This document shows, piece by piece, positions 1 to 64,000 of a DNA stretch of 64,000 nt; the first letter of the stretch is position 1; every line of letters begins with the position of its first letter. Source of the DNA: an uncultured delta proteobacterium. GTDB lineage: Bacteria > Desulfobacterota > RBG-13-43-22. Position numbers and translations under genes: made by a program. Below the pieces are notes generated by a model. That model saw only the letters and a list, made by a program, of their open reading frames with translations, searched no databases and had not been told where the DNA came from. The stretch is taken from NCBI GenBank assembly GCA_963743305.1, contig CAVUPH010000010.1:64001-128000 (forward strand), in the 5' to 3' direction.

Positions 1-2
1 CT

Positions 3-1427
3 TATCATTCGACGGTCAACCCCTTCTTTTTTCTGCGCGACCTCTCCGGTTTGCTGGTCCTGGCCGGAATGGGCCTGGCGGTCTGGCGGCGCTTTATCCG
101 AAAAGTCCCCCGTCTGAAAACCCATGGTATGGACTATTATGCCCTGGCCATCCTGCTTCTGATCCTGGGCTCGGGGATCCTCTTGGAAGGGGTCAAGATC
201 ACCTCTTATTCCGAATTTCTACAGATGGCGGAGGACTACGGAGCCATCGATTCCCGTTGGGAAGGGAACCAGGAATTGCAGGCCCTGGAAACCTTGTGGG
301 TGCGGCAATACGGGCTGGTTTCCCCTAACGTCAAGGGTCCTGGAGATTCCCGGGTGCTGGCCAAGGGAAAGGAAATCCATGAAATGAGTTGCCTGGAATG
401 TCATTCCGCCACCTCCTGGGCCCTTTTAGGTTATCCCACGGCCAAACTGCTGAGCCCACTGGCCCTCTTCCTGGATCGGAGGGGACTGCCCGCTATTCTT
501 TGGGTGGTGCACGTGCTGAGCTGCCTTATCGGCCTGGCCTACCTGCCCTTCAGCAAGATGGGTCATATCCTTTATACCCCCCTATCCCTGTTGATGAATG
601 CGGTCATGGACCGGGAGCGGTCCCACCCGGCCAACATCGCCACCCGGCAGATGATCGAATTGGACGCCTGCACCCATTGCGGGACCTGCAGTATCCGCTG
701 CTCGGTGGGGGCGGTCTACGAATCCTGGGGCAATGAAAATATATTGCCTTCGGAGAAGCTGCACGCTCTCAAGGCCCTGGTCCGCGGAAAGAACGTGGAA
801 CCCCGGCAGCTCAGGTCCCTCTTGGAAGGGGTCTATTGTTGTACCAGTTGTGACCGGTGTACAGTAGTCTGCCCCTCGGGAATCAACCTGAAAGAACTCT
901 GGGTCGATCTGAAAGAAGACCTGGTGCAAAGGGGTATCCCGGAACGACTGATCCTTTCTCCCTATTCATTCGCTCGCGGACTGAACCAGGCCATCCACCC
1001 CCGGAAAGAATATGAGGCACCCGTCCAACTGGCCAGGCAAGCCGTGGCCTTACCTTTTGAGGAGGGGAAAACGGCGGAGCATCCCTTGGCCCTGAGCCCT
1101 CAGGTCCCGGTCCTTCCGGTGTTTCTGCCGGACGCCCGCAATTTCGCCAACTGTTTTGTCTGTCAAAACTGTACCAATATCTGTCCGGTGGTTGCCGCCT
1201 TTGAGAATCCGGAGGAGGTCCTGGGGCTCCTCCCCCACCAGATTATGACCAGCCTGGGTCTGGGGTTGATCGATCCGGCGCGAGGCAACCGGATGATCTG
1301 GGACTGCCTAACCTGTTATCAATGCCAGGAGCACTGCCCTCAGGGGGTTATGGTGACCGATCTCCTCTATGAGTTGAAGAACCTGGCGGCCGGGAATCAG
1401 AGAGGATCGGCCGGTCTATCCGGGTAA
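3..1427 (+). CDS. 5'-truncated membrane protein: NarI/HdrE-like TM domain with a monoheme cytochrome c insert, fused to two HdrC-type 2x[4Fe-4S] domains
   Basis: Frame open from nt 3. Several TM helices with HVLSC..YLPFSKMGH (NarI/DsrM-like heme b His pattern); GKEIHEMSCLECH (CxxCH); four CxxCxxCxxxCP-type motifs (CTHCGTCSIRC, CTSCDRCTVVCP, CFVCQNCTNICP, IWDCLTCYQCQEHCP); lies directly upstream of hdrB. Confidence 0.8.
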   Translation, partial: YHSTVNPFFFLRDLSGLLVLAGMGLAVWRRFIRKVPRLKTHGMDYYALAILLLILGSGILLEGVKITSYSEFLQMAEDYGAIDSRWEGNQELQALETLWVRQYGLVSPNVKGPGDSRVLAKGKEIHEMSCLECHSATSWALLGYPTAKLLSPLALFLDRRGLPAILWVVHVLSCLIGLAYLPFSKMGHILYTPLSLLMNAVMDRERSHPANIATRQMIELDACTHCGTCSIRCSVGAVYESWGNENILPSEKLHALKALVRGKNVEPRQLRSLLEGVYCCTSCDRCTVVCPSGINLKELWVDLKEDLVQRGIPERLILSPYSFARGLNQAIHPRKEYEAPVQLARQAVALPFEEGKTAEHPLALSPQVPVLPVFLPDARNFANCFVCQNCTNICPVVAAFENPEEVLGLLPHQIMTSLGLGLIDPARGNRMIWDCLTCYQCQEHCPQGVMVTDLLYELKNLAAGNQRGSAGLSG

Positions 1428-1441
1428 GGTGGATTAGAACC

Positions 1442-2329
1442 ATGAAATTTGCGCTCTTTATCGGCTGTAACATCCCGGCCCGGGTCGTCCAGTACCTGAC
1501 TTCGGCCCGGGCGGTCCTGGACCGTCTGGGGGTCACCCTGGTGGATTTCCGAGGTTTCGGGTGCTGCGGATACCCTCTGCGGGCATTAGACCAGAATGGC
1601 TATCTCTTGTCCGCGGCCAGGAACCTGGCCATCGCCGAAAAGGCCGGGTTGGATATTCTGGCCCTCTGCAAGTGTTGTTTTGGAAGCCTGAAAAGGGCCG
1701 CCCAGGTCCTGGAGGAAAACCCCTTGCTGGCGGAAGAGGTGAACCGGTTTCTGGGCCGGGAAGGGTTGAAGTACCGAGGCGGCGGTCAGGTGAAACATCT
1801 TCTTTCGGTCCTCTACCAGGATGTGGGTCTGGAGGCCCTTCAGGGAAAAATCATCCAGCCCTATAAGGGACTGAAGATCGCCCCCCAGGTCGGGTGCCAT
1901 GCCCTCCGGCCGAGCCGGATAACCCAATTTGATGATCCCCTCCATCCGGTTATCTTCGACGCCCTGGTCCGGGCGACCGGCGCCGAGAGCCTGGATTGGG
2001 ACAGCCGGCTGGATTGCTGCGGGGCCCCCCTGCTGGGAGTCAACGACGAGGTTTCTCTGAAGCGGACGAGAGACAAGATAAAAAAAAGCCGGGAGGCCGG
2101 GGCCGATTACCTTTGTACGGCCTGTCCCTTCTGTCAGTTGCAGTTTGAGACGGTCCAAAAGAGGTCGCTCTCCTTCGAGGGAGCTGAAGAACCGCCAGCT
2201 CCCATTTTGTATACGCAACTGCTGGGAATCGCGCTGGGCCTCGACCGGAAGTACCTCTGGCCCCAGGGGGATTCCCCGGAGTTTAGCGGGCTTATTCGTT
2301 TTTCAAGTGAGGAATCAAACCATGCCTAA
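1442..2329 (+). CDS. hdrB: Heterodisulfide reductase subunit B (two CCG domains)
   Basis: FIGC, GCCG, CKCC, VGCH, DCCG and ACPFCQLQF motifs. Confidence 0.9.
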
Positions 2330-5300
2330 GGAGACCATCGGGGCGGTCCTGGTGATCGGGGGCGGTATTACCGGGATGCAGGCCGCGCTGGATCTGGCCA
2401 ATTCCGGCTATTACGTCTATCTGCTGGAAAGGTCCCCCTCCATCGGCGGGATGATGAGCCGCTTGGACAAGACCTTCCCGACCAACGATTGTGCCCTTTG
2501 AATTATCTCCCCGAAGCTGGTCGAGGTCGGCCGGCATATCAACATCGAGTTGCTTACCCTGTCCGAGGTGAACCGGATTTCCGGTGAGGCCGGGAACTTT
2601 GAAGTCCGGGTAACCCGGCATCCCCGGTATGTCGATCTGGAAAAATGCATCGCCTGCGGCCTTTGCGCTGAAAAATGTCCCCGTAAGGTAGCCAATGAAC
2701 AGGACAGTGGTTTGGGACAGCGCAAGGCGATCTATGTTCAGTATGCCCAGGCGGTCCCGCTGAAATACGTCATCGATCCCCGGGAATGTATCTATCTGAC
2801 CAAGGGGAAATGCCGGGCCTGTGAAAAGTTTTGCCCCACCGGCGCCATCCGCTTCGACGATCGGGAAAGCGAACGGACCCTGAAGGTAGGCGCCGTCGTC
2901 CTGGCCCAGGGAAGCCGGACCTTTGATCCGGCCGTTTACGATACCTTCGGTTATCAGAGCTCTCCCAACATCGTCACCACCCTGGAGTTCGAGCGCATCC
3001 TCTCCTCCTCCGGTCCCTATGGCGGCCATCTGGTCCGCCCGTCAGACGGCCGGGAGCCGCGCAAAATCGCCTGGTTCCAGTGCATCGGTTCCCGGGACGA
3101 GCATCCCGGCGCCCGAAGCTATTGTTCCGCTGTCTGCTGCACTTTTGCCATCAAAGAAGCGATGCTGGCTAAGGAACACGTCCAGGGCGACCTGGACACG
3201 GCCATCTTTTATATTGATTTGAGGACCTATGGCAAGGACTATGAACGCTACTATAATCGCGCTCGAGAGGAGCTGGGCGTCCGGTTCATCAAATCCCGGG
3301 TCAGCCACCTGGAGCCGGTCGGCGATACCGGCCGACTCCTCGTCCGCTACGTCGACGAAAGCGGCCGGCGGAGGGAGGAAGAATTCGATCTGGTCGTGCT
3401 CTCCGTCGGTCTGGGTCAGACCCCGTCCGGGGTGGAACTGGCCGGGAAGCTGGGGGTGGAACTCAACCGCCATCAGTATGCCCAGGTAAGCAGCTTCCAT
3501 CCGGTGGAGAGCGGAAGGCCCGGCATTTTTGTCTGCGGCGCCTGCCAGGCTCCCAAGGATATTCCCTCCTGCGTCGTGGACTCCAGCGCCGCCGCCGCGG
3601 GTGTCGGCGGGCTGCTCTCGGAGGCCCGCGGGTCACAAACGCGGACCCGGGAAATCCCCTCGGAAATCGACGTCCGCGGAGAAGCTCCCCGGGTGGGTGT
3701 ATTTGTCTGTTGCTGCGGTACCAACATCGCCGGCGTGGTCGATGTCCCGGCGGTGGTTGAGTTCGCCAAGACGCTGCCCGGCGTAGTCTATGCCGAGCAG
3801 AACCTTTTCAGTTGCGCTCAGGACAGCCAGGAAAAGCTGGCCCAGATCATCCGGGATCAGCACCTGAACAAGGTGGTGGTGGCGGCCTGCACCCCCCGGA
3901 CCCACGAACCGCTATTCCAGGAAACCTTAACCAATGCCGGACTCAATAAATACCTCTTTGAGATGGCCAATATCCGCAACCAGTGCTCCTGGGTGCACCA
4001 ACACCAGCCGGAACAGGCCACGGAGAAGGCCAAAGATCTGGTCCGGATGGCCGCCGCCAAAGCGGTCCTATTGCAGCCCCTGCCGGAGCCGACGCTCGAT
4101 ATCAATCAGAAGGCGCTGGTGATCGGCGGCGGTCTGGCCGGCCTGTCCGCCGCCAGGACCCTGGCCGATCAGGGGTTCAAGACCTACCTGCTGGAAAAAA
4201 GCGCGGTCCTCGGAGGTCAGGCCCGGCGGGTTTTTCAGACCTGGAAGGGCGAGGAGGTGCAGCCTTCTCTGGACGGGTTGATCGGGTCCATCACCCGGGA
4301 TGAACGGATCAAGGTGTTCCTGAATTCGCAGATAACGGGGGTGGACGGGTTTGTGGGGAATTTCAAGACCACCATCGAGTCGGAACGGGAGACCCGAGTC
4401 TTGTCCCACGGCGTGACCATCATCGCTACCGGCGCCTCCGAACTGAAACCCGATCAATATTTTTACGGTCAGGATGCCCGGGTATTAACGGGGCTGGAAT
4501 TACAACGACGGTTTATTGACGGCGATCCGGCCCTGAAACAGATCAAGACGGCGGTTTTTATTCAGTGTGTCGGCTCAAGGATCCCCGAGCGGCCCTACTG
4601 CTCCCGGGTCTGCTGCACCCGCAGCGTGAAGGGCGCCCTGACTTTGAAGGAGATCAACCCCGAAGCGCGAATATTCATCATCTATCGGGATATGCGGACC
4701 TACGGGCTGCGAGAGGACCTTTACCGGGAAGCCCGTCAGAAAGGGATTTCCTTTATACGGTATAATTTTGATCAGGGCTTGACGGCCGCCCGGGATAACG
4801 GCGCTTTGACCCTGTCTTTTACGGACACGGCGCTCAAACGGGTTATGGAGGTCCGCCCCGATCTCCTGGTGCTGGCCTCGGCCATCGTTCCCGAAAAGGA
4901 GAATCCCCTGGCCCAGTTTTATAAGGTACCGCAAAACGCCGATGGGTTTTTCGTCGAGGCCCATGTAAAACTGAGGCCGGTGGACTTTGCCACCGACGGG
5001 GTTTTTCTCTGCGGGCTGGCCCAGGCCCCCAAATCAATTGACGAATCCATCACCGAGGCCCAGGGTGCCGCGGCCCGGGCAATAGCCCTGCTCTCGGCCG
5101 GGACGATTAGCGTGACGGGCACGGTGGCCTCGGTCATCCCGGCGGCCTGCAGCTCTTGCGGAGTCTGTGTTTCCATCTGTCCCTATTCCGCCCCGTCGTT
5201 CAATGAAAAAACCGGAAAAGCCCAAATTCAAGCCACCCTCTGCAAGGGCTGCGGACTTTGTACCGCATCCTGCCGATCGGGGGCTATTACCCTTAAAGGG

Positions 5301-5345
5301 TTTGAGACCGACCAGGTCATGGCCATGATCGAATCGGCCCTCTGA
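2322..5345 (+). CDS. hdrA: Double-length heterodisulfide reductase subunit A-like flavoprotein, selenocysteine-containing (UGA at 2499-2501), ~1007 aa
   Basis: ATG 2322 ([18 protein letters not shown]) is in frame with ORF 2550-5345 across one TGA in [15 protein letters not shown], the conserved Cys position. Two GGGxxG FAD motifs, two CxGSR..YCSxVCC motifs, ferredoxin motifs. Confidence 0.88.
2516..2535 (+). promoter_or_regulatory. Putative bacterial SECIS hairpin
   Basis: GCTGGTCG-AGGT-CGGCCGGC: 8-bp stem (two G-U pairs) with an AGGU loop, starting 14 nt after the UGA. Confidence 0.75.
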
Positions 5346-5427
5346 GACCGGGGGGGCGGCGCATAAGCACTAAGTGATTATTGCGCCGGATGAACTGTTC
5401 AAGAGTTCCTAAAAAAAGAGGTTGGTT

Positions 5428-5731
5428 GCCCTTTTGGGTGGGTGGCCACAATATATAGTAGATTAATCCGAGATCGGGCCTCCGTGGCCGTGGGGTCTTG
5501 GCGAAAGGGTTTTCCATATTGCTTTTTAGGTTCTAACCCGGCCCCCAGACACTCAAAGTTTCCAGGAGACAGGGCCAGACAAGAAGACATCAAAATACTC
5601 TGAGTATGGGCCTGCTTTAAATAAAATTAGCAATTTAGGCCCGGATTCGAAGTCCGGAGTACCTTTGGAAAACCCTTTCGCCAAGACCCCACGGCCATAT
5701 CAGATCTGGGGGGGGACCCACCCAAAAGGGC
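5428..5731. repeat. Nested inverted-repeat intergenic element
   Basis: Perfect 32-bp IR at 5485-5516/5666-5697 and perfect 16-bp IR at 5428-5443/5716-5731. Confidence 0.9.
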
Positions 5732-5788
5732 GAAGCGTCAAAAAATAGAACCTAGTTACCCTTTAATTCCAGTGAGGAGGAGGGCACC

Positions 5789-6244
5789 ATGATTGACCTA
5801 ACTAATTTAAGAGCGATTATTATGCTGAGCTATCTGACGGACCCGATGCTGAAGAAGCTGGAAGAAGTCACCCTGATAAAAAAGTACGGGGAAAAGGAGT
5901 ATATCTTCCAGGAAGGGGAATACGCCGAGCATCTGTTTGCCGTTATCGAAGGTCGGGTCGGCATGGAGCTGGCCAAGAATCCTTCCCGGCACATAACCAT
6001 CCTGGAAGTGACCAAGGGGATGGCCTTTGGGATGGCTTCCCTGGTAGATACGGAAAACAGGAAGTATATCGGCTATGCCAAGGCTCTGGTTCCCACCCGG
6101 GTTTTCGCCTGGAAAGGAGCCGACCTGGACAAGCTTTTTATTCAGGATTATGAAATGGGCTTTTTGATTATGAAGCGGGCGGCCAATATCCTGAACCGGA
6201 GAATGGATATTGCTTTTGCCCAGTTTGTAGATATATGCCTTTGA
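5789..6244 (+). CDS. Stand-alone cyclic-nucleotide-binding (Crp/Fnr N-terminal) domain protein with no HTH
   Basis: IFQEGEYAEHLFAVIEGRV...GMAFG..SL; strong RBS GAGGAGG; 151 aa. Confidence 0.8.
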   Translation: MIDLTNLRAIIMLSYLTDPMLKKLEEVTLIKKYGEKEYIFQEGEYAEHLFAVIEGRVGMELAKNPSRHITILEVTKGMAFGMASLVDTENRKYIGYAKALVPTRVFAWKGADLDKLFIQDYEMGFLIMKRAANILNRRMDIAFAQFVDICL

Positions 6245-6329
6245 GGAGGGAGTTTGGCTCCTGACCGGATAGAGGTCCCCTCAAGGGATAGTCTAACGAG
6301 TCAAACACCGACCGCATTAACCCCTGAAC

Positions 6330-6873
6330 CTATTTCCAGGTCAACCGAGGCGAATTTCGAACCGGGATGCGCTGGTACTTAAACTGAGGATAGCCGATCA
6401 TCAAGGCTCCAAAGGCGAGATGATCCCTGGGCAGGCCCAGGGCCTCGAAGAGGGGGGGTAGGCGTTCACCGTTTTATACAAGTAGCCCGCCCCCAGTAGA
6501 CCCCTAAACCGACGCTGGTTGCATACAGGTCGAGCAGGCCCAAGGCCAGGGCAGTATCCTCGGGGCCGAAACGCCAGTTTCGGTCGGCATGAACGATGAT
6601 GAGATGGGGCGCCTTCCGACAAACGCGATCCAATCCCGCGTCCCAGGCGGCGATCACCCGGTGATAGCCCAGGGTTTTCCCTGCTTCCGGGTTTGATTCC
6701 AGGACCGCCCGCATGGCCTCCACGACCAGGCCGGCCAGCCGTTGAACTTCTTGGGGACGCGGGACCACGATCCAGTGCCACGGTTGCTGATTTCTCGCCG
6801 ACGGTGCGGAGCAGGCCACCTCCACTAGTTTTTCCAGGGTCTCCTTTTTTTGAAACGGGAGCGCGCCGATCAT
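6330..6873 (-). pseudogene. Nitroreductase family gene, truncated and frameshifted
   Basis: APSARNQQPWHW, then AGYLY and GALMIGYPQFKYQRIPVRN in three different frames; N-terminus missing. Confidence 0.75.
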
Positions 6874-7109
6874 GCTCCCAGCAACCCTTTATGGTCTTAA
6901 AGTCCTTTCCAGGTCAAAGATATTATCCGCTACCCGGCGGCTACTCGGATTGGCCGGCCGTCTCCGGTATCAGGATAATAAATTGTGAGTTGAAGTTTCC
7001 CTCTTTTCTAATTATTATTCATTCCCATGGATTCGAAAGCAAACGAAAAATCCTTCCCCCCGGATAAAAGCACCCCAAGAGATAATTTAATGAATCAAGC
7101 TTTTGGTCC

Positions 7110-7227
7110 GGCGGCACCGGTTTGGGGCTGGCCATCTGTAAGGAAATCGTCCGGGCCCATGGGGGGATCCATCTGGGTGGAATCCGCCCCCGGCCAGGGG
7201 AGCACCTATTCTTTTACCCTGCCGGCG
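7110..7227 (+). pseudogene. Histidine kinase HATPase C-terminal remnant
   Basis: GGTGLGLAICKEIVRAHGG / IWVESAPGQGSTYSFTLP with a frameshift and no upstream body. Confidence 0.75.
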
Positions 7228-7229
7228 GC

Positions 7230-7507
7230 CACAATCGAACGAATCCGCCACTATACCCGTGAGGGGGATTTTGAAACCGCCGGTGAAATCGCCCGGCGGG
7301 CCGTCGCTGCCGACCCGACCCGAGGCCTATAACCTGCTCGGGGCGCTATTAGAGATCCGGCATGACCGATTGGAGGCGCAGCGGTTTTACCGGGCGGCCC
7401 TGGAGATCGATCCCACCTACCGGCCGGCCGGGGGCGATTTGGAAAGGATCATCGCCCGCCGCCAGATGGGCCCGATCGACTTGGGGGAAGGCGGAGGAAA
7501 GCCGTAA
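7230..7507 (+). pseudogene. TPR-domain remnant (probably the C-terminus of a TPR response regulator)
   Basis: RRAVAADPT / PEAYNLLGALLE...FYRAALEIDPTYRPA; frameshifted and abutting the kinase remnant. Confidence 0.6.
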
Positions 7508-7586
7508 CTCGTTCGAGCCCTGAAACCCTGAACTTGAAACAATACCCGGGTAAAGTAATCCTTATGGTATCCGAAGGAATTTCGTT

Positions 7587-9491
7587 TTGAAGACTCTTTT
7601 TCTCGCTTTTTTGAATATCGGCCTGCTGCTCATTTTTATCAAACTGTTTCGGCAGCGGAACCTCCTTTCCTTCAACCAAGGGGGCCGGGTCTGGCTGACC
7701 TTTCTGGCGGTCGGGGTCATCACCCTGATGGACGAACTCACCTCGGTTTTTTATGCTCCTGCCGAGGCCTATCGTTTTATCGGTTTGAACGCCATTTTCT
7801 TCATTGCCGTCACCTCCCTGTTGATCCGGTTTCTATCCACCCGTCTGGTCGAAATCGCTGAAATCCTCGAGCATCACGGCCTGATCGGCGGCGGCGTTTA
7901 TTCCTTTTCGTATCTGGTGCTGGGCCCTTCGATTTCCTTCGTGGCCGTGGCCTCCATCATGGTCGATTATATCTTGACCGCCTGCATCTCTTCGGTCAGC
8001 GCGGTATTGAACAGTGTTTCCTTTTTTCCGGTCCTGTCTCAGTCTGCGCCCCTGCGGATCATCCTGGTCCTGGCCATCCTTTGGGCCATGGCCGGCTTGA
8101 ATATCCTGGGAATCAAGGAGAATGCCCGTTTTACCTTCATGATTTTCGTGCTGGCCGCCTTTGTCTTCCTGAATTTAATAACCTCCGGGGTCCTGTCACT
8201 GGATCCCCCCTCCTTAAATCGGCTGGAAACTTCGTTGGGCGAAGGGTTTTCTACCTTGTATCGAGGGTCGATCGTTAACAGCTATGACCATTTCATCTCC
8301 AGCGTGGCTTTCTGTATCCTGGCCTATTCCGGGGTGGAATCCGTTCTGCAAACCGCCGGGCTAGTCAAGAATTGGCGGGAAATACGCCGTTCCTATATCT
8401 TTCTAGCCCTGACCGTGGGTATCGTCACCCCCCTGGTAGCGGCCCTGGCCCTATCGGCCCCTATCGATTTTAAGGCCCACGAGGGGGATTTGATTACCCA
8501 TTACGCCACTTTGATCAACGGGGTGCCCTTTGGGGTTGCCGTGGCCTCTCTGGCTAGCTTCACCCTGATCATGGCCGTCAACACCGCCTTTGTGGCCTCG
8601 AGCGAACTCATCGAGCGGATCGCCCACCGGTACGGCTTTCTCTGGCTGATTAAGACCAACCGTCGCAATTCCCTGTATCGGATCCACTTGATCAACGCCT
8701 CCCTGTTTTCCACGATCATCTTCATTACTTCCGGCAGCCAGATGATCTTGGCCGACATGTACGCCATCGGCCTGGTGGCCAGTTTCTGCATCAACATGGG
8801 GGCCTTGATCATTTATCGGTACCTCAAGGGGACCAAAGAGGTTATCTCATATAATACCAGCCGCCTGGGGACCCTGATCATCTGGGTGATCATGGTCAGT
8901 TGCTTCATTTTTCTGGCCATCGACAAACCTCATGGTACTACCCTCTGGGCATCGGTGACCGGAGGGGTGCTCCTGACCGGGTTCCTGGTGGCTCGGCGCC
9001 GGGCACCGGAGCTGAAGGAAATTGCCAAGGCCGACAATGAAATGGCCATGGTCCTTTTCTTATCGCAAGAGGAAGACCCTGAAATCCATTTATTTTTCCG
9101 CCGTTCGGAAAAAGAAGGGGGACCGGTCCAAAAAAACGCGGCCTACCTGACCTTCTATTCCCCCCGGGCGGGGGCCCCATTCAAAGAGGCGGAAAATCAT
9201 TTTTTGTTCCCGCTAACCCGGATCAGTCTGTATCACCGCATGGTGAGCATTCTGAAAGTGGTGGAATACGAGTTTCCCCATCGACGGGTGTTCGTCCATT
9301 TCGGCTGGCCGCTCTCCTCCTGGGTGGATCGTCTGTCGATCGGGGTAATGGTCTTCAATCTAATGCGGCTGCCGCGGCTCTTTCCCCAATTTGCGTTTGA
9401 TATCACCTATAGCCAGAAATCCGTTGCGGCCCGTCAGGAACCCGAGGCCGTAGAGCACAGAGGAAATTCCGTAAAGAGGGGTCCAATATGA
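7587..9491 (+). CDS. APC-superfamily permease, KimA/KUP-like K+ transporter
   Basis: About 12 TM helices; MDELTSVFY, GGGVY, VDYILT and SGVES resemble KimA motifs; cytoplasmic C-terminal domain; next to kdp. Confidence 0.7.
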   Translation: MKTLFLAFLNIGLLLIFIKLFRQRNLLSFNQGGRVWLTFLAVGVITLMDELTSVFYAPAEAYRFIGLNAIFFIAVTSLLIRFLSTRLVEIAEILEHHGLIGGGVYSFSYLVLGPSISFVAVASIMVDYILTACISSVSAVLNSVSFFPVLSQSAPLRIILVLAILWAMAGLNILGIKENARFTFMIFVLAAFVFLNLITSGVLSLDPPSLNRLETSLGEGFSTLYRGSIVNSYDHFISSVAFCILAYSGVESVLQTAGLVKNWREIRRSYIFLALTVGIVTPLVAALALSAPIDFKAHEGDLITHYATLINGVPFGVAVASLASFTLIMAVNTAFVASSELIERIAHRYGFLWLIKTNRRNSLYRIHLINASLFSTIIFITSGSQMILADMYAIGLVASFCINMGALIIYRYLKGTKEVISYNTSRLGTLIIWVIMVSCFIFLAIDKPHGTTLWASVTGGVLLTGFLVARRRAPELKEIAKADNEMAMVLFLSQEEDPEIHLFFRRSEKEGGPVQKNAAYLTFYSPRAGAPFKEAENHFLFPLTRISLYHRMVSILKVVEYEFPHRRVFVHFGWPLSSWVDRLSIGVMVFNLMRLPRLFPQFAFDITYSQKSVAARQEPEAVEHRGNSVKRGPI

Positions 9492-10414
9492 GAATTAAAT
9501 CTTTTTTATTGTCCAGTCGTTTTAAAAGATTTAGATTTTATCGGTTGATCCTTTTAATGCCGGTCTTGCCGCTGATTTTGACCTGTCAGGGATCTGATCT
9601 GGATTTGAAAGACGTGGTCGGCATCCTGTCCAAAAAACTGGACATCTTGTCTCGGATGCAGATCAACCTCCTCCGGTCCGTTGAGGCCGAAAAGAACGCC
9701 GTAATGGCGGAGACCGACGAAGAATCCAAAACCTTCGCCGACCAATCCCTGAAGGCCGCGGATTTGGTGGAACGGGACCGTCGAGCAATCGGCCTGCTGA
9801 TGGACAAGGACCATTCCGATCAGGAATTGAAGCGGCTGCAGGAGTTCGACGGCTGCTGGGCGGAATTTCGAAAAACGGATCGGGAGCTCCTTGATTTTGC
9901 TGTTAAAAACACCAATCTCAAGGCCACCCGTCTTTCCTTTGGACCGGCCGAGGAGGCGGTGAGCCGTTTTGAAAAAGCGCTGAACATCCTGGTCTCCAAT
10001 AATCCGATCAGCCAGACGGACGGCCGTATCGCTAAGCTGGCCTGCCAAGCCCTGAGCGCCGGGTTAAAAATTCATTATCTCCAGGCCCCGCATATCGCCG
10101 CAGCCGATGATCAGCGGATGGATAAAATCGAAGCGTCCATCAAACAGCACGAGCAGGCGATTAATGAGTCTCTGAAAACCTTGAAGGGCCTGGTTGGTCC
10201 GGGGAAGCAGGAGGCCTACCAGGAAGCCAAGACCGCCTTCAAGGCGCTGGAGAAAATAACCACCCAAGTGATCGATCTATCCCGCCAGAATACCAATATC
10301 AAATCCTTCGAACTATCCCTCGGAAGGAAAAGGAAAATTAGCGCCCAATGCGGTGAGATCTTGGTCAGCCTGGAGGAAGCCGTAAAGGCCCGGGAATTCA
10401 AAGCCACCCGGTAA
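9488..10414 (+). CDS. Exported tandem four-helix-bundle (MCP ligand-binding-like) protein
   Basis: Basic N-terminus, hydrophobic stretch ending LILTC, then a helical body (EAEKNAVMAE); no signalling domain; overlaps the permease stop codon. Confidence 0.6.
   Translation: MRIKSFLLSSRFKRFRFYRLILLMPVLPLILTCQGSDLDLKDVVGILSKKLDILSRMQINLLRSVEAEKNAVMAETDEESKTFADQSLKAADLVERDRRAIGLLMDKDHSDQELKRLQEFDGCWAEFRKTDRELLDFAVKNTNLKATRLSFGPAEEAVSRFEKALNILVSNNPISQTDGRIAKLACQALSAGLKIHYLQAPHIAAADDQRMDKIEASIKQHEQAINESLKTLKGLVGPGKQEAYQEAKTAFKALEKITTQVIDLSRQNTNIKSFELSLGRKRKISAQCGEILVSLEEAVKAREFKATR
10337..10414 (+). repeat. Direct repeat copy 1 (3' end of the four-helix-bundle gene)
   Basis: 75/78 identical to 22863-22940. 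Confidence 0.95.
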
Positions 10415-10480
10415 TGAACTGCCTGATAATAAATTGCTTTTTATTGCAAAGATTATTTTTCGTAAAAGGGAAAAGACTCC

Positions 10481-11821
10481 ATGATGCCGGCCTTGAATAT
10501 CCTGATAGTGGATGATGAAGTCACCATTCGCAAGACCCTGGCGGTTTGCCTCGAGACCGAAGGGCACAAGGTTTTGGCCGTCAGCAATTTTCAGGATGCT
10601 TTAACGGAGACCGCACGGAGGTCTTTTGAACTGGCCTTGGTAGACCTGCGCCTCGGCACGGAAAACGGTTTGGATCTGATTCCGGCCTTACTGGCGCAAA
10701 CGCCCTGGCTTAAGATTGTCGTCATTACGGCCTACGCCTCCATCGATACGGCCATCGAGGCCATGCGGCGGGGGGCCACCGATTACCTTCCTAAACCGTT
10801 CACCCCCTCTCAAGTCAAACTGGCTGTTCAAAAAGTTGCCGACATGCGGGCTTTGGAGCAAAAGGTTGCCGCCTTGCAGGAAGACCTGGGCCGGTCAAGT
10901 CCCGAGGTAGAATTTTCCAGCACCAGTCCGGCTATGCAGCGGGTGGTCAACCTGGCCCGCCAGGCGGCGCCGTCCGAGGCCACCATCCTTTTGCGCGGAG
11001 AGAACGGGACCGGCAAAACCGTTCTGGCCCGGGTCATACATTCCTGGAGTAAGCGGGCGGCCAAACCGCTGGGCATTATTTCCTGTCCTTCTTTTTCCGC
11101 GGAATTGCTGGAGAGCGAACTCTTCGGGCATGTCAAGGGGGCTTTTACCGGGGCCGTTCGGGACAACCCGGGCCGGGTGGCCGCTTGCGCGGGCGGAACC
11201 CTCTTTCTCGACGAGATCGGGGATTTGCCCCTGGCCTTACAACCCAAGCTGTTGCGCTTCGTCCAGGAAAGGGAATATGAACGGGTTGGAGATACCGTCA
11301 CCCGAAAGGCCGATGTGCGTCTGATAACGGCTACCCACGTGGATTTGGAAAAGGCGGTGCAAGAGGGGCGGTTCCGGGAAGATCTCTTTTTCCGGCTTAA
11401 CGTGATTCCGATCGAAATCCCCCCCTTGCGGGAACGACCGGATGATATCACCATACTCGCCGAAAAATTATTGGCTTTTTATGGTCGGAACAATTACCGG
11501 GTCTTTGCCGGTTTTACCGAGGAAGCCTTGAAGGGACTTAAACAATACTCCTGGCCGGGAAACGTTCGGGAGTTGAGCAATCTCATCGAACGGACGGCCA
11601 TACTTTGTCAAACCGATCGCGTCGGCGTCGAGTGTCTCCCTCAAAATCTCAATCCCCATGAATCCCCGCCCGAAATAGGGGACTCCCTTACCCTGGAAAA
11701 AATCGAAGAACTGCACATCCGCAGAATCCTGGCCGCCACCCGATCACTGCAGGAAGCGGCCGACATCCTGGGTATCGATCAGGCCACCCTCTGGCGCCGC
11801 CGCAAGAAGTACGGGATCTGA
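10481..11821 (+). CDS. Sigma54-dependent response regulator (AlgB/NtrC-like)
   Basis: REC domain (VDDE, DLRL); GENGTGKT; ESELFGHVKGAFTGA; Fis HTH AADILGIDQATLWRRRK. Confidence 0.92.
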   Translation: MMPALNILIVDDEVTIRKTLAVCLETEGHKVLAVSNFQDALTETARRSFELALVDLRLGTENGLDLIPALLAQTPWLKIVVITAYASIDTAIEAMRRGATDYLPKPFTPSQVKLAVQKVADMRALEQKVAALQEDLGRSSPEVEFSSTSPAMQRVVNLARQAAPSEATILLRGENGTGKTVLARVIHSWSKRAAKPLGIISCPSFSAELLESELFGHVKGAFTGAVRDNPGRVAACAGGTLFLDEIGDLPLALQPKLLRFVQEREYERVGDTVTRKADVRLITATHVDLEKAVQEGRFREDLFFRLNVIPIEIPPLRERPDDITILAEKLLAFYGRNNYRVFAGFTEEALKGLKQYSWPGNVRELSNLIERTAILCQTDRVGVECLPQNLNPHESPPEIGDSLTLEKIEELHIRRILAATRSLQEAADILGIDQATLWRRRKKYGI

Positions 11822-11994
11822 GAACAACCCCCCTAATGTCTTTCTTGAGACTGCTGACAAAGGCGAGCACTTCTTTTTTCTCCTTCTTCAGTTTCACTCC
11901 TGATCTTGAAAAGATAACTATAGGGAACAACCTATTTTTGTCTTAAAGAGTTTTTTCTATCCGGGGGGTCACCTTTATCTTGCCCTCATCCACT

Positions 11995-12039
11995 TTGCAA
12001 TTTTCAAGGAATTTAGAAATCCGTTCTTGAAAATCGCAA
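11995..12039. promoter_or_regulatory. Putative upstream activator sequence (inverted pair) for the sigma54 activator
   Basis: TTGCAATTTTCAAG (11995-12008) and CTTGAAAATCGCAA (12026-12039): 13/14 inverted match, 65-110 bp upstream of the -24 box; IHF-like TTTCAATAGGTTA at 12076-12088 lies between them and the promoter. Confidence 0.6.
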
Positions 12040-12102
12040 GATCCCAATTCGGCCTTATAACTAAACTATATTATTTTTCAATAGGTTATAGCCAAGAATT
12101 AT

Positions 12103-12118
12103 TGGCATATCCTTTGCT
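12103..12118 (+). promoter_or_regulatory. Sigma54 -24/-12 promoter
   Basis: TGGCAT-ATCCT-TTGCT matches TGGCAC-N5-TTGCW and ends 24 nt before the porin ATG. Confidence 0.8.
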
Positions 12119-12142
12119 TTCTTTAATGGCGAGAGGAAGAAA

Positions 12143-12976
12143 ATGAGAAAACGTTTATTAACCCTGATTGTTTCGATCTTCGTACTGATGATCTTTGGCC
12201 TGCCAGCCCTGGCCCAAGAAAAGATCGAAGAGAAGGCGGCCGCCGAGCCGGCCGGCATGGTAAAAGAAGAACCCAAACCGTACTTCAGCGTCGCGGCGGC
12301 CGGATTAAGCCAGTATATCTGGCGCGGCTATGAGTTGAGCAAGAACAGCCTGGTGATTCAGCCCTCATTCACCGTCGGCTACCGGGGATTTGAGGCCAAC
12401 CTCTGGGGCAACTTGGACACCAACGACAATTACACCAAGGCCAATAAAGCCAATTGGAACGAAACCGACCTGACCCTTTCTTACACCCACGAGTTCGGAC
12501 CGGTGAAGCTGACTGGCGGATACATCTACTATGCCCTGGAAGGAGTGGACGATTCCCAGGAATTGTTCTTGAAGATTGGCGGAAATTTCCTCTTGTCCCC
12601 CACCCTGTCCATTTATCGGGAGATCGCCAATTATCCCGGCTGGTACCTGAACCTGGGCGTCAGTCATTCTATCAACCTAACCAAAGAAATCACGCTCGAC
12701 CTGGGCGCTTCGATCGGCTACCAAATTTCCGATACCGACAAAATTGTACAATATAATTCCCAACTGCTGCCCACCACCAATAAATACAACGCCCTGCACG
12801 ACGGGAATTTAATGATGGGGCTGACCATTCCTTTCGGCAAGTACTTTTCGGTCAAGCCGGTGGTGTACTACTCGCTCCCACTTTCGGATGACGCCAAGTA
12901 CCGCATCCAGGGAACCAGCCTGAGTAACAAATATGACTTTTTCTACGGCGGCGTCATTCTGACCGCCGCCTTTTAA
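12143..12976 (+). CDS. Outer-membrane beta-barrel (TorF/TIGR02001-like putative porin)
   Basis: Signal peptide ending ALA; SQYIWRGY, ETDLTLSY; alternating beta strands; C-terminal Phe. Confidence 0.75.
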   Translation: MRKRLLTLIVSIFVLMIFGLPALAQEKIEEKAAAEPAGMVKEEPKPYFSVAAAGLSQYIWRGYELSKNSLVIQPSFTVGYRGFEANLWGNLDTNDNYTKANKANWNETDLTLSYTHEFGPVKLTGGYIYYALEGVDDSQELFLKIGGNFLLSPTLSIYREIANYPGWYLNLGVSHSINLTKEITLDLGASIGYQISDTDKIVQYNSQLLPTTNKYNALHDGNLMMGLTIPFGKYFSVKPVVYYSLPLSDDAKYRIQGTSLSNKYDFFYGGVILTAAF

Positions 12977-13062
12977 AGAAAAAGGTGGCGAAATCCTTCT
13001 TGCAAACAAAAATCGTTGCCTTACAATAACTTAAATAAGGAATTAACCAAAAAAGAATAGCC

Positions 13063-14908
13063 ATGTTAGGTCTTCGCCAAAAAATATCTCTCGGCTTCGG
13101 TGGGCTGTTGATCATTATTTTATTTATCGGAATCCAGAGTATCATTCAACTCAGCCGACTGGGAGATTCCATCGATGTCATCCTGCGCGAAAACTACCGG
13201 AGCGTCATCGCCTGTCAGGAGATTAAAGAAGCCCTGGAACGTATTGACAGCGGAATCCTTTTTTCGCTTCAAGGATACACCCAAAAAGGCGACGAACAGA
13301 TTCGTATCAATGAACAGGCCTTTGAAAAGGCCCTTCAGGTGGAATTGAACAATATCACCCTTCCCGGTGAAGGTGAAAAGGCCGCGCTGCTGCAAAAGAA
13401 TTACAATCAATACAAAAGCTCCCTTAAGGATGTAGTGGGGAGTCCCCTTTCAATTGATCATCGTCGTCAGACTTATTTTAACGAATTCCTTCCTTTGTTC
13501 GATCGTATTAAAGGGACCGCCAACGAAATCCTTCAAATGAACCAGCAAAATATGCACGAAGCCAATGATCGGGCCCGCCGGAGTGCCGCTACGGCTAAAA
13601 GGGAGATGGTTTTTCTTTTATTGGCGGGAATGATCATCGCCGTAGGATTTTTATTTTTTTTCGGGAAATGGGTCTTGCGGCCTATTAACCGCCTGATCCA
13701 ATCTACCGATGAAATCCGAAAAGGAAACCTGGATCTGGTTGTCCAAAGCTCCTCCCGGGACGAGATCGGTCATCTTTCCCAAGCCTTTAATGACATGGCC
13801 ACCAGCCTCAGGGAGTTTCGCCGCTCGGATCAGGCCCATCTCATTCGGGTCCAGCAGGCCACACAGCAGGCCTTCAACAGCTTGCCGGAGGCGATAGCGG
13901 TTATCGATCTGGAGGGCAAGGTAGAGGTGGCCACCGAAACAGCCAGGAATTCCTTTGGACTCCATGCCGAACATCTCCCTTAGCGCCTTGCCCTTTGGAT
14001 GGATGGCGGAATTATACCAGGAGGCCATCAAGCAGGGCCGTACGGTAAATCTGAAAAACAGCCAAGGGGTCTTTCAGCATTTCATCCAGGGGGAAGAACG
14101 ATATTTTCATCCGGAGGCGGTTCCTATCCTCGACCGGGAGAGACAGCCCACCGGGGTGGTGATGGTCCTTCAGGACGTCACCCAGCTCCGGCAGCAGGAT
14201 GAGATAAAAAGAGGGATGATTTCGACCGTATCCCATCAACTGAAAACACCTCTGACCTCCATACGTATGGCCATCCACCTCCTGCTGGAAGAAAAAGTTG
14301 GACACCTTACCGAAAAACAGGTCGAACTACTTTTGGCCGCCCGGGAAGACAGCGACCGGCTGCATAATATCCTCCATAGTCTGCTGGATATCAGCCGTAT
14401 CGAATCGGGCAAGACCAGGATGGAATTTAGGGCGGTTTCCCCGAATTCTCTGCAAATGGAAGCCCTGGAACCTTTTTGGAGGGCATCCCACGACCAGGGG
14501 GTGACCTTACAAGTCGATATTCCCGGGGACTTACCCGACGTTTGGGCCGATCCGACCAGGATCTATTATGTCTTTGGCAATCTTCTTTCCAATGCCCTTA
14601 GATACACCCCGCCCGGCGGCATGATTACCTTCTCAGCCAGAGCGGAAGAAAAGGAGGTCCGTTTTTCCGTTACCGATACGGGAAAGGGAATTCCCAGTCA
14701 ATATCTCCCCAGGATCTTCGAACAATTCTTTCGTGTTCCTGATCAGGAAAAAGAATCGGGGGCCGGACTGGGTTTGTCTATTGTTAAAGAGATCATCGAA
14801 GCCCACGGGGGGACCGTGGGCGTGGAAAGTCAGGAAGGGAAAGGGAGCACCTTTATCTTTACCTTGAAAATGGTGGATCACCTATCGAAGGAGGAGGATC
14901 ATTCATGA
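13063..14908 (+). CDS. KinB-like sensor histidine kinase (TM-4HB-TM-HAMP-PAS-HisKA-HATPase), frameshift near 13962
   Basis: Two overlapping ORFs join by removing one C; HAMP DEIGHL; TVSHQLKTPLTS; NALRYT; GAGLGL. Confidence 0.85.
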
Positions 14909-14988
14909 TGGACGTGGTCTATATTATTATTTCAATCGGTTTTTTCGGCCTGTGTGTCCTGTACCTGCGGGCCTGTGAGAGGCTTTAA
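14905..14988 (+). CDS. 27-aa hydrophobic small protein upstream of kdpF (MMDVVYIIISIGFFGLCVLYLRACERL)
   Basis: RBS GGAGGAGG; ATGA overlap with the kinase stop; one TM helix; not in the ORF track. Confidence 0.7.
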   Translation: MMDVVYIIISIGFFGLCVLYLRACERL

Positions 14989-14989
14989 C

Positions 14990-15073
14990 ATGTCGGATAT
15001 TATTGGATTGATTATCGGGCTGATCCTGATCGTTTATCTCTTTATAACCGTTCTTCGGCCTGAAAAGTTTTGA
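14990..15073 (+). CDS. kdpF: K+-transporting ATPase subunit F (MSDIIGLIIGLILIVYLFITVLRPEKF)
   Basis: YL...LRPEKF signature immediately before kdpA. Confidence 0.9.
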   Translation: MSDIIGLIIGLILIVYLFITVLRPEKF

Positions 15074-15088
15074 AGAAGGGATAGAATC

Positions 15089-16892
15089 ATGGACCTTTAC
15101 GGATGGATTCAACTCACTCTCTTTATGGTGGTTCTTCTGGCACTGACCAAACCCATGGGCCTTTATCTGGTTCAGGTCATGGATGCCGAAGGCAAGACCT
15201 TTCTGGACCCGGTTCTACAGACCCTTGGAACGGGTCTTGTACCGGTTCTTTGGTCTGAACCCGAAAAAAGAACAGGACTGGAAAGGCTATACCTTTTCTT
15301 TGCTTTTGTTCAGCCTGGTCGGGTTATTGTTTACTTATGGGATCCTTCGCCTCCAGCACCTACTGCCCTTCAACCCCCAAGGCTTCGGGCCGGTTCCCGC
15401 CGACCTGGCCTTCAATACCGCGGTCAGTTTCACCACCAATACCAATTGGCAAAATTACGGTGGTGAATCAACCCTCTCCTATTTCTCCCAGATGGTGGGT
15501 CTGGTTTTTCATAACTTCGCCTCAGCCGCCGTGGGCCTGGCCGCAGCCGCGGCCCTGGTACGCGGCATTGCCCGACATTCGGCCAAAACGATCGGCAACT
15601 TCTGGGTCGATTTAATACGGGGAAACCTTTATCTGCTGCTGCCGATCAGCCTGGTATTGGCCGTCTTCTTGGTCTCACAGGGCATGATCCAGAACTTTAA
15701 GGCCTATGATTCGGCCAGGCTCATCGAACCCATGACCATCCAGGTACCTAAAAAGGACGCCGGCGGTCAGGAGATCAAAGATGCCCAGGGCAACCCGGTG
15801 ATGGAAGAGCAGAAGCTGACACAACAGACCCTTCCCCAGGGCCCGGTTGCCTCCCAGGTGGCCATTAAGATGCTGGGAACCAACGGCGGCGGTTTTTTCA
15901 ATGCCAATGCCGCCCATCCTTATGAGAACCCGACCCCTTTATCCAATTTTTTACAGATGCTTTCCATCTTTCTTATCCCCAGCGGCCTGACTTATTTTCT
16001 GGGCCGCATGGTCAAAAATCAGAAACATGGCTGGGCTGTCTGGAGCGCCATGACCATCCTTTTTCTCAGTGCCTTCCTGATCTGCTGGTGGGCGGAATCA
16101 GCCGGCAATCCGCGCCTCCAGGCCCTGGGCCTGGACCCGGTAAGCGGGAATATGGAAGGGAAGGAAGTCCGTTTCGGGATCTTCAACTCCGCCCTTTTCG
16201 CTTCTATCACCACCGACGCCTCTTGCGGGGCGGTCAATGCCATGCATGATTCCTTTACCCCCCTCGGAGGGTTGATTCCCCTTTTTAACATCCAGTTGGG
16301 CGAGGTCGTTTTCGGGGGCGTGGGGGCGGGACTGTATGGGATGCTGGTTTTCGTCATCCTGGCCGTATTCTTGACCGGTTTGATGGTCGGCCGCACACCC
16401 GAGTATCTCGGTAAAAAGATAGAACCCTACGATGTCAAGGTGAGCGTTCTGGCCCTGATGATCCTGATCTTCAGCATCCTCGGCTTCTCGGCCTGGGCCC
16501 TGGTCAGTAAATGGGGATTGGCCGGTTTGAACAACAGCGGTCCCCATGGGTTGAGCGAGATACTCTATGCCTACTCCTCGGCCACCGGCAATAACGGCAG
16601 CGCCTTTGCCGGACTGAGCGGTAATACCCCCTGGTACAACACCACCCTGGGTTTGGGCATGCTTTTCGGACGGTTTGTCATGCTGGTGCCGGTCATGGCC
16701 CTGGCCGGGAGTCTGGCCGGGAAAAAACTCGTTCCCTCATCCGGAGGAAGCTTTCCGGTCTGGGGATTGACCTTTACCCTCGTCCTGGTGGGTACGGTCG
16801 TAATCGTCGGGGCCTTGACCTTCCTTCCGGCCCTGGCTTTGGGTCCTATCGTCGAGCACTTTTTGATGACCGGATCAAAAATTCTTTTTTAA
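15089..16892 (+). CDS. kdpA: K+-transporting ATPase subunit A (frameshift near 15218)
   Basis: AFNTAVSFTTNTNWQNY, LGTNGGG, MEGKEVRFG, NNGSAF; the N-terminus is in a second frame and joins by removing one C. Confidence 0.93.
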
Positions 16893-16905
16893 AAGGCAAA
16901 GGATC

Positions 16906-18928
<2,023 letters not shown>

Positions 18929-19040
18929 CGTCAAAGCTGAAAGCTCAAAGGAAAACCTTTAAACCCATGAGCTCATGGCTCTATGCTCTTTGCCTTGCGC
19001 CTGGCGCCATGAAATTTGAAACGTTAAGAGGCTTGAAACC

Positions 19041-19625
19041 ATGAAAAACATTATTGCCGAACTTCGCATCGCCTTGCTGGCCACCTTATCCCTGGCGGTG
19101 ATTGTTTGCGGTCTTTATCCCCTGGCGGTCTGGGCTCTGTCCCAGGGATTATTCCCGGATAAGGCCAATGGCTCTTTGGTCAAGGAAAAGCAGGTGATCA
19201 GGGGATCGCGCCTTATCGCCCAGGGGTTTGACGATCCGAAATACTTTCATCCCCGTCCGTCAGCCGCCGGGCAAGGCTATGACGGTCTCAATTCCGGCGG
19301 CAGCAATCTCGGACCTCTTTCCAAGAAACTGAACGATAGCCTTAAAGAACGCCTGAGCCAATACCGTACCGAAAACAAACTTTCTCCGGATATCCTGATC
19401 CCGGCTGATGCCGTAACCGCCTCGGCCAGCGGCCTGGACCCGCACATCAGCATAAAAAATGCTAGGTTACAGGCCTCGCGTGTCGCCGCGGCCCGGGGTG
19501 TGGGAGATCAAACGGTTTTAAAACAGATTGAACATTACACCGAGGGCCGGGACATGGGAATCTTCGGTGAACCCCGGGTCAATGTCCTGATGGTGAATCT
19601 GGCCCTGGATCGCCTGACCCAATGA
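19041..19625 (+). CDS. kdpC: K+-transporting ATPase subunit C
   Basis: YFHPRPSA, SGGSNLGP, TASASGLDPHIS, VNVL. Confidence 0.95.
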   Translation: MKNIIAELRIALLATLSLAVIVCGLYPLAVWALSQGLFPDKANGSLVKEKQVIRGSRLIAQGFDDPKYFHPRPSAAGQGYDGLNSGGSNLGPLSKKLNDSLKERLSQYRTENKLSPDILIPADAVTASASGLDPHISIKNARLQASRVAAARGVGDQTVLKQIEHYTEGRDMGIFGEPRVNVLMVNLALDRLTQ

Positions 19626-19635
19626 GGATATTAAA

Positions 19636-19727
19636 TTGGACGCAGATTTTCGTTGATACCCGCAGATAACTATTCTATTAGCTCTTTATATTGAAAATCC
19701 TGGCAATCTGCGTTCATCTGCGTCCAA
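19636..19727. repeat. Short intergenic inverted repeat with internal GCAGAT repeats (REP-like)
   Basis: TTGGACGCAGAT ... ATCTGCGTCCAA, 12-bp perfect IR. Confidence 0.55.
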
Positions 19728-19765
19728 AATGCAAATCCCTTTACTGTCAAGATAGGATAAAGCTA

Positions 19766-21016
19766 ATGGCGAACGACACATTAACACCCCAAACCGAAAG
19801 GCTCTTGGTGTGCCTGGGGCCGGGCGCTTCTTCCGCCGGACTCATAAACGCCGCCGGCAGAATGGCCGCTGATCTAAAGGCCCAATGGTTTGTGATATTT
19901 GTCGAAGACCCCAAGACGCTGCTGCTGCCGGAAGAGGCTCGCAACCGCATCTTCGGCAATTTGCGTTTGGCGGAGCAAATGGGGGCCAAGACCTTTACCC
20001 TTACCGGCCGCCATGTAGCCGAAGAAATTATACGCTTTGCCGGAGAGCGGAAAATCACCAGGATTGTCCTCGGCAAACCAGGCGGCTCCTTTTGGGAAAA
20101 ATTTTTCTTGAGGAGCCCGGTGGATAAACTGGTCCGGATGAGCGGAGAGACGGATGTTTACGTTATTAGCGGAGAAGCTGGGGAACAAAGAGCGGCACCC
20201 TACACGATTCGACCCCAAAGAATCCGTTTGTCCGACTATGGAGCAGGCTTCTTGTTTTTTATCTTGGCTTCCCTGCTCTGCTTTTTGATGTTCCCCTACT
20301 TTCACCTCAATAATTTGATTATGGTCTATCTGCTGGGCGTCATGATAACGGCCGCTTCCTGCGGCCGGGGACCGGCGATCCTTTGTTCTTTCTTAAGCGT
20401 TCTGGGGTTTGATTTCTTTTTTGTCCCCCCACGTTTTTCATTCACCGTGGAAGAGGCTCAGTATATCGTTACCTTCATCGTCATGTTTCTGGTTGCTTTG
20501 GTCATCAGTCACCTGGCTAACCGGTTGCGGCAACAAGCCGAACTCGCCCGTTACCAGGAACGGCAGACCACCGCCATGCATGGTCTCAGTCGCCAACTTG
20601 CCGGCACGAGAGGAACGGAAAAAATCTTCCAGGTTGCCGTGAACTATATTTCGGAGATTTTTGATAGCCAGGTTGCGGCCTTGGTTTCGAACGGGCAAGA
20701 GAAGCTTAAAGTGGTTGCCGGGGATCCCTCCTCCGTCTTTTACCGGGATATCACCAAAGAAATCAAGAGCGCCCACTTGGCCTATGACAGCGGGCAAATT
20801 ACCGGGTTGGGCACGGGGTCCTCTCCGACATCCGAAAACCACTATGTGCCGATTCGAGCGGCCGATTCCACTTTGGGAGTTTTGGTCTTACGGCCCTCAG
20901 ATCGAAACCGCTTCCAGCACCCGGAACAGTTGAATCTTTTGGAATCATTGGTCAAGCAAGTTGCCCTCTCATTAGAGGTCGAGCACTTGGATAGAAATGA
21001 AAAATCCAAGGTCTGA
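19766..21016 (+). CDS. KdpD middle fragment: USP + 4-TM DUF4118 + GAF, no kinase core
   Basis: ERLLVCLG..NLRLAEQMGA (USP); FDFFFVPPRFSF (DUF4118); ends QVALSLE where the DHp domain would start. ATG 19766 preferred over TTG 19691. Confidence 0.8.
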   Translation: MANDTLTPQTERLLVCLGPGASSAGLINAAGRMAADLKAQWFVIFVEDPKTLLLPEEARNRIFGNLRLAEQMGAKTFTLTGRHVAEEIIRFAGERKITRIVLGKPGGSFWEKFFLRSPVDKLVRMSGETDVYVISGEAGEQRAAPYTIRPQRIRLSDYGAGFLFFILASLLCFLMFPYFHLNNLIMVYLLGVMITAASCGRGPAILCSFLSVLGFDFFFVPPRFSFTVEEAQYIVTFIVMFLVALVISHLANRLRQQAELARYQERQTTAMHGLSRQLAGTRGTEKIFQVAVNYISEIFDSQVAALVSNGQEKLKVVAGDPSSVFYRDITKEIKSAHLAYDSGQITGLGTGSSPTSENHYVPIRAADSTLGVLVLRPSDRNRFQHPEQLNLLESLVKQVALSLEVEHLDRNEKSKV

Positions 21017-21089
21017 GGCATGAAAAGGTGATGGAGCTAAAATCCTTTATCCCTGGAATCCTGGAATCCTGGATTTTCGTATTTAACCT

Positions 21090-22766
21090 ATGAGCAACGA
21101 CCGAGCAGACGCCTTTCTGAGAATGATCCGCCACTCCCAGCGTGGCCGGTTGAAGGTCTATCTGGGCTATTGCCCGGGGGTGGGCAAGACCTATCAGATG
21201 CTCCAGGAAGGTCATCGGCTTAAAAATGATGGGATCGATGTGATCGTCGGGCTCGTGGAAACCCACGGCCGGGCCGATATCGCCAAACTGATTGGAGGGC
21301 TGGAGGTCATCCCCCGGCGCCGGCAGGAATACCGCGGCGTTCCGGTAGAAGAAATGGATGTGGAGGCCATTCTGGCCCGCAAACCCCGGGTGGCCCTTAT
21401 CGACGAACTGGCTCATACCAATGTTCCCGGCAGCCTGAACCAAAAACGCTATCAGGACGTTCAGGACATCCTGGCCGCCGGGATCCATGTCATCACCACT
21501 TTGAATGTCCAACATTTGGAAAGTCTCTATGATATGGTCGAAAAGGCCGTCGGGGTCAAAGTCCGGGAACGCCTTCCCGATTCGGTCCTGGCGGAAGCCG
21601 ACCAGATCGTCGACGTGGATTTGTCCACCGAAGACTTACAAAAACGATTGGAAGAAGGAAAGATCTATCCCCGCGAGCGTATCCAGACCGCGCTCAGTAA
21701 TTTTTTCAGGACTTCCAATCTGGAAAAGCTTCGGGAACTCACCCTTCGGGAACTCGCCTCCCAGATTGATTCTAGGAGGCGGGAGACGGAGGAAAAAGAA
21801 AGCGATATCACGCCCGACCAGATCATGGTCTGCTTGAGTTCGCGTGGACCCAATAGCGATAAACTACTCCGGTATGCCTCGCGCTTAGCCGGGAAACTGA
21901 ATCGAAACTGGTATGCCGTTTATGTTCAGACCCCTTCCGAAGAAGCCACGGTCATCGACGTCCGAACCCAGCGTCACCTCTCAGACACCTTGACCTTGGC
22001 CAAGCAATTAGGCGCCTTGGTGTTTACCTATAAGGGAGAGGAGATCGTCGATACCATCCTTCGCTTTGCCAAGGAATACCGGGTGGGTCATATCATTATC
22101 GGAAGGCCGGGGGCCAAACCTTTTTTTAAAAAATTCGGAAAGAATAACGATATTGTCGGCGAACTGATCAAAAAAGCCTTGGGGATCACAGTGATCATTC
22201 TGGACACCAGTGAAGAAGGCCCTCCCAAGGCTCAGCTCCCTGGGGTGATCCCGGAAGTGACTACGACCGTTTCAATTCCTTCCGAAACCAAACCCCCGTC
22301 CCAGGAGCAGTTGAGGTTGTCCCAACTTCTATCAGCGCACCAGATCATCCTTTGGGATATGCCGGTGGGAAAAGAGGTTATTCTCCACGAATTGACGGAA
22401 GCTCTGGCCAAGCAGAATAGCCTTGGTGATCCGGAGATCTTATTGCAGGAGGTCCTTAAGCGGGAAGAACTGGGATCGACCTTTTTTAATGAGGGGGTGG
22501 CCTTCCCCCACACCCGGATCAACGGACTGACGACCCCTGTAGTAGCCCTGGGGTTAACCAGAAAAGGGGTTTCCGATGTCCTTACTGAAAAACCCGTTGA
22601 GATTGTTTTTTTGATCCTATCTCCGGCCCAAATCCCCGATATTCAGGTCAAGGTGTTAGGTCTGACCAGTCGAGCGGCCCAAAACAGACAGCTTCTGCAA
22701 AGTCTCAAATCAGCCCAAACCCCAGAAGAGGTGTTAACAGCTTTTCGCGATTGGGAAACGCCCTAG
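21090..22766 (+). CDS. kdpD: KdpD N-terminal domain + USP + PTS EIIA type-2 domain fusion
   Basis: GRLKVYLGYCPGVGKT, IDELAHTN, TTLNVQHLESL; USP IMVCLSS; EIIA REELGSTFFNEGVAFPHTR; no HisKA or HATPase. Confidence 0.85.
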   Translation: MSNDRADAFLRMIRHSQRGRLKVYLGYCPGVGKTYQMLQEGHRLKNDGIDVIVGLVETHGRADIAKLIGGLEVIPRRRQEYRGVPVEEMDVEAILARKPRVALIDELAHTNVPGSLNQKRYQDVQDILAAGIHVITTLNVQHLESLYDMVEKAVGVKVRERLPDSVLAEADQIVDVDLSTEDLQKRLEEGKIYPRERIQTALSNFFRTSNLEKLRELTLRELASQIDSRRRETEEKESDITPDQIMVCLSSRGPNSDKLLRYASRLAGKLNRNWYAVYVQTPSEEATVIDVRTQRHLSDTLTLAKQLGALVFTYKGEEIVDTILRFAKEYRVGHIIIGRPGAKPFFKKFGKNNDIVGELIKKALGITVIILDTSEEGPPKAQLPGVIPEVTTTVSIPSETKPPSQEQLRLSQLLSAHQIILWDMPVGKEVILHELTEALAKQNSLGDPEILLQEVLKREELGSTFFNEGVAFPHTRINGLTTPVVALGLTRKGVSDVLTEKPVEIVFLILSPAQIPDIQVKVLGLTSRAAQNRQLLQSLKSAQTPEEVLTAFRDWETP

Positions 22767-22862
22767 CTCAACATATTATCGCCAGTCTGTCCCTATCCCG
22801 GCTATCTTGGCAGTCAGTTGTGCCAGTGCCCAATTCATCCCCTTTGAACCGGAGGTCGAAAG

Positions 22863-22940
22863 ATTAGCGCCCAGTGCGGTGAGATCTTAGTCAGCCTGGA
22901 GGAAGCCGTAAAGGCCCGGGAATTCAAAGCCACCCGATAA
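22863..22940 (+). repeat. Direct repeat copy 2 (orphan 3' end of the four-helix-bundle gene)
   Basis: Encodes ISAQCGEILVSLEEAVKAREFKATR*; all three differences from copy 1 are synonymous. Confidence 0.95.
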
Positions 22941-23149
22941 CCCCCACCCTTTTTTTCTTTTAGACTGATCCGGATCTTCCGGCACACCTAAGATAAGACT
23001 TTCAACGATATCTGCCGATCGGGAGGATCTTCATTTAACCGCAAGATCAGTAATACTAACTTTAATTGTTAATGTTTCAGCATAAATCACTTGACATTGT
23101 TTTCAGTTTTGATAATAGTTTACTGTTATTTTTAGTATAGATGAATCCT

Positions 23150-23231
23150 GGGTACAAAGGCGTTCCCCGGCCGAATCCGTTGAGTAGAAGACAAAGGCGT
23201 CTATCCTCTTCAAGGGGAGACGCCTTTTTTT
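23150..23231 (+). promoter_or_regulatory. ANTAR-type dual hairpin antiterminator leader with intrinsic terminator
   Basis: Two AC-AAAGGC-GT stem-loops (23150-23167, 23189-23202); the second overlaps the 5' arm of terminator AAAGGCGTCT...AGACGCCTTT-Tn (23193-23231); TTGACA at 23091. Confidence 0.8.
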
Positions 23232-23261
23232 ATTTAAAAATTAATTAAGGGAGGGAAAACC

Positions 23262-24854
23262 ATGAACCTGTCACAACCGAATTCCAATGAGGCCACACGA
23301 ACGTTCAACCGGTCCAAGAGCGTGGTTCCCATGAGCGGGATCTGCTCCCGGTGTATCGACGGCTGCCGGGGAAACTGCGAGGTCTTCAAAGCCACCTTCC
23401 GCGGCCGGGAGCTGCTCTATCCCGGTCCGTTCGGCGACATTACCGCCGGTGGGGACAAAAATTACCCGCTGGATTATTCCCACCTGAATATCCAGGGTTA
23501 TGCCCTGGGGGCCAAAGGACTCCCCGAGGGGGTGGCAGGTAATCCCGACACGGCCCGCTTTCCTGCGGTCAATACCGAAACGGAATACGGCTGGGACCTG
23601 AAGGTGAAGATGGCCACCCCGGTTTTTACCGGAGCGTTGGGATCCACCGAGATCGCCCGGAAAAACTGGGAACACTTTGCCGTGGGGGCGGCTATCACCG
23701 GTGTAACCATCGTCTGCGGCGAGAACGTCTGCGGGATCGATCCCGGCCTGGAACTGGATAAAAATAATAAGGTCACCCTGGCCCCGGATATGGACCGCCG
23801 CATCGAAACCTATCGCCGCTACTACCGCGGCTACGGCGAGATCCTCATCCAGATGAACGTGGAGGATACCCGGCTCGGGGTGGCCGAATACGTGATCAAC
23901 AAGCACGGGATCGAAACCATCGAGTTGAAATGGGGCCAGGGCGCCAAATGCATCGGCGGGGAAATCAAGGTCAACTCGCTGGAGCGGGCACTCGAACTGC
24001 AGCGTCGGGGTTATATCGTTACCCCTGACCCTTCCAGTTCGGCCAGTCAGGCGGCCTTTAAAAGCGGGTCCATCCAGGAATTCGAACGGCACAGCCGGCT
24101 GGGTTTTATCGATGAGGAAGGTTTTTATGCCGAGTGTGATCGGCTCCGCAAGCTGGGTTTCAAACGCATCACTTTGAAGACCGGGGCCTACGGACTTCGG
24201 GAGTTGGCCATGGCCCTGAAGTGGAGTTCCAAGGCCAAAATCGACCTGCTGACCATCGACGGCGCCCCGGGTGGCACCGGCATGAGCCCCTGGCGGATGA
24301 TGGAAGAATGGGGCCTGCCTTCTCTTTATCTTCATTCCGCCGCCTGCGAGTTTGCGGATGTCTTGGCCAGGCGCGGAGAACGGGTGCCCGACCTGGCCTT
24401 CGCCGGCGGTTTCAGTTCGGAAGACGGGATTTTCAAAGCCCTGGCCCTGGGGGCCCCCTATGTGAAAGCGGTCTGCATGGGCCGAGCCCTGATGATACCG
24501 GGCATGGTCGGGAAAAATATCGAAAAATGGATGGCCGCCAAAGATCTGCCCAAGACGGTCAGCGAATTTGGGACTACGCCGGAGGAGATCTTCGTCAATT
24601 ATGAAGACGTGGCCAACATCGTCGGTAAGGCGGAGATCAAGAAGATTCCGCTGGGAGCTATCGGGATCTACAGCTACGCCAACAAACTGCAGGTCGGCCT
24701 GCAGCAATTGATGGCCGGAGCCCGGTGTTTCAACCTGGCGGCCATCACTCGGAATGAATTGATGTCCCTGACCGAGGAATGCGCCGCGGTTACCGGAATT
24801 CCCTATATCATGGATTGCTACCGGGATGAAGCCATTGCGGTTCTACTAAAATAG
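23262..24854 (+). CDS. FMN-binding glutamate synthase family protein (stand-alone GltB2-like)
   Basis: ELKWGQGAK, TIDGAPGGTGMSP, AFAGG, KALALGAP; N-terminal CSRCIDGCRGNC. Confidence 0.85.
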   Translation: MNLSQPNSNEATRTFNRSKSVVPMSGICSRCIDGCRGNCEVFKATFRGRELLYPGPFGDITAGGDKNYPLDYSHLNIQGYALGAKGLPEGVAGNPDTARFPAVNTETEYGWDLKVKMATPVFTGALGSTEIARKNWEHFAVGAAITGVTIVCGENVCGIDPGLELDKNNKVTLAPDMDRRIETYRRYYRGYGEILIQMNVEDTRLGVAEYVINKHGIETIELKWGQGAKCIGGEIKVNSLERALELQRRGYIVTPDPSSSASQAAFKSGSIQEFERHSRLGFIDEEGFYAECDRLRKLGFKRITLKTGAYGLRELAMALKWSSKAKIDLLTIDGAPGGTGMSPWRMMEEWGLPSLYLHSAACEFADVLARRGERVPDLAFAGGFSSEDGIFKALALGAPYVKAVCMGRALMIPGMVGKNIEKWMAAKDLPKTVSEFGTTPEEIFVNYEDVANIVGKAEIKKIPLGAIGIYSYANKLQVGLQQLMAGARCFNLAAITRNELMSLTEECAAVTGIPYIMDCYRDEAIAVLLK

Positions 24855-24864
24855 GCAAAAATAG

Positions 24865-24900
24865 AAAAGGCCCTGGGGATTGATCCCGGGGCCTTTTTTT
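24865..24900. terminator. Intrinsic terminator, probably bidirectional
   Basis: AAAAGGCCCTGGGGAT-TG-ATCCCGGGGCCTTTTTTT between convergent genes. Confidence 0.8.
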
Positions 24901-24916
24901 ATGGGTGTTCGTCCTA

Positions 24917-26228
24917 TTATTTTACGAGCCACCAGAGCAGCGTGGCGGGGTCCGGTCCAGGGTTTGACCAGGCGTTGGGGATCTCGGAGGTCAGGCGGAT
25001 GAGATCTCCGGGAAGAAGTTCATGCTCTCCGGATCCCATCTTAACCAATAATTTTCCGGAAAGGAGGTAACCCATTTCTTCGCCCTTGTGGAGGAAAAAA
25101 TGGCCGGACAGGTTTTGCCGCGGAGGGATCTCGATCAGAAAGGGTTCGGCCTTGGTCTCCAGGTCCACCGGGATCAAGCGCTTCGCTTGAATACCGAACT
25201 CGGGCATGCCGGTCATCCTCAGGCCCGTCGCCTCCCGCAAAGGGAAAATGATCCGGCTTTTTTCCTTCACCGGATCGAGGAAAAAAGAACTGCTTTCCAC
25301 CGCCAGGATCTCGGCCATTTTAAACAGGGCCGGCAAAGAGGGATAAATCAGATTGCTCTCGACCTGAGAAATGGTGCTGGGGGTGACCCCGACCGATTGA
25401 GCGAGTTCCGTTTGGGAGAGACCTCGCTTGAGACGAAGCGCTTTGATGCGCTGGCCCAGGTCCAGGAGGCCGGATGGGCGGCGTTCGTCATTAAAGGTAA
25501 TATGTAAATCTTTGACCCAGTATTTATGAGGCTGATGGAGGTTGTCTAACTTACGTTTCTCGGCCTTCAAGACGGTCAGGGAAGTGGTCCCCCTTTTGAT
25601 GGCCAGATCAATGGCCACTTGGGCGATTTGGCTGATCTGGGCTCGAAACCGGGGAGAGTGGGCCTTTTTTTCCATGACCCAATAGGCGATGGTCTTCAGC
25701 TCGTAGAGGCGGGGGCAGGAATGGGAATAAAAATTAAGCACCTGGTCTTCACCCCCCCAGAGTTCCTGCATGCCGGTTAAACTTTCAAAGACAAAACGGA
25801 CATCTCCCTTTTGGGTGCCATGCAGGATATAGAGGGCCTCGGTTACCTGCCTCAGGTCCCGGGGATTCTCCACCTGAACCAGTTTAAAAGGGCCTTGGGA
25901 TTCTATTTGTTCATAAAATTTCAAAAAGATCGATGAACCGGCCCCTTTGCCGAAGGTGAAGCAATCCAGGATAAGCAGAGCGGGGTTTTGAGCCAGGGGC
26001 CCCAGTTTTTCCAACAAATTTTTAGGGGAACGGTCAAAGGTCACATAGATGAGCGGTTTTTTCTGGACTTGGGAAATCCGAATGAAATTCAAACAGAAAA
26101 CCGAGGCCAAACTGCCCGCATCATCATACCAAACCACGTTATCTCCGATGAACAGGCCTTCCAGAAGGAAATCCAGTTGTTCGACCCCGGAGGCCACCTT
26201 TAATTTTTCCGCCGCCGCTTTTCGCCAT
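24917..26228 (-). CDS. KaiC/RAD55-like domain (degenerate Walker A) + XRE HTH + cupin transcriptional regulator; probable true start 26228 with frameshift near 26198
   Basis: SGVEQLD..GLFIGDNVVW, YVTF, VFESLT; LSQTELA..TISQVESN HTH; HKGEEMGYLLSG cupin; AGGA RBS before ATG 26228, which is one base out of frame. Confidence 0.75.
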
Positions 26229-26239
26229 GGGTACTGTTC

Positions 26240-26473
26240 CTAATCGGATTTCTTATTTTCGGAGGAAAGGTTGCCTTTGGCTTCCGCCTCCAGTTGATAG
26301 CGCCTGGGGCTTCTTCGGCAATTTTCCCAGATGATACAGGCGGTCCGGAACTTACAATAGCCGCAAGGGTCGGTGCAGGCCATGCAATCCTCCAGGCATT
26401 CCAGGCAGTAGCCGATTTCCAGCTTACTGCATTTAACCGCGGCTTCCCGATCGGGATGAAAACGGCATTGCAT
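26240..26473 (-). CDS. Small Cys-rich B-box-like zinc-finger protein
   Basis: CRFHPDREAAVKC..YCLEC..CTDPCGYCKFRTAC. Confidence 0.7.
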   Translation of the reverse strand: MQCRFHPDREAAVKCSKLEIGYCLECLEDCMACTDPCGYCKFRTACIIWENCRRSPRRYQLEAEAKGNLSSENKKSD

Positions 26474-26486
26474 AAAGATGAACCCC

Positions 26487-27146
26487 TTACTGTTTATCCG
26501 CTAACCGGGTGGTAAGTCGGCGTTGTCTCAGGTACTCAATGACCCCCGGCATTACGGAGATGAGGATGATGACCAAAATGACCAGGGTAAAATTTTTCTT
26601 CACCACCGCCATATTTCCGAAATAATATCCGCCCAGAACAAAAAGGGCGATCCAGGCGACTCCTCCGACTACATTATAAGCCAGGAACCAGGAATAAGAC
26701 ATCCGTCCGATGCCGGCCACAAAAGGGGCAAAGGTCCGGATGATCGGTACAAAGCGAGCGATGATAATCGTCTTTCCCCCATGCCGTTCGTAGAAAGCAT
26801 GGGTTCGTTCCAGGTATTCCTTTTTAAAAAGCCGGGAGCTTTCCCGTTGAAAGACTTTGGGTCCAACATAATTCCCGATCCAGTAGTTGGCCGTATCCCC
26901 GGCCACGGCGGCGATACTTAGCAGGACCAACAGCCACCAAGGATCCAGCGACCCGAGGGCGGCGAAGGCGCCGGCTGCAAACAGGAGGGAATCGCCGGGC
27001 AGGATCGGGGTGACCACCAGTCCGGTTTCACAAAAAATGACAATAAACAGAATGAGGTACGTCCAAAGCCCGTAAGCCTGGATGACGGCATTGAGGTGTT
27101 TATCTAAATGGAGAAACAATTCCAACAGTTGATTGAACCATTCCAT
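26487..27146 (-). CDS. dedA: DedA family membrane protein
   Basis: [33 protein letters not shown]. Confidence 0.93.
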
Positions 27147-27308
27147 GGGCGTTCATTTCCTTTTTAAGGAATAGGGGAGTCTGCTCCCGTTGTCAGCGTG
27201 TCGGGTAGTGTATACCATATCCTCTTGATAAAAAACAACCATCGAGGACTGAAGATCTTAGGGGGAAACCTGCGAACCGGCTGCACCGGGAAGGGCCAAG
27301 AAAAGGAC

Positions 27309-27336
27309 AAAAAAAAAGGAAGGCACTGCGGGCCTT
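27309..27336 (-). terminator. Possible intrinsic terminator of the histone-like gene
   Basis: Minus strand AAGGC-CCGCAGT-GCCTT-CC-T9. Confidence 0.45.
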
Positions 27337-27421
27337 TTCTCTTTTGAAGAATCGACCCTCCTTCCCTTTTAAAGGTGAGGCTAAATTATTAAAATTTACC
27401 TAGCGAACAACAACCACCCGG

Positions 27422-27619
27422 CTATTTCTTTTTAGCCGGGGCCTTTTTGGCCGGGGCCTTGGAAGCGGCGGCTTTCTTGGCCGGAGCGGCCTTTTTGGCC
27501 GGCGCCTTTTTGGCCGTCGCTTTCTTGCTTGGGCTCTTGGCGGTCGTGGCTGCTTTCTTGGGAGCGGCCTTCGCGGTTGCTTTCTTCGCCGGAGCCTTTG
27601 CTTTTTTGGTTGCTGCCAT
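27422..27619 (-). CDS. Histone H1-like Lys/Ala/Pro-rich protein (65 aa)
   Basis: MAATKKAKAPAKK with repeated PAKK/AKKA; RBS GGAGGAG. Confidence 0.75.
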   Translation of the reverse strand: MAATKKAKAPAKKATAKAAPKKAATTAKSPSKKATAKKAPAKKAAPAKKAAASKAPAKKAPAKKK

Positions 27620-27656
27620 GGTGTCTCCTCCTTTCGGATATATGGTATTTGTTGCG

Positions 27657-27685
27657 ATTTTAGAATACCATATATAGTATGTCAA
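27657..27685 (-). promoter_or_regulatory. Sigma70 promoter of the histone-like gene
   Basis: TTGACA-17 nt-TAAAAT. Confidence 0.7.
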
Positions 27686-27738
27686 GAAAAAAATACAATT
27701 TTGACAGGAATAATTTATTTTTTTTCAAAATAATTTAT

Positions 27739-28755
27739 TCAGGACAGGCCGACCCCCGCCAGCGCTTCCAGGCATTGAGGGCAGCGGCCTTGATTCAATT
27801 CATTTTTCAAAATGGTAAATCCAAATCGGTCCAGCAGTAGACGGCCGCAGTGATGGCAATAGGTTTTCTCCCCTTGATCGCCGGGCACATTCCCGGTGTA
27901 GACATAATGGAGTCCCACTTCCCGGCCGATTTCCCAAGCCTGCTGCAGGGTCTTGACCGGTGTAACCGGCAGGTCGGTTAGACGAAACGTCGGGTGAAAA
28001 CGGCTGATGTGCCAGGGGGTCTCCGGACCCAGTTCCTGGAGGATGAAGGTGGCCAATTCCCGCAATTCTTCCTTCGAATCGTTCAGGGTGGGAATGATTA
28101 AGGTGGTGATTTCCAGCCAGACCCCCATTTCCTTCATGGACTTCAAGGTCTTCAGGACCGGAGACAGTTTGGCCCCGCATTGCTTTTGATAAAAGGCTTC
28201 CCGAAAGGACTTCAAATCCACATTGGCCCCGTGGAGCAGGGGATGAATAGATTGCAGTGCCTCCGCGGACATATACCCGTTGGTGACGAAGACGTTCTTT
28301 AACCCCTGCGCTGCGGCCAGTATGGCGATGTCCTGGGCGTATTCAAAAAAAATGGTCGGCTCCGTATACGTGTAAGCGATGGATTGACAACCGGCCTGCC
28401 GGGCGGCGGCCACGATATCCTCCGGAGAGACCTCCTCACCGGGTATTTTCCCCTGATCCTGGGGCAACTGGGAGATGTCGGCGTTCTGACAGAAAAGGCA
28501 GCGAAAGTTACAGCCGGCGGTGGCCAGGGAAAAGGACCGGGATCCCGGTAAGAAATGAAAGAGCGGCTTTTTCTCAATGGGGTCCACGTGGGTAGCGATG
28601 GGCCGGGCGTAAACCAGTGAATAGAGGCTCCCCTCCCGATTCTCCCGGACCCCGCAGAGTCCTCTTCCCCCCTCCTTAATCAGACAGTGATGGTTGCACA
28701 AGAAGCAGTGGACTTGTTGTTCTTTCTTTTTTTCATAAAACCGAGCCTCCATCAT
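27739..28755 (-). CDS. amrS: AmmeMemoRadiSam system radical SAM enzyme
   Basis: DPIEKKPLFHF, GCNFRCLFCQN, AYTYTEP, SRFHP. Confidence 0.88.
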   Translation of the reverse strand: MMEARFYEKKKEQQVHCFLCNHHCLIKEGGRGLCGVRENREGSLYSLVYARPIATHVDPIEKKPLFHFLPGSRSFSLATAGCNFRCLFCQNADISQLPQDQGKIPGEEVSPEDIVAAARQAGCQSIAYTYTEPTIFFEYAQDIAILAAAQGLKNVFVTNGYMSAEALQSIHPLLHGANVDLKSFREAFYQKQCGAKLSPVLKTLKSMKEMGVWLEITTLIIPTLNDSKEELRELATFILQELGPETPWHISRFHPTFRLTDLPVTPVKTLQQAWEIGREVGLHYVYTGNVPGDQGEKTYCHHCGRLLLDRFGFTILKNELNQGRCPQCLEALAGVGLS

Positions 28756-28768
28756 ACTGCACCCCCTC

Positions 28769-30446
28769 TTAGGTTGAGGAACAATCCTCTTTAAACACGG
28801 CGCCGGTACTGCCGGAAGTCACCAACTGGGAATAACGATAGAGGTAGCCGCTTTTAATTTTCGGCGGTTGGGGTTTCCATTTTTTCCTTCGCCGTTCCAA
28901 CTCCTCGGGGGAAACCCGCAGGCTTATTTTTTTATTGGGGATATCGATGGCGATACGTATCTCCCTCCCGGACCAAGGCCAGAGGTCCTCCCGACGCCGC
29001 TTCGGGTGAAACATGGCCGATGGCCGCGCCTTGGGTCCCCCCGCTGAACCGTCCATCGGTAATCAAGGCGACCTCCTTGCCCAACCCCATCCCGATGATG
29101 GCGGCGGTGGGGGAAAGCATTTCCTGCATCCCCGGTCCCCCCTTGGGGCCTTCATAGCGTATAATCACCACATCCCCTTTGTGGATCTTCTTGCCCAGGA
29201 TAGCCTGCTGAGCGGCCGGCTCGGAATCAAAGACCCGGGCCGGGCCCTGGTGTTTCAGCATTTCCGGCGCCACCGCGGATTGTTTGACCACCGCACCCTC
29301 GGGGGCCAGGTTGCCGAAAAGGACGGCGATGCCCCCTTCAGCATGATACGGGCGGCTAATCGGGCGAATAACCTCCGGGTCCGTGACGGTCTGGCCTTTT
29401 AAATTTACCGCCAAGGTCGAGGCGGTCGCCGTCAAGACCCGGGTATCCAGCCCCTTCCTTTTGGTGAGTTCCGCCATAAGCGCCGGGATGCCGCCGGCCT
29501 CATGCAGTTCCTGCAGGCTATGTGGACCGGCGGGTATTAAATTGCAGAGATGGGGGGTCTTTTGGCTGATTTGGTTAAAAAGAGTCAGGGGCAGGTTGAT
29601 CCCCGCTTCGGAGGCTATGGCCGGGACATGGAGCACCGTGTTAGTGGAGCAGCCCAGGGCCATATCGACCGCGATGGCGTTTCGAAAGGCCGGCAGGGTG
29701 GCGATGTCCCGGGGGAGAATTTTCTTTTTTAATAATTCCATAATCTTGGTCCCGGCCTGCTTGGCCAGGCGAAGGCGGGCCGCCGAGACGGCGGGGATGG
29801 TGCCGTTTCCGGGGAGTCCTAAACCGATGGCCTCGGTCAGGCAATTCATCGAGTTGGCGGTGAACATTCCGGCGCAGGAACCGCAGCCGGGGCAGGCCGC
29901 GTCCTCCAGTTCCCGCAGCTCCGCGGCCTTTAATTTTCCGGCCTTGACTTGCCCCACCCCTTCGAAGACGCTGACCAGGTGAACGTTTTTCCCGCGCCAG
30001 CGGCCGGTGAGCATGGGGCCCCCGCTGACCATAATGGCCGGGATATTCAGGCGCAGCATGGCCATCAGCATTCCCGGGATGATCTTGTCGCAATTGGGGA
30101 TCAAAACCAGGGCGTCAAAAGGGTGGGCTCGGGCCATAACCTCCACCGAGTCGGCGATCAGCTCCCGGCTGGCCAGGGAATATTTCATGCCTTCGTGGTT
30201 CATGGCAATCCCGTCACAGACGCCGATGGTGGAAAAGGATATAGGCGTCCCACCGGCCATGCGCACCCCGTCTTTCACGGCCTGGCAGATTCGGTCCAGG
30301 TGGATGTGTCCGGGAATGATCTCATTGGCCGAATTGGCTATACCGACCAGCGGCCGGGCGATTTCTTCATCGGTGTAGCCCATGGCTTTAAACAGGGAGC
30401 GATGGGGGGATTTCTCCAGTCCTTTTTTCATGGCGTCGCTGCGCAT
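28769..30446 (-). CDS. ilvD: Dihydroxy-acid dehydratase (frameshift near 28955)
   Basis: [40 protein letters not shown]; C-terminus in a second frame. Confidence 0.93.
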
Positions 30447-30634
30447 AGCATCCTCCTTATACTAAAAAATCAACAATAGTTTTTCTGATTAATTCTACTC
30501 CCACTCCTCATTTTTGTCATTCTTCACTCCCCGTCGTCGAATGACCAGGCGGGGGAATTGAATTAATTGAAATACTATAATAAATATGGAAGAATGAAAG
30601 CAAGAAAAAGCGACCCCCCGGGAGAACCCAGGTT

Positions 30635-30870
30635 ATGATCCTTAAACAAACGGGCGAAATAACCTCTTCACCGGGGATACGCTTTTTGTAGGGGCCGTGG
30701 GCCGGACGGATCTTCCGGGCGGGTCGCTGGAGACTTTGCTTCATTCCCTTAAGGATAAGATCCTTACGCTGCCGGATGAGACCGTGGTCCGTCCCGGCCA
30801 TGATTACGGCGATCGACCGACTTCCACTATCGGGAAGGAGAAAAAGGAGAATCCCTATATAAAATCTTAG
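30635..30870 (+). pseudogene. MBL-fold metallohydrolase remnant with internal deletion
   Basis: MILKQ start joined out of frame to LFTGDTLFVGAVGRTDLPGGS...PGHDYG..STIGKEKKENPYIKS*; HxHxDH region absent. Confidence 0.8.
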
Positions 30871-30904
30871 CCAAAAGTAAAAATATTTTTGGCTAAGATT
30901 TTAT
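30859..30904. terminator. 18-bp perfect hairpin between convergent genes
   Basis: ATAAAATCTTAGCCAAAA / TTTTGGCTAAGATTTTAT. Confidence 0.6.
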
Positions 30905-32189
30905 TTCCCGAAAGGATTCTTCCGCGGCGGCCAAGGTTATTTTCCAGATCTTCCCGGGAATGGGCCAGGGAGATGAACAGGGCTTCAAAGGCCGAGGGGG
31001 CCAGGTAAACGCCTCGCTCCCGCATGGCCCGGAAGAATTGCCCGTAAGCCTCGGCCGAAGCCTGCTGTACGGTAGCGAAATCCGTCACCGGTTCCCGGGA
31101 GAAAAAGAAGCTGCCCAGGGATCCGACGCGGGCAACCTGGAAGGGGAGCCCCTGGCTTTGGGCGATGGCCCCCAGCTTACCGAAGAAAAAGGCCGACTTC
31201 TCTTCCAGTTGCGGATAGACGTCCATTTCCGATAAAAGATTCAAGGTAGCCAGGCCGGCGGCCGTGGCCAGGGGATTTCCGGAGAGGGTCCCGGCCTGGT
31301 AGACCGGGCCGACCGGGGCGATCCAGGACATGATTTCCTCCCGTCCGCCGTAAGCCCCAACCGGCAAACCGCCCCCAATGATTTTTCCCAGACAGGTCAG
31401 GTCGGGCCGGATGTTGAAGAGTTCCTGCGCGCCCCCCAGGGCTACCCGAAAACCGGTAATGACCTCGTCAAAGATCAACAGGGAACCGGACTGGGAGGTT
31501 ACCTCGCGGAGTCCTTCCAGAAATCCCGGTCGGGGCGGCACGACCCCCATGTTGCCCGCTACCGGTTCGACGATCAAGGCCGCGATTTGCTCGCCTTTTT
31601 CATGAAAAAGTTGCTGCACGGCATTTAGGTCGTTGTAGGGCAGCGAAACGGTCAGGGCGGCAATTTCCTGAGGAACCCCGGGGCTGCCGGGGATGCCCAG
31701 GGTGGCCACGCCGGAACCGGCTTTGATCAGGAAACTGTCTCCATGCCCGTGGTAGCAGCCGTCAAACTTGACGATTACCGGGCGCTGCGTGTAGGCCCTG
31801 GCCAAACGAACGGCGCTCATGGTAGCCTCCGTCCCGGAGCTCACCAAGCGGACTTTCTCCACCGAAGGCACGGAGGCCACGATTTTTTCAGCCAGGAGTA
31901 CTTCGGCCTCCGTTGGGGCACCATAACTGGTTCCCAGAGACGCGGCCCGGTTGAGGGCCTCGAGGACCCGGGGGTGGGCATGTCCCAAAATCATAGGGCC
32001 CCAGGACCCGACGTAATCGATATAGACCTGGTTGTCCACATCGAAGATCTTGGAACCTGCCGCCCGGGCAATGAATAAAGGGCAGGCCCCGACCGACCGG
32101 GCGGCCCTGACCGGGCTGTTGACCCCCCCGGGAATCACCCGTTGACTGCGTTCAAAAAGAGATTCGGAGCGGAGATAGGTCTTATTCAT
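30893..32189 (-). CDS. hemL: Glutamate-1-semialdehyde 2,1-aminomutase (frameshift near 30940; corrected stop at 30893)
   Basis: PGGVNSPVR, SGTEATM, FDEVITGFR, GKIIGGGLP, YQAGTLSGNP. Confidence 0.93.
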
Positions 32190-32676
32190 GATGAAAATAC
32201 CTCATGGTGGTTTTCTTTAATTCGCGGTGACTGAACAGCAGCCGGTACGCCTCCAGACCGACAGACCGAGATATGGTTTGGGCCACCTCCCGGCAGCGGG
32301 CCTCGGTGGCGGCGTGGATCATGGTATACAGGTTGTAGGGCCAATCGGCATGGGGTTTTCTATGGTAGCAGTGGGTGACCTCCCGGAAAGCGGCCATGGT
32401 TTTTCCGATGGGCTCGATCCGGTCCTCGGGGACCTGCCAGACCGCCATGGCATTGGCATTGAAACCTGAATTGCGATGGCGCAGGGTGGCCCCGAAACGA
32501 CGGATAACGTCGTCCCGCTGCAGGCGTCGAATCATCATCAGCAGCCGGCGATGGGAAAGACCCAGGCGTTCGGCCAACGGCAAAAAAGGCTGAGGGATGA
32601 TCTCCAGGTCACCGGTCAATTCCCCGATGAGGGTTCTTTCCAATTCCGTCCAAAGGTGAGGAGTGGTGGTCTTCAA
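32182..32676 (-). CDS. ahbB: Siroheme decarboxylase beta subunit (AhbB/NirDL family)
   Basis: IRRFGATLRHR, NAMAVW, VTHCY, WPYNLYTMIH, ELKKT. Confidence 0.85.
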   Translation of the reverse strand: MKTTTPHLWTELERTLIGELTGDLEIIPQPFLPLAERLGLSHRRLLMMIRRLQRDDVIRRFGATLRHRNSGFNANAMAVWQVPEDRIEPIGKTMAAFREVTHCYHRKPHADWPYNLYTMIHAATEARCREVAQTISRSVGLEAYRLLFSHRELKKTTMRYFHHE

Positions 32677-33002
32677 AAATATTCTTTCTCCAGTTCGGTC
32701 ACCCGTCGCGCCAGGGTTTGGTGGATGGCGGTGAATTTTTCCAGCAACGCTTTCCCTTCCCGCGTTAAACGCAATCCGCCTCGTTTCCCCAAGGTGGTAT
32801 CTTTTTCCGCCAAAGAATACCCCAAACGATCCTCCGAGGCCTTAAGGCGGCCCCAGGCCGCCCGATAAGACATATTCATTTTTTTGGCCGCCTGGGCCAG
32901 GGATCCGTGATCGGCAATGGCCTGGAGGAGCTGGCGGCGTCCATCTCCGAAGCGGACCCGATGATCTTCCTCTTCCAGCCAGATCTTAAAAGAAATTTTC
33001 AC
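32673..33002 (-). CDS. ModE N-terminal winged-helix domain protein
   Basis: KIWLE..FGDGRRQLL..GSLAQAAKKMNMSYRAAW; no molybdate-binding domain. Confidence 0.85.
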   Translation of the reverse strand: MKISFKIWLEEEDHRVRFGDGRRQLLQAIADHGSLAQAAKKMNMSYRAAWGRLKASEDRLGYSLAEKDTTLGKRGGLRLTREGKALLEKFTAIHQTLARRVTELEKEYF

Positions 33003-33015
33003 AGGTTATCCGCAA

Positions 33016-33921
33016 TTAAAACAAGTGGTCGGAAAGGGGCATCCTTTGATAACCCTTATTTCTGGCCCAGAGATCCAGATGCGTCGTCACCAAGTCGTCC
33101 AGCAGGGGGAGAGGATCCACCCGCCGTTCCCTCAGGTCGATGATTTTCAAATAATGCTTGCAGGCCTCGCAAACCTCCAGGCGAAGGCCCTTCTCTTTTT
33201 CCGAGAAAAAATAGTGAAAATTCTCTTGCTCCGTGTTGTCGCAGTAGGGGCAGACGAACCGGGGGAGAACCCAGGTAAATTCGCAGACGGAACAGGTCCC
33301 GAAGCGTTTTCCCCCTTCCTCCAGATAGGCCAGCAGGGGTCTGCCGCCGCAGACCGGGCAATAACCCTTGGACCAGGTGGCCCAGTCCAACTCGGGATCC
33401 CGGGCCAGGACCTGAGCCTGATTTTTGAGGAAAGGCTTCCAGGCGGCTAAAAAAAGGAACAATAGAATCTCGGGATCCAGACCGCAGGAGGCCGCCGCCT
33501 GAATAAAGGGTTGACCATCCTCCTCAAACAAAAGGGTCAGCCAGGGGGCCAGGCTTCGTCCTTCACCGGCTAACCATTTTTGAATCAAAGGGATTTGTTC
33601 GGTCATTTTGGGATTGGCCGCGCGGGTCCCTTTGAGGATTTCATGAAAAAGGTTTCGGAAACGAACGGCGTCGACCGGAAAATTTTTAAAAGAAAAAATT
33701 GGAAACCCCTCATTGAATTTAAGGCGTTTAAGCGGTTCAGTGTTGGGAAGCGCTTCCCCGGAGTCTTGGGCCATAAACGCCGACTGGATGGACAACAACT
33801 TTTCCCAAAAGTCCAAAAAGGGCTCGTACTGAGGATGTCTTTTCTTGTCTTCCTCAATCCGCTGCCTTATTTTTTCAGGGTCTGCAAAAGGGAATGAATT
33901 ATTCATGGTAATTTGAGTCAA
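33016..33921 (-). CDS. fdhE: Formate dehydrogenase accessory protein FdhE
   Basis: CPVCG, CSVC, CPYC and CEACKHYLK motifs. Confidence 0.85.
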   Translation of the reverse strand: MTQITMNNSFPFADPEKIRQRIEEDKKRHPQYEPFLDFWEKLLSIQSAFMAQDSGEALPNTEPLKRLKFNEGFPIFSFKNFPVDAVRFRNLFHEILKGTRAANPKMTEQIPLIQKWLAGEGRSLAPWLTLLFEEDGQPFIQAAASCGLDPEILLFLFLAAWKPFLKNQAQVLARDPELDWATWSKGYCPVCGGRPLLAYLEEGGKRFGTCSVCEFTWVLPRFVCPYCDNTEQENFHYFFSEKEKGLRLEVCEACKHYLKIIDLRERRVDPLPLLDDLVTTHLDLWARNKGYQRMPLSDHLF

Positions 33922-34075
33922 TATGGGTTATTTTTTATCATCTTGTCAATTTTTTCCCTTAAAAGCAAGCCTTTCCTGACCGAAATTAAAGGGGGGGAGG
34001 GCGAAATCGGCGTTCGGCGGGTTATCGTTTTATAACCGTTCTAAGTTCAATCCATTACTGAAGGGAGGTTTTGTC

Positions 34076-34510
34076 ATGCTGAAAGAGTTCAAGGAATTTG
34101 CCATGAAGGGGAATGTGCTGGACATGGCGGTGGGCATCATCATCGGGGCCGCCTTCGGGAAGATCGTCAGTTCTTTCGTGGCCGATGTGATTATGCCGCC
34201 CATCGGACTGTTGCTGGGGAAAATGGATTTCAGCGAGCTTTTTATCAACCTCTCCGGCAAATCGGTGGCCACTCTGGCGGAGGCCAAGGCCGCCGGTGTA
34301 CCGGTCATCAAGTACGGGCTATTTTTCAATACCATTATCGACTTTGTGATTATTGCCTTGGCGATTTTTCTGGTGATCCAGCAGATCAACCGGCTTAAAA
34401 AGGCGCCGCCACCGGCGCCGCTCAATACCAAGGATTGCCCGTTCTGCTTTTCGGCCATCCCGATCAAGGCGACTCGTTGTCCCCAGTGTACATCGGAATT
34501 AAAAGATTAA
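34076..34510 (+). CDS. mscL: Large-conductance mechanosensitive channel with C-terminal zinc ribbon
   Basis: [24 protein letters not shown]; CPFC..RCPQCTS. Confidence 0.95.
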
Positions 34511-35316
34511 GTCCCGGATTTTCTCCCGCGACAACAGATAACCGGGGTATAGGTGAAACGCCGAGGATCATGGAAAAATGATTGGAACTCGGAATGAAAA
34601 CCTTGAAAACCGTTTTCATACTCCTTAAACCCATATCCCGATTGTCGGGCGGCAATCTCCACCTTTTGAGTCCAGTTGAAGAGGTCTTTTTCCTTGACCT
34701 TGCCGTAGATCAGATGATGGGAGTCCATCTTAACCCGGATTTCGGAAAAATTCAGGTCGAACAAATAAGAATATAGCTTCCGTCCAGCATAAGGGTCAAA
34801 GTCGGCTCGCTGTTCCAGGTGCTGTATCACTCCGTTCATCGCCTTTTCCAGGGTAGATGAAAACCCGAAATGAGACAGACAGTTATAGTCCAGATCGATC
34901 AAACAAAGAATCCCTTCCGGTTTGAGGGCGGAATAAATATTTCTGACGATTTCGAACCCGGAAGAGCGATAGTATTCCAACACAAAGCGGACCCAAATAA
35001 AATCAAAAGGACCGTGCGCATCGAGCGATTCCCGGATATCTCCGGTGACAAAATCCAACCCCGGGGAAGGAAAATGAATTCTGGCATAGTCAATTCGCTG
35101 TGCGGAGATGTCGATCCCCAAGGTGGATCCCCCCGGCTGAACCAGACGGTTCAAATAATAACTGGTCTTGCCCGGACCACAGCCAAAATCCCCCACCTTC
35201 ATTCCCGCTTGGATTCCGGCCCAGCGGGCAAATTTTTGAACAGTTCGGGGATCTGTTTTGATGTCCAGACGGATCGATTCGTCTTCGCTTTCCATTACAT
35301 ACGGCTGCCGTGTCAT
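34507..35316 (-). CDS. Class I SAM-dependent methyltransferase
   Basis: [24 protein letters not shown]. Confidence 0.88.
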
Positions 35317-35597
35317 GTTGAATTTCCTTCTCGGGGGTATGGTCTTTTTTCGATGAAAAGGAGGTCCAGATGTTTATTGGGAGTGATAGGACCAAAGATA
35401 GTGTAAACGTATTCTTCCGGCCGGTGTGGCCGGTAAGGCCGGGGCTCAATCCTTCTGCCAGAGCGGAAGTAAATACCTGTTGGGGATAGGTCCCGGAATG
35501 AGTTTCGAAAGAGAATCCGAATTCCCGGCCGGCTAATTGAATAAAAAGGTAAACGACAGATGCGCTCTTCCCCTCGATGAAAATGATCCACCTCCAT
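35313..35597 (-). pseudogene. Possible degenerate PilZ-domain remnant
   Basis: RGEER (RxxxR) followed by DLSPTG (DxSxxG); the rest is not convincing. Confidence 0.3.
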
Positions 35598-35629
35598 CCC
35601 TAAGCGGGCTTCTTAGGGATGGAGGTGGA
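35587..35629. terminator. 18-bp perfect hairpin downstream of the response regulator
   Basis: TCCACCTCCATCCCTAAG-CGGGCTT-CTTAGGGATGGAGGTGGA. Confidence 0.7.
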
Positions 35630-35638
35630 GGTTTTTGT

Positions 35639-36268
35639 TCAAGCCAAGCCATTCTGGAGCGCGTAACGGATCAACTCGGCATTATTTTTCATATTCATCT
35701 TTTCCATGATGCGGGAGCGGTAGGTGCTGATCGTCTTGATGCTCAGAGAGAGCTCCTCCGCCACTTCCTTGAGCCGCTTTCCGGAGGCAATCATGGACAT
35801 GACCTGATATTCCCGGTCGGAAAGGTTCTCGTGAGGCGATTTCTCCGCATTGATTTCCAGGTCGGTGGCCAGTTTTTCGGCTAAACTGTTGCTCACGTAT
35901 TTACGCCCCCGGGCCACTTTGCGAATCGCCGCCACCAGTTCCTCGGGGACGCTCTCTTTGGTCAGGTACCCGGCCGCCCCCAATTTCAAAACCCGCACGG
36001 CGTACTGATCCTCGGGGTAAATACTCAGCACCAGGACGGGCAACTTTGGTTTTTTGCTCTTTAATTCCTTAAGAATGTCCAGTCCGTTCCGGCCGGGCAT
36101 GGAAATGTCCAAGAGGACGATGTCAAAATCTTTCTTTCCGACTTTTACCAGGACGTCCTTCCCGGTACCGGCTTCATCGGCGACCGTCATATCGGGGTAC
36201 TCGGAAAGGATTTGTTTGAGTCCCTGGCGGACAATGGGATGGTCATCGGCGACTAATATTCTTATCAT
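35639..36268 (-). CDS. NarL/UvrY-family response regulator
   Basis: ADDHPIVRQG, DISMPG, LSDREYQV..KTISTYRSRI. Confidence 0.93.
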   Translation of the reverse strand: MIRILVADDHPIVRQGLKQILSEYPDMTVADEAGTGKDVLVKVGKKDFDIVLLDISMPGRNGLDILKELKSKKPKLPVLVLSIYPEDQYAVRVLKLGAAGYLTKESVPEELVAAIRKVARGRKYVSNSLAEKLATDLEINAEKSPHENLSDREYQVMSMIASGKRLKEVAEELSLSIKTISTYRSRIMEKMNMKNNAELIRYALQNGLA

Positions 36269-38531
36269 GGTATTGCCCCCTTCTGTTCAAAGGAATTTCA
36301 ACAGAAATTCTTGTCCCTCCTTGAGGGATTCCCCGAATGTGAATGGTCCCGCCCCGGGCGTAGACCCGCTCGCGCATGCCGATTAAACCCAACGAGCGGG
36401 GGTCATTGATCCGGTCTTCGGAAATTCCCAGACCATTATCACTCACACTTAATCTTACCTGGTTTTTCATTTTTTTCAAAGTTATTTTCACCGCCTGGGC
36501 CTCCGCGTGGCGGATGATATTGGTCAACATTTCCTGAACCAGACGAAAAATCAAGGTGGAATCCTCATGATCCAGGGTTAACTGCCGGGGGGAGATGATC
36601 AGTGCCCCCGTCAGACCGGTACGGTCTTGGAAGTCCTTCAGCTGCCATTCCAGGGTGGCGGTCAAGCCCAGGTGTTCCAGCAAGGGGGGGCGTAGTTCCT
36701 TGGAAATATTTTGAATCGTATGGATCGTTCCGTCGATCAAACGGGTGATGGATTTGATTTTTTCGGACAGGGCCGGTTGATCGGGAGACAGACGCTGGTG
36801 AAGCCAAAACAGATCCATTTTCATGGCGGTCAGTTGCTGACCCAGATCGTCGTGAATACGCCGGGAGATTTCTTTTTTCTCTTTTTCCAGAATGGTCTGC
36901 AGGTGTTCCGAAAGATCCCGCAGTTGTCTCCGGGAAGCTTTCAGGGCCAGTTCGGTAGCCTTGCGCTGAGTAATATCCTGCACCAGCGAAAAAATTCGGG
37001 GACCCTCTTTACCGTTCACCCGTGTGGCGTTGATCTCCACTGGTGTCCGCTGGCCACGTGGATCCCGGTAGGTAATTTCTAGGCCACGAATAAATCCCCT
37101 TCTCAAACATTCCCTGACCGCGGCCAGGTTTTTCTCCCGCTCACTCTCCTCCGTCCATTCCTCGACTCCCCGGCCGATAATTTCCTTCGGACGATGATGT
37201 CCGGTCAACCGGGCATATTTTAGGTTGGCGTCCAGGACTTGGCCCTTTTCATTCAAAATAACAAACCCGGTTTCCGTTGTTTCGATCAGGGTACGGTACC
37301 GTTCCTGGCTTTCCCGCAGAAGGTCCTGGGCTTCTTTGCTCTTGGTAATATCCGTGGCAAAGACCAGTGAAGCCGGCCGGTTCTCCCAGCCGATCAATTT
37401 GAGGTTCAGACGAAAAAACCGTATCGCTCCATTTTTATGCAGGAACCTGATCTCGTACCGGCTGGGCGCTTTTTGCCCTTTCAAACGGCGAAGATGGTTG
37501 TTTTGGACTATGGCTCGGTCGTCGGGATGTATAAAATCCAGAAAAGACCTGGTCATCTGTTCCTGGATGGAATAACCTGAAATCCCCACTGACTTGGGAT
37601 TGGCAAATTTGACCTGGTCGTCCTGAATCACCAGGATGGCTTCATCGGCGGTTTCCACCACCTGCCGGTAGCGCTCTTCGGCCTTTTTCCTGACCGTGAT
37701 ATCCTGAACAATCCCTTGAAAATAGAGACGGTTCCCTGAAAAATCCTTTAACAAATAGGCCTGGTCAAAGACCCAGAGGGTGTGTCCGTCCCGGGTCAGC
37801 AACCGGTATTCCTGGATAAAAGGGGCCCCGGTCTTACCGGAATGCCGGGCCGCCTTAGTCAGGCGAGAGCGATCTTCCGGATGGAGCTGTCGGGTCCAGT
37901 TTTTCGGGGTGGACAACCATTCTTCAACCGAATATCCGAGCAGATCCTTTATTTGGGGAGCTATAAAAAACAACTCCGCCGGATTGAAAGGGGAGGCCAA
38001 ATAAGTCACGGCCGGGAGCGTTTCAACCAGGGTCCGGTATTTGAGTTCCGATTCCAGCAGTGCTTTTTCCGTCTGTTTTTGCCCGGTCACATCCGTGGTT
38101 TGAACAACAAATCCTCGAAAAGACCCGTCCTCTGTTATGATCGGCTCCCAGGAGGCCGAGGCGATCCAGATTTCTCCGTTCTTCCTGACGGCCCGGTATT
38201 CAAAATTTCTTCCGCCCTTTTTCTTCCGGTAACCTTGATCGAAGATGCGCTGGACCTTGGCAATATCCTCGGGATGAATCCAGTTGCCGATCTTTTTCAG
38301 GATTTCCGGCGGATAACCGGCGATCTTTTCACAGTTGGGGCTGATGTAATACGTTCGCTTCCGGCGGTCCATGAGGTGCAGGATGCTGGGCAAGGTTTGA
38401 ACGATGGTTTTGAAGCGGATATCCGATTCCTTCAGGGCTTCGGCTGCCTGCTCCAGAGACTCCAAATTACTGGCAGGTTGATGGCAAAGGGTACTTGTCG
38501 AGGATTTAGGTAACACAGAGCGGCGCGGCAT
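36243..38531 (-). CDS. Multi-PAS cytoplasmic sensor histidine kinase (HisKA_3)
   Basis: Four PAS/PAC repeats (HPED/HPDD); RRIHDDLGQQLT; QEMLTNIIRHA; GLIGMRER; start uncertain. Confidence 0.88.
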   Translation of the reverse strand: MPRRSVLPKSSTSTLCHQPASNLESLEQAAEALKESDIRFKTIVQTLPSILHLMDRRKRTYYISPNCEKIAGYPPEILKKIGNWIHPEDIAKVQRIFDQGYRKKKGGRNFEYRAVRKNGEIWIASASWEPIITEDGSFRGFVVQTTDVTGQKQTEKALLESELKYRTLVETLPAVTYLASPFNPAELFFIAPQIKDLLGYSVEEWLSTPKNWTRQLHPEDRSRLTKAARHSGKTGAPFIQEYRLLTRDGHTLWVFDQAYLLKDFSGNRLYFQGIVQDITVRKKAEERYRQVVETADEAILVIQDDQVKFANPKSVGISGYSIQEQMTRSFLDFIHPDDRAIVQNNHLRRLKGQKAPSRYEIRFLHKNGAIRFFRLNLKLIGWENRPASLVFATDITKSKEAQDLLRESQERYRTLIETTETGFVILNEKGQVLDANLKYARLTGHHRPKEIIGRGVEEWTEESEREKNLAAVRECLRRGFIRGLEITYRDPRGQRTPVEINATRVNGKEGPRIFSLVQDITQRKATELALKASRRQLRDLSEHLQTILEKEKKEISRRIHDDLGQQLTAMKMDLFWLHQRLSPDQPALSEKIKSITRLIDGTIHTIQNISKELRPPLLEHLGLTATLEWQLKDFQDRTGLTGALIISPRQLTLDHEDSTLIFRLVQEMLTNIIRHAEAQAVKITLKKMKNQVRLSVSDNGLGISEDRINDPRSLGLIGMRERVYARGGTIHIRGIPQGGTRISVEIPLNRRGQYHDKNISRR

Positions 38532-38588
38532 GAAACTTTCGCACTCCTTTTTTTTGATCAGAAAGACCGGAAGGAGCGGGTAGCAAAG

Positions 38589-39440
38589 TCAGGGAGAAGG
38601 CCACTGCAGCAGCTTTTGGGCATTCCCTCCAAAAATGGCCCGGTAGTCCTCTCCCTCGACCTGAGCTTCCCGCAGTTCCTTTTTATAACGGTCCGGCGCC
38701 AGAAGGGGATAATCGCTCCCGAACAGGATTTTATCGACGCCGAGGATATCGATGGCGTAGCGGTAAATTTCCGGGCGGTAGAGATATGGCGAAGCGGCTG
38801 TATCCACATAGGTATTTTTGAGTACTTCCCGGACTTCCCGTTTCAGGAGTTGATACCACCACAGTCCACCCCCCCAGTGGGCCAGGATGAAATTGGTTTC
38901 CGGAAAGGACTGAATCAATTCATAGAGCTCCCAGGGCGGCAGACGTTCCTTTCCCGGATAAGGGTGGCCCACCGGCTCATTGGTATGGAGCAGCAAGGGA
39001 ACGGCCCAGTCCGCCGCCAGTCGGGCCAGGGGACTGAACAACTCTTTCCAAGCGTGCGGGCTGGAAGAACCATAGAGGGCGAGTTCCCCGATCCCTTTCA
39101 TCCCGGCCCGGAGGCACCTCCGGGCTTCTTCCAAGGTGTCGGGGAGTTCGGGGTTTAAGCAGACGAATCCGACCAGCCGTTGAGGAAAACGGCGTACGGC
39201 TTCTAAAACATACTCGTTGGACCGGCGAATCAGAGCGGACTGTTTCCAGGGAAAGCCGAAAGTTGCGGCCCCCTGGACCTGATGGGTGTCGAGGGCGGCG
39301 ATGAGGCCTTCGCTCGTGGCCAGAGGGGATTTTTTCTGGTCTTCATAGAGGAGCTGAAAGGCCGGTTCGCCGGGGAAGAAGAGTTCCCGACGAGCGACGA
39401 TTTCCGGGGGAAAGATGTGCGTGTGAATATCTATGATCAT
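38589..39440 (-). CDS. Amidohydrolase family 2 protein
   Basis: IDIHTH, GIGE, LLH, LAHWGG, FGSDYP. Confidence 0.88.
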   Translation of the reverse strand: MIIDIHTHIFPPEIVARRELFFPGEPAFQLLYEDQKKSPLATSEGLIAALDTHQVQGAATFGFPWKQSALIRRSNEYVLEAVRRFPQRLVGFVCLNPELPDTLEEARRCLRAGMKGIGELALYGSSSPHAWKELFSPLARLAADWAVPLLLHTNEPVGHPYPGKERLPPWELYELIQSFPETNFILAHWGGGLWWYQLLKREVREVLKNTYVDTAASPYLYRPEIYRYAIDILGVDKILFGSDYPLLAPDRYKKELREAQVEGEDYRAIFGGNAQKLLQWPSP

Positions 39441-41098
39441 CGTTCGGGTTTAGCTCGCCGGGGATGGGGAACTTTTTGGGCCTCCGACACCAGATAATTT
39501 TCGGCGGTTTGCCAATAGTTCGGGGCAACCTGAGGCGGGCTGGATTCCATTTTTTCCAGATCGCTTTCCCGGGACTCCGGCTGGGAGTCGACGGCTTCCG
39601 GTGATTCTTTCTTTTTGAATTCCAGCCGTCCCTCCTCGGGCAAAATATGGGCCTGACCTTCCAGGTGTATGGTCACCTCGTGGCGGGATTCCAGACGAAG
39701 CAGGTCCTCCCGTTTGCGGTTCAACAGGTAATGGGCCACTTCCACCGGTAAAATCCCTTTGACGCTGGATACGGTGCCCTTGGAGATCCCCAGCCAGATT
39801 TTGCGCAGATAGGAAAGGGCGAGGGTTTCCACCGAGCGAACCTGGCCCTTTCCTTGGCAGGTGGGGCAGGTATAATAGGTCCCGAATTGAATGGGCGGTC
39901 GGATACGCTGCCGGGATAATTCCAGGATTCCAAACTTGGAAATGCGTCCGAGGGTCGTGCGGGCCTTGTCCTTTTTTAGGTGGTTCTTAAGTATCCGCTG
40001 AACTTCATTACGGTGCTTAGACTCCTTCATATCGATAAAATCGATCACAATTAATCCGCCCAAATCCCGCAGCCGCAACTGGCGGGCGATCTCCTCGGCC
40101 GCTTCCATATTGGTTTTGAAGGCGGTTTCCTCAATCTGCCGTTCCTTCACCGAGCGGCCGGAGTTGACATCCACCGCGACCAGGGCCTCGGTGGGGTCGA
40201 TGACGATCTGGCCGCCGGACTTTAGATTTACCCTGTTTTGAAAGATGGTCTCGATTTGATTTTCGATCTGGTGCTTGGAAAAAATCGGACGGGTTTCCTT
40301 ATACAGTTTCACCCGGCTGCCGTATTTAGGGTTGATGATTTTCAAAAAATCCCAGACCTGTTTGTAAATTTCTTTGTTATCGATCAGTACTTCCTGGATG
40401 TCCGGAGAAAAGTGATCTCGAACACTGCGGATGGCCAGATCGATTTCCTTGTAGATCAGGGACGGCGCCGGTTGTTCAATGGCCCGGTTTCGGATTTCTT
40501 CCCAGAGCCGCAATAGGTTTTCCAGATTTTTGGACAATTCCCGTTTGGTCTTTCCGTTTCCCGAGGTCCGGACGATGCAACCGATCCCTTCGGGGATCTT
40601 TAATTGGGTCATGATCTCCTTCAAACGGGCCCGCTCCTCTTCGGCCTCGATTTTTCGGGAAATGCCGACCATGGGTTCTCCGGGGGTTAAAACCAGAAAA
40701 TTGCCTGCCAGAGAGAGGTAGGTGGTCAGGGCTACGCCCTTTTTGCCCGTCTCCTCCTTGGTGACCTGGACCAATATCTCCTGGCCCCGGCTGACCATTT
40801 TCTGAATAGAGAGATGGTGCTTGTTGTCTGATCCGCCGGATTCTACGGCCTGCTGGAAATAATCGGAATGGATCTCATCGGCCTGGAGGAACCCGTTTTT
40901 TTCGCCCCCGTAATCGATAAAGGCCGCCTGAAAGGCCGGTTCTACATGGGCTACTATCCCTTTATAAATATTTCCTCGAATCTGTTCCTTGGCGGTGGTT
41001 TCAATATAAAATTCTTCCAGGAGCCCGTCTTCGATCAGGGCTACCCGATATTCCTCCGGGTCGATAGCGTTGATCAGTAATTTTTTTACCGGGGCCAT
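39437..41098 (-). CDS. rne: Rne/Rng family ribonuclease (RNase E/G)
   Basis: GNIYKG, VQVTKE, DVNSG, QLRLRDLGGLIVIDFIDM, CPTCQG zinc link. Confidence 0.9.
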   Translation of the reverse strand: MAPVKKLLINAIDPEEYRVALIEDGLLEEFYIETTAKEQIRGNIYKGIVAHVEPAFQAAFIDYGGEKNGFLQADEIHSDYFQQAVESGGSDNKHHLSIQKMVSRGQEILVQVTKEETGKKGVALTTYLSLAGNFLVLTPGEPMVGISRKIEAEEERARLKEIMTQLKIPEGIGCIVRTSGNGKTKRELSKNLENLLRLWEEIRNRAIEQPAPSLIYKEIDLAIRSVRDHFSPDIQEVLIDNKEIYKQVWDFLKIINPKYGSRVKLYKETRPIFSKHQIENQIETIFQNRVNLKSGGQIVIDPTEALVAVDVNSGRSVKERQIEETAFKTNMEAAEEIARQLRLRDLGGLIVIDFIDMKESKHRNEVQRILKNHLKKDKARTTLGRISKFGILELSRQRIRPPIQFGTYYTCPTCQGKGQVRSVETLALSYLRKIWLGISKGTVSSVKGILPVEVAHYLLNRKREDLLRLESRHEVTIHLEGQAHILPEEGRLEFKKKESPEAVDSQPESRESDLEKMESSPPQVAPNYWQTAENYLVSEAQKVPHPRRAKPER

Positions 41099-44000
41099 TA
41101 AATTTCTCCGTTACCTGAGCGATTTCGGTGCTGTTGGACCTGATACATAAAGGCCTCCAGGCGGGTTTGGGTATTGGTCTGCTCCTGCCCGTCATAAGAC
41201 AGGTTCAGGAAGGGGATATTTTGGTGGTCTTCCCGATACCGCTTGAGCAGGGCGTTGACAATGGTTCCGGGCATGCAGGTAAAAGGCATGATGTTGACTA
41301 ACCCCGAGGCGCCTTTTAAGACATAGTCCGTAGCCTTGCCGATACTTAAGACCGCCTCGCCCTCAAAGGAGGAATCCAGGTAGGGTTTCGCCCTTTTGAG
41401 GGTCAGGCTGATGGATGGCTCCCCGTAATTGCGCAGGGATCCTCGAAAAGTGCTTTCCAGCTCATGCTCCAGTTTGGTCTGGACCCGATGGGTGAGCAGC
41501 ACTTCAATCAGGCTGGAAAATTTCCTTAAACGGATGGCCCGCCAGATGGCGGTGTAGTTGGTATAGAGAATCCACTCGGAAATAGGGGGGAGCCAGGCCT
41601 CACCCCCCAAGGCTTCTATGCCGAGCACTACGTTTTCATTCGAGAACTTGTTGGCCCGGGTGTAAATTTCTCCCACCACGCCGATAACCGGCCTCGAACC
41701 GGGGTCGTTGACCGGCACGTTTTCAAAGGTCCGTCGGGCCGACCACAGCACGGCCGTCAAGTCGCCCCGGGCGGTGATGGTTTTGGCCATTTTCCCCAAG
41801 AAGTGCTGGTAGACCTCCCCGGCTTCACCCGGGCGGGCTTCATAGGGGCGGGTTTCCCGAAGCTTTTTCTCCAGCATGTCGACCGCCACAATTCCCTGCC
41901 AGGCCAGCCGGGTAAAGTCGCTGCCCCCCACCATACCCAGTTCCTGATAGAGGGTCTCGCTCTGGTCCGGCGCGTAGATGGGCACCTCGGGGTAACCCAG
42001 CTCATCCAGAACCAGACGGTGGAAGCGGTGATATTGGCCGAAGCGGCAGGGGCCGGTCCCGGAAGGCATGAAAAAGGAGGCTTTATTAGCATTGAAATCC
42101 GACCGCTGGACCATCTTGGCCATATCCCCGGTGGTTAAGATACAAGGATAACACTCTTTGCCCGAGGTGAGCTTTCGGCCGAGAACCAGCGTCTCCTGGT
42201 CGGAGTCGGGCAGGACTTCGGCTTCCACCCCGCAGGCCCGGAAGGCGGCGGCCACGGCCAGGGATTGGTCGGTCATAGGCGGGATATAGATTTTTCGGCT
42301 GTTGCCGCTGGGGATCCGGGAAACCTTGGTCGGCGCCGCTTTCAGGAGTTTCCGGCCTCGGGTGTTTTTTAGACTATCCAGGAAGGCCTCCAGTCGGGTT
42401 ACCACGCCGGCGTCGGCGCTGTGCTCATCGATTTCAATTTCCAGATAAGGCTTTCCTTTTAAGATGTTTCGAAAGAAATGGAGTATAAAGGAGTCGGGTC
42501 CGCAACTGAAATTGGTGATGTAGATCCCGTAAAGGTTCGGGTTGTGGAGCAAAACATCGGCGGCCCCCAGAATCTTCTGTCCAAAACGCCAGTAATGATG
42601 GCGGGATTCTTCCGGATCGACGGGGGAATCCAGGGGAAAGAAGTCCATGGGAATGGCCAGGATTCCCAAGTCCCGCAATTTTTTGGGGATATTCAAATTG
42701 ATTCCCGGGTCAAAACCGTTGTAGGGGCGGCTGACCACGACCATGGCGATTTCCTCGGGCCCCAGGTCCTGCAGAACTTCCCGTCCCCGATTCAACAGTT
42801 GGGCATAGAAGGCTTCCTGGGCCGCCAGGGCCTTCTCCAGGGCGATGGGCACCAGAAAGGGACTGACTTTCAGGTCCCGGGCCAGCTTGACCAGGCCTTT
42901 TTGCAGGGCCTTATCCCCCCGGCCGAGATATAGAACCGGCTGGAAAAGCTGTACGCCCAGAGCGGCGAGGTTAATGCTGGCCGGTACCGTGTAGGGCAAG
43001 GTTTGGGCATAGGGGCAAACCACTCCCTGGTCATGTTCCTGGTTTTTCGCTTTCAGATCAATGATGCTGGGCAGAAAAAGACGGTCCACCCCCTGCTGGA
43101 TCAATTCCAGGATATGGCCGTGGGCCACTTTGATCGGCAGACAAGTCTCAGCGGCCATGACTTCCACGCCCCGGTGGATAATGGATTTGTTGGTGGGACC
43201 GGAGATCACCACTTCAAAGCCCAATTCGGTCAGGAAGGTCCGGAAGAAGGGCAGCAGTTCCCGGAAAAACATGGTCCGAGGTATCCCAATCTTTCCCTTT
43301 TTCCCGCCGGGATTGCTGTCTTCAGGCCGCCCGACCAGCCATTCTTCCCGCTCGGCAAAAAGGTCGGGCAGGGTTTTGGTGGTGGCGGGTTTCTTGCTGT
43401 CCAGATCATATTTGTCGCAGCGGCTGCCGTAAAACAACGGCCGTTCCCCTTCAATGGTCACCTTTTTAACTTCGCACTGGTTGGGGCAGCTCCGGCATTC
43501 AAAAGAGGAAATCTCATAGCGGCTCTGGGCCAGGTCAAAGCCCTTGAAGCCGCTCTCCGCCCAAGTCTGTTCCCGTAGGGCCAGGATGGCTACCCCGATG
43601 GCCCCGGTAACGTCATTATGTTCCGGGACGATGATCGGTTTCCCCACCACTTTTTCAAAGGCGGCGACAATGCCTTTATTGGAGGCGGTAGCCCCCTGAT
43701 AAAAAATGCGCCGGCCAATACGCCGGTCTTCCACGACCTTGTTCAAATAATTTTGCACGATGGAATAACTCAAGCCGGCCACCAGGTCGGGCTGGTCCAT
43801 CCCTCGTTGTTGATGATGCACCAGGTCGGATTCCATAAAGACCGTACACCGTTCGCCCAGGCGGATAGGCTCCTGGGAAGACAAGGCCAAATCGCCGAAT
43901 TCCCCGCGAATCGAAATGCCCAACTTTTCGGCCTGCTCTTCCAGAAAGGAACCGGTTCCGGCCGCACAGACCTTGTTCATCATAAAGTCCACGATGGCCC

Positions 44001-45306
44001 CGTTTTCCAGGCTGATATATTTGGAGTCCTGACCTCCGATCTCAAAGATGGTATCCACTTCCGGATCAATGGCGGCGGCGGCGGTGGCCTGCGCGGTTAT
44101 TTCATTGCGGACGATGTCGGCTCCGATAAAGTCTCCGGTCAAGTATCTTCCGGAACCTGTAGTCCCGGCCCCCCGGATGACGACCCGATCGCCCACTTCG
44201 GCCCCAGCCGCGGCCAATCCCTGGCGTATGGCCTCCAACGGTCTGCCGGCGGTCATTAAATATTGTTTGGACAGGACCCGCATCTCCCGGTCGATGACCA
44301 CCACGTTGGTGCTGATGGAACCGACATCGATTCCCAGGTAGGCTTCTATCTTTTCTCCGGCCGAGGGCTCCGGGAAGGGCTGGGTGGAAAAGGGTTGCTG
44401 GTAATCCGGCCTCAGGGTGAGCGGACTTAAGCGACTGGCTTCCGGAGAATAAGATTGGATATATTCTTCCAGGGGGGCCAGGCCGGAGAAGTGGAAACTA
44501 AATTGGGGATCATCCCGAGTGACCAGAGAGGCCCCGATGGCCCCCATGGAAAAGTAGTGCTCCGGGATGATCAGCTCCCCCTGTTCCAGCCCTAAGACTT
44601 CGGTGAAGGCCCGGCGAACCCCCAGATTGGCGGCCACCCCGCCCTGGAAGGCTACCGGTTTAATAAATTTTTTTCCTTTGGCGATATTACTCTTCAGGTT
44701 CCGGGCCACGGCAAAGCACAACCCGGCGATGATGTCATAATCGGGCGTGGCCTCCTGTTGCAGGTGGATCATATCGGTTTTAGCAAAAACCGTGCAGCGG
44801 CCGGCAATACGAGGCGGAACCGCGGACTTTAAGGCCAGGGCGCTAAATGCTTCGATGGTCAATCCCAGACGATGGGCTTGTTGATCCAGGAAGGAACCGG
44901 TGCCGGCCGCACACAGGGTGTTCATGGCAAAATCTTGAATCGCCAGGTTTCCGGAAGCCTCTTCGGCCAGGAGGATCAGTTTGGAATCCTCCCCGCCCAT
45001 TTCAATAATGGTGCGAACCTGGGGATAAAAGAATTCGACCGCCCGGGCCTGGGCAATGATTTCATTCACCAGCGGAACTTTGAGGATCTTGGCCACCAGC
45101 TTACCGGCGGTGCCGGTCAGCGTTAGGGTTCGACAGTTTTCAGCGGGGAATTCTCGAAAAAATTCCTGTAGGACGGACAGCGCCGTTTCCAGAGGCTGGC
45201 CCTTGGTCCGCTGGTAATCTTCTTTGACTACCTGATTGCTTTCGGAAAGGATAACGGTGTTGGCGCTGACTGAACCAATATCCATTCCCAAAAAATACCC
45301 TTCCAT
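41098..45306 (-). CDS. Acyl-CoA dehydratase activase fusion (two ASKHA activase domains + DUF2229/dehydratase-like)
   Basis: GxDxGS, ExGGxDSK, CAAGTGSFL and RCTVF each occur twice; CGPDSF, IDEHS, PFTCMP. Confidence 0.88.
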   Translation of the reverse strand: MEGYFLGMDIGSVSANTVILSESNQVVKEDYQRTKGQPLETALSVLQEFFREFPAENCRTLTLTGTAGKLVAKILKVPLVNEIIAQARAVEFFYPQVRTIIEMGGEDSKLILLAEEASGNLAIQDFAMNTLCAAGTGSFLDQQAHRLGLTIEAFSALALKSAVPPRIAGRCTVFAKTDMIHLQQEATPDYDIIAGLCFAVARNLKSNIAKGKKFIKPVAFQGGVAANLGVRRAFTEVLGLEQGELIIPEHYFSMGAIGASLVTRDDPQFSFHFSGLAPLEEYIQSYSPEASRLSPLTLRPDYQQPFSTQPFPEPSAGEKIEAYLGIDVGSISTNVVVIDREMRVLSKQYLMTAGRPLEAIRQGLAAAGAEVGDRVVIRGAGTTGSGRYLTGDFIGADIVRNEITAQATAAAAIDPEVDTIFEIGGQDSKYISLENGAIVDFMMNKVCAAGTGSFLEEQAEKLGISIRGEFGDLALSSQEPIRLGERCTVFMESDLVHHQQRGMDQPDLVAGLSYSIVQNYLNKVVEDRRIGRRIFYQGATASNKGIVAAFEKVVGKPIIVPEHNDVTGAIGVAILALREQTWAESGFKGFDLAQSRYEISSFECRSCPNQCEVKKVTIEGERPLFYGSRCDKYDLDSKKPATTKTLPDLFAEREEWLVGRPEDSNPGGKKGKIGIPRTMFFRELLPFFRTFLTELGFEVVISGPTNKSIIHRGVEVMAAETCLPIKVAHGHILELIQQGVDRLFLPSIIDLKAKNQEHDQGVVCPYAQTLPYTVPASINLAALGVQLFQPVLYLGRGDKALQKGLVKLARDLKVSPFLVPIALEKALAAQEAFYAQLLNRGREVLQDLGPEEIAMVVVSRPYNGFDPGINLNIPKKLRDLGILAIPMDFFPLDSPVDPEESRHHYWRFGQKILGAADVLLHNPNLYGIYITNFSCGPDSFILHFFRNILKGKPYLEIEIDEHSADAGVVTRLEAFLDSLKNTRGRKLLKAAPTKVSRIPSGNSRKIYIPPMTDQSLAVAAAFRACGVEAEVLPDSDQETLVLGRKLTSGKECYPCILTTGDMAKMVQRSDFNANKASFFMPSGTGPCRFGQYHRFHRLVLDELGYPEVPIYAPDQSETLYQELGMVGGSDFTRLAWQGIVAVDMLEKKLRETRPYEARPGEAGEVYQHFLGKMAKTITARGDLTAVLWSARRTFENVPVNDPGSRPVIGVVGEIYTRANKFSNENVVLGIEALGGEAWLPPISEWILYTNYTAIWRAIRLRKFSSLIEVLLTHRVQTKLEHELESTFRGSLRNYGEPSISLTLKRAKPYLDSSFEGEAVLSIGKATDYVLKGASGLVNIMPFTCMPGTIVNALLKRYREDHQNIPFLNLSYDGQEQTNTQTRLEAFMYQVQQHRNRSGNGEI

Positions 45307-45332
45307 CTAATCCTCCAAAAATAAGGCTCAGG

Positions 45333-46253
45333 CTAACGCCTGAGAAAAAAGTCATTCCGGTTAAAAGCTTCGCGAGCGATCTTTTGCTGGTCCAATAAAC
45401 GATTCAACAGCTCTAAGGTCTGTTGCCGGGAAATCCCGGTCAGGCGGGAGAGGTCCTCTGCCGTGCAGGGCCTCCTGGCTAGCAGGCCCAAGATCTCGGA
45501 TTCCAGCATTTCATTTTGAAAATCCGCCTTTACCGTGGCTGGAGCGATGATTTCCGCCCGGGGTCCCATTATCCGCCGGATGGCTTCCAGTGCCCGGTGA
45601 TCCAAAGCCTGGGCGAAGGCCTCCACCGGCGGTCGAACCACGGTGTTTATCTGGATTTTTTCCGGGTTTATTTTTTCAATGGTCCGGGACAGGGCTTCGA
45701 TTTGAGCCGGTTGATCATTCAAACCACGCAAAAACAGAACTTCCAGCCAAATTCGGGGGCCTGGGAGTTGACCTAAAAGGATTAGCCCTTCGATGATGGC
45801 CTCGAGCCGTAGTTCGGGATGAGGCCGATTGATCACCTGAAAGGCCTCGGGATCAACGGTGTCCAGAGAGGGGATGATCAGATCGGCTGCTTTGACCCGT
45901 TCCAAAACGAGGGGATTAAAAAAAAGGGACCCGTTGGTGATCAGGGCCAGGGGTTGGGCGTATCTTTTTTTAATCGCCTGGATCAGGTGCCCCAGTTCGG
46001 GATGAAGCGTGGGTTCCCCGGAACCGGAAATGGTCAGAAAGTCGATCTTTTGATCTGTGGTGGCCAGAAAGTCATCCAGTTCGGCTAAAACGGCCTCCGG
46101 TGGAATTAGGTCCTCGGGCGCCAGAGTTCGGCAGGTGGTTGGACCCAATTCGCAATAAATGCAGTCAAAAGAACAGGTTTTATAGGGCAGGAGGTCAACC
46201 CCCAGAGAAAAGCCCAGTCGGCGGGAGGGGACCGGTCCAAAAACATACTTCAT
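45333..46253 (-). CDS. Radical SAM protein (Tyw1-like family)
   Basis: FGPVPSRRLGFSLG, CSFDCIYC, SGSGEPTL. Confidence 0.85.
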   Translation of the reverse strand: MKYVFGPVPSRRLGFSLGVDLLPYKTCSFDCIYCELGPTTCRTLAPEDLIPPEAVLAELDDFLATTDQKIDFLTISGSGEPTLHPELGHLIQAIKKRYAQPLALITNGSLFFNPLVLERVKAADLIIPSLDTVDPEAFQVINRPHPELRLEAIIEGLILLGQLPGPRIWLEVLFLRGLNDQPAQIEALSRTIEKINPEKIQINTVVRPPVEAFAQALDHRALEAIRRIMGPRAEIIAPATVKADFQNEMLESEILGLLARRPCTAEDLSRLTGISRQQTLELLNRLLDQQKIAREAFNRNDFFLRR

Positions 46254-46348
46254 TGAATCAAACCTTGTTTCTTACCTTTCAGATGAAGGGGGAGACACCT
46301 TCTTCGATTTATGTAACCAAAGTTGAGAAGGCCTGTCAATTTTAAAAA

Positions 46349-46396
46349 TGTCGCCTGCCCCTTTGGGTGGATATTCTCGCTCATTTGGTCTGGCCG
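46349..46396 (-). repeat. Diverged third copy of the 5.4-5.7 kb motif
   Basis: CGGCCA-N20-CCACCCAAAGGGGC-AG-GCGACA versus CGGCCA-N20-CCACCCAAAAGGGC-GAA-GCGTCA at 5692-5740. Confidence 0.5.
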
Positions 46397-46413
46397 CCGG
46401 GGGATTTCCCTTT

Positions 46414-49400
46414 TCAGACAACAAGCAGGCTCGTGGAGGCCGTCGCCCCAAGTGCTGTTGGGGGAGGATTCTTAAGGGGAGGAGAAGCAACGAACACTTG
46501 GCGAACTTTTTCGGCTAAGGTCTCCGGCGAAAAGGGCTTCTCGATGAAAGCTAAGCCCGGAGTAAGAACTCCCTGTTGGACGATTGCATTATTCGAGTAG
46601 CCGGACATATAAAGGACCTTGATACCCGGTCTGAAAGAAAGGATTTGATCGGCCAACTCACGGCCGTTTAGACCCGGCATGACCACATCGGTCAGCAGAA
46701 GGTCGATTTTCTCCCCGTATTCCCGGGTAATTTTTAAGGCGGGTTCACCCCCGGGAGCTTCGATGACCGTATACCCATATTGCTTCAGGGCTTCGCTGGT
46801 CAGGTTGCGGACGAGTTCATTATCTTCCACAATTAGAATGGTTTCCGAACCTTGAAGCAGATTCGGTGAATGGTGATCGCTTTCCTTGTGGGCCGATTTC
46901 CCCTCGGCCTGGGGCAAAAATATTTGAAACGACGTTCCGCATTCCGGCTGGCTGTCTACCCAGATATAGCCCCCACTTTGCTTAATGATACCGTAAACCG
47001 TGGATAAACCCAGGCCGGTTCCTTTCCCTAACTCCTTGGTGGTAAAGAAAGGTTCAAATAAATGGGATCTGGTTTCCAGGTCCATTCCGGTGCCCGTATC
47101 CCTGACTTCCAGCAAAACATAAGGACCGGGTTGCAGACTGACTCCTTTTTTGCGGGCATAGGCCTGATCCAAGACGACGTTAGCCGTTTCAATCGTTATT
47201 TTCCCGCCCCGGACCATAGCATCCCGGGCATTGACCACCAGATTCATCAAGACCTGGCCCATTTGATTCGGATCTACCTTAACCCGAAAAAGGCCGGATT
47301 CCAAATGGGTTTCCAGTTCGATATCTTCCCCGATCAGTCGTTGGAGCATCTTTTTTAGGTCGTTCACTATCAGGTTTAAATCCAAAACCTTGGGTTGCAG
47401 CATTTGTTTCCGGCTGAAAGCCAGCAGTTGTTGGGTCAAAGAGGCGGCCCTCTTTCCGGCCTTTTTGATTTCCTCCACTTTGCCGATCAGCGGGTGGTCC
47501 CGGTTCAAGCTTAATAGAATGAGGTCGGCATAGCCAATGATCCCGGTCAGCATGTTATTAAAGTCGTGGGCCACTCCCCCGGCCAACCGGCCGATAGCCT
47601 CCATTTTTTGGGATTGCCGCAACTGATCTTCTAATTTCTTTTTTTCCTCTTCCACCCACAGTCGTTCCAGGGCATGGGCGAAGATTTCTCCGATGATGGT
47701 TAATAACGTTACGATTTCATTTGGCCAGTCTCTTTTCTCGCCGGCCGAATCAAAACCCAGGAATCCGATCAGGTTTCCGCCATAGACCATGGGAACGCAG
47801 AGGAGGGATTTAAGGCCCCGGGATGAAAAGGCACTCTTTTCCGCCTCGGCTTCCGGGGGTAACTGAGCGACATCGGGGATCGAGACCACTTCTTGCCGCT
47901 TGATAATATTATAGAACCAGGGGAGGTCCGGCAGGGAGGATTCCGCCAACATGTCCTGAGAGCCGGGGAGGCCTTCCGCACACCAAAGATGGGTCTTCTC
48001 GACTCGGCTGCCGGAATCGATAAAACGGAAAATAAAGCTGCGATCCGTTCGGGCGAAGTTCCCGATCTGTTTCAACGCCAGGCTGATTTCCGGATTGATA
48101 TCCTCGGAGGCCAAGTTGATAAAGTGGGTGGAGATGGAGGTAATCAGTTTTTCCAGTTCCACGCGGTACTGAAGGGCCTCTTCGGCCAATTGCCGGTCGG
48201 TGATATCCTTGAAAGTCCCCACCAGGCCGATCACCTTTCCTTCGGCATCCAGGTTAGGCGCGGCGCTAAGGCTGAAATAGCGTTCACTGCCATTTTGATG
48301 GAGGATGGTCCCGGTCAAATCTCGGACGGTTTTTTTCTGATCCCGGGTTTCCTTAAAGATCTCTTTGTATCGAGGAATCTCCTCTGGTTTGACGAACTCA
48401 ATAAAGAAATGGCCGATCACTTCCTCCGTCGGATGGCCCAAAATCCTTTCCCAGGCCGGGTTGACATAGGTGAAAGCCCCGTCGATTCCGATCGTATAGA
48501 TGATATCCGGCGAGTTGGAACTAAGCGAACGAAACCGTTCTTCGCTCTCCTGAATTTTTTTATAAGAAATGGCGTTATTGATGCTGATGGCGATCTGGGG
48601 AGCGATGCCCAAGAGGAGGTTCAAATCGCTTTGGTTTAATTTGCGTCCCGCTTTGGGGTTATCCACCAGCAGGATTCCCAGAGATTCCCCCTTGTAGACA
48701 ATGGGCACGCTGATGAAGGACCGGGTCTCCATGCGGTAAACAAATTCCAGACTCTTGGGGGAGATATCCTGTTTGATCTTTGAGACGTCATCAATCAAAA
48801 AAGGGGTTTGGTTTTTAAAGGTTAAAACGGCCACCCCTTTGGATTGGGGATTATCAAGACGGAAGGACAACTTGCTTAAGTAATCATTTTCTTTATCGGA
48901 ATATCCGTAGCCGACCGAAAAGGTCAGGTGTTTTTTCCCTTTGTCCGCCATCATGATCATGCCGCGGTTAAAGTCCAGTCGTTTTTCCAAGGCCTCCATG
49001 ATATATTTAAGCAGTCGATCAATATCCAGGATCATGGAGATGACCTGGCCTATTTCCTGGATGAGGAGTGCCCCGTTGTATCGGAAATTAACTTGCTCTA
49101 AAGCCTGTTGGGCGTCCTGACTTTGGGAGGTTATGGCCTCCAGAAGATCTTTTTTTTCCAGGTCTTGGTGTATAGAAACACCCCCACATTCAATAAAGTT
49201 GGAACAAGTAACAATTCAGCCCAAAGCGTTGGAGGAAACATCAAAAAAGAACCGACCGCGAATAAGGCACTTCCCAGGAACAGATAACGATTTAAGATTT
49301 TCCACTTATAGGCGGATGCGCGTTTAAGGGAAATAATGTACCGGCAACACTCGCCGCCCTGGTGAATGCATTCGGGATGATCAATGGTTGCGAATTGTCT

Positions 49401-49880
49401 GGTGTAAAATTTGGAAATGGCCTCTAGCATCCCTATCCGATTATCGCAAGTGTAAGAACTTTCCTTGATGCCCGGCTTGGACATTGCTAAAAATTCGACG
49501 GTATGAGGGCCGAGCTTTCGGGTTTTAAAATCAGTGGCCTTAGTTATATTTTCGGCAAATTTTTCTATCAGGGAATAGGCTAGGGGCGCGGTTAAGAACC
49601 CCAGGCCATATTGTCTAATGAAACCAAAGGATTCTGAGGAGTGGGTGAACCTTCCCACTTCACGGGAGATATTGGGGTTTTTTGTTTTTTCTGTCAGGAT
49701 TTCATGAAATTGATCCAATTGTGTCTGGGTGAACCAATGCCCCCCATCCTCCACTTCGAGAATCGTCATCCCGGCATAATCCAACATCTCACTGATGGAG
49801 ATATCGGGATAGTATTTCCGGAGGAAATCAATGTAGGTTTTTACGATCCGGCTACTATAAAGGGGGGTATTTTCATTCAC
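46414..49880 (-). CDS. Hybrid histidine kinase (V4R-like sensor-2TM-GAF-PAS-GAF-HisKA-HATPase-REC), frameshift near 49165
   Basis: N-terminal HPECIHQGGECCRY; LAGGVAHDFNN, NARDA, GTGLGL, REC DVVMP; the two ORFs join by adding one base. Confidence 0.85.
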
Positions 49881-50202
49881 CGTTTCAATATCCCAGGGAA
49901 ATATGAAGGATAGCGGTAATTGTTAGAGTATTTTCCAGAATAACCTTTTTTCATTTAGCCCATGCATTGCTATGACATCGGAAGGAGAGCAAAAGGCGCA
50001 ACCTCGAGCGCTTTTGGATCTCCAAAGTCGAAAATCTACTTGGTATTAAAGAGTTACATGGATAATCGGTCGAAGGCCGATAAAAAGTCAAGAACAATTT
50101 TTAAAGGAAATAGCCGTACTCCTCCTTGAGGGGCATCGTCGGTTTTTAATTCAATCCTGGTGGTTTGGTGTTTGGTGGCTTCCTCACCTTGCCCTTCCCG
50201 GC

Positions 50203-50502
50203 ATGTTCATTTGGGGAGCGGTGGGGAATTATCTGTACTATCTTCAAGTCCAAAAAAAAATTTTGGATTATAGAAAGCAGACGAATGGAGGCTTGCTTAT
50301 TAAGCCGTTAAATGAGTTAGGGGGGGTAAACAGCTGGGTTTGGGTATTGGGTCTTATCGTCAGCTTCATTTTCTTAGCGGGTTTTGGTTTAAGTGCGATG
50401 ATGCTCTACCGATTCTTGACCCGAGGATATTTAAACGTTCAAGATTACGTAGAAATAGGATTTTCATCGGGGGGTAGTTTTTGGTTAAATCCAACGCTAT
50501 GA
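50203..50502 (+). pseudogene. Small membrane protein fragment (DUF2628-like C-terminus)
   Basis: GNYLYY...GGVN followed by a TM helix; N-terminus apparently missing. Confidence 0.4.
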
Positions 50503-50692
50503 AGACCTCGACCTTTCCCGGAGCTTCATTCCCGTGAAAATTTTGCTCTAAGAAGAATCTGGGGTACGAAGATACGGGCTCATTTTGAAACGCTCCCCAA
50601 GAATCTGATCTATTTAGGCATGACCGAAAGGAGACTTCTCCCTAAACTCTTGCAAAAAATAGATAATCTTCCAAAGCGTAGAATAGGGGAGG

Positions 50693-52369
50693 GTGTCAAT
50701 TATGGATGCCATCATTATTGCGGACGCTGCGTCAGAGAGCGTTTCCGCAACAAATCAAATGAAGCTGACTATCGGTGGGCAGGTATCGACCATTCAAACG
50801 GTCAAAAATTTTCTGGATAATCATGGGCGTGTAGTTCATCCCATAATTGGAGATGGGGTGTCCAGTTGGGGGTCGTCTTTGAAGTTGAACGGCCTCTACC
50901 TTTATAGTTATTTGTCAGGACAGGGATTTGACGTCCAGTTGGTAGATAGTTACTTCGAGGAAAAAGAAAAATTTATTGAAATGCTTAAGCATTCTCCAAA
51001 GGCGGTAGTGATCTCGACTACCTTCATAATTAGCAAAAAGACACTGGAATACCTTGTCCGTGATATCAGGACTGTGGCCCCCGGTATTTTTATCATCGCC
51101 GGTGGCCAGTTTGTGCATCTTTCAAGCAGAATCAGGGAGAGGCAGAAGTCAGATAACCCTATAATGGATATATTTGACAACGATTGTCTTTTCCTCGATG
51201 AGAAGAACGAACCTTCCGTGGATCTTTATATTATCAGCTCCAGTGGAGAAGAAATACTTTCCCAGGCACTGACAATGCTTAGGAAAAAAGGGAAAGTGGA
51301 AGGGCTTCCCAACACCGCTACGTACCAAAGGAAGAAGTACTCCATAGGCAGCAGAGTAGAGGAAAGGGTAAAGGTGGGGGGGATCACTGTGGACTGGAGG
51401 AGAATGCCTGGAGAATTTTTTCAATCCGGGGTTGTTCCACTTCAAGCCAGCTACGGATGTCCTTATAATTGCGCCTTTTGTAATTTTATGAAAGATAGAC
51501 GCCTAATGGGCGTGAAACCGATTGAGGACTTGATTGAGGAATTAAAGATAGTTCAAGAGAGAGGCGCTAGATATGTGTGGTTTGCCGATGACAACTTTCG
51601 GTTGGGGAGAAACGATTTGGAGAGAGTTTGCCAAAAATTTCTTGATTGTGGGATAAACGTGAAGTGGAAAAGTTTCATACGGCCAGGCGCAATGAAAGGC
51701 ATGGACATGGGGATTCTAAAGGCCTCCGGGTGTGTTGAGGTCCAGTTCGGACTTGAGTCGGCTGATCGCTCCATGCTTAAAAGGATGAATAAGAAAGCGA
51801 ACCCGGATCTTTATGCTGAAGTAATAGAAAGGGTATTGAGGGCAGGCATCAATTGCTCTTGTTATTTTATATTCGGCTTCCCCGGAGAGACAGAAAAAAC
51901 GGTCAAGCGGACCCTTGAATTCATTAAAGGCCTCGAGCATCCAGAATTGGATGGTTGTATTTCTTTTTCGATGTTTCCCTTTATTATCGCTCCGTTAAGT
52001 TCTATGTCAGAACCAAAGAGTGCACAGAAGTACGGGCTAAAAGGAAAGAACATGTGCCAGTGGCAGCATCACACGATGAATTCTAAAGAAGCTACGGATC
52101 TTGCTACAAGGGCCTTTTTCGAACTCGAGACTGCTGGGATCATCTACAGTGGTGACAATCTTGACATGTTGTTCGAACTCGACCCTCGGAAAAGGAAAAA
52201 GTTCAATGCCATAAGGCAAGATATGGCCAAGCTGGCGGCAAAGGGGTTATTGAAAGAAATGGACATGTTTGAAGCGTTTGGAAAGAACCTGTTGGAATCG
52301 ACAACCTCCTATTCCCATTCCTCGCTGCCGGTCAGTACCGTCCGTTTCAGCGGCTGGACCGTGCGATAG
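50693..52369 (+). CDS. B12-binding radical SAM protein
   Basis: ISTTF..IIAGG, SYGCPYNCAFC, FADDNF, GLESAD, FIFGFPGET; AT-richer than neighbours. Confidence 0.88.
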   Translation: MSIMDAIIIADAASESVSATNQMKLTIGGQVSTIQTVKNFLDNHGRVVHPIIGDGVSSWGSSLKLNGLYLYSYLSGQGFDVQLVDSYFEEKEKFIEMLKHSPKAVVISTTFIISKKTLEYLVRDIRTVAPGIFIIAGGQFVHLSSRIRERQKSDNPIMDIFDNDCLFLDEKNEPSVDLYIISSSGEEILSQALTMLRKKGKVEGLPNTATYQRKKYSIGSRVEERVKVGGITVDWRRMPGEFFQSGVVPLQASYGCPYNCAFCNFMKDRRLMGVKPIEDLIEELKIVQERGARYVWFADDNFRLGRNDLERVCQKFLDCGINVKWKSFIRPGAMKGMDMGILKASGCVEVQFGLESADRSMLKRMNKKANPDLYAEVIERVLRAGINCSCYFIFGFPGETEKTVKRTLEFIKGLEHPELDGCISFSMFPFIIAPLSSMSEPKSAQKYGLKGKNMCQWQHHTMNSKEATDLATRAFFELETAGIIYSGDNLDMLFELDPRKRKKFNAIRQDMAKLAAKGLLKEMDMFEAFGKNLLESTTSYSHSSLPVSTVRFSGWTVR

Positions 52370-54936
52370 ACCTGTCCAGGGGCCTTGACTTCCCCGGCCA
52401 CGGTTAGAAGATGCTCCTGGATAGCTATCCCGAAGAGGCGTTCGTTCTCTTCCAGATAAGGCCGGATGAGTTCCCAGTCTTTATCGGTAAAAGGCGCCAT
52501 TTCACCTCCGTTGAGCTGTTCGGGAATAATCTTATGGTCCGGGTCGCGGACGAAAATGGCTCCCCCGGAAGCCAGGGAAAAAAGGTTGGAGCCCGGGTAA
52601 GGGGTATCCTGGGGGATGATTTGCCCCTGGGTTTCCACGGTCAGGCCGTTTAAGATAACGAATCCCCCTCCCTGATGGGGATCTCCGGCCATGAAGGATT
52701 CGGCCAGGAAGTCGAGGGCCGTACCGTTGATGATTACTTTAGGGCGCCCAACGGCATTGATCAGCGGGCGTCCGGCGGCGTTGCCCAGCACATAGACCTC
52801 CCCGCCTTTGGCCCCGTATAAAAAAGTCTGGCCCACATCGCCATAAACCACCAGTTTTCCGGATTTGAGGATTTGCCCCAACTGGTCCTGGGCGTTGCCG
52901 TGGACGTAGATTTCCATTCCGTCCATGCCGGAACCCAGGTAATCCCCGGAACTCCCGTAGGCATCAATCCGAACCCCCTGGGTATCCGGGCCCAGACCGT
53001 TGCCCAAGAAGCGCTGCCCGCGGAACCCAAAACCTATAAATCGTTTCCAGCCCAGTTCATAGGCCTTGACCAGCAGCCGGGCATCGCATTCTTCCCCTTC
53101 GGGAGGGAATTTTTCGGCATGGATGACCAGCACCATTTCTTTGCCCCTGGGGGCCCGAAGTTGGTGGCGGTGGTCATAATCGATCCGCAGATAGGTTTTT
53201 CCCTGGGACTCGTGGATTAGGGGTATCTCCAGAAAAATCCGGTCCAGAGCTTCCAGGACCATTTGCAGGATCGAGCGGCGCCGTTTAGAGCCGCTGGGAT
53301 AGCGTTGATCCAGGACCAGGGTCAGCAGTTCCAGGACCTGGGGTTTCAATTTTTCCGCGCGAGCCAATTCCACCAGATAACGGATCCAGGAACCCAGGCG
53401 GCGATAATCGCTCTCGGCCAAAAATGACTTCCAGTCGTTGAACATTCCTGGAATGGGGCCCGAGGTTAACCCTTCTTTAAGCTTCTTCAGAATCCCGGCC
53501 TCCAGCCCGTCATCGGCCATCGGGATCCTAAAATCGTAGGGTTGCCGGTCTTGGGGGACCGTGATCTCCCGGCCGAACTTGTCGTTGCAGGTGAGCTCGA
53601 GGGCGCCTGGGGCTTTTTCCTGGACCGAAAAGATAAACGCCCCGCCGTCGGTGTAGCTTCCTCCCCGGGCGTTCCAATAGCGGTCAGCCACAGTTCCAAA
53701 CCGGGGGTCCTCCCGGGCCAGGCTCTGGAGGGTGGCGTCAATGGCCTGTTTTTCCGAACAGATGAGCCCGATTTCCACCTCCCCTTTTTGTAGGGCAAAG
53801 ACCTGGGGACGCAGCATAGCGGTGTCGGTAATCCCGATCAACTGATATTTCCGTTGGCCGGGCATGTTCCGGGCAATAATAAAGAACCAGGGACCATCCG
53901 GGGAACCATGGATCTGGGTAGCCTGGATCTGACGATAAACCTTTTGTTTTTCGGGTGACAACTGATCGAAGTCCAATTCCGTAGTGGGGGCCAGGGACTC
54001 GATAATGTATTCCAGAGGATACCCATAGACCCGGTTTAACAAATCGAAAACCTGGACCGAAACTTCGGTATCGGTCAGAAACAGGGGGACCACGTTCCGC
54101 TGAAAAAGATATTCACTGACGGAATAGTAATTGGCAAAATCGCCGTTATGGACCAAGGCTTCGTCCATCCCGATAAAGGGATGGGCCCCACCCGGGTGCC
54201 AGACCCTACCTTTGGTTGGATAACGCTGGTGGGCGATCCAGACATGGGCCTTAAAATCTTCCAGACGATAATACTGGGTTACCTGTTCAGCGTAACCGAC
54301 GATTTTCAGAATCATCATGTTCCGACCATGGGACAAGACAAAAGCCCGTTTGTCCCCCAGGGAACTGTAGTAACGCTGATTAAGTTGAAAGGAGTTCTGG
54401 TAGATGAATTCCTCCTCAACTTTTCTGGCCGAAAGCTTGTCCAGACGGCGCTCTTTTTGAAAACGGGCCAGCACTTCGGGCCGGACGCGAACGAAATAGC
54501 GCTTGACCGCCGGGGGTTCCAATTCCAGACCGGGCACGTCCCGGTAGTCGTCCACGGTGGGCAGAAAAGCCTCGTGATCCACCCGGAAGCAGGGGCGGAT
54601 AAATTGTGCCTCCAATTCGGGCAGTACGGTTTTATCCAGCAGGGCAATCTGGTAAAGGAAATCCCCATCCAGGGTGCCCTGGTCCACCCCCAGCTTGGAA
54701 GCTTCCAGCCCCACGGCGGCGATACCTCCGCCTTTACCATTGCCGCGGTTGTGCATCTGCACCGAGGGTTCGAATATATGACGGCCACTAACCGGAATGT
54801 TGCAGGCGAAACCGGTGACCCCGCATCCGCCTTCTTCGGCCTCCGGCCGACGGGGTAAACGCCGTGCCGGATCAAGTTTTTCCAATAAATGAGCCCGCGA
54901 ATGAATCAGGGCCTGTGCGCTTGACTGATAGTTCAT
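52309..54936 (-). CDS. Glutamate synthase amidotransferase (class II GATase) + GXGXG domain subunit
   Basis: EEGG/CGVTG, RGNGKGGG, HQRYPT, HPF, VHNGDFANY, TDTEV; GXGXG repeats GNAQDQ, GDVGQ, GNAAGR. Confidence 0.85.
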   Translation of the reverse strand: MNYQSSAQALIHSRAHLLEKLDPARRLPRRPEAEEGGCGVTGFACNIPVSGRHIFEPSVQMHNRGNGKGGGIAAVGLEASKLGVDQGTLDGDFLYQIALLDKTVLPELEAQFIRPCFRVDHEAFLPTVDDYRDVPGLELEPPAVKRYFVRVRPEVLARFQKERRLDKLSARKVEEEFIYQNSFQLNQRYYSSLGDKRAFVLSHGRNMMILKIVGYAEQVTQYYRLEDFKAHVWIAHQRYPTKGRVWHPGGAHPFIGMDEALVHNGDFANYYSVSEYLFQRNVVPLFLTDTEVSVQVFDLLNRVYGYPLEYIIESLAPTTELDFDQLSPEKQKVYRQIQATQIHGSPDGPWFFIIARNMPGQRKYQLIGITDTAMLRPQVFALQKGEVEIGLICSEKQAIDATLQSLAREDPRFGTVADRYWNARGGSYTDGGAFIFSVQEKAPGALELTCNDKFGREITVPQDRQPYDFRIPMADDGLEAGILKKLKEGLTSGPIPGMFNDWKSFLAESDYRRLGSWIRYLVELARAEKLKPQVLELLTLVLDQRYPSGSKRRRSILQMVLEALDRIFLEIPLIHESQGKTYLRIDYDHRHQLRAPRGKEMVLVIHAEKFPPEGEECDARLLVKAYELGWKRFIGFGFRGQRFLGNGLGPDTQGVRIDAYGSSGDYLGSGMDGMEIYVHGNAQDQLGQILKSGKLVVYGDVGQTFLYGAKGGEVYVLGNAAGRPLINAVGRPKVIINGTALDFLAESFMAGDPHQGGGFVILNGLTVETQGQIIPQDTPYPGSNLFSLASGGAIFVRDPDHKIIPEQLNGGEMAPFTDKDWELIRPYLEENERLFGIAIQEHLLTVAGEVKAPGQVYRTVQPLKRTVLTGSEEWE

Positions 54937-54960
54937 GGTCCTTCCCGATAGTTTTTAAGT

Positions 54961-56475
54961 TTAGTCGATAACTCCGGTCAGCTCTTCCGGACGAATATAA
55001 TCCAAATGCACCAATAAGTCCCAGCGACCCACCAGGTCCTGGATACGGGTCAATCCCAACCGGCGGAGCAAAAAACGCCATTGTTTCATCCAGGCGGTAT
55101 AGGAATTTATAATCCGCTGGGTACCCCAATCTTGGGTGATCAGCTTGGACAATTCGGGATCGGTGGTGGCGATCCCCCGGGCGCAGCCGCGGCCGGATTC
55201 GCAGTTGTGGCAACGCAGGCATTCCAGGGACACCATGTCCAGCGTGCCCAAACAGATGCCATTGGCGCCCAGGGCGATGATTTTGGCGGCATCGTAAGCC
55301 GTCCGGATCCCTCCGCTGGCAATGATGGTGATTTTATCCCTGATCCCTTCGTCCTTCAGGAACCGGTGAACTTTGGGCACGGCGTACTCCAGGGGCATGG
55401 CGATATTTTTCTTGGCAATGTCCGGGGCGGCGCCGGTTCCGCCATAACTGCCGTCCAACTGCAGAATATGGGCCCCGGCAAAATAGCTGCCCACGGCCAC
55501 CATGTCCACGTCGTTGGGGGTAGACACTTTGACGGAAACCAAAGCTCGGGGATTGATCTCTTTGATCCAATCGATGTGCTTTTTATGGTCCTCTACCGAG
55601 TACACGCTATGAAAGGGAAAAGGAGAAAAAAGGGAACTTCCGACCACGGCCTCCCGCATCCGGGCCACCTCCGGGGTGACTTTATCCCCCAGCAGGTGGC
55701 CGCCCAACCCCGGTTTAGCGCCCTGGGCGTATTTAAACTCCACAATGCGGACCCGTTTAATGGTTTCTTCCCGAACCCCGAAGAGCCCGGTGGCCACCTG
55801 GGTAATGACGTGATCGTCATAAGGGATTAAGTCGTCCGGGAATCCCCCTTCACCGGTACAGCAAAAGGTTCCCCAGGCGGTTGCGGCCCGAACCCGGGAA
55901 AGCATGGAATGGATGCTGACGGAGCCGAAGGACATACCGCCCAAATAAAAGGGAACGGGCAAAGCGACTTGGGGGCGCTCATCCCCGGTCCGGTTGAGCT
56001 CGATACCCAGGGAGATATCTTCCTCCGGAATCTCCCGGGGGGGAACGACGGGGAGCCGAAACCGGATTTTGTCGAAGCCGCCGCCCGAATCTCCGGTTTT
56101 ATAGTTGATATCCTGATAAGGGATCTCCCCGGTTTCGGCCATGTACCAGGTGCTGGCCAATAAATCGGAAGTCCAGCGCTTATCCCCCAGAACCTCAAAA
56201 GAAGGGTTGAGATTCAGGCGAATGGCGTCCCGAGGACAGCGGGACAAACAATAGAATTCATTTTTTTGGCAGGAAGGACCCAGACAGCGATATTCCTGGG
56301 CCACCCGGGGGCGCCGGCTGCCTTTCTGATAAACGCCGTAAGGACAAAGGGTAACACAGAGACCGCAATTATCGCAGTCCGGGGTGATGGTGATCCGGTA
56401 CTTGCTTAAGGCCTGTCGGAAGCGGGAAGGCGTCCGTTTTACTTCAGGGGGAATAAACGGAACGGGGGTGTTCAT
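54961..56475 (-). CDS. Glutamate synthase FMN subunit with N-terminal ferredoxin (GltB2 type)
   Basis: GMSFGS, TGEGG, QVATG, EFKYAQGAKPGLGG, GGTGAAP, ASGGIR, CLRCHNC. Confidence 0.88.
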   Translation of the reverse strand: MNTPVPFIPPEVKRTPSRFRQALSKYRITITPDCDNCGLCVTLCPYGVYQKGSRRPRVAQEYRCLGPSCQKNEFYCLSRCPRDAIRLNLNPSFEVLGDKRWTSDLLASTWYMAETGEIPYQDINYKTGDSGGGFDKIRFRLPVVPPREIPEEDISLGIELNRTGDERPQVALPVPFYLGGMSFGSVSIHSMLSRVRAATAWGTFCCTGEGGFPDDLIPYDDHVITQVATGLFGVREETIKRVRIVEFKYAQGAKPGLGGHLLGDKVTPEVARMREAVVGSSLFSPFPFHSVYSVEDHKKHIDWIKEINPRALVSVKVSTPNDVDMVAVGSYFAGAHILQLDGSYGGTGAAPDIAKKNIAMPLEYAVPKVHRFLKDEGIRDKITIIASGGIRTAYDAAKIIALGANGICLGTLDMVSLECLRCHNCESGRGCARGIATTDPELSKLITQDWGTQRIINSYTAWMKQWRFLLRRLGLTRIQDLVGRWDLLVHLDYIRPEELTGVID

Positions 56476-57860
56476 GAGGCAACTCCTTTTCCCAGGGAGG
56501 CAAAAACATCCGCCTCCAGGTCTTCAAAAAACATGGCCCGGCCCATCTCCCCCCGCAGGCGACGGGCTTCCCGAATTCCCATGGCTCCCATGATCTCCAG
56601 CAGTTGGTTATGCCAGCCGGCCATTAAATTCCTGATCCGGGCTTCCCCCCGAGGCGGATAGATCTGATCGATAGTCACCGGGCAGGGGATGCCGGCGGCG
56701 CAGCGACGGCAAACCCGGCATTCCAGGGCGATCAACAACGGGATGTCCACGGCCACGGCATCGGCCCCGCAGAGGATCAGTTTGGCCAGGTGTTCCGCCA
56801 TGGAGATTCCGCCCCCGGCAATGACGGTAATCTGGTCGCGGACTCCAAAGCGAACCAAGTGGAGGTGGATTTCTTTGATCCGGTCTTTGATATACCAGGG
56901 ATCCTCTCCCTGTTCCCGCCCCAGTTCATTGGCTATGAAATGGAGGATTTCTATCCCGTCTTGGGCCAGTTCCAAGGCCCGTTCGCTGGAACGGGCCGAG
57001 AGGGGTAACCGGACCGCGATGACCGCTTGGGCGTTGATAGCCTTCAATTTCCGCAGGCGTTCCAGGACCCGGGGGCCGTCGGGGATTTCGATCAGACGCA
57101 ATTTCTTGATCAATTCCGGGTCCACGGTTTCCACCGCCTGATTGATATAGAGCAGGACATGGTCCAGGTATTGTTTCAGGCTGGGTTCCCATTCCTGCTG
57201 GGAGATCACCGCAAAGGAGCCGATGCCCCGGGCCCCCCGAAGCAGGGTATGATTGATGCGGTCCCGGGGAGGCGACCAGGGCAGGAGATCGAAAATAATC
57301 GGCAAGGGGATTTCCACCAGGGATTGGGTCGGTGACAGCAGGTTTCCCCGGTCATCGAACTCCAGCGACATCCATTTGCGCCCCAGATCCACTTGGGTAC
57401 TGATATACTCCCGGCCGTGAATCCCGTCCCGGGTCGGCCGGACAATTTCCGACATATCCGTCCACATGGCATCAAAGCCCGGACCGGAGAAAGTCCCTCC
57501 ATACCCGGCCCCGGAAACGGGGATCCTTCCGGTTTCCGCCTGAAACCATAAGGTGGAGATGATTTCGGGGGTCCAATAGGCATCCCCCAGCTTCTTATAT
57601 TCCGGGTTCAGGGATTTGTGGATCAACCGATTGGGGCAGTTCTGGACACAGCGGAAACAGTCTTTACAGAGGCTGTCCAGAGAATCCACCATCAGGCGGG
57701 CATCGAGATTTTTTTTGTCATAAACGCCGTAGACGCAATCCCGCTTCACGCAGCGAGGGCATTTGAGGCAGCCTTCTTCCCAGGCGATCACCCCGGAACG
57801 GGTGATGGTCGGGTAGCGGTTGGGGACGTTGGCCGTTTGAATATGGTACTTCGCTGGCAT
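56472..57860 (-). CDS. Second, degenerate GltB2-like subunit with N-terminal ferredoxin
   Basis: CLKCPRC, CKDCFRCVQNCP, LGDAYWT, GFD, IAGGGI, GADAV, CRVCRRC; lacks MSFG, GEGG and QGAKPG. Confidence 0.75.
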   Translation of the reverse strand: MPAKYHIQTANVPNRYPTITRSGVIAWEEGCLKCPRCVKRDCVYGVYDKKNLDARLMVDSLDSLCKDCFRCVQNCPNRLIHKSLNPEYKKLGDAYWTPEIISTLWFQAETGRIPVSGAGYGGTFSGPGFDAMWTDMSEIVRPTRDGIHGREYISTQVDLGRKWMSLEFDDRGNLLSPTQSLVEIPLPIIFDLLPWSPPRDRINHTLLRGARGIGSFAVISQQEWEPSLKQYLDHVLLYINQAVETVDPELIKKLRLIEIPDGPRVLERLRKLKAINAQAVIAVRLPLSARSSERALELAQDGIEILHFIANELGREQGEDPWYIKDRIKEIHLHLVRFGVRDQITVIAGGGISMAEHLAKLILCGADAVAVDIPLLIALECRVCRRCAAGIPCPVTIDQIYPPRGEARIRNLMAGWHNQLLEIMGAMGIREARRLRGEMGRAMFFEDLEADVFASLGKGVAS

Positions 57861-57890
57861 AACTTAATCCTTTAAAAGCGGTCTTTATTA

Positions 57891-57921
57891 TAGCCAAAAA
57901 TATTGCAAATATTTTTGGCTA
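57891..57921. repeat. 14-bp perfect palindromic hairpin starting at the metF stop codon
   Basis: TAGCCAAAAATATT-GCA-AATATTTTTGGCTA. Confidence 0.7.
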
Positions 57922-58842
57922 GAGGTTCGGTCGGGGGAAAAGGCCCGCGCCTTCCACTATCGGGGGAACGACCTCCTCCCATTCAATGGCCATGATATGG
58001 ACCCCGTGCACGCCCTTCATTTCTTTCAGGGCCTGGATGGTTTCGATACTTATCTTCACGCCCTCCCGACGCTGTTCCTTGGCCGGAACGGCCTTCATCC
58101 GTCGAATGACTTCCTCGGGGATATCCATTCCGGCCACCTTACTATTCATATATTCGGCCATCTTGGACGATTTCAAGGGGGTGATCCCGCCTAAAATATA
58201 GACCTCACGGTCCAGATTGCGCTCCCGCACTTTATCCATCCACTCGGAGAAGCGGGCCAGGTTATAGATGCATTGGGTTTGGATGAACTCCGCCCCGGCC
58301 TTAACCTTTTTGGCCAACCGCAGGACCCGGTACAAAAAAGGGTCGGCAAAGGGATTGGCCGCCGCTCCGATAAACAGGTCCGGGGACACGGTCAGAGGCT
58401 CTCCTCCCAGGACCTGGCCCTGGTCCCGCATCTGCCGGGCGGTGCTGATCAACTGGAGGGAGTCCAGATCGAAGACTCCTCTGGCCTGGGGCTGATTGCC
58501 GAAGGATTGATGGTCCCCGCTCAGGCAGAGGACATTGCGAATTCCCAAGGCCGAGGCCCCCAGGAGGTCCGACTGCAGGGCGATTCGATTCCGGTCCCGG
58601 GTGACCATCTGCAGCACCGGGTCCAGCCCGGCCTGGCGAAGCAGGGTGCAGGCCGCCAGGCTGCTGAGGCGCACCACCCCGGTTTGGTTATCGGTGACGT
58701 TGACGCTGTCCGCGTATCCGGCCAGCAGTTTTCCTTTTTTAAGGATGGCCTCGGGGTCGGCGCCTTTAGGAGGCCCGCACTCGGCGGTGACGGCGAAATG
58801 ATCGGCGGCTAAGACTTTTTTTAACTGGCTTTCCGTTTTCAA
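57919..58842 (-). CDS. metF: Methylenetetrahydrofolate reductase (TTG start overlapping the metV stop)
   Basis: ECGPPKG, NVTDNQ, RDRNRIALQ, LSGDH, KKVKAGAEFIQTQ, GVHIM. Confidence 0.9.
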   Translation of the reverse strand: MKTESQLKKVLAADHFAVTAECGPPKGADPEAILKKGKLLAGYADSVNVTDNQTGVVRLSSLAACTLLRQAGLDPVLQMVTRDRNRIALQSDLLGASALGIRNVLCLSGDHQSFGNQPQARGVFDLDSLQLISTARQMRDQGQVLGGEPLTVSPDLFIGAAANPFADPFLYRVLRLAKKVKAGAEFIQTQCIYNLARFSEWMDKVRERNLDREVYILGGITPLKSSKMAEYMNSKVAGMDIPEEVIRRMKAVPAKEQRREGVKISIETIQALKEMKGVHGVHIMAIEWEEVVPPIVEGAGLFPRPNL

Positions 58843-59507
58843 TTCCTTTGGTCCTCCCTGATGATTTTTCTGGGACCGGTTCCCTGTTGACGCGACCAGT
58901 CCGCGGGGGGGTAAACCGTTTCCAGTTGCGAAAGTCGCCCCGATTCTTCCAGGCGGTCCACAATGAGCTGCCAGGCGCAGGGGACTTCGGGGTCCACTTC
59001 GCATTGGCCGTTCTGAGAGCCCCCGCACGGTCCGTTGAATAATTGCTTGGCACAGCGGGTAATGGGGCAGATATCCCCGAAAAGATGCACCCGGCAGTGG
59101 CCGCAGCCGCGGCAATTCTCCAGCCAAAGTCCCGGCTCCTTGGTTTGTCCTAAAAAGGTGGTGTTCAGGGCCGGCAGAATAGGGATTTTGGGAAAGACTT
59201 CGGCTACGGCTTGTACCCCGGCCCCGCAGGCCAAAGACAGGACGGCCTCGTACTGATCTACCAGACCGGTCAGTTGATCGATGAACTCATAAACGCACTG
59301 GCGTTCCAGGGTCATTTCCCTGGTTTCCAAATCCCGGTTGGTCATGCGGGCTTCCATGCGCAGGGCGGAGGCCAACAACCCGGTTTCCCGCTCGCCGCCG
59401 GCGGCGCATTCGGCCACGCAACTGCCGCAGCCGACCACCAAGATTTTTTGGTAGGGGGAAATCATGGCCAGGATCTCTTCCATGGGTTTTCGTTCGGCGG
59501 TAATCAT
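58839..59507 (-). CDS. metV: MTHFR-associated Fe-S/Zn protein MetV
   Basis: GCGSCVAEC, RQC, ACGAG, CRGCGHC, CPITRCAK..NGPCGG, CAW. Confidence 0.88.
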   Translation of the reverse strand: MITAERKPMEEILAMISPYQKILVVGCGSCVAECAAGGERETGLLASALRMEARMTNRDLETREMTLERQCVYEFIDQLTGLVDQYEAVLSLACGAGVQAVAEVFPKIPILPALNTTFLGQTKEPGLWLENCRGCGHCRVHLFGDICPITRCAKQLFNGPCGGSQNGQCEVDPEVPCAWQLIVDRLEESGRLSQLETVYPPADWSRQQGTGPRKIIREDQRN

Positions 59508-59545
59508 GCTCGGGCTCCAATCAAAAAGATAAAATAGTAAAAAAA

Positions 59546-59965
59546 CTACAACCGGCGCAGGAGCGAATGCCCCTTAACCGGTATCCGGGTCAGGAGTTCC
59601 CGGGTGAGTTGATCGATGGCTTGGGGCAGGGGCGGGCGGGTCATTACCAAAACCAGTCGCTCGGGATCCATTCCGATTTCCTGAATCAACTTTTGGGCGT
59701 ATTGAATCCGCTTCCGGGCGCGGGTGTTGCCTTGCTGGTAGCGGCAGGCTTTTTCAGGGCAGGTGATCAGAAAGACCAGATCCGCCCCCGACTCCATGGC
59801 CCGCAGGAAATGAAGCGATTCAATGCGTCCGCTGCAGGGGAGTGGGAAAAATTTGATTCGCGGGCCCAGTTCTTTTTCTATCACCCGGCGGTTAAGGTCT
59901 TGAGCCGGATCGATCTGCTGGCAGAAAAAAATATCGATTTTCATATCGGACGGATTAGTACTCAT
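59546..59965 (-). CDS. mvhD: MvhD/FlpD-like [2Fe-2S] subunit
   Basis: FFC, LPCSGR, GADLV, CPEKACRY..GN. Confidence 0.88.
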   Translation of the reverse strand: MSTNPSDMKIDIFFCQQIDPAQDLNRRVIEKELGPRIKFFPLPCSGRIESLHFLRAMESGADLVFLITCPEKACRYQQGNTRARKRIQYAQKLIQEIGMDPERLVLVMTRPPLPQAIDQLTRELLTRIPVKGHSLLRRL

Positions 59966-60115
59966 AAAAAATACCCATCAAAAATTATTTATAATTAAAT
60001 AGTCGCTTTATTTATTTTGATCAAAAAGGAAAACTTATAATTAATCATATTTTTTAATAAAAAGCAATAAAAAATTGTCTTTATCCTGAGGGCCAAAGGT
60101 TCAAGGCAGCTAGAG

Positions 60116-61444
60116 CTATAAAATCGGAAGATATTTTTCAAGCTCATAGCGGCTAACATGGGTCCGGTAACGATCCCACTCAATTTCTTTATTCTCGATA
60201 AATTTTTCAAAAATATGGTCTCCGAGGGCCTCCCGGACCAGGGTGCTTTTCTTCACTTCCTGAAGGGCCTCATAGAGATTTCCGGGAAGCGAGTGAATTC
60301 CTCGGGCCTCCCGTTCTTTCTGATTCATTTCATAAATATCTTCTTCAATGGGGTCCGGGATGGGGTACTTGCCCTCGATACCGGCCATTCCGGCGGCCAA
60401 CTGGACGGCGAAAGAAAGATAAGGATTGCAGGCCGGATCGGGCGAGCGGAATTCAATCCGGGTGGCCTGTTCTTTGCCCGGCTTATACATGGGGACCCGG
60501 ATCATGGTGGACCGGTTGCGCCGGGCCCAGGAAACGTAGACCGGGGCCTCGTAACCCGGCACCAGGCGTTTATAGGAATTGACCCATTGGTTGTTGATGG
60601 CCGTCATCTCCCGGGCATGGCGCATCAGCCCGGCGATATAGCCCTTGGCAGTCTCTGAAAGATGAAAAGGATCCCCTGGATTAAAAAAGGCATTTTTAGA
60701 GCCCAGAAACAAGGACTGATGGGTGTGCATGCCGCTGCCGTTGATCCCGAATACGGGTTTGGGCATGAAGGTGGCGTACACCCCATGGCTGCGGGCGATC
60801 TCCTTGACCACGATCCGGTAGGTCATGGTCATGTCGGCCATCTTCAGTCCTTCGGCGTAGCGGAGATCGATTTCATGCTGGCTGGGAGCGACCTCATGGT
60901 GGCTGTACTCTACTCGGATATCCATGGACTGGAGGGCGAAAATCGTGTCTCGCCGCAGGTCACTTCCCAAGTCTATCGGACGGGAGTCAAAGTACCCGCC
61001 CGCGTCCAGAAACCGGGGTTCCCCGTTGTCGGCGAAATAAAAATACTCCAGTTCGGGCCCCACAAAAAACGTATAGCCTTTTTCCATGGCCCGGGCCAGC
61101 AGGCGCTTAAAGGCGAAGCGGGTGTCGCCCGGATAGGGCGTGCCATCGGGCTGCAGAATATCACAGAATAGACGGGCCACCGGCCTCTCTCCCTGACGCC
61201 AGGGGACTAATTGAAAGGTGGTCGGGTCTGGTTTAGCGATCATATCGGACTCTTCGATGCGGGCAAACCCTTCGATCGAAGAGCCGTCAAAGCCCATACC
61301 CTCGATCATCCCCTCCTCCAATTCCGAGGGGGTGACGGCAAAACTTTTCAAAAGGCCCAGGATATCGGTAAACCAGAACTGAATGAAACTGATGTTTTTG
61401 TCCCGAACCAGGCGAAGCACATCTTCGGGTGTTTGACTAAGCAT
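60116..61444 (-). CDS. glnA: Glutamine synthetase type I (short GSI-alpha-like, 442 aa)
   Basis: FDGSSIEGF, GPELEY, HHEVAPSQHEI, FMPKP..NGSGMH, YKRLVPGYEAP, RIEFRSPD; RBS AGGAGG before ATG 61444. Confidence 0.93.
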   Translation of the reverse strand: MLSQTPEDVLRLVRDKNISFIQFWFTDILGLLKSFAVTPSELEEGMIEGMGFDGSSIEGFARIEESDMIAKPDPTTFQLVPWRQGERPVARLFCDILQPDGTPYPGDTRFAFKRLLARAMEKGYTFFVGPELEYFYFADNGEPRFLDAGGYFDSRPIDLGSDLRRDTIFALQSMDIRVEYSHHEVAPSQHEIDLRYAEGLKMADMTMTYRIVVKEIARSHGVYATFMPKPVFGINGSGMHTHQSLFLGSKNAFFNPGDPFHLSETAKGYIAGLMRHAREMTAINNQWVNSYKRLVPGYEAPVYVSWARRNRSTMIRVPMYKPGKEQATRIEFRSPDPACNPYLSFAVQLAAGMAGIEGKYPIPDPIEEDIYEMNQKEREARGIHSLPGNLYEALQEVKKSTLVREALGDHIFEKFIENKEIEWDRYRTHVSRYELEKYLPIL

Positions 61445-61488
61445 GCGGTAGTCCTCCTTAGGCACTAAATTTTTTCCCGATAAGGAGG

Positions 61489-63999
61489 TCATATTAGCTC
61501 ACCGGATACCGAGGATCTACCTTTTTTACGGGTCGGATTGAAAATCTTCTGAAAATGGAGGCGAATATTTTGGGTCACCTTGCGATAATGCCGGTAAAGA
61601 TCCCAGGAAAGGATCGGCACCCGAGGTGCCTGGCCCAAGCCCATTAAATCCAGTTTTTCCAGTCGCTTGATCTCTTCCGGGAGGTAGGTCCGCGGCTCTT
61701 CCCGCCGGTCCAGGAGGAGCTGTAACCCGTGATCCAGGGAGCACAAAAACTGATGTCCGTCCCGCAAAATTAGATAGGTCTCTTCCGTCAGGCCCCCCGT
61801 ATCCCGCAGGGCCTGTAAAACTTTCAAGGTGTTGGTTTGGCGGACCTCGGGAACCTGGAGGCCGTGGAGCCGCTGTAAATATTGGGTGATAAATTCAACG
61901 TCGCTCATGCCCCCATAGCCCAATTTGGGGTTGACCCGTTCGCTCCCTTCCCCGGACCGCTCCACTTCCATACGTTTGCGAAAATACGCCATTTCTTCCC
62001 GAATACCCGCGGGGGCAGGCGTTTGATAGAGAAGCCTCTGAATTTCCTCCCGGATTTTCTGGGCCAGGGGTTCCGGCCCGGCGATCACCCGGGCCTTGAG
62101 CAGCATTTGCAGTTCCCAATTCTGGGCCTGGTGACGGTAATACTCCCGAAAAGATTCCAGGGAAACGACCAGGGGCCCAAAGGTCCCGGAAGGCCTTAAC
62201 CGGGTATCCACCCCATAACCCGGACCTTCCTTGAGGGGCAGAGAGATATATGAAATCAAGCGCTGGGCCAACCGGACCAGATATTCACTCCAGGTTATCC
62301 AGGGACGAGACTCTTTTGACCGAGTGGCCCGCGAAGCGGATTGGGCCTCATCGGGAAAGACGGTCTTTAAGGAATAAACGAACATCAGGTCCAGGTCGGA
62401 GGCATAGCCGAGGTCCTGACCTCCCAATTTCCCCAACCCTAGAATGCAGAAAGGGGCCAAGGGGCGGGCCTTGGAAGATCGGGGATAAATGGGATGAATC
62501 ACTTCCCGACTGAGGGTATCTTCGGCGACCCGGGCGGTTTCCACAATCACTTGGTCCGCCAATAGAGACAATCGTTCGGAGGCCTCGGAGGGATTCAGCC
62601 TCCCGGCCATTTCCTCCAGGGCGATTTCCAGAAAATGCTCGTTTTTCCAGCGGCGCAGCCGGGAGAGGTTGTCTTCCAGGTCCGGGTGCGCCGGTCGTTT
62701 AACCGGCAAGGGACTGGGCCAGTCGGAATAAAAGGAAAAGCCGCTTTCCCGGCGCAGGGCCAGACGATCAACCAGCTCGGGATTCTGGATAAAGAACCGG
62801 GACAGCAGGGTGCTTCGGGCAAACAAATGGAGGATTTCCGTTAACAGGGTGGTCCGTTCCAGGAGCATGGACAATATCCCGGTCCGCCCGCCGAGGCTCC
62901 TCAAAAAAAGGTCCAAAAAATGAAGGGTTTGATCCGGGTCAGGGGTTTGAATAACCCCGTGGAGCAGCGCGGGAACTATTCGGATCAACAATTCTTTTTC
63001 TCTTTGGGCCCGTTGGGAAGAGGCCATGCGTTTTTTCCAAGAAACGAGAATTTCCCGGGCTGCGGCCCATTGGTGAAACCCCAAGGCCGTAAGCGAGGTT
63101 TTCCAATCTTCGGGTTCTTGCGGCTCAAAGAGACGCGAAACTTCCCGGGGAGAAACCGAGTACGGCGCCAGCAGCAGTTGAGCGAAGGTCTGTTGTACCC
63201 CTTCCCGGATCTGGGCCAGTTCGCGAAGCCAGCTTTCCAGGCTCAAGGGTTCCGTTGATTTCCGTCGAGGCATGGACCGGGCCACCTGGTGCAAGGGTCC
63301 GGGTTCCTTGGGCAGGCTATGGGTTTGTCGTTGGTGACGCATTTGGAGACGATGTTCCAAGGTTCGCAAATAGGTATAAGCCTTTACCAGGTGGCGATAT
63401 TCTTCTTTGGGCAGCAGACGGGTCTGATACAGCCGGCGCAGGGCCGCCAAGGTATTTCTTTCTCTAATCGCCGGGAGTCGGCCCCCAAAAACCAACTGCA
63501 GGGCCTGGACGATAAATTCGATTTCCCGAATCCCCCCGGGTCCGAGTTTAATGTTGTTGTCGGCCAGCAGATGGGAACGGGCTTCCTGGAGTATTCGTTC
63601 CTTAAGTCCCCGGATATCCTCCAGAACACTGTAGTCCATTACCCGGCGGTAAACGACCGGTTGGATTCCCTCCAGAAAACGTCGTCCCAAGTCCAGGTTT
63701 CCGGCCACCACTCGGGATTTGATCAAGGCCATCCGTTCCCAGGTCTTAGCCTCCGACTGGTAATATTCCAAGGCATTTTCCAGGCTGAGGGCCAACTCGG
63801 AATCTTTCCCGCCGGGACGGAGGTTTAAATCCACCCGAAAAACCAAATCGCCGTTCATCAGGGCGGCCATGGACTGGGTGATACGCCGGGTCAGGAGTTG
63901 GTAAAATTCCCTTTGCTCGCCAAAAGAAAAGGGAAGGTCCGCCAGGGGTTGATAAAGGAAGATCAGATCGATGTCGGAACTGAAATTCAGTTCCTCCCC
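61489..63999 (-). CDS. glnE: Glutamine synthetase adenylyltransferase (5' end outside the window)
   Basis: ELNFSSDIDL, RVDLNLRPGG, WERMALIK, KLGPGGIREIEF; second NT domain GKLGG..SDLDL, DTRLRPSG. Confidence 0.92.
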   Translation of the reverse strand, partial: GEELNFSSDIDLIFLYQPLADLPFSFGEQREFYQLLTRRITQSMAALMNGDLVFRVDLNLRPGGKDSELALSLENALEYYQSEAKTWERMALIKSRVVAGNLDLGRRFLEGIQPVVYRRVMDYSVLEDIRGLKERILQEARSHLLADNNIKLGPGGIREIEFIVQALQLVFGGRLPAIRERNTLAALRRLYQTRLLPKEEYRHLVKAYTYLRTLEHRLQMRHQRQTHSLPKEPGPLHQVARSMPRRKSTEPLSLESWLRELAQIREGVQQTFAQLLLAPYSVSPREVSRLFEPQEPEDWKTSLTALGFHQWAAAREILVSWKKRMASSQRAQREKELLIRIVPALLHGVIQTPDPDQTLHFLDLFLRSLGGRTGILSMLLERTTLLTEILHLFARSTLLSRFFIQNPELVDRLALRRESGFSFYSDWPSPLPVKRPAHPDLEDNLSRLRRWKNEHFLEIALEEMAGRLNPSEASERLSLLADQVIVETARVAEDTLSREVIHPIYPRSSKARPLAPFCILGLGKLGGQDLGYASDLDLMFVYSLKTVFPDEAQSASRATRSKESRPWITWSEYLVRLAQRLISYISLPLKEGPGYGVDTRLRPSGTFGPLVVSLESFREYYRHQAQNWELQMLLKARVIAGPEPLAQKIREEIQRLLYQTPAPAGIREEMAYFRKRMEVERSGEGSERVNPKLGYGGMSDVEFITQYLQRLHGLQVPEVRQTNTLKVLQALRDTGGLTEETYLILRDGHQFLCSLDHGLQLLLDRREEPRTYLPEEIKRLEKLDLMGLGQAPRVPILSWDLYRHYRKVTQNIRLHFQKIFNPTRKKGRSSVSGELI

Positions 64000-64000
64000 C

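Follow-up and report, generated by a model that had tools for sequence, protein, structure and literature searches.

Flavin-based bifurcating enzymes of the Hdr type are treated as soluble, and their connection to the membrane is still debated; for acetogens, passages of PMC9430772 and PMC6895022 propose a membrane link of MetFV-Hdr. The window analyzed here, a stretch of 64,000 nucleotides from an uncultured delta proteobacterium, opens with a gene in which a putative membrane cytochrome is joined to an HdrC-like tail, and hdrB- and hdrA-like genes stand behind it. The locus therefore raises the question of whether an Hdr-type complex is anchored in the membrane through this protein, and with which partners it would exchange electrons on the outer side. 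An earlier note on this DNA had proposed an electron wire that leads from periplasmic cytochrome c, through haem b or quinone, to a flavin-bifurcating HdrA. Our analysis, which rests on sequences and predicted structures, suggests a 588-residue membrane protein with, probably, four iron-sulfur clusters and three haems, two of type b and one of type c that faces outward. The protein appears to tie HdrB and a selenium-containing HdrA directly to the cell membrane.

Gene extent and overall architecture

The open frame at window 3..1427 (plus strand) is cut by the left edge of the window and comprises the last 474 codons and the stop. The complete gene and the features discussed below are as follows.

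G000:C10:63661-65427 (L001:1161-2927), plus strand: complete cytochrome b/c-HdrC fusion gene, 588 aa, with its start 340 bases upstream of the window
G000:C10:63661-64002, plus strand, outside the window: codons 1-114, comprising TM1, cytoplasmic helices, and TM2 with His87 and His101
Window 24..203, plus strand: TM3 (residues 122-147), a short cytoplasmic loop with four K/R, and TM4 (residues 156-181), from hydropathy, K/R count, and AF2 helices
Window 204..485, plus strand: predicted periplasmic loop (residues 182-275), whose four predicted helices span 183-194, 204-216, 230-243, and 257-273, from hydropathy and AF2
Window 225-227, plus strand: Met189, invariant and located in the predicted periplasmic loop, as is the invariant Trp213
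Window 390..404, plus strand: CLECH, the CxxCH motif (Cys244, Cys247, and His248; residues 244-248)
Window 486..566, plus strand: TM5 (residues 276-297), with His284 (window 510-512) and, at the cytoplasmic end, His302 (window 564-566), from hydropathy, AF2, and conservation
Window 657..884, plus strand: first 2x[4Fe-4S] dicluster domain, residues 333-408, with Cys337/340/343/347 and Cys394/397/400/404, from Pfam Fer4_8, a PDB profile, and the EtfD alignment
Window 1140..1400, plus strand: second 2x[4Fe-4S] dicluster domain, residues 494-580, with Cys498/501/504/508 and Cys549/552/555/559, HdrC-like
Window 1442..2329, plus strand: hdrB-like gene encoding 295 aa, in which two CCG motifs are complete (Pfam CCG, 76 bits; TIGR03288, 217.5 bits against a cut-off of 345)
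Window 2322..5345, plus strand: hdrA-like gene of 1007 codons, one of them an in-frame TGA, encoding two flavoprotein modules of the HdrA type (NCBIfam HdrA2, 844 bits against a cut-off of 1100)

Misassembly or a chance fusion was ruled out because all the relatives listed keep the fusion. The earlier note had described one chain that joins NarI-like transmembrane helices bearing His ligands, a loop with GxxxxxxxCxxCH, and two HdrC-type dicluster domains, in an operon with hdrB and hdrA. Pfam, a profile match, and four conserved histidines bear out the first of these elements; G236 precedes CLECH (244-248) at the spacing described; and an hdrB-like CCG gene and an hdrA-like gene lie downstream on the same strand. 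The description of the diclusters stood in part: the second is HdrC-like, but the first is of the SdhB/HdrD/EtfD type.

Membrane domain

Pfam matched residues 77-180 to Nitrate_red_gam (PF02665) at 28.9 bits, against a gathering cut-off of 22.9, and the paralogue in the same genome gave 36.0 bits. The sequence profile A2 matched E. coli NarI at E 5e-7, with TM5 of NarI aligned to residues 264-311, and this match supports kinship with NarI. A PDB search with the narrow N-domain profile A4 (26 sequences) and an E limit of 1 found neither NarI nor EtfD. An AF2 model based on the 87-sequence alignment (mean pLDDT 89, pTM 0.82) replaced a run on 32 close relatives (mean pLDDT 56). The NarI structure aligned to this model with a VIA-align Z of 9.6 (rmsd 4.5, 175 of 217 residues), a value in the range below ~13 that can reflect a common helical-bundle arrangement. 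The best solved match was M. smegmatis EtfD (9ojn; Foldseek E 2.5e-7; VIA-align Z 23.4, rmsd 3.6, 333 residues aligned), whose alignment spans model residues 1-446, that is, the transmembrane domain and the first Fe-S domain.

Both hydropathy and the AF2 model gave five transmembrane helices. Lysine and arginine together number 11 in the loop 27-83, 0 in the loop 107-122, and 4 in the loop 146-157; TM5 leads into the Fe-S domains. As these domains are cytoplasmic and the fold resembles that of EtfD/EMO, the predicted orientation has the N-terminus outside and the C-terminus inside. Passages of a preprint on EMO (10.64898/2026.08.18.745454) describe this fold with a periplasmic N-terminus and a cytoplasmic C-terminus.

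Four histidines in TM2 and TM5 are conserved among the full-length relatives: His101, His284, and His302 in 87/87 each, and His87 in 86/87. These positions, and the 18-residue spacing of the TM5 pair, do not refute the idea that the membrane histidines are placed to bind haem b. His187 and His205 of NarI have the same 18-residue spacing as the TM5 pair. The TM5 pair of SaEMO, His233 and His251, is likewise 18 residues apart in the passages of the preprint (10.64898/2026.08.18.745454). The NarI/EtfD-like five-helix domain would probably hold two haem b, the proximal one liganded by His87/His302 and the distal one by His101/His284.

Predicted periplasmic loop with a CxxCH motif

The loop between TM4 and TM5 comprises 96 residues and carries the CxxCH motif. 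It is predicted to be periplasmic because of the parity of five helices with cytoplasmic Fe-S domains, the positive-inside count, and the fold common to EtfD and NarI. The motif had been assigned to the periplasm in the earlier note, and the TM4-TM5 loop indeed falls on the predicted periplasmic side, not the cytoplasmic one. Its conservation was equally confirmed, in 87/87 full-length relatives and in 91/95 cluster representatives. The 87 relatives, picked by length and not by motif, share 30-89% identity, and all of them keep C244, C247, H248, M189, and W213. The second set consists of the query and 94 cluster representatives of at least 290 aa, which were taken from the 150 listed at 50% identity after the 56 shorter ones had been dropped; here, C244 is kept in 91, C247 in 93, H248 in 94, and M189 in 93 of the 95 sequences. 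Of the four exceptions to the complete motif, two sequences are frameshifted and one is a chimera; the fourth is the relative P0169, in which the whole loop is cleanly deleted and the remainder is kept. CxxCH is rare in this genome, at 0.105 motifs per 1000 aa; among 2168 crude ORFs with 300 aa or more, it occurs in 41.

The helix before the motif displays the pattern G-x-x-L/I-H-x-x-x-C-x-x-C-H, like class I cytochromes c. In PDB sequence searches, all matches to residues 217-251 were haem sites of c-type cytochromes (3/3 and 5/5 in separate searches) and were weak, and the loop also matched two flavocytochrome c subunits (E 0.013 and 0.035). These PDB matches, with E values of 0.013-1.4 overall, are not significant on their own. 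A Pfam search with the whole protein or the loop alone found no cytochrome c family at E up to 1, and when the loop by itself was compared with the ESM Atlas, the matches (scores of at most 0.83) were all fragments of the same family.

The loop probably binds one covalent haem c at Cys244 and Cys247, with His248 as one axial ligand and Met189 as the likely other. Of the candidates for this second position, His240 is kept in only 61/95 sequences, and Met189 is the one that is invariant among the full-length relatives. Since Met189 lies only 8 residues past TM4, the haem c should be situated near the membrane surface. It is uncommon for a haem c to be attached in a loop between the helices of a polytopic membrane protein. 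The host genome encodes a haem c maturation system, in which CcsA (190 bits) adjoins ResB (269 bits) on contig C13, and 16 multihaem ORFs with at least three CxxCH. PF01578 was found in 397 of the 401 sampled genomes of the phylum, including all 66 that carry the fusion gene, and its presence therefore does not discriminate.

Iron-sulfur domains and the putative partners HdrB and HdrA

The fusion protein possesses four CxxCxxCxxxC motifs with 16 cysteines, each of which is kept in 86-87 of 87 sequences. The second Fe-S domain contains two CxxCxxCxxxCP motifs in an HdrC-like helical fold and matches HdrC of solved Hdr complexes at E 2.6e-20 and Z 10.6. The NCBIfam HdrC models score below their equivalog cut-offs (TIGR03290, 49.3 vs 160; NF041779, 17.8 vs 350). 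In alignment A3, the hdrB-like protein shows invariant cysteines. The in-frame TGA of the hdrA-like gene is located at window 2499-2501, at residue 60. Among 55 related loci, this codon is TGA in 48 and TGT in 6, and 1 is cut by a contig end. Because the TGA is conserved, with TGT as the alternative, residue 60 is probably a selenocysteine. In a search for a SECIS hairpin after the hdrA TGA, the stem-loop was no better than shuffles (z -0.14).

The predicted complex of the fusion protein and HdrB scored 0.84, and the best of 3 controls 0.01; of 157 solved complexes, 116 attained the mark, as did 2 of 215 mismatched pairs. At least 90% of the contacts agreed among the HdrB runs, with a partner pLDDT of at least 86. 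Since HdrB-HdrC and EtfD have been solved, the pass may reflect likeness to these known structures. In solved HdrABC complexes (PDB 5odc), HdrC bridges HdrB and HdrA. Electrons may pass along the four [4Fe-4S] clusters of the two dicluster domains to HdrB, with its two CCG cluster sites, and from there to the double, selenocysteine-containing HdrA.

Gene neighborhood and distribution

The hdrB gene follows the fusion gene in 59 of the 62 related loci with room, and an hdrA N-terminus follows in 48/52; the other 4/52 have hdrB without an hdrA N-terminus behind it. A paralogue pair in the same genome (G000:C10:35729-38286) has no adjacent hdrA. In the relatives P0130, P0144, and P0201, the same CxxCH membrane domain is fused to one dicluster and a CCG domain. 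The gene after hdrA in the window encodes a cNMP-binding protein, and no electron-input module is found there. Neither this downstream gene (3/80 loci) nor the upstream GAF-ANTAR gene (1/59 loci with room) is a conserved partner. Soluble Hdr cores are known to combine with input modules such as NuoE-like proteins, MvhD, and molybdopterin oxidoreductases. Among 80 loci, the triad is neighbored by a NuoE-like gene in 14, MvhD in 12, and a molybdopterin oxidoreductase gene in 10. No conserved periplasmic cytochrome gene was found near the operon, with 1 ORF of at least three CxxCH in the 80 loci. Neither etfAB nor glpAB was found in the window, among the upstream ORFs of G000:C10:46006-63370 that were scanned with Pfam, or in the clusters scanned from the 80 loci.

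None of dsrA, dsrB, and qmoC was found above the cut-offs in the host genome (90% complete), so that the usual DsrC-centered role cannot simply be assumed, despite three DsrC/TusE-like genes. The family occurs in 66 of the 401 sampled genomes and 37 of the 254 genera of the phylum. Across species-representative genomes, at least 527 loci were counted, some of them in MAGs that bear the label of ethane-oxidation partner bacteria (Eth-SRB1/2), and the family is widespread in sulfate-reducer-like bacteria. In the main-text passages searched, among them those of PMC2702500, PMC10553843, PMC5109826, PMC5947623, PMC9430772, PMC6895022, and PMC13416013, no description of the family or of its architecture was found.

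Comparison with known systems

The closest likeness is to EMO (membrane-bound ETF:(methyl)menaquinone oxidoreductase), EtfD, and the proteins called HdrF, such as HdrF1-3 of Desulfobacterium autotrophicum (PMC2702500); there, too, a single chain carries a NarI-like five-helix haem b domain and, behind it, a cytoplasmic 2x[4Fe-4S] domain. In that group, however, transmembrane helices, dicluster, and CCG share one polypeptide, whereas Pfam found no CCG domain in the fusion protein: the CCG/HdrB part is a separate gene, and an HdrC-like dicluster takes its place in the chain. The 96-residue CxxCH loop between TM4 and TM5 and the second invariant His of TM2 are further differences, and the partner is HdrA instead of ETF or GlpAB (for the HdrF context, passages of PMC2702500). 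CXXCH is not mentioned in the EMO preprint (10.64898/2026.08.18.745454). The preprint describes in SaEMO an extra distal haem beside haem bD1, which is faced by Ala101, 14 residues after His87. The fusion protein has an invariant His101, likewise 14 residues after its own His87.

As in HdrABC (PDB 5odc, 8rvu, and 7bkb), the C-terminus matches HdrC, hdrB- and hdrA-like genes come next, and contact with HdrB is predicted. In HdrABC, however, HdrC is a soluble protein of ~185 aa, whereas here it forms the tail of a membrane cytochrome; HdrA is doubled here (1007 aa), and HdrA, HdrB, and HdrC are all below the NCBIfam equivalog cut-offs. QmoABC resembles the present system in that QmoC joins a membrane cytochrome b to an Fe-S domain like that of HdrC, with HdrA-like flavoproteins as partners, and both halves of the fusion protein match the QmoC model NF038018 weakly (59.4 bits vs a cut-off of 300). 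In QmoC, the Fe-S domain precedes the membrane domain, an order that is reversed here, and Qmo works without HdrB. QmoC is not known to have a CxxCH loop. HdrDE, DsrMK, TmcBC, and HmcEF also use a NarI-like dihaem b anchor to feed Fe-S clusters and a CCG catalytic site, but their anchor is a separate subunit and none of them has HdrA. The c haems of DsrMK-, TmcBC-, and HmcEF-type systems are carried by other subunits (DsrJ, TmcA, and HmcA, respectively). NarI itself (PF02665, PDB 1q16) has the five-helix fold predicted for the fusion protein and, in TM2 and TM5, bis-His haem b ligands like the putative ones here. It differs in lacking the CxxCH loop and the fused Fe-S domains, and its TM2 histidines are 10 residues apart, whereas those of the fusion protein are 14 apart.

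Proposed function and alternative explanations

We propose, with a probability of roughly 55%, that the fusion protein is the membrane-bound member of an Hdr-type complex encoded by three genes, in which two haem b, the loop haem c, and the Fe-S clusters connect to HdrB and HdrA. The fusion protein would conduct electrons across the membrane. On the outer face, its exchange partner may be a menaquinone site close to the distal haem, soluble carriers of the periplasm that dock at haem c, or the two together. The inner face carries the Hdr module, where the HdrA flavin could couple the flow to ferredoxin by bifurcation or confurcation. Confurcation has reportedly been proposed for Qmo. We infer bifurcation by the adjacent HdrA from homology; haem occupancy, axial ligands, partners, the direction of flow, and the HdrB substrate are likewise putative. 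Of the wire proposed in the earlier note, the transmembrane anatomy is supported by the predicted topology and the conserved CxxCH and His residues, but no conserved cytochrome gene adjoins the operon to account for the input from periplasmic cytochrome c. A stronger version, which we put forward tentatively and hold to be rather unlikely, is that haem c is the true entry or exit port and that the protein is a transmembrane wire independent of quinone, which connects a flavin-based bifurcating Hdr with the cytochrome c pool of the periplasm, possibly with a distal stacked haem pair involving His101.

The role of the outer face could be explained equally well by an anchor whose sole exchange partner is the menaquinone pool, in the manner of EMO/EtfD, HdrDE, and Qmo, haem c being an internal distal cofactor that tunes the potential or relays electrons to quinone and offers no docking site for periplasmic cytochromes. 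The closest structure, EtfD, is a quinone reductase, no conserved cytochrome c neighbor was found in the 80 loci, and the position of Met189 puts haem c near the membrane surface. The extra distal haem that faces Ala101 in the passages on SaEMO, with the invariant His101 at the same spacing here, also agrees with an internal cofactor. However, a covalent, class I-like His/Met site on a soluble-type loop of 96 residues exceeds the known needs of a quinone site, and these bacteria have large periplasmic cytochrome c pools, as the 16 multihaem ORFs in this genome exemplify. We consider this purely quinone-linked role rather unlikely.

Two further explanations, both of which we regard as very improbable, would remove a part of the proposed complex. 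The CxxCH might bind no haem, the cysteine pair forming a periplasmic disulfide or a metal site that stabilizes the loop of a plain two-haem b anchor. The lack of a Pfam cytochrome c match, the weakness of the PDB matches, and the existence of the loop-less P0169 would fit such a role, but a disulfide needs neither the His after the second Cys (87/87 and 94/95) nor the Met (87/87), and the class I-like pattern before the motif and the maturation system in the genome point to haem. Alternatively, the fusion protein and HdrB may form a split EMO-like enzyme with another donor, without a stable link to HdrA, whose gene would act separately. The paralogue pair without an adjacent hdrA, the 4/52 loci that have hdrB only, and the relatives with an EMO/HdrF architecture (CxxCH membrane domain, dicluster, and CCG) are in line with this explanation; against it, hdrA follows in 48/52 loci, and the second Fe-S domain is specifically like HdrC, the very subunit that bridges HdrB and HdrA in solved HdrABC. 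We retain the three-gene, membrane-anchored complex as the preferred explanation.

Significance

An HdrC that forms the tail of a membrane cytochrome would provide a physical, testable link from a bifurcating flavoprotein to the quinone pool or the periplasm, and a c haem built into a cytochrome b of the NarI type would make a combination of cofactors that is new to this fold. If the distal site holds a stacked haem pair like that of SaEMO and His101 supplies the missing ligand, the b and c haems would form a four-haem chain. If haem c is a true port, periplasmic electrons would be split or merged with those of ferredoxin in a single membrane enzyme, and the cytochrome c pool would link this enzyme to extracellular or interspecies electron transfer. 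Whatever its function, the family probably takes part routinely in the energy conservation of these anaerobes.

Operon structure and predicted membrane topology

The window covers positions 64001–128000 of contig C10. The reading frame of the fusion gene (window 3–1427) is open at the left window edge, and therefore only residues 115–588 of the protein are visible in the window. The part upstream of it encodes the first TM helix (TM1), a cytoplasmic segment rich in basic residues, and TM2, which carries two histidines. As the earlier note had claimed, the gene forms an operon with hdrB and hdrA; both lie downstream on the same strand, and the order recurs in related loci.

L001:1161–2927, +, whole fusion gene at its locus (L001), 588 residues
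Window 1442–2329, +, hdrB-like gene (Pfam CCG)
Window 2322–5345, +, hdrA-like gene, 1007 residues if its TGA is read as selenocysteine (U60)
Residues 3–26, 84–106, 123–145, 158–180, and 277–297 of the fusion protein, five TM helices in all, by hydropathy

The hdrA-like protein has two flavoprotein modules of the HdrA type. An in-frame TGA in its gene (window 2499–2501, after FPTNDCAL), at which ORF callers break it into pieces of 60 and 931 codons, is probably a selenocysteine codon. Of 55 related loci, 48 have TGA at this codon and six have TGT (Cys); in the remaining one it is cut by a contig end. Folding of the hairpin 3' of the TGA was no better than that of shuffled sequences.

The first three inter-helix loops of the fusion protein contain 11, 0, and 4 Lys and Arg residues. 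The five helices, together with the location of the Fe-S domains after TM5, place loops 1 and 3 and the C-terminus in the cytoplasm, and loop 2 and the long loop of 96 residues (181–276), which contains CLECH (244–248), in the periplasm. The predicted topology thus agrees with the periplasmic CxxCH loop proposed earlier. Pfam detected two dicluster regions and, above the cut-off, Nitrate_red_gam. Four CxxCxxCxxxC motifs supply 16 cysteines, each of which is retained by 86 or 87 of 87 relatives, and therefore four [4Fe-4S] clusters are expected. The suggestion that both dicluster domains are of the HdrC type holds for the second, which matches the HdrC subunit in Hdr complexes of known structure (E 2.6e-20), but not for the first, which resembles the SdhB/HdrD type.

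Conservation of the putative haem-site residues

In a word-indexed search with the fusion protein, 8000 candidates were scored, of which 2598 were relatives (E up to 0.001). All 120 among the matches listed were 578–621 aa long with coverage of 98–100%, and a varied, hand-picked set of 32 of them showed no change at C244, C247, H248, M189, or any of the four TM histidines. When 1.84 billion 50%-identity representatives were searched exhaustively by phmmer with residues 1–325, 715 matched with E of 0.001 or less, 112 of them with E of 1e-30 or less. From the representatives listed, the 94 with a length of 290 aa or more were aligned with the query, and another 56, being shorter, were left out. 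The CxxCH motif, on which the proposed c-haem site depends, proved to be conserved: 91 of these 95 sequences have it in full. M189 and W213 are each kept in 93, and the TM histidines in 85–92, with losses mostly due to N-terminal truncation. A further alignment comprised 87 full-length sequences, with length as the sole criterion of choice, and 86–87 of them retain each of these residues. Within the source genome CxxCH is scarce: of 2168 crude ORFs with 300 aa or more, 41 contain it.

Among the four sequences lacking CxxCH, P0189 and P0237 are out-of-frame translations and P0216 runs into HdrB-like sequence. The fourth, P0169, cleanly lacks the whole periplasmic loop, in frame, with all remaining domains present, and the CxxCH loop therefore acts as a separable insert. 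His240, which could be an alternative haem ligand, is present in no more than 61 of 95 sequences, which makes Met189 the stronger candidate for the second axial position.

Predicted fold and haem ligands

The AF2 model built from the 87-sequence alignment (mean pLDDT 89, pTM 0.82) has four helices in the periplasmic loop, with CxxCH immediately C-terminal to the third. The sole Foldseek match at E up to 0.001 was Mycobacterium smegmatis EtfD (9ojn, E 2.5e-7), and VIA-align gave Z-scores of 23.4 with EtfD (model residues 1–446), 10.6 with HdrC (467–580), and 9.6 with NarI (1–323). A preprint on EMO/EtfD, the membrane-bound ETF:(methyl)menaquinone oxidoreductase (10.64898/2026.08.18.745454), describes a five-helix TM fold whose N-terminus is periplasmic, with a proximal haem on His87/His251, a distal haem on His233, and a second distal haem stacked upon the first, opposite Ala101. 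Compared with that enzyme (SaEMO), the present family has His87, His302, and His284, with an identical spacing of 18 residues in the TM5 pair, and adds an invariant His101, 14 residues after His87. His101 may either complete an ordinary bis-His distal haem or be the ligand of a second stacked haem. The earlier note had invoked His ligands in the TM helices; four histidines, His87 and His101 (TM2), His284, and His302, are conserved in relatives and are the putative haem ligands.

No Pfam cytochrome c model matched the loop. PDB sequence matches to residues 217–251 were weak, and all were haem attachment helices of c-type cytochromes: actinobacterial QcrC and ACIII ActE (E 0.78–1.4) and flavocytochrome c subunits (E 0.013 and 0.035 with profile A2; E 0.058 with A4, the N-domain profile of 26 sequences). 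We regard these matches as a lead and nothing firmer. The genome contains the system II maturation pair CcsA/ResB and 16 ORFs with at least three CxxCH. PF01578 is present in all 66 sampled genomes carrying the fusion gene and in 397 of the 401 sampled overall, so that its co-occurrence with the gene is non-discriminating.

Putative partners and neighbourhood

Among 80 related loci from species-representative genomes, hdrB follows the fusion gene in 59 of the 62 with at least 1.2 kb of room (not in L016, L052, and L077), and behind hdrB lies the hdrA N-terminus in 48 of 52 (not in L045, L058, L060, and L066). The score of the predicted complex between fusion residues 1–578 and HdrB was 0.84, whereas the best of three controls reached 0.01. 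Of solved complexes, 116 of 157 attain the mark set by the predicted complex, and of mismatched pairs, 2 of 215. Contacts agreed between runs at 90% or more, with a partner pLDDT of at least 86, and involve both Fe-S domains, the linker 429–445, and the TM3–TM4 loop. Since HdrBC and EtfD are already solved, this prediction represents likeness and not proof.

Clustering of the flanking ORFs of the 80 loci revealed no further universal neighbour. Subsets carry NuoE-like (14 loci), MvhD (12), sigma-54 activator (12), and molybdopterin oxidoreductase (10) genes, and only one ORF with at least three CxxCH was found near the fusion gene across all 80. In eight loci (L005, L006, L012, L024, L025, L040, L042, and L044) hdrA is split, the short selenocysteine N-terminal piece being separated from the remainder by about 1.7 kb (L005) to 3.2 kb; this arrangement and the 14 loci with the NuoE-like [2Fe-2S] gene suggest insertion of an NADH module within a split hdrA. 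Two genes that flank the operon here are not conserved neighbours: the upstream one, for a GAF-ANTAR regulator (L001:169–870), recurs in one of 59 loci with sufficient room, and the downstream one, for a cNMP-binding protein (window 5789–6244), in three of 80. A 135-aa ORF (window 6466–6873, −) matches only positions 17–139 of the 167 of a nitroreductase model and may be a truncated gene.

Hdr genes are unusually abundant on contig C10. A paralogous pair (L002; C10:35729–38286, −), about 26 kb upstream of the window, comprises a 567-aa cytochrome b/c-dicluster fusion, 43% identical and retaining CxxCH and Met, and, following it, an HdrB-like gene, with no hdrA alongside. One cysteine of its first dicluster domain is substituted (CTGCYRGNLYCP). 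At C10:46006–57573 (L085:2006–13570), genes for a soluble 212-aa HdrC, a 305-aa HdrB, and a giant flavoprotein of the HdrL type (1498 aa) precede genes for a flavoprotein of 421 aa and a protein of 655 aa with a C-terminal MvhD domain. On contig C12, a 505-aa crude ORF with seven CxxCH, whose C-terminal part matches the NarI-like domain, adjoins a 462-aa crude ORF matching the Fe-S part; the pair may be a Tmc/Hmc-like module with fused cytochromes c and b.

Comparison with known systems

The fusion protein resembles the membrane halves of EMO/EtfD, HdrDE, DsrMK, and Qmo, and HdrC of HdrABC, but is a full member of none of them. It lacks the fused CCG domain of EMO and HdrF, whereas its relatives P0130, P0144, and P0201 (711–716 aa) combine this CxxCH membrane domain, one dicluster, and CCG in an EMO/HdrF-type architecture. 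Its domain order is the reverse of that of QmoC, and it falls under the equivalog cut-offs of both HdrC and QmoC. HdrF of Db. autotrophicum goes with glpAB/etfAB and not hdrA (PMC2702500). A HotSeep-1 protein with haem c motifs and a CCG domain, as described in PMC10553843, differs in architecture. The fusion protein also has a putative c-haem loop, which full-text literature searches found described for none of these systems; nor did they find a paper on the cytochrome b/c-HdrC family, which public annotations call "4Fe-4S dicluster domain-containing protein" or "HdrC/nitrate reductase gamma subunit".

Proposed electron flow

No dsrA, dsrB, or qmoC was found above family cut-offs in the 90%-complete genome, which does contain three DsrC/TusE-like genes and numerous multihaem cytochromes; this organism is possibly not a sulfate reducer. 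Going further than cofactor sites and gene order, we infer a scheme in which electrons would pass from the HdrA flavin to the HdrC-like clusters, with a side branch to the HdrB clusters, and onward through the first dicluster domain and the proximal haem b to the distal haem b, which would deliver them to a quinone site or to haem c at the outer surface. Electrons may also travel the opposite way. Ferredoxin could be coupled at HdrA, with menaquinone or periplasmic cytochromes as the high-potential partner of bifurcation; alternatively, the membrane potential may help ferredoxin reduction.

Follow-up and report, generated by a model that had tools for sequence, protein, structure and literature searches.

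Conserved linkage of mvhD-metV-metF with a three-gene, GltD-less glutamate synthase in an uncultured Desulfobacterota bacterium

Background

Glutamate synthase is the main gate through which nitrogen enters biomass, and few electron donors are known for it. GltS carries a [3Fe-4S] motif. Among small iron-sulfur proteins, MvhD is part of the methanogen complex MvhAGD-HdrABC and FlxD of FlxABCD-HdrABC; to our knowledge, every MvhD-type protein characterised to date docks onto HdrA. In Moorella thermoacetica an HdrABC-MvhD-MetFV complex has been described (Mock et al. 2014; summarised in the available parts of PMC8760232 and PMC6085437), in agreement with what a preliminary description of the present locus had stated. 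A glutamate synthase context is not among the four types of methylene-tetrahydrofolate reductase (MTHFR) distinguished in the available part of the review (PMC8760232). Among the split 'archaeal-type' glutamate synthases, according to the accessible text of another source, F420-dependent forms that contain an FrhB-like subunit have been proposed (PMC9012536). Our literature search found no description of MvhD/MetVF paired with a glutamate synthase.

Here we analyse such a pairing in a stretch of 64,000 nt (hereafter the window) on contig CAVUPH010000010.1 of an uncultured delta proteobacterium (RBG-13-43-22, Desulfobacterota; GCA_963743305.1).

Results and discussion

Gene organization of the locus

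Open reading frames together with Pfam profiles give the order glnE, glnA, mvhD, metV, metF, GltBx1, GltBx2 and GltBx3 on the minus strand (Table 1), where GltBx1 to GltBx3 are labels for the three glutamate-synthase-like genes. This bears out the preliminary description, which had placed mvhD-metV-metF inside a one-strand series of glnE, glnA and three gltB-like genes; the segment 57919–59965 that it had assigned to the three genes bounds them exactly, and the distance it gave between metF and the first glutamate synthase gene was measured again at the same length. mvhD is the first gene of a six-gene unit that runs from 59965 down to 52309, over 7.66 kb. The start codon of metF is a TTG that overlaps the metV stop codon, and these two genes overlap by 4 nt, as do glnE and glnA, and GltBx1 and GltBx2. 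The remaining spacers measure 150 bp with 24% G+C (glnA to mvhD), 38 bp (mvhD to metV) and 24 bp (GltBx2 to GltBx3). No GltD-type NAD(P)H/FAD subunit was found among the gene and Pfam calls between 52309 and 64000. There are also no adjacent hdr genes, as had been observed before; the only Hdr homologues of the window lie at 3–5345, about 52 kb away.

Table 1. Position and profile matches of the genes and of the metF-GltBx1 spacer in the window
Feature	Position	Strand	Profile match	Description
glnE	61489-63999	-	PF03710 + PF08335	GS adenylyltransferase; 5' end beyond the window
glnA	60116-61492	-	PF00120 + PF03951	glutamine synthetase
mvhD	59546-59965	-	PF02662, E 1.4e-22, 80.5 bits	139 aa, MvhD/FlpD-type [2Fe-2S] protein
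metV	58839-59507	-	PF12225, E 6e-36	222 aa, iron-sulfur/zinc subunit of MetVF-type methylene-THF reductase
metF	57919-58842	-	PF02219, E 8.7e-39, 134 bits	307 aa, methylene-tetrahydrofolate reductase flavoprotein
metF-GltBx1 spacer	57861-57918	-		58 bp; hairpin 57891-57921 overlaps metF stop codon
GltBx1	56472-57860	-	partial PF01645 match	462 aa; ferredoxin domain
GltBx2	54961-56475	-	PF01645, 290.6 bits	504 aa; ferredoxin domain
GltBx3	52309-54936	-		875 aa; class-II glutamine amidotransferase-like (GATase_6) + GXGXG beta-helix

Folding confirmed the hairpin that had been noted at the end of metF (14-bp A+T-rich stem, centroid -14.6 kcal/mol, z -2.2). It has no U-tract and was not called as a terminator; it is present in genome G002 and absent from the sister species G003, where the spacer is 18 bp. 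These features speak against a hairpin that separates the transcripts, the objection raised in the preliminary description. Scans for sigma-70 promoters and for terminators gave nothing in the spacers, and the sigma-54 consensus had 19 matches in the window versus 21.9 expected, none of them between glnA and mvhD. Eight RNA runs matched at most 9% of words each, and contigs were obtained from four of them; since these are mostly 85–95% alike to the window, they stem from relatives. Such contigs bridge metF-GltBx1 and glnA-mvhD, which is a weak hint and evidence neither for a single transcript nor for an expression level. One of them, from a close relative, joins position 57920 to 57872, with 4 other letters replacing 47 nt. 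An Rfam match to 2dG-II opposite gltBx3 (28.4 bits, gathering score 60) was taken as chance.

The glutamate synthase-like subunits

GltBx2 aligns to residues 848–1169 of the A. brasilense GltS alpha subunit (2vdc_A, E 5.5e-48), including KxAQGAKPGxGG and GGTGA, and carries the FMN-binding Glu_synthase domain with its conserved catalytic segments. GltBx3 follows it, in an order kept in relatives, with a GXGXG domain (PF01493, 56.2 bits, cut-off 32.5) and a match to PF13522 of 23.9 bits, which is under the cut-off of 27. Its GGCGV stands at residues 36–40, and Cys38 would be the nucleophile, presumably exposed by removal of a propeptide.

GltBx1 is currently annotated as 'glutamate synthase-related' or 'alpha-hydroxy-acid oxidizing protein'. 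Its Pfam match is restricted to positions 259–368 of the PF01645 profile. It is collinear with GltBx2 (25% identical), lacks the segments KYAQGAKPG...HSVYSVED and GGTGA, and shares with it an N-terminal two-cluster ferredoxin domain. An AF2 model (pLDDT 80) aligns best with residues 782–1182 of the GltS FMN domain (Z 22.6, rmsd 3.5 A, 307 residues); an invariant motif at residues 114–153 is modelled with low confidence. Judged by alignment and predicted structure, GltBx1 joins a ferredoxin domain to a paralogous, degenerate version of the FMN barrel found in glutamate synthase. Proteins that match it in the form of a GltBx1-GltBx2 fusion number more than 1000. The PF04898 match in fusions had prompted an assignment of GltBx1 to the GltS 'central domain', which was rejected, as the model fits the FMN domain and the sequence is collinear with GltBx2. 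We propose that GltBx1 is an electron-entry and scaffold subunit.

MvhD, MetV and MetF

Four cysteines of MvhD (C15, C44, C69 and C74) do not vary among 53 homologues linked to the cluster. MetF belongs to the MetVF type, its PF02219 gene overlapping the PF12225 gene metV, and aligns over its full length to the Thermus MTHFR (1v93/3apt) with EcgPPK, lsGD and TQ in register. E22 is kept in 65 of 65 cluster-linked orthologues, D111 and Q191 in 67 of 67; the counterparts of E. coli MTHFR Glu28, Asp120 and Gln183, which we take to be acid/base and flavin-contact residues, are kept in MetF.

MTHFR is matched six times in the genome, which contains four sets of mvhD-metV-metF; each of the three sets other than the one described here has its own hdrA. 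The MetV of the window is 50–54% identical to these three hdrA-linked copies. When 67 cluster-linked MetF sequences were placed against 16 hdrA-linked and 3 other ones, the constrained tree had a logL 8.65 higher (p-AU 0.64), which is compatible with one clade of cluster-linked MetF apart from the hdrA-linked copies. Further, divergent MetF lineages are present in other versions of the cluster, and therefore MetF appears to have been recruited to it repeatedly, from several lineages.

Conservation of the linkage

Conservation across genomes had been named as a check, and the adjacency is conserved. Of the 87 loci of relatives with enough upstream DNA, 86 place mvhD directly before GltBx1 or before metV-metF-GltBx1; 63 keep the exact order mvhD-metV-metF-GltBx1, and 78 include at least one met gene in the cluster. 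Therefore, the adjacency of mvhD and GltBx1 is far beyond chance. Spacers are 13–35 bp in many relatives. Orthologues of GltBx1 occur in 112 of 401 genomes sampled across the phylum, and at least 576 relatives are found among species-representative genomes. Nearly all of those inspected are linked to MvhD, whether or not MetVF or Hdr is present as well, and the arrangement is retained in many anaerobic bacteria. The records encountered in this analysis were all metagenome-assembled.

In an even sample of the phylum a redox gene occupies the slot before GltBx1 in all 60 loci. The slot is exchangeable: it holds MvhD with or without MetV/MetF in 50 loci and a GlcD/GlcF-like flavo-iron-sulfur protein in 7, and in the remaining 3 the contig ends at MetF or MetV. 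MvhD stands upstream without MetV/MetF in 14 of the 60 loci (2 of these have met and hdr genes downstream). It follows that MetVF need not be encoded in cis and that genomes of that type must have another donor. The sole MvhD-less locus among the 87 has a GlcD/GlcF-like gene in its place, and in genome G031 a flavoprotein of this kind is fused N-terminally to GltBx1-x2-x3 in one protein of 2531 aa, beside glnA. From this replacement and this fusion it follows that a substrate-oxidising flavoprotein with iron-sulfur clusters is the natural occupant of the slot. Of 1050 longer matches 120 were listed, and in none of these is an MvhD, MetV or MetF domain fused to GltBx1.

The GlcD-type variant resembles YdiJ (NCBIfam) weakly, with 27.5 bits at a cut-off of 1350. 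D-2-hydroxyglutarate was considered as its fuel on the basis of that resemblance.

Nitrogen genes are found near the cluster elsewhere as well. In 27 of 71 loci a GlnA gene precedes GltBx1 on the same strand, at a distance of no more than 6 kb; GlnE is upstream in 7 of 71, and single loci have amtB-glnB-glnA or guaA-pyrG-nadE upstream.

A possible electron path into glutamate synthase

We tentatively read mvhD-metV-metF-GltBx1-x2-x3, with a confidence that stops a little short of even, as one operon for a single multi-subunit, GltD-less, glutamine-dependent glutamate synthase that is fed by MvhD, MetV and MetF. By homology, GltBx3 would hydrolyse glutamine and GltBx2 would reduce 2-iminoglutarate at its FMN. 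GltBx1, in which the ferredoxin domain and the four-cysteine motif are kept, may serve as entry port and scaffold, and the genes before it would form the electron-input module. At the MetF flavin methyl-THF would be oxidised to methylene-THF, and the electrons could pass from the [4Fe-4S] clusters of MetV via the [2Fe-2S] cluster of MvhD and the clusters of GltBx1/GltBx2 to the FMN. The preliminary description had suggested that MvhD/MetV/MetF supply electrons to the GltD-less synthase, and comparative genomics (linkage, recruitment of MetF, swapped module in the slot) makes this the best-supported reading; the physical complex, the electron path and its direction we infer. The tight spacing of the six genes, with two 4-nt overlaps, supports one complex.

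The thermodynamic argument for this reading depends on assumed redox potentials, which weakens it. An acetyl-CoA synthase (ACS) is encoded in the genome, and methyl-THF is therefore a central metabolite. Of 18 relatives with the MetVF-type cluster, 13 yielded an ACS; in the other 5 none was found, and these include G013, which is rated 100% complete. This co-occurrence is not decisive, since the four remaining genomes of those five are less than 85% complete. Purified MetVF enzymes use reduced ferredoxin and run towards methyl-THF in vitro, according to the available part of the review (PMC8760232), which argues against a synthase fed by MetVF. Further points against it are the 14 loci without MetVF, the hdr genes beside 7 of the 60 clusters, the docking onto HdrA of all MvhD-type proteins known to us to be characterised, the five relatives in which ACS was not found and the lack of MvhD, MetV or MetF fusions among the 120 matches listed. 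That the cluster encodes a new class of glutamate synthase, with methyl-tetrahydrofolate as reductant through a built-in MetFV-MvhD module in place of NAD(P)H, ferredoxin or F420H2, is a bolder statement, which we consider doubtful.

Alternative partners of MvhD

MvhD could also be an adaptor that docks on an HdrA encoded elsewhere, be it that of the window's membrane HdrCBA, the pairing in trans that the preliminary description had put forward, or another orphan. An Hdr-MvhD-MetVF-glutamate synthase super-complex would then perform flavin-based bifurcation or confurcation, with methylene-THF and/or 2-oxoglutarate plus glutamine as high-potential acceptors. We regard this as unlikely, and the distribution of hdr genes bears on it from both sides. 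The genome offers free partners: three HdrA genes lack an mvhD beside them, among them the one in the window, for which the preliminary description (HdrABC at 1–5345) had rightly stated this, and two mvhD genes, including that of the window, have no adjacent HdrA. However, only some 10 kb upstream of the membrane HdrCBA there is a full hdrC-hdrB-hdrL-mvhD-metV-metF set. That the three other mvhD-metV-metF sets each come with their own hdrA tells against the super-complex, since adjacency is therefore the rule where Hdr is the partner. Beside the cluster itself an hdr gene occurs in 7 of 60 phylum-sample loci and in 8 of 105 loci of the other locus sets, preceding or following it, for example as HdrA-MvhD-MetV(-MetF) after GltBx3 (L021, L096, L147), HdrC-HdrB (L102, L112), MetF-HdrC(membrane)-HdrB-HdrA (L081 and L157, judged to be the same genome, the only one among those sampled with a membrane-type Hdr there) and HdrA-MvhD-MetV-MetF-MvhD-GltBx1 (L171–L173). 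These cases favour the super-complex; against it, 53 of the 60 phylum-sample loci have no hdr gene within the DNA examined around the locus, and the GlcD/GlcF-type variants do without Hdr. The MetF proteins linked to the cluster and those linked to hdrA are close paralogues (56–63% identical), which favours the super-complex, as does the second acceptor that the Moorella type IV enzyme is thought to need and that is still unknown according to the accessible portion of the review (PMC8760232).

Reduced ferredoxin might instead be the real donor, entering via the ferredoxin domains that GltBx1 and GltBx2 carry. MvhD-MetV-GltBx1 would then be a shared iron-sulfur hub for two reductions uncoupled from each other, that of methylene-THF at MetF and that of 2-iminoglutarate at GltBx2. 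The presence of such domains on both subunits and the existence of MvhD-only clusters agree with this, as does the oxidation of reduced ferredoxin by MetVF enzymes in vitro, described in the available review text (PMC8760232). It leaves unexplained why an MTHFR and a glutamate synthase share one operon across phyla and why several MetF lineages were recruited, and a substrate-oxidising GlcD-like dehydrogenase can fill the slot, even as a fusion; we consider a ferredoxin donor improbable.

Hardly credible, finally, is a lack of any interaction, mvhD-metV-metF being an ordinary spare MTHFR copy that is under the same promoter or control as the nitrogen genes, or stands there by chance: the six MTHFR matches and four sets would mark the copies as mobile, and the 150-bp A+T-rich and the 58-bp hairpin spacers would permit separate control, against which stand the 86 of 87 loci with MvhD ahead of GltBx1 (exact order in 63), a cluster-linked MetF compatible with its own clade, and the short spacers of many relatives.

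Implications

If the six gene products form one complex, this would be a new way to power nitrogen assimilation in sediment and subsurface anaerobes, a fifth context beside the four recognised MTHFR types and a concrete non-Hdr partner for MvhD. Should methyl-THF be the reductant, anaerobes with the Wood-Ljungdahl pathway would pay for ammonium assimilation straight from the C1 pool, the Hdr-carrying versions of the cluster would be electron-bifurcating glutamate synthases, and the second substrate that has long been sought for Hdr-type MTHFR complexes might be 2-oxoglutarate plus glutamine. For annotation it matters that metabolic reconstructions assign the MetF of the cluster to the Wood-Ljungdahl pathway.

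Comparison with known systems

The window shares with the type IV MTHFR of Moorella the mvhD-metV-metF block, a MetF of the MetVF type (PF02219 beside PF12225) and a four-cysteine MvhD. Unlike there, no hdrA, hdrB or hdrC is adjacent and a three-gene glutamate synthase stands in the place of Hdr; the cluster-linked MetF lineage is, in addition, compatible with a clade apart from the hdrA-linked copies. Within the same genome, the three sets with their own hdrA are type IV-like, and their MetF proteins are 33–63% identical to that of the window.

The FMN domain of GltBx2 is like that of GltBD (A. brasilense; 1EA0, 2VDC, 6S6S) and of the ferredoxin-glutamate synthase of Synechocystis (1LLW, 1OFD). 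GltBx3, with amidotransferase-like and GXGXG parts, and the GltBx1 model, which fits the FMN domain, also recall GltS. The enzyme of the window differs from both in being split into three genes, in its domain order, in the extra subunit with a degenerate FMN domain and in the N-terminal ferredoxin domains; unlike GltBD it has no GltD, MvhD-MetVF being encoded in front, and it has C-x2-C-x2-C-x5-C where GltS has its [3Fe-4S] motif.

A second glutamate synthase locus of the genome, on contig C32 (glnA-GATase-GXGXG-FMN-Pyr_redox_2-ferredoxin), is of the split archaeal-type kind, and a Pyr_redox_2 gene accompanies this locus only. With that kind the cluster has in common the separate amidotransferase, FMN and GXGXG pieces and a swappable electron-input subunit; it departs from it by the extra GltBx1, the fusion of GATase and GXGXG, and MvhD with or without MetVF in place of a pyridine-nucleotide or F420 module.

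Like MvhD of MvhAGD-HdrABC (HdrA structure 5ODC) and like FlxD, the MvhD of the window is a small four-cysteine PF02662 protein encoded beside the redox enzyme that it would serve; it differs from them in that the gene conserved beside it codes for a subunit of glutamate synthase and not for HdrA or a hydrogenase.

Gene order and transcription signals

The genes of the cluster were called from the listing of open reading frames, from Pfam/NCBIfam scans and from the sequence itself. MvhD (a small [2Fe-2S] adaptor) and the methylene-THF reductase (MTHFR) subunits MetV and MetF are encoded directly upstream of GltBx1, GltBx2 and GltBx3, our names for three glutamate-synthase-like proteins of a split, GltD-less enzyme. 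On this basis the preliminary description was accurate in its gene order, the common strand, the 58-bp spacer between metF and GltBx1 and the lack of adjacent hdr genes. In the 64-kb window no homologues of the heterodisulfide-reductase-type (Hdr) proteins were found except at 3-5345. Spacers of 150 bp (24% G+C), 38 bp and 24 bp separate glnA from mvhD, mvhD from metV and GltBx2 from GltBx3, respectively, and 4-nt overlaps join metV to metF and GltBx1 to GltBx2. A convergent radical-SAM/B12 gene follows downstream of GltBx3. In the sister species G002, whose proteins are 96-99% identical, mvhD comes directly after glnE (L007:4243-7427) without the glnA that is present in the study genome and in G003.

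Features of the glutamate synthase cluster in the window
Gene	Position	Strand	Basis
glnE	61489-63999, 5' end open	minus	ORF, Pfam/NCBIfam
glnA	60116-61492	minus	ORF, Pfam/NCBIfam
mvhD	59546-59965	minus	PF02662
metV	58839-59507	minus	PF12225
metF	57919-58842, TTG start overlapping the metV stop	minus	PF02219
GltBx1	56472-57860	minus	glutamate-synthase-like
GltBx2	54961-56475	minus	glutamate-synthase-like
GltBx3	52309-54936	minus	glutamate-synthase-like

A hairpin at 57891-57921, which had been considered as a possible separator of transcripts, does exist, but it is A+T-rich, has no U-tract and received no terminator call. It is absent in G003, where the spacer measures 18 bp, whereas the corresponding spacer of G002 (L007:9060-9215) carries, besides the same hairpin, another palindromic insert about 100 bp long. 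This spacer resembles a site at which small palindromic elements insert. In run X3, an RNA library of a close relative, one contig, which differs at 4 of 236 aligned letters, runs from metF into GltBx1, with 4 letters replacing 47 nt; in run X1 a contig joins glnA to mvhD. Such bridging contigs are no proof of single transcripts. Neither sigma-54 matches nor Rfam families were found in the spacers of the cluster.

Conservation of the linkage

The DNA around GltBx1 orthologs was collected from 26 relatives and, among the at least 576 relatives found in species-representative genomes, from the best 80. Removal of one duplicate left 105 loci, 87 of which extend at least 2600 bp upstream. In 86 of these 87, MvhD is encoded upstream of GltBx1 and on its strand, and the exact order mvhD-metV-metF-GltBx1 occurs in 63, so that the adjacency is indeed conserved across genomes. 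The other arrangements are mvhD-metV without metF (6 loci), mvhD alone (5), mvhD upstream with metV-metF after GltBx3 (4) and mvhD upstream with hdr but no met gene downstream (3). The remaining six are single cases, namely L032, the sole locus without mvhD, and five with mvhD upstream plus met and/or hdr genes. A Pfam check of eight representative loci (40 of 66 ORFs scanned) upheld the gene calls.

Because this sample favours close relatives of the query, a second one was drawn. GltBx1 (E <= 1e-100) was detected in 112 of 401 genomes sampled evenly across the phylum, in 88 of 339 high-quality genomes and in 70 of 254 genera. From the 92 positives not previously fetched, 60 were taken down the E-value list, blind to their context, and annotated with profile HMMs. 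In every one of the 60, the gene directly upstream of GltBx1 is a redox gene, a count to be read with the overlap of the two samples (several contigs are equal in length, e.g. L034/L136, L081/L157) and the non-independence of related genomes in mind. This position, here called the input slot, holds MvhD-MetV-MetF in 32 loci (four with hdr genes nearby), MvhD only in 14 (two with hdr and met genes downstream), MvhD-MetV in three and MvhD-MetF with HdrC-HdrB-HdrA downstream in one. In seven it is taken by a GlcD/GlcF-like FAD and iron-sulfur gene, and in three the contig ends at MetF or MetV. According to the submitters' labels, the carriers belong to Thermodesulfobacteriota, Nitrospirota, Spirochaetota, Planctomycetota, Armatimonadota and Ca. 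Omnitrophota.

Three loci contain two MvhD genes: the order is HdrA-MvhD-MetV-MetF-MvhD-GltBx1-x2-x3 in L171 (G095) and L172 (G058), and HdrA-MvhD-MetV-MvhD-MetF-GltBx1-x2 in L173 (G065), which ends there. The two MvhD of such a locus may have separate partners, Hdr and the glutamate synthase.

An interchangeable input slot

The GlcD/GlcF-like gene stands in place of MvhD-MetVF in L177-L182 and L188 of the phylum sample and also in L032, where the product of the gene directly upstream of GltBx1 has 616 aa and the domains FAD_binding_4, FAD-oxidase_C and Fer4_8. In G031 (L133:7105-14700, plus strand) the module occurs as a fusion: a single 2531-aa protein encoded beside glnA unites GlcD-like FAD and GlcF-like iron-sulfur domains with GltBx1, GltBx2, an amidotransferase part and a GXGXG part. 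This one polypeptide shows that GltBx1, GltBx2 and GltBx3 are parts of one enzyme and that the place of a substrate-oxidising iron-sulfur flavoprotein is at its GltBx1 end. Fusions of GltBx1 and GltBx2 (about 960-1070 aa) are very common: the 8000 candidates that were scored include 1050 matches at E <= 1e-10, and no MvhD, MetV or MetF domain occurs in the 120 listed of these.

Proteins of the cluster

Four cysteines of MvhD are invariant in 53 cluster-linked homologs (52 of 89 MvhD references plus the window's own). The alignment of MetF to the Thermus MTHFR spans the whole protein, and its orthologs keep E22 (65/65), D111 (67/67) and Q191 (67/67), whose E. coli equivalents have catalytic roles. 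GltBx2 aligns to the FMN domain of Azospirillum brasilense GltS (residues 848-1169, E 5.5e-48), and GltBx3 has GGCGV at residues 36-40 as well as a GXGXG domain.

GltBx1 is a collinear paralog of GltBx2 with 25% identity, from which, by comparison with GltBx2, the KYAQGAKPG...HSVYSVED stretch and the GGTGA motif are absent. A profile of 55 GltBx1 orthologs matches GltS only at residues 978-1163. The best structural match of its AF2 model (mean pLDDT 80) is the GltS FMN domain (1ea0_A 782-1182; Z 22.6, rmsd 3.5 A, 307 residues), ahead of the IMPDH and flavocytochrome b2 barrels (Z <= 19.9). Two ferredoxin-type cysteine motifs and a C-x2-C-x2-C-x5-C motif are kept. An invariant 40-residue motif, IPVSGAGY...MWTDMSEIVRPTRDGIHGREYI, is modelled with pLDDT <60 and is, by inference, a putative interface. 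We conclude that GltBx1 is a predicted non-catalytic subunit for electron entry and scaffolding.

MetF phylogeny

In a first tree of 82 rows from a quick search, MetF of the mvhD-metV-metF-GltBx1 type formed one group of 69 rows (SH-aLRT 81), outside of which fell two close hdrA-linked copies of the study genome. MetF encoded downstream of GltBx3 (L047, L053, L070, L078) grouped with the divergent hdrL-linked MetF of the study genome (support 95), that of the MetV-less type (L102, L106, L112) formed a separate long-branched group (support 97) and that of L081 joined yet another paralog (support 100), long branches making these placements unsure. For a second tree, 19 MetF from hdrA-mvhD-metV-metF loci of relatives were added and 13 divergent or long-branched rows left out (L102, L106, L112, L081, C8_49148, C10_53243, L070, L047, L078, L053, the canonical C18 copy, L103 and L087). 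On the free tree, two label changes were required for the 67 cluster-linked MetF, and constraining them to one clade gave a likelihood 8.65 units higher (p-AU 0.64). The cluster-linked MetF therefore represent an old and distinct lineage; further MetF lineages were apparently recruited to the cluster independently.

Related genes in the genome

The assembly (4.9 Mb, 43 contigs), in which the window is C10:64001-128000, is rated 90% complete. Its closest named record, 'Deltaproteobacteria bacterium RBG_13_43_22', belongs by kinship to the same family and has a GltBx1 76% identical. The study genome holds an acetyl-CoA synthase, six MTHFR matches and four mvhD-metV-metF sets, of which the three outside the cluster each adjoin an hdrA. 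In genomes G001-G020 of the same family, between 2 and 12 MTHFR-family matches were counted per genome; MetF paralogs are unusually expanded in them and mostly belong to hdrA-mvhD-metV-metF sets.

One set, hdrC-hdrB-hdrL-mvhD-metV-metF, is located some 10 kb upstream of the window (C10:46-58 kb; 2006-13573 of L135, which is C10:44001-64000) and is complete and Moorella-like; its divergent metF is followed by HdrA-like ORFs ending in a fused MvhD domain. The hdrL product (1498 aa) combines a Fer4_20/GltD-like part with HdrA. The neighbouring mvhD (L135:8117-8617, plus strand) has an in-frame TGA (U75), probably for selenocysteine, where the window's glutamate-synthase-linked MvhD has the conserved cysteine C69. 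A gene for a GAF-ANTAR antitermination-type regulator (L135:18669-19370, plus strand) directly precedes the membrane HdrC-HdrB-HdrA unit at 3-5345, whose membrane-type HdrC starts before window position 1.

A second glutamate synthase locus on contig C32 (L134, C32:89000-99000) is built differently, as glnA-GATase-GXGXG-FMN-Pyr_redox_2-ferredoxin. Its products are an amidotransferase of 299 aa, a GXGXG protein of 234 aa, an FMN subunit of 419 aa without ferredoxin domain, a Pyr_redox_2 protein of 409 aa and a ferredoxin of 167 aa. Not linked to the cluster, a 530-aa ORF at 23262-24854 (plus strand) encodes a further relative of the FMN barrel; its Glu_synthase domain (PF01645) is partial and matches profile positions 198-309 with 56.5 bits.

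Proposed electron entry into the glutamate synthase

The reading with the best support is that of a GltD-less glutamate synthase of six subunits with electron entry via MvhD and GltBx1, close to one of two proposals in the preliminary description, that MvhD, MetV and MetF feed this enzyme. Several observations speak against it: about a quarter of the clusters lack MetVF, a minority of genomes has hdr genes joined to the cluster, and of 18 genomes with the MetVF-type cluster just 13 were found to have acetyl-CoA synthase. Moreover, purified MetVF enzymes use reduced ferredoxin as donor in vitro (PMC8760232). Docking of MvhD to an HdrA encoded in trans, which takes in the other proposal, a pairing with the HdrABC unit at the window's start, is therefore still a serious rival. 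Our search of the open-access literature of PMC and bioRxiv, which took in PMC12054007, PMC9012536, PMC5736913, PMC7325909, PMC7117923, PMC2702500, PMC6085437, PMC5606693, PMC5947290 and PMC8760232, turned up no description of MvhD or MetVF linked to a glutamate synthase.

Under direct entry via MvhD and GltBx1, electrons in the study genome would pass from MetFV through MvhD/GltBx1 into the glutamate synthase. Their source would be the oxidation of methyl-THF, a direction favoured because glutamate synthase works only reductively and because it is a dehydrogenase that otherwise fills the slot. With potentials of about -200 mV (methylene-/methyl-THF) and about -140 mV or higher (2-oxoglutarate amination), glutamate synthesis driven by methyl-THF would be possible. 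By analogy with the GlcD/GlcF-like proteins, the input module would here consist of MetF as the flavoprotein and of MetV and MvhD as the iron-sulfur proteins.
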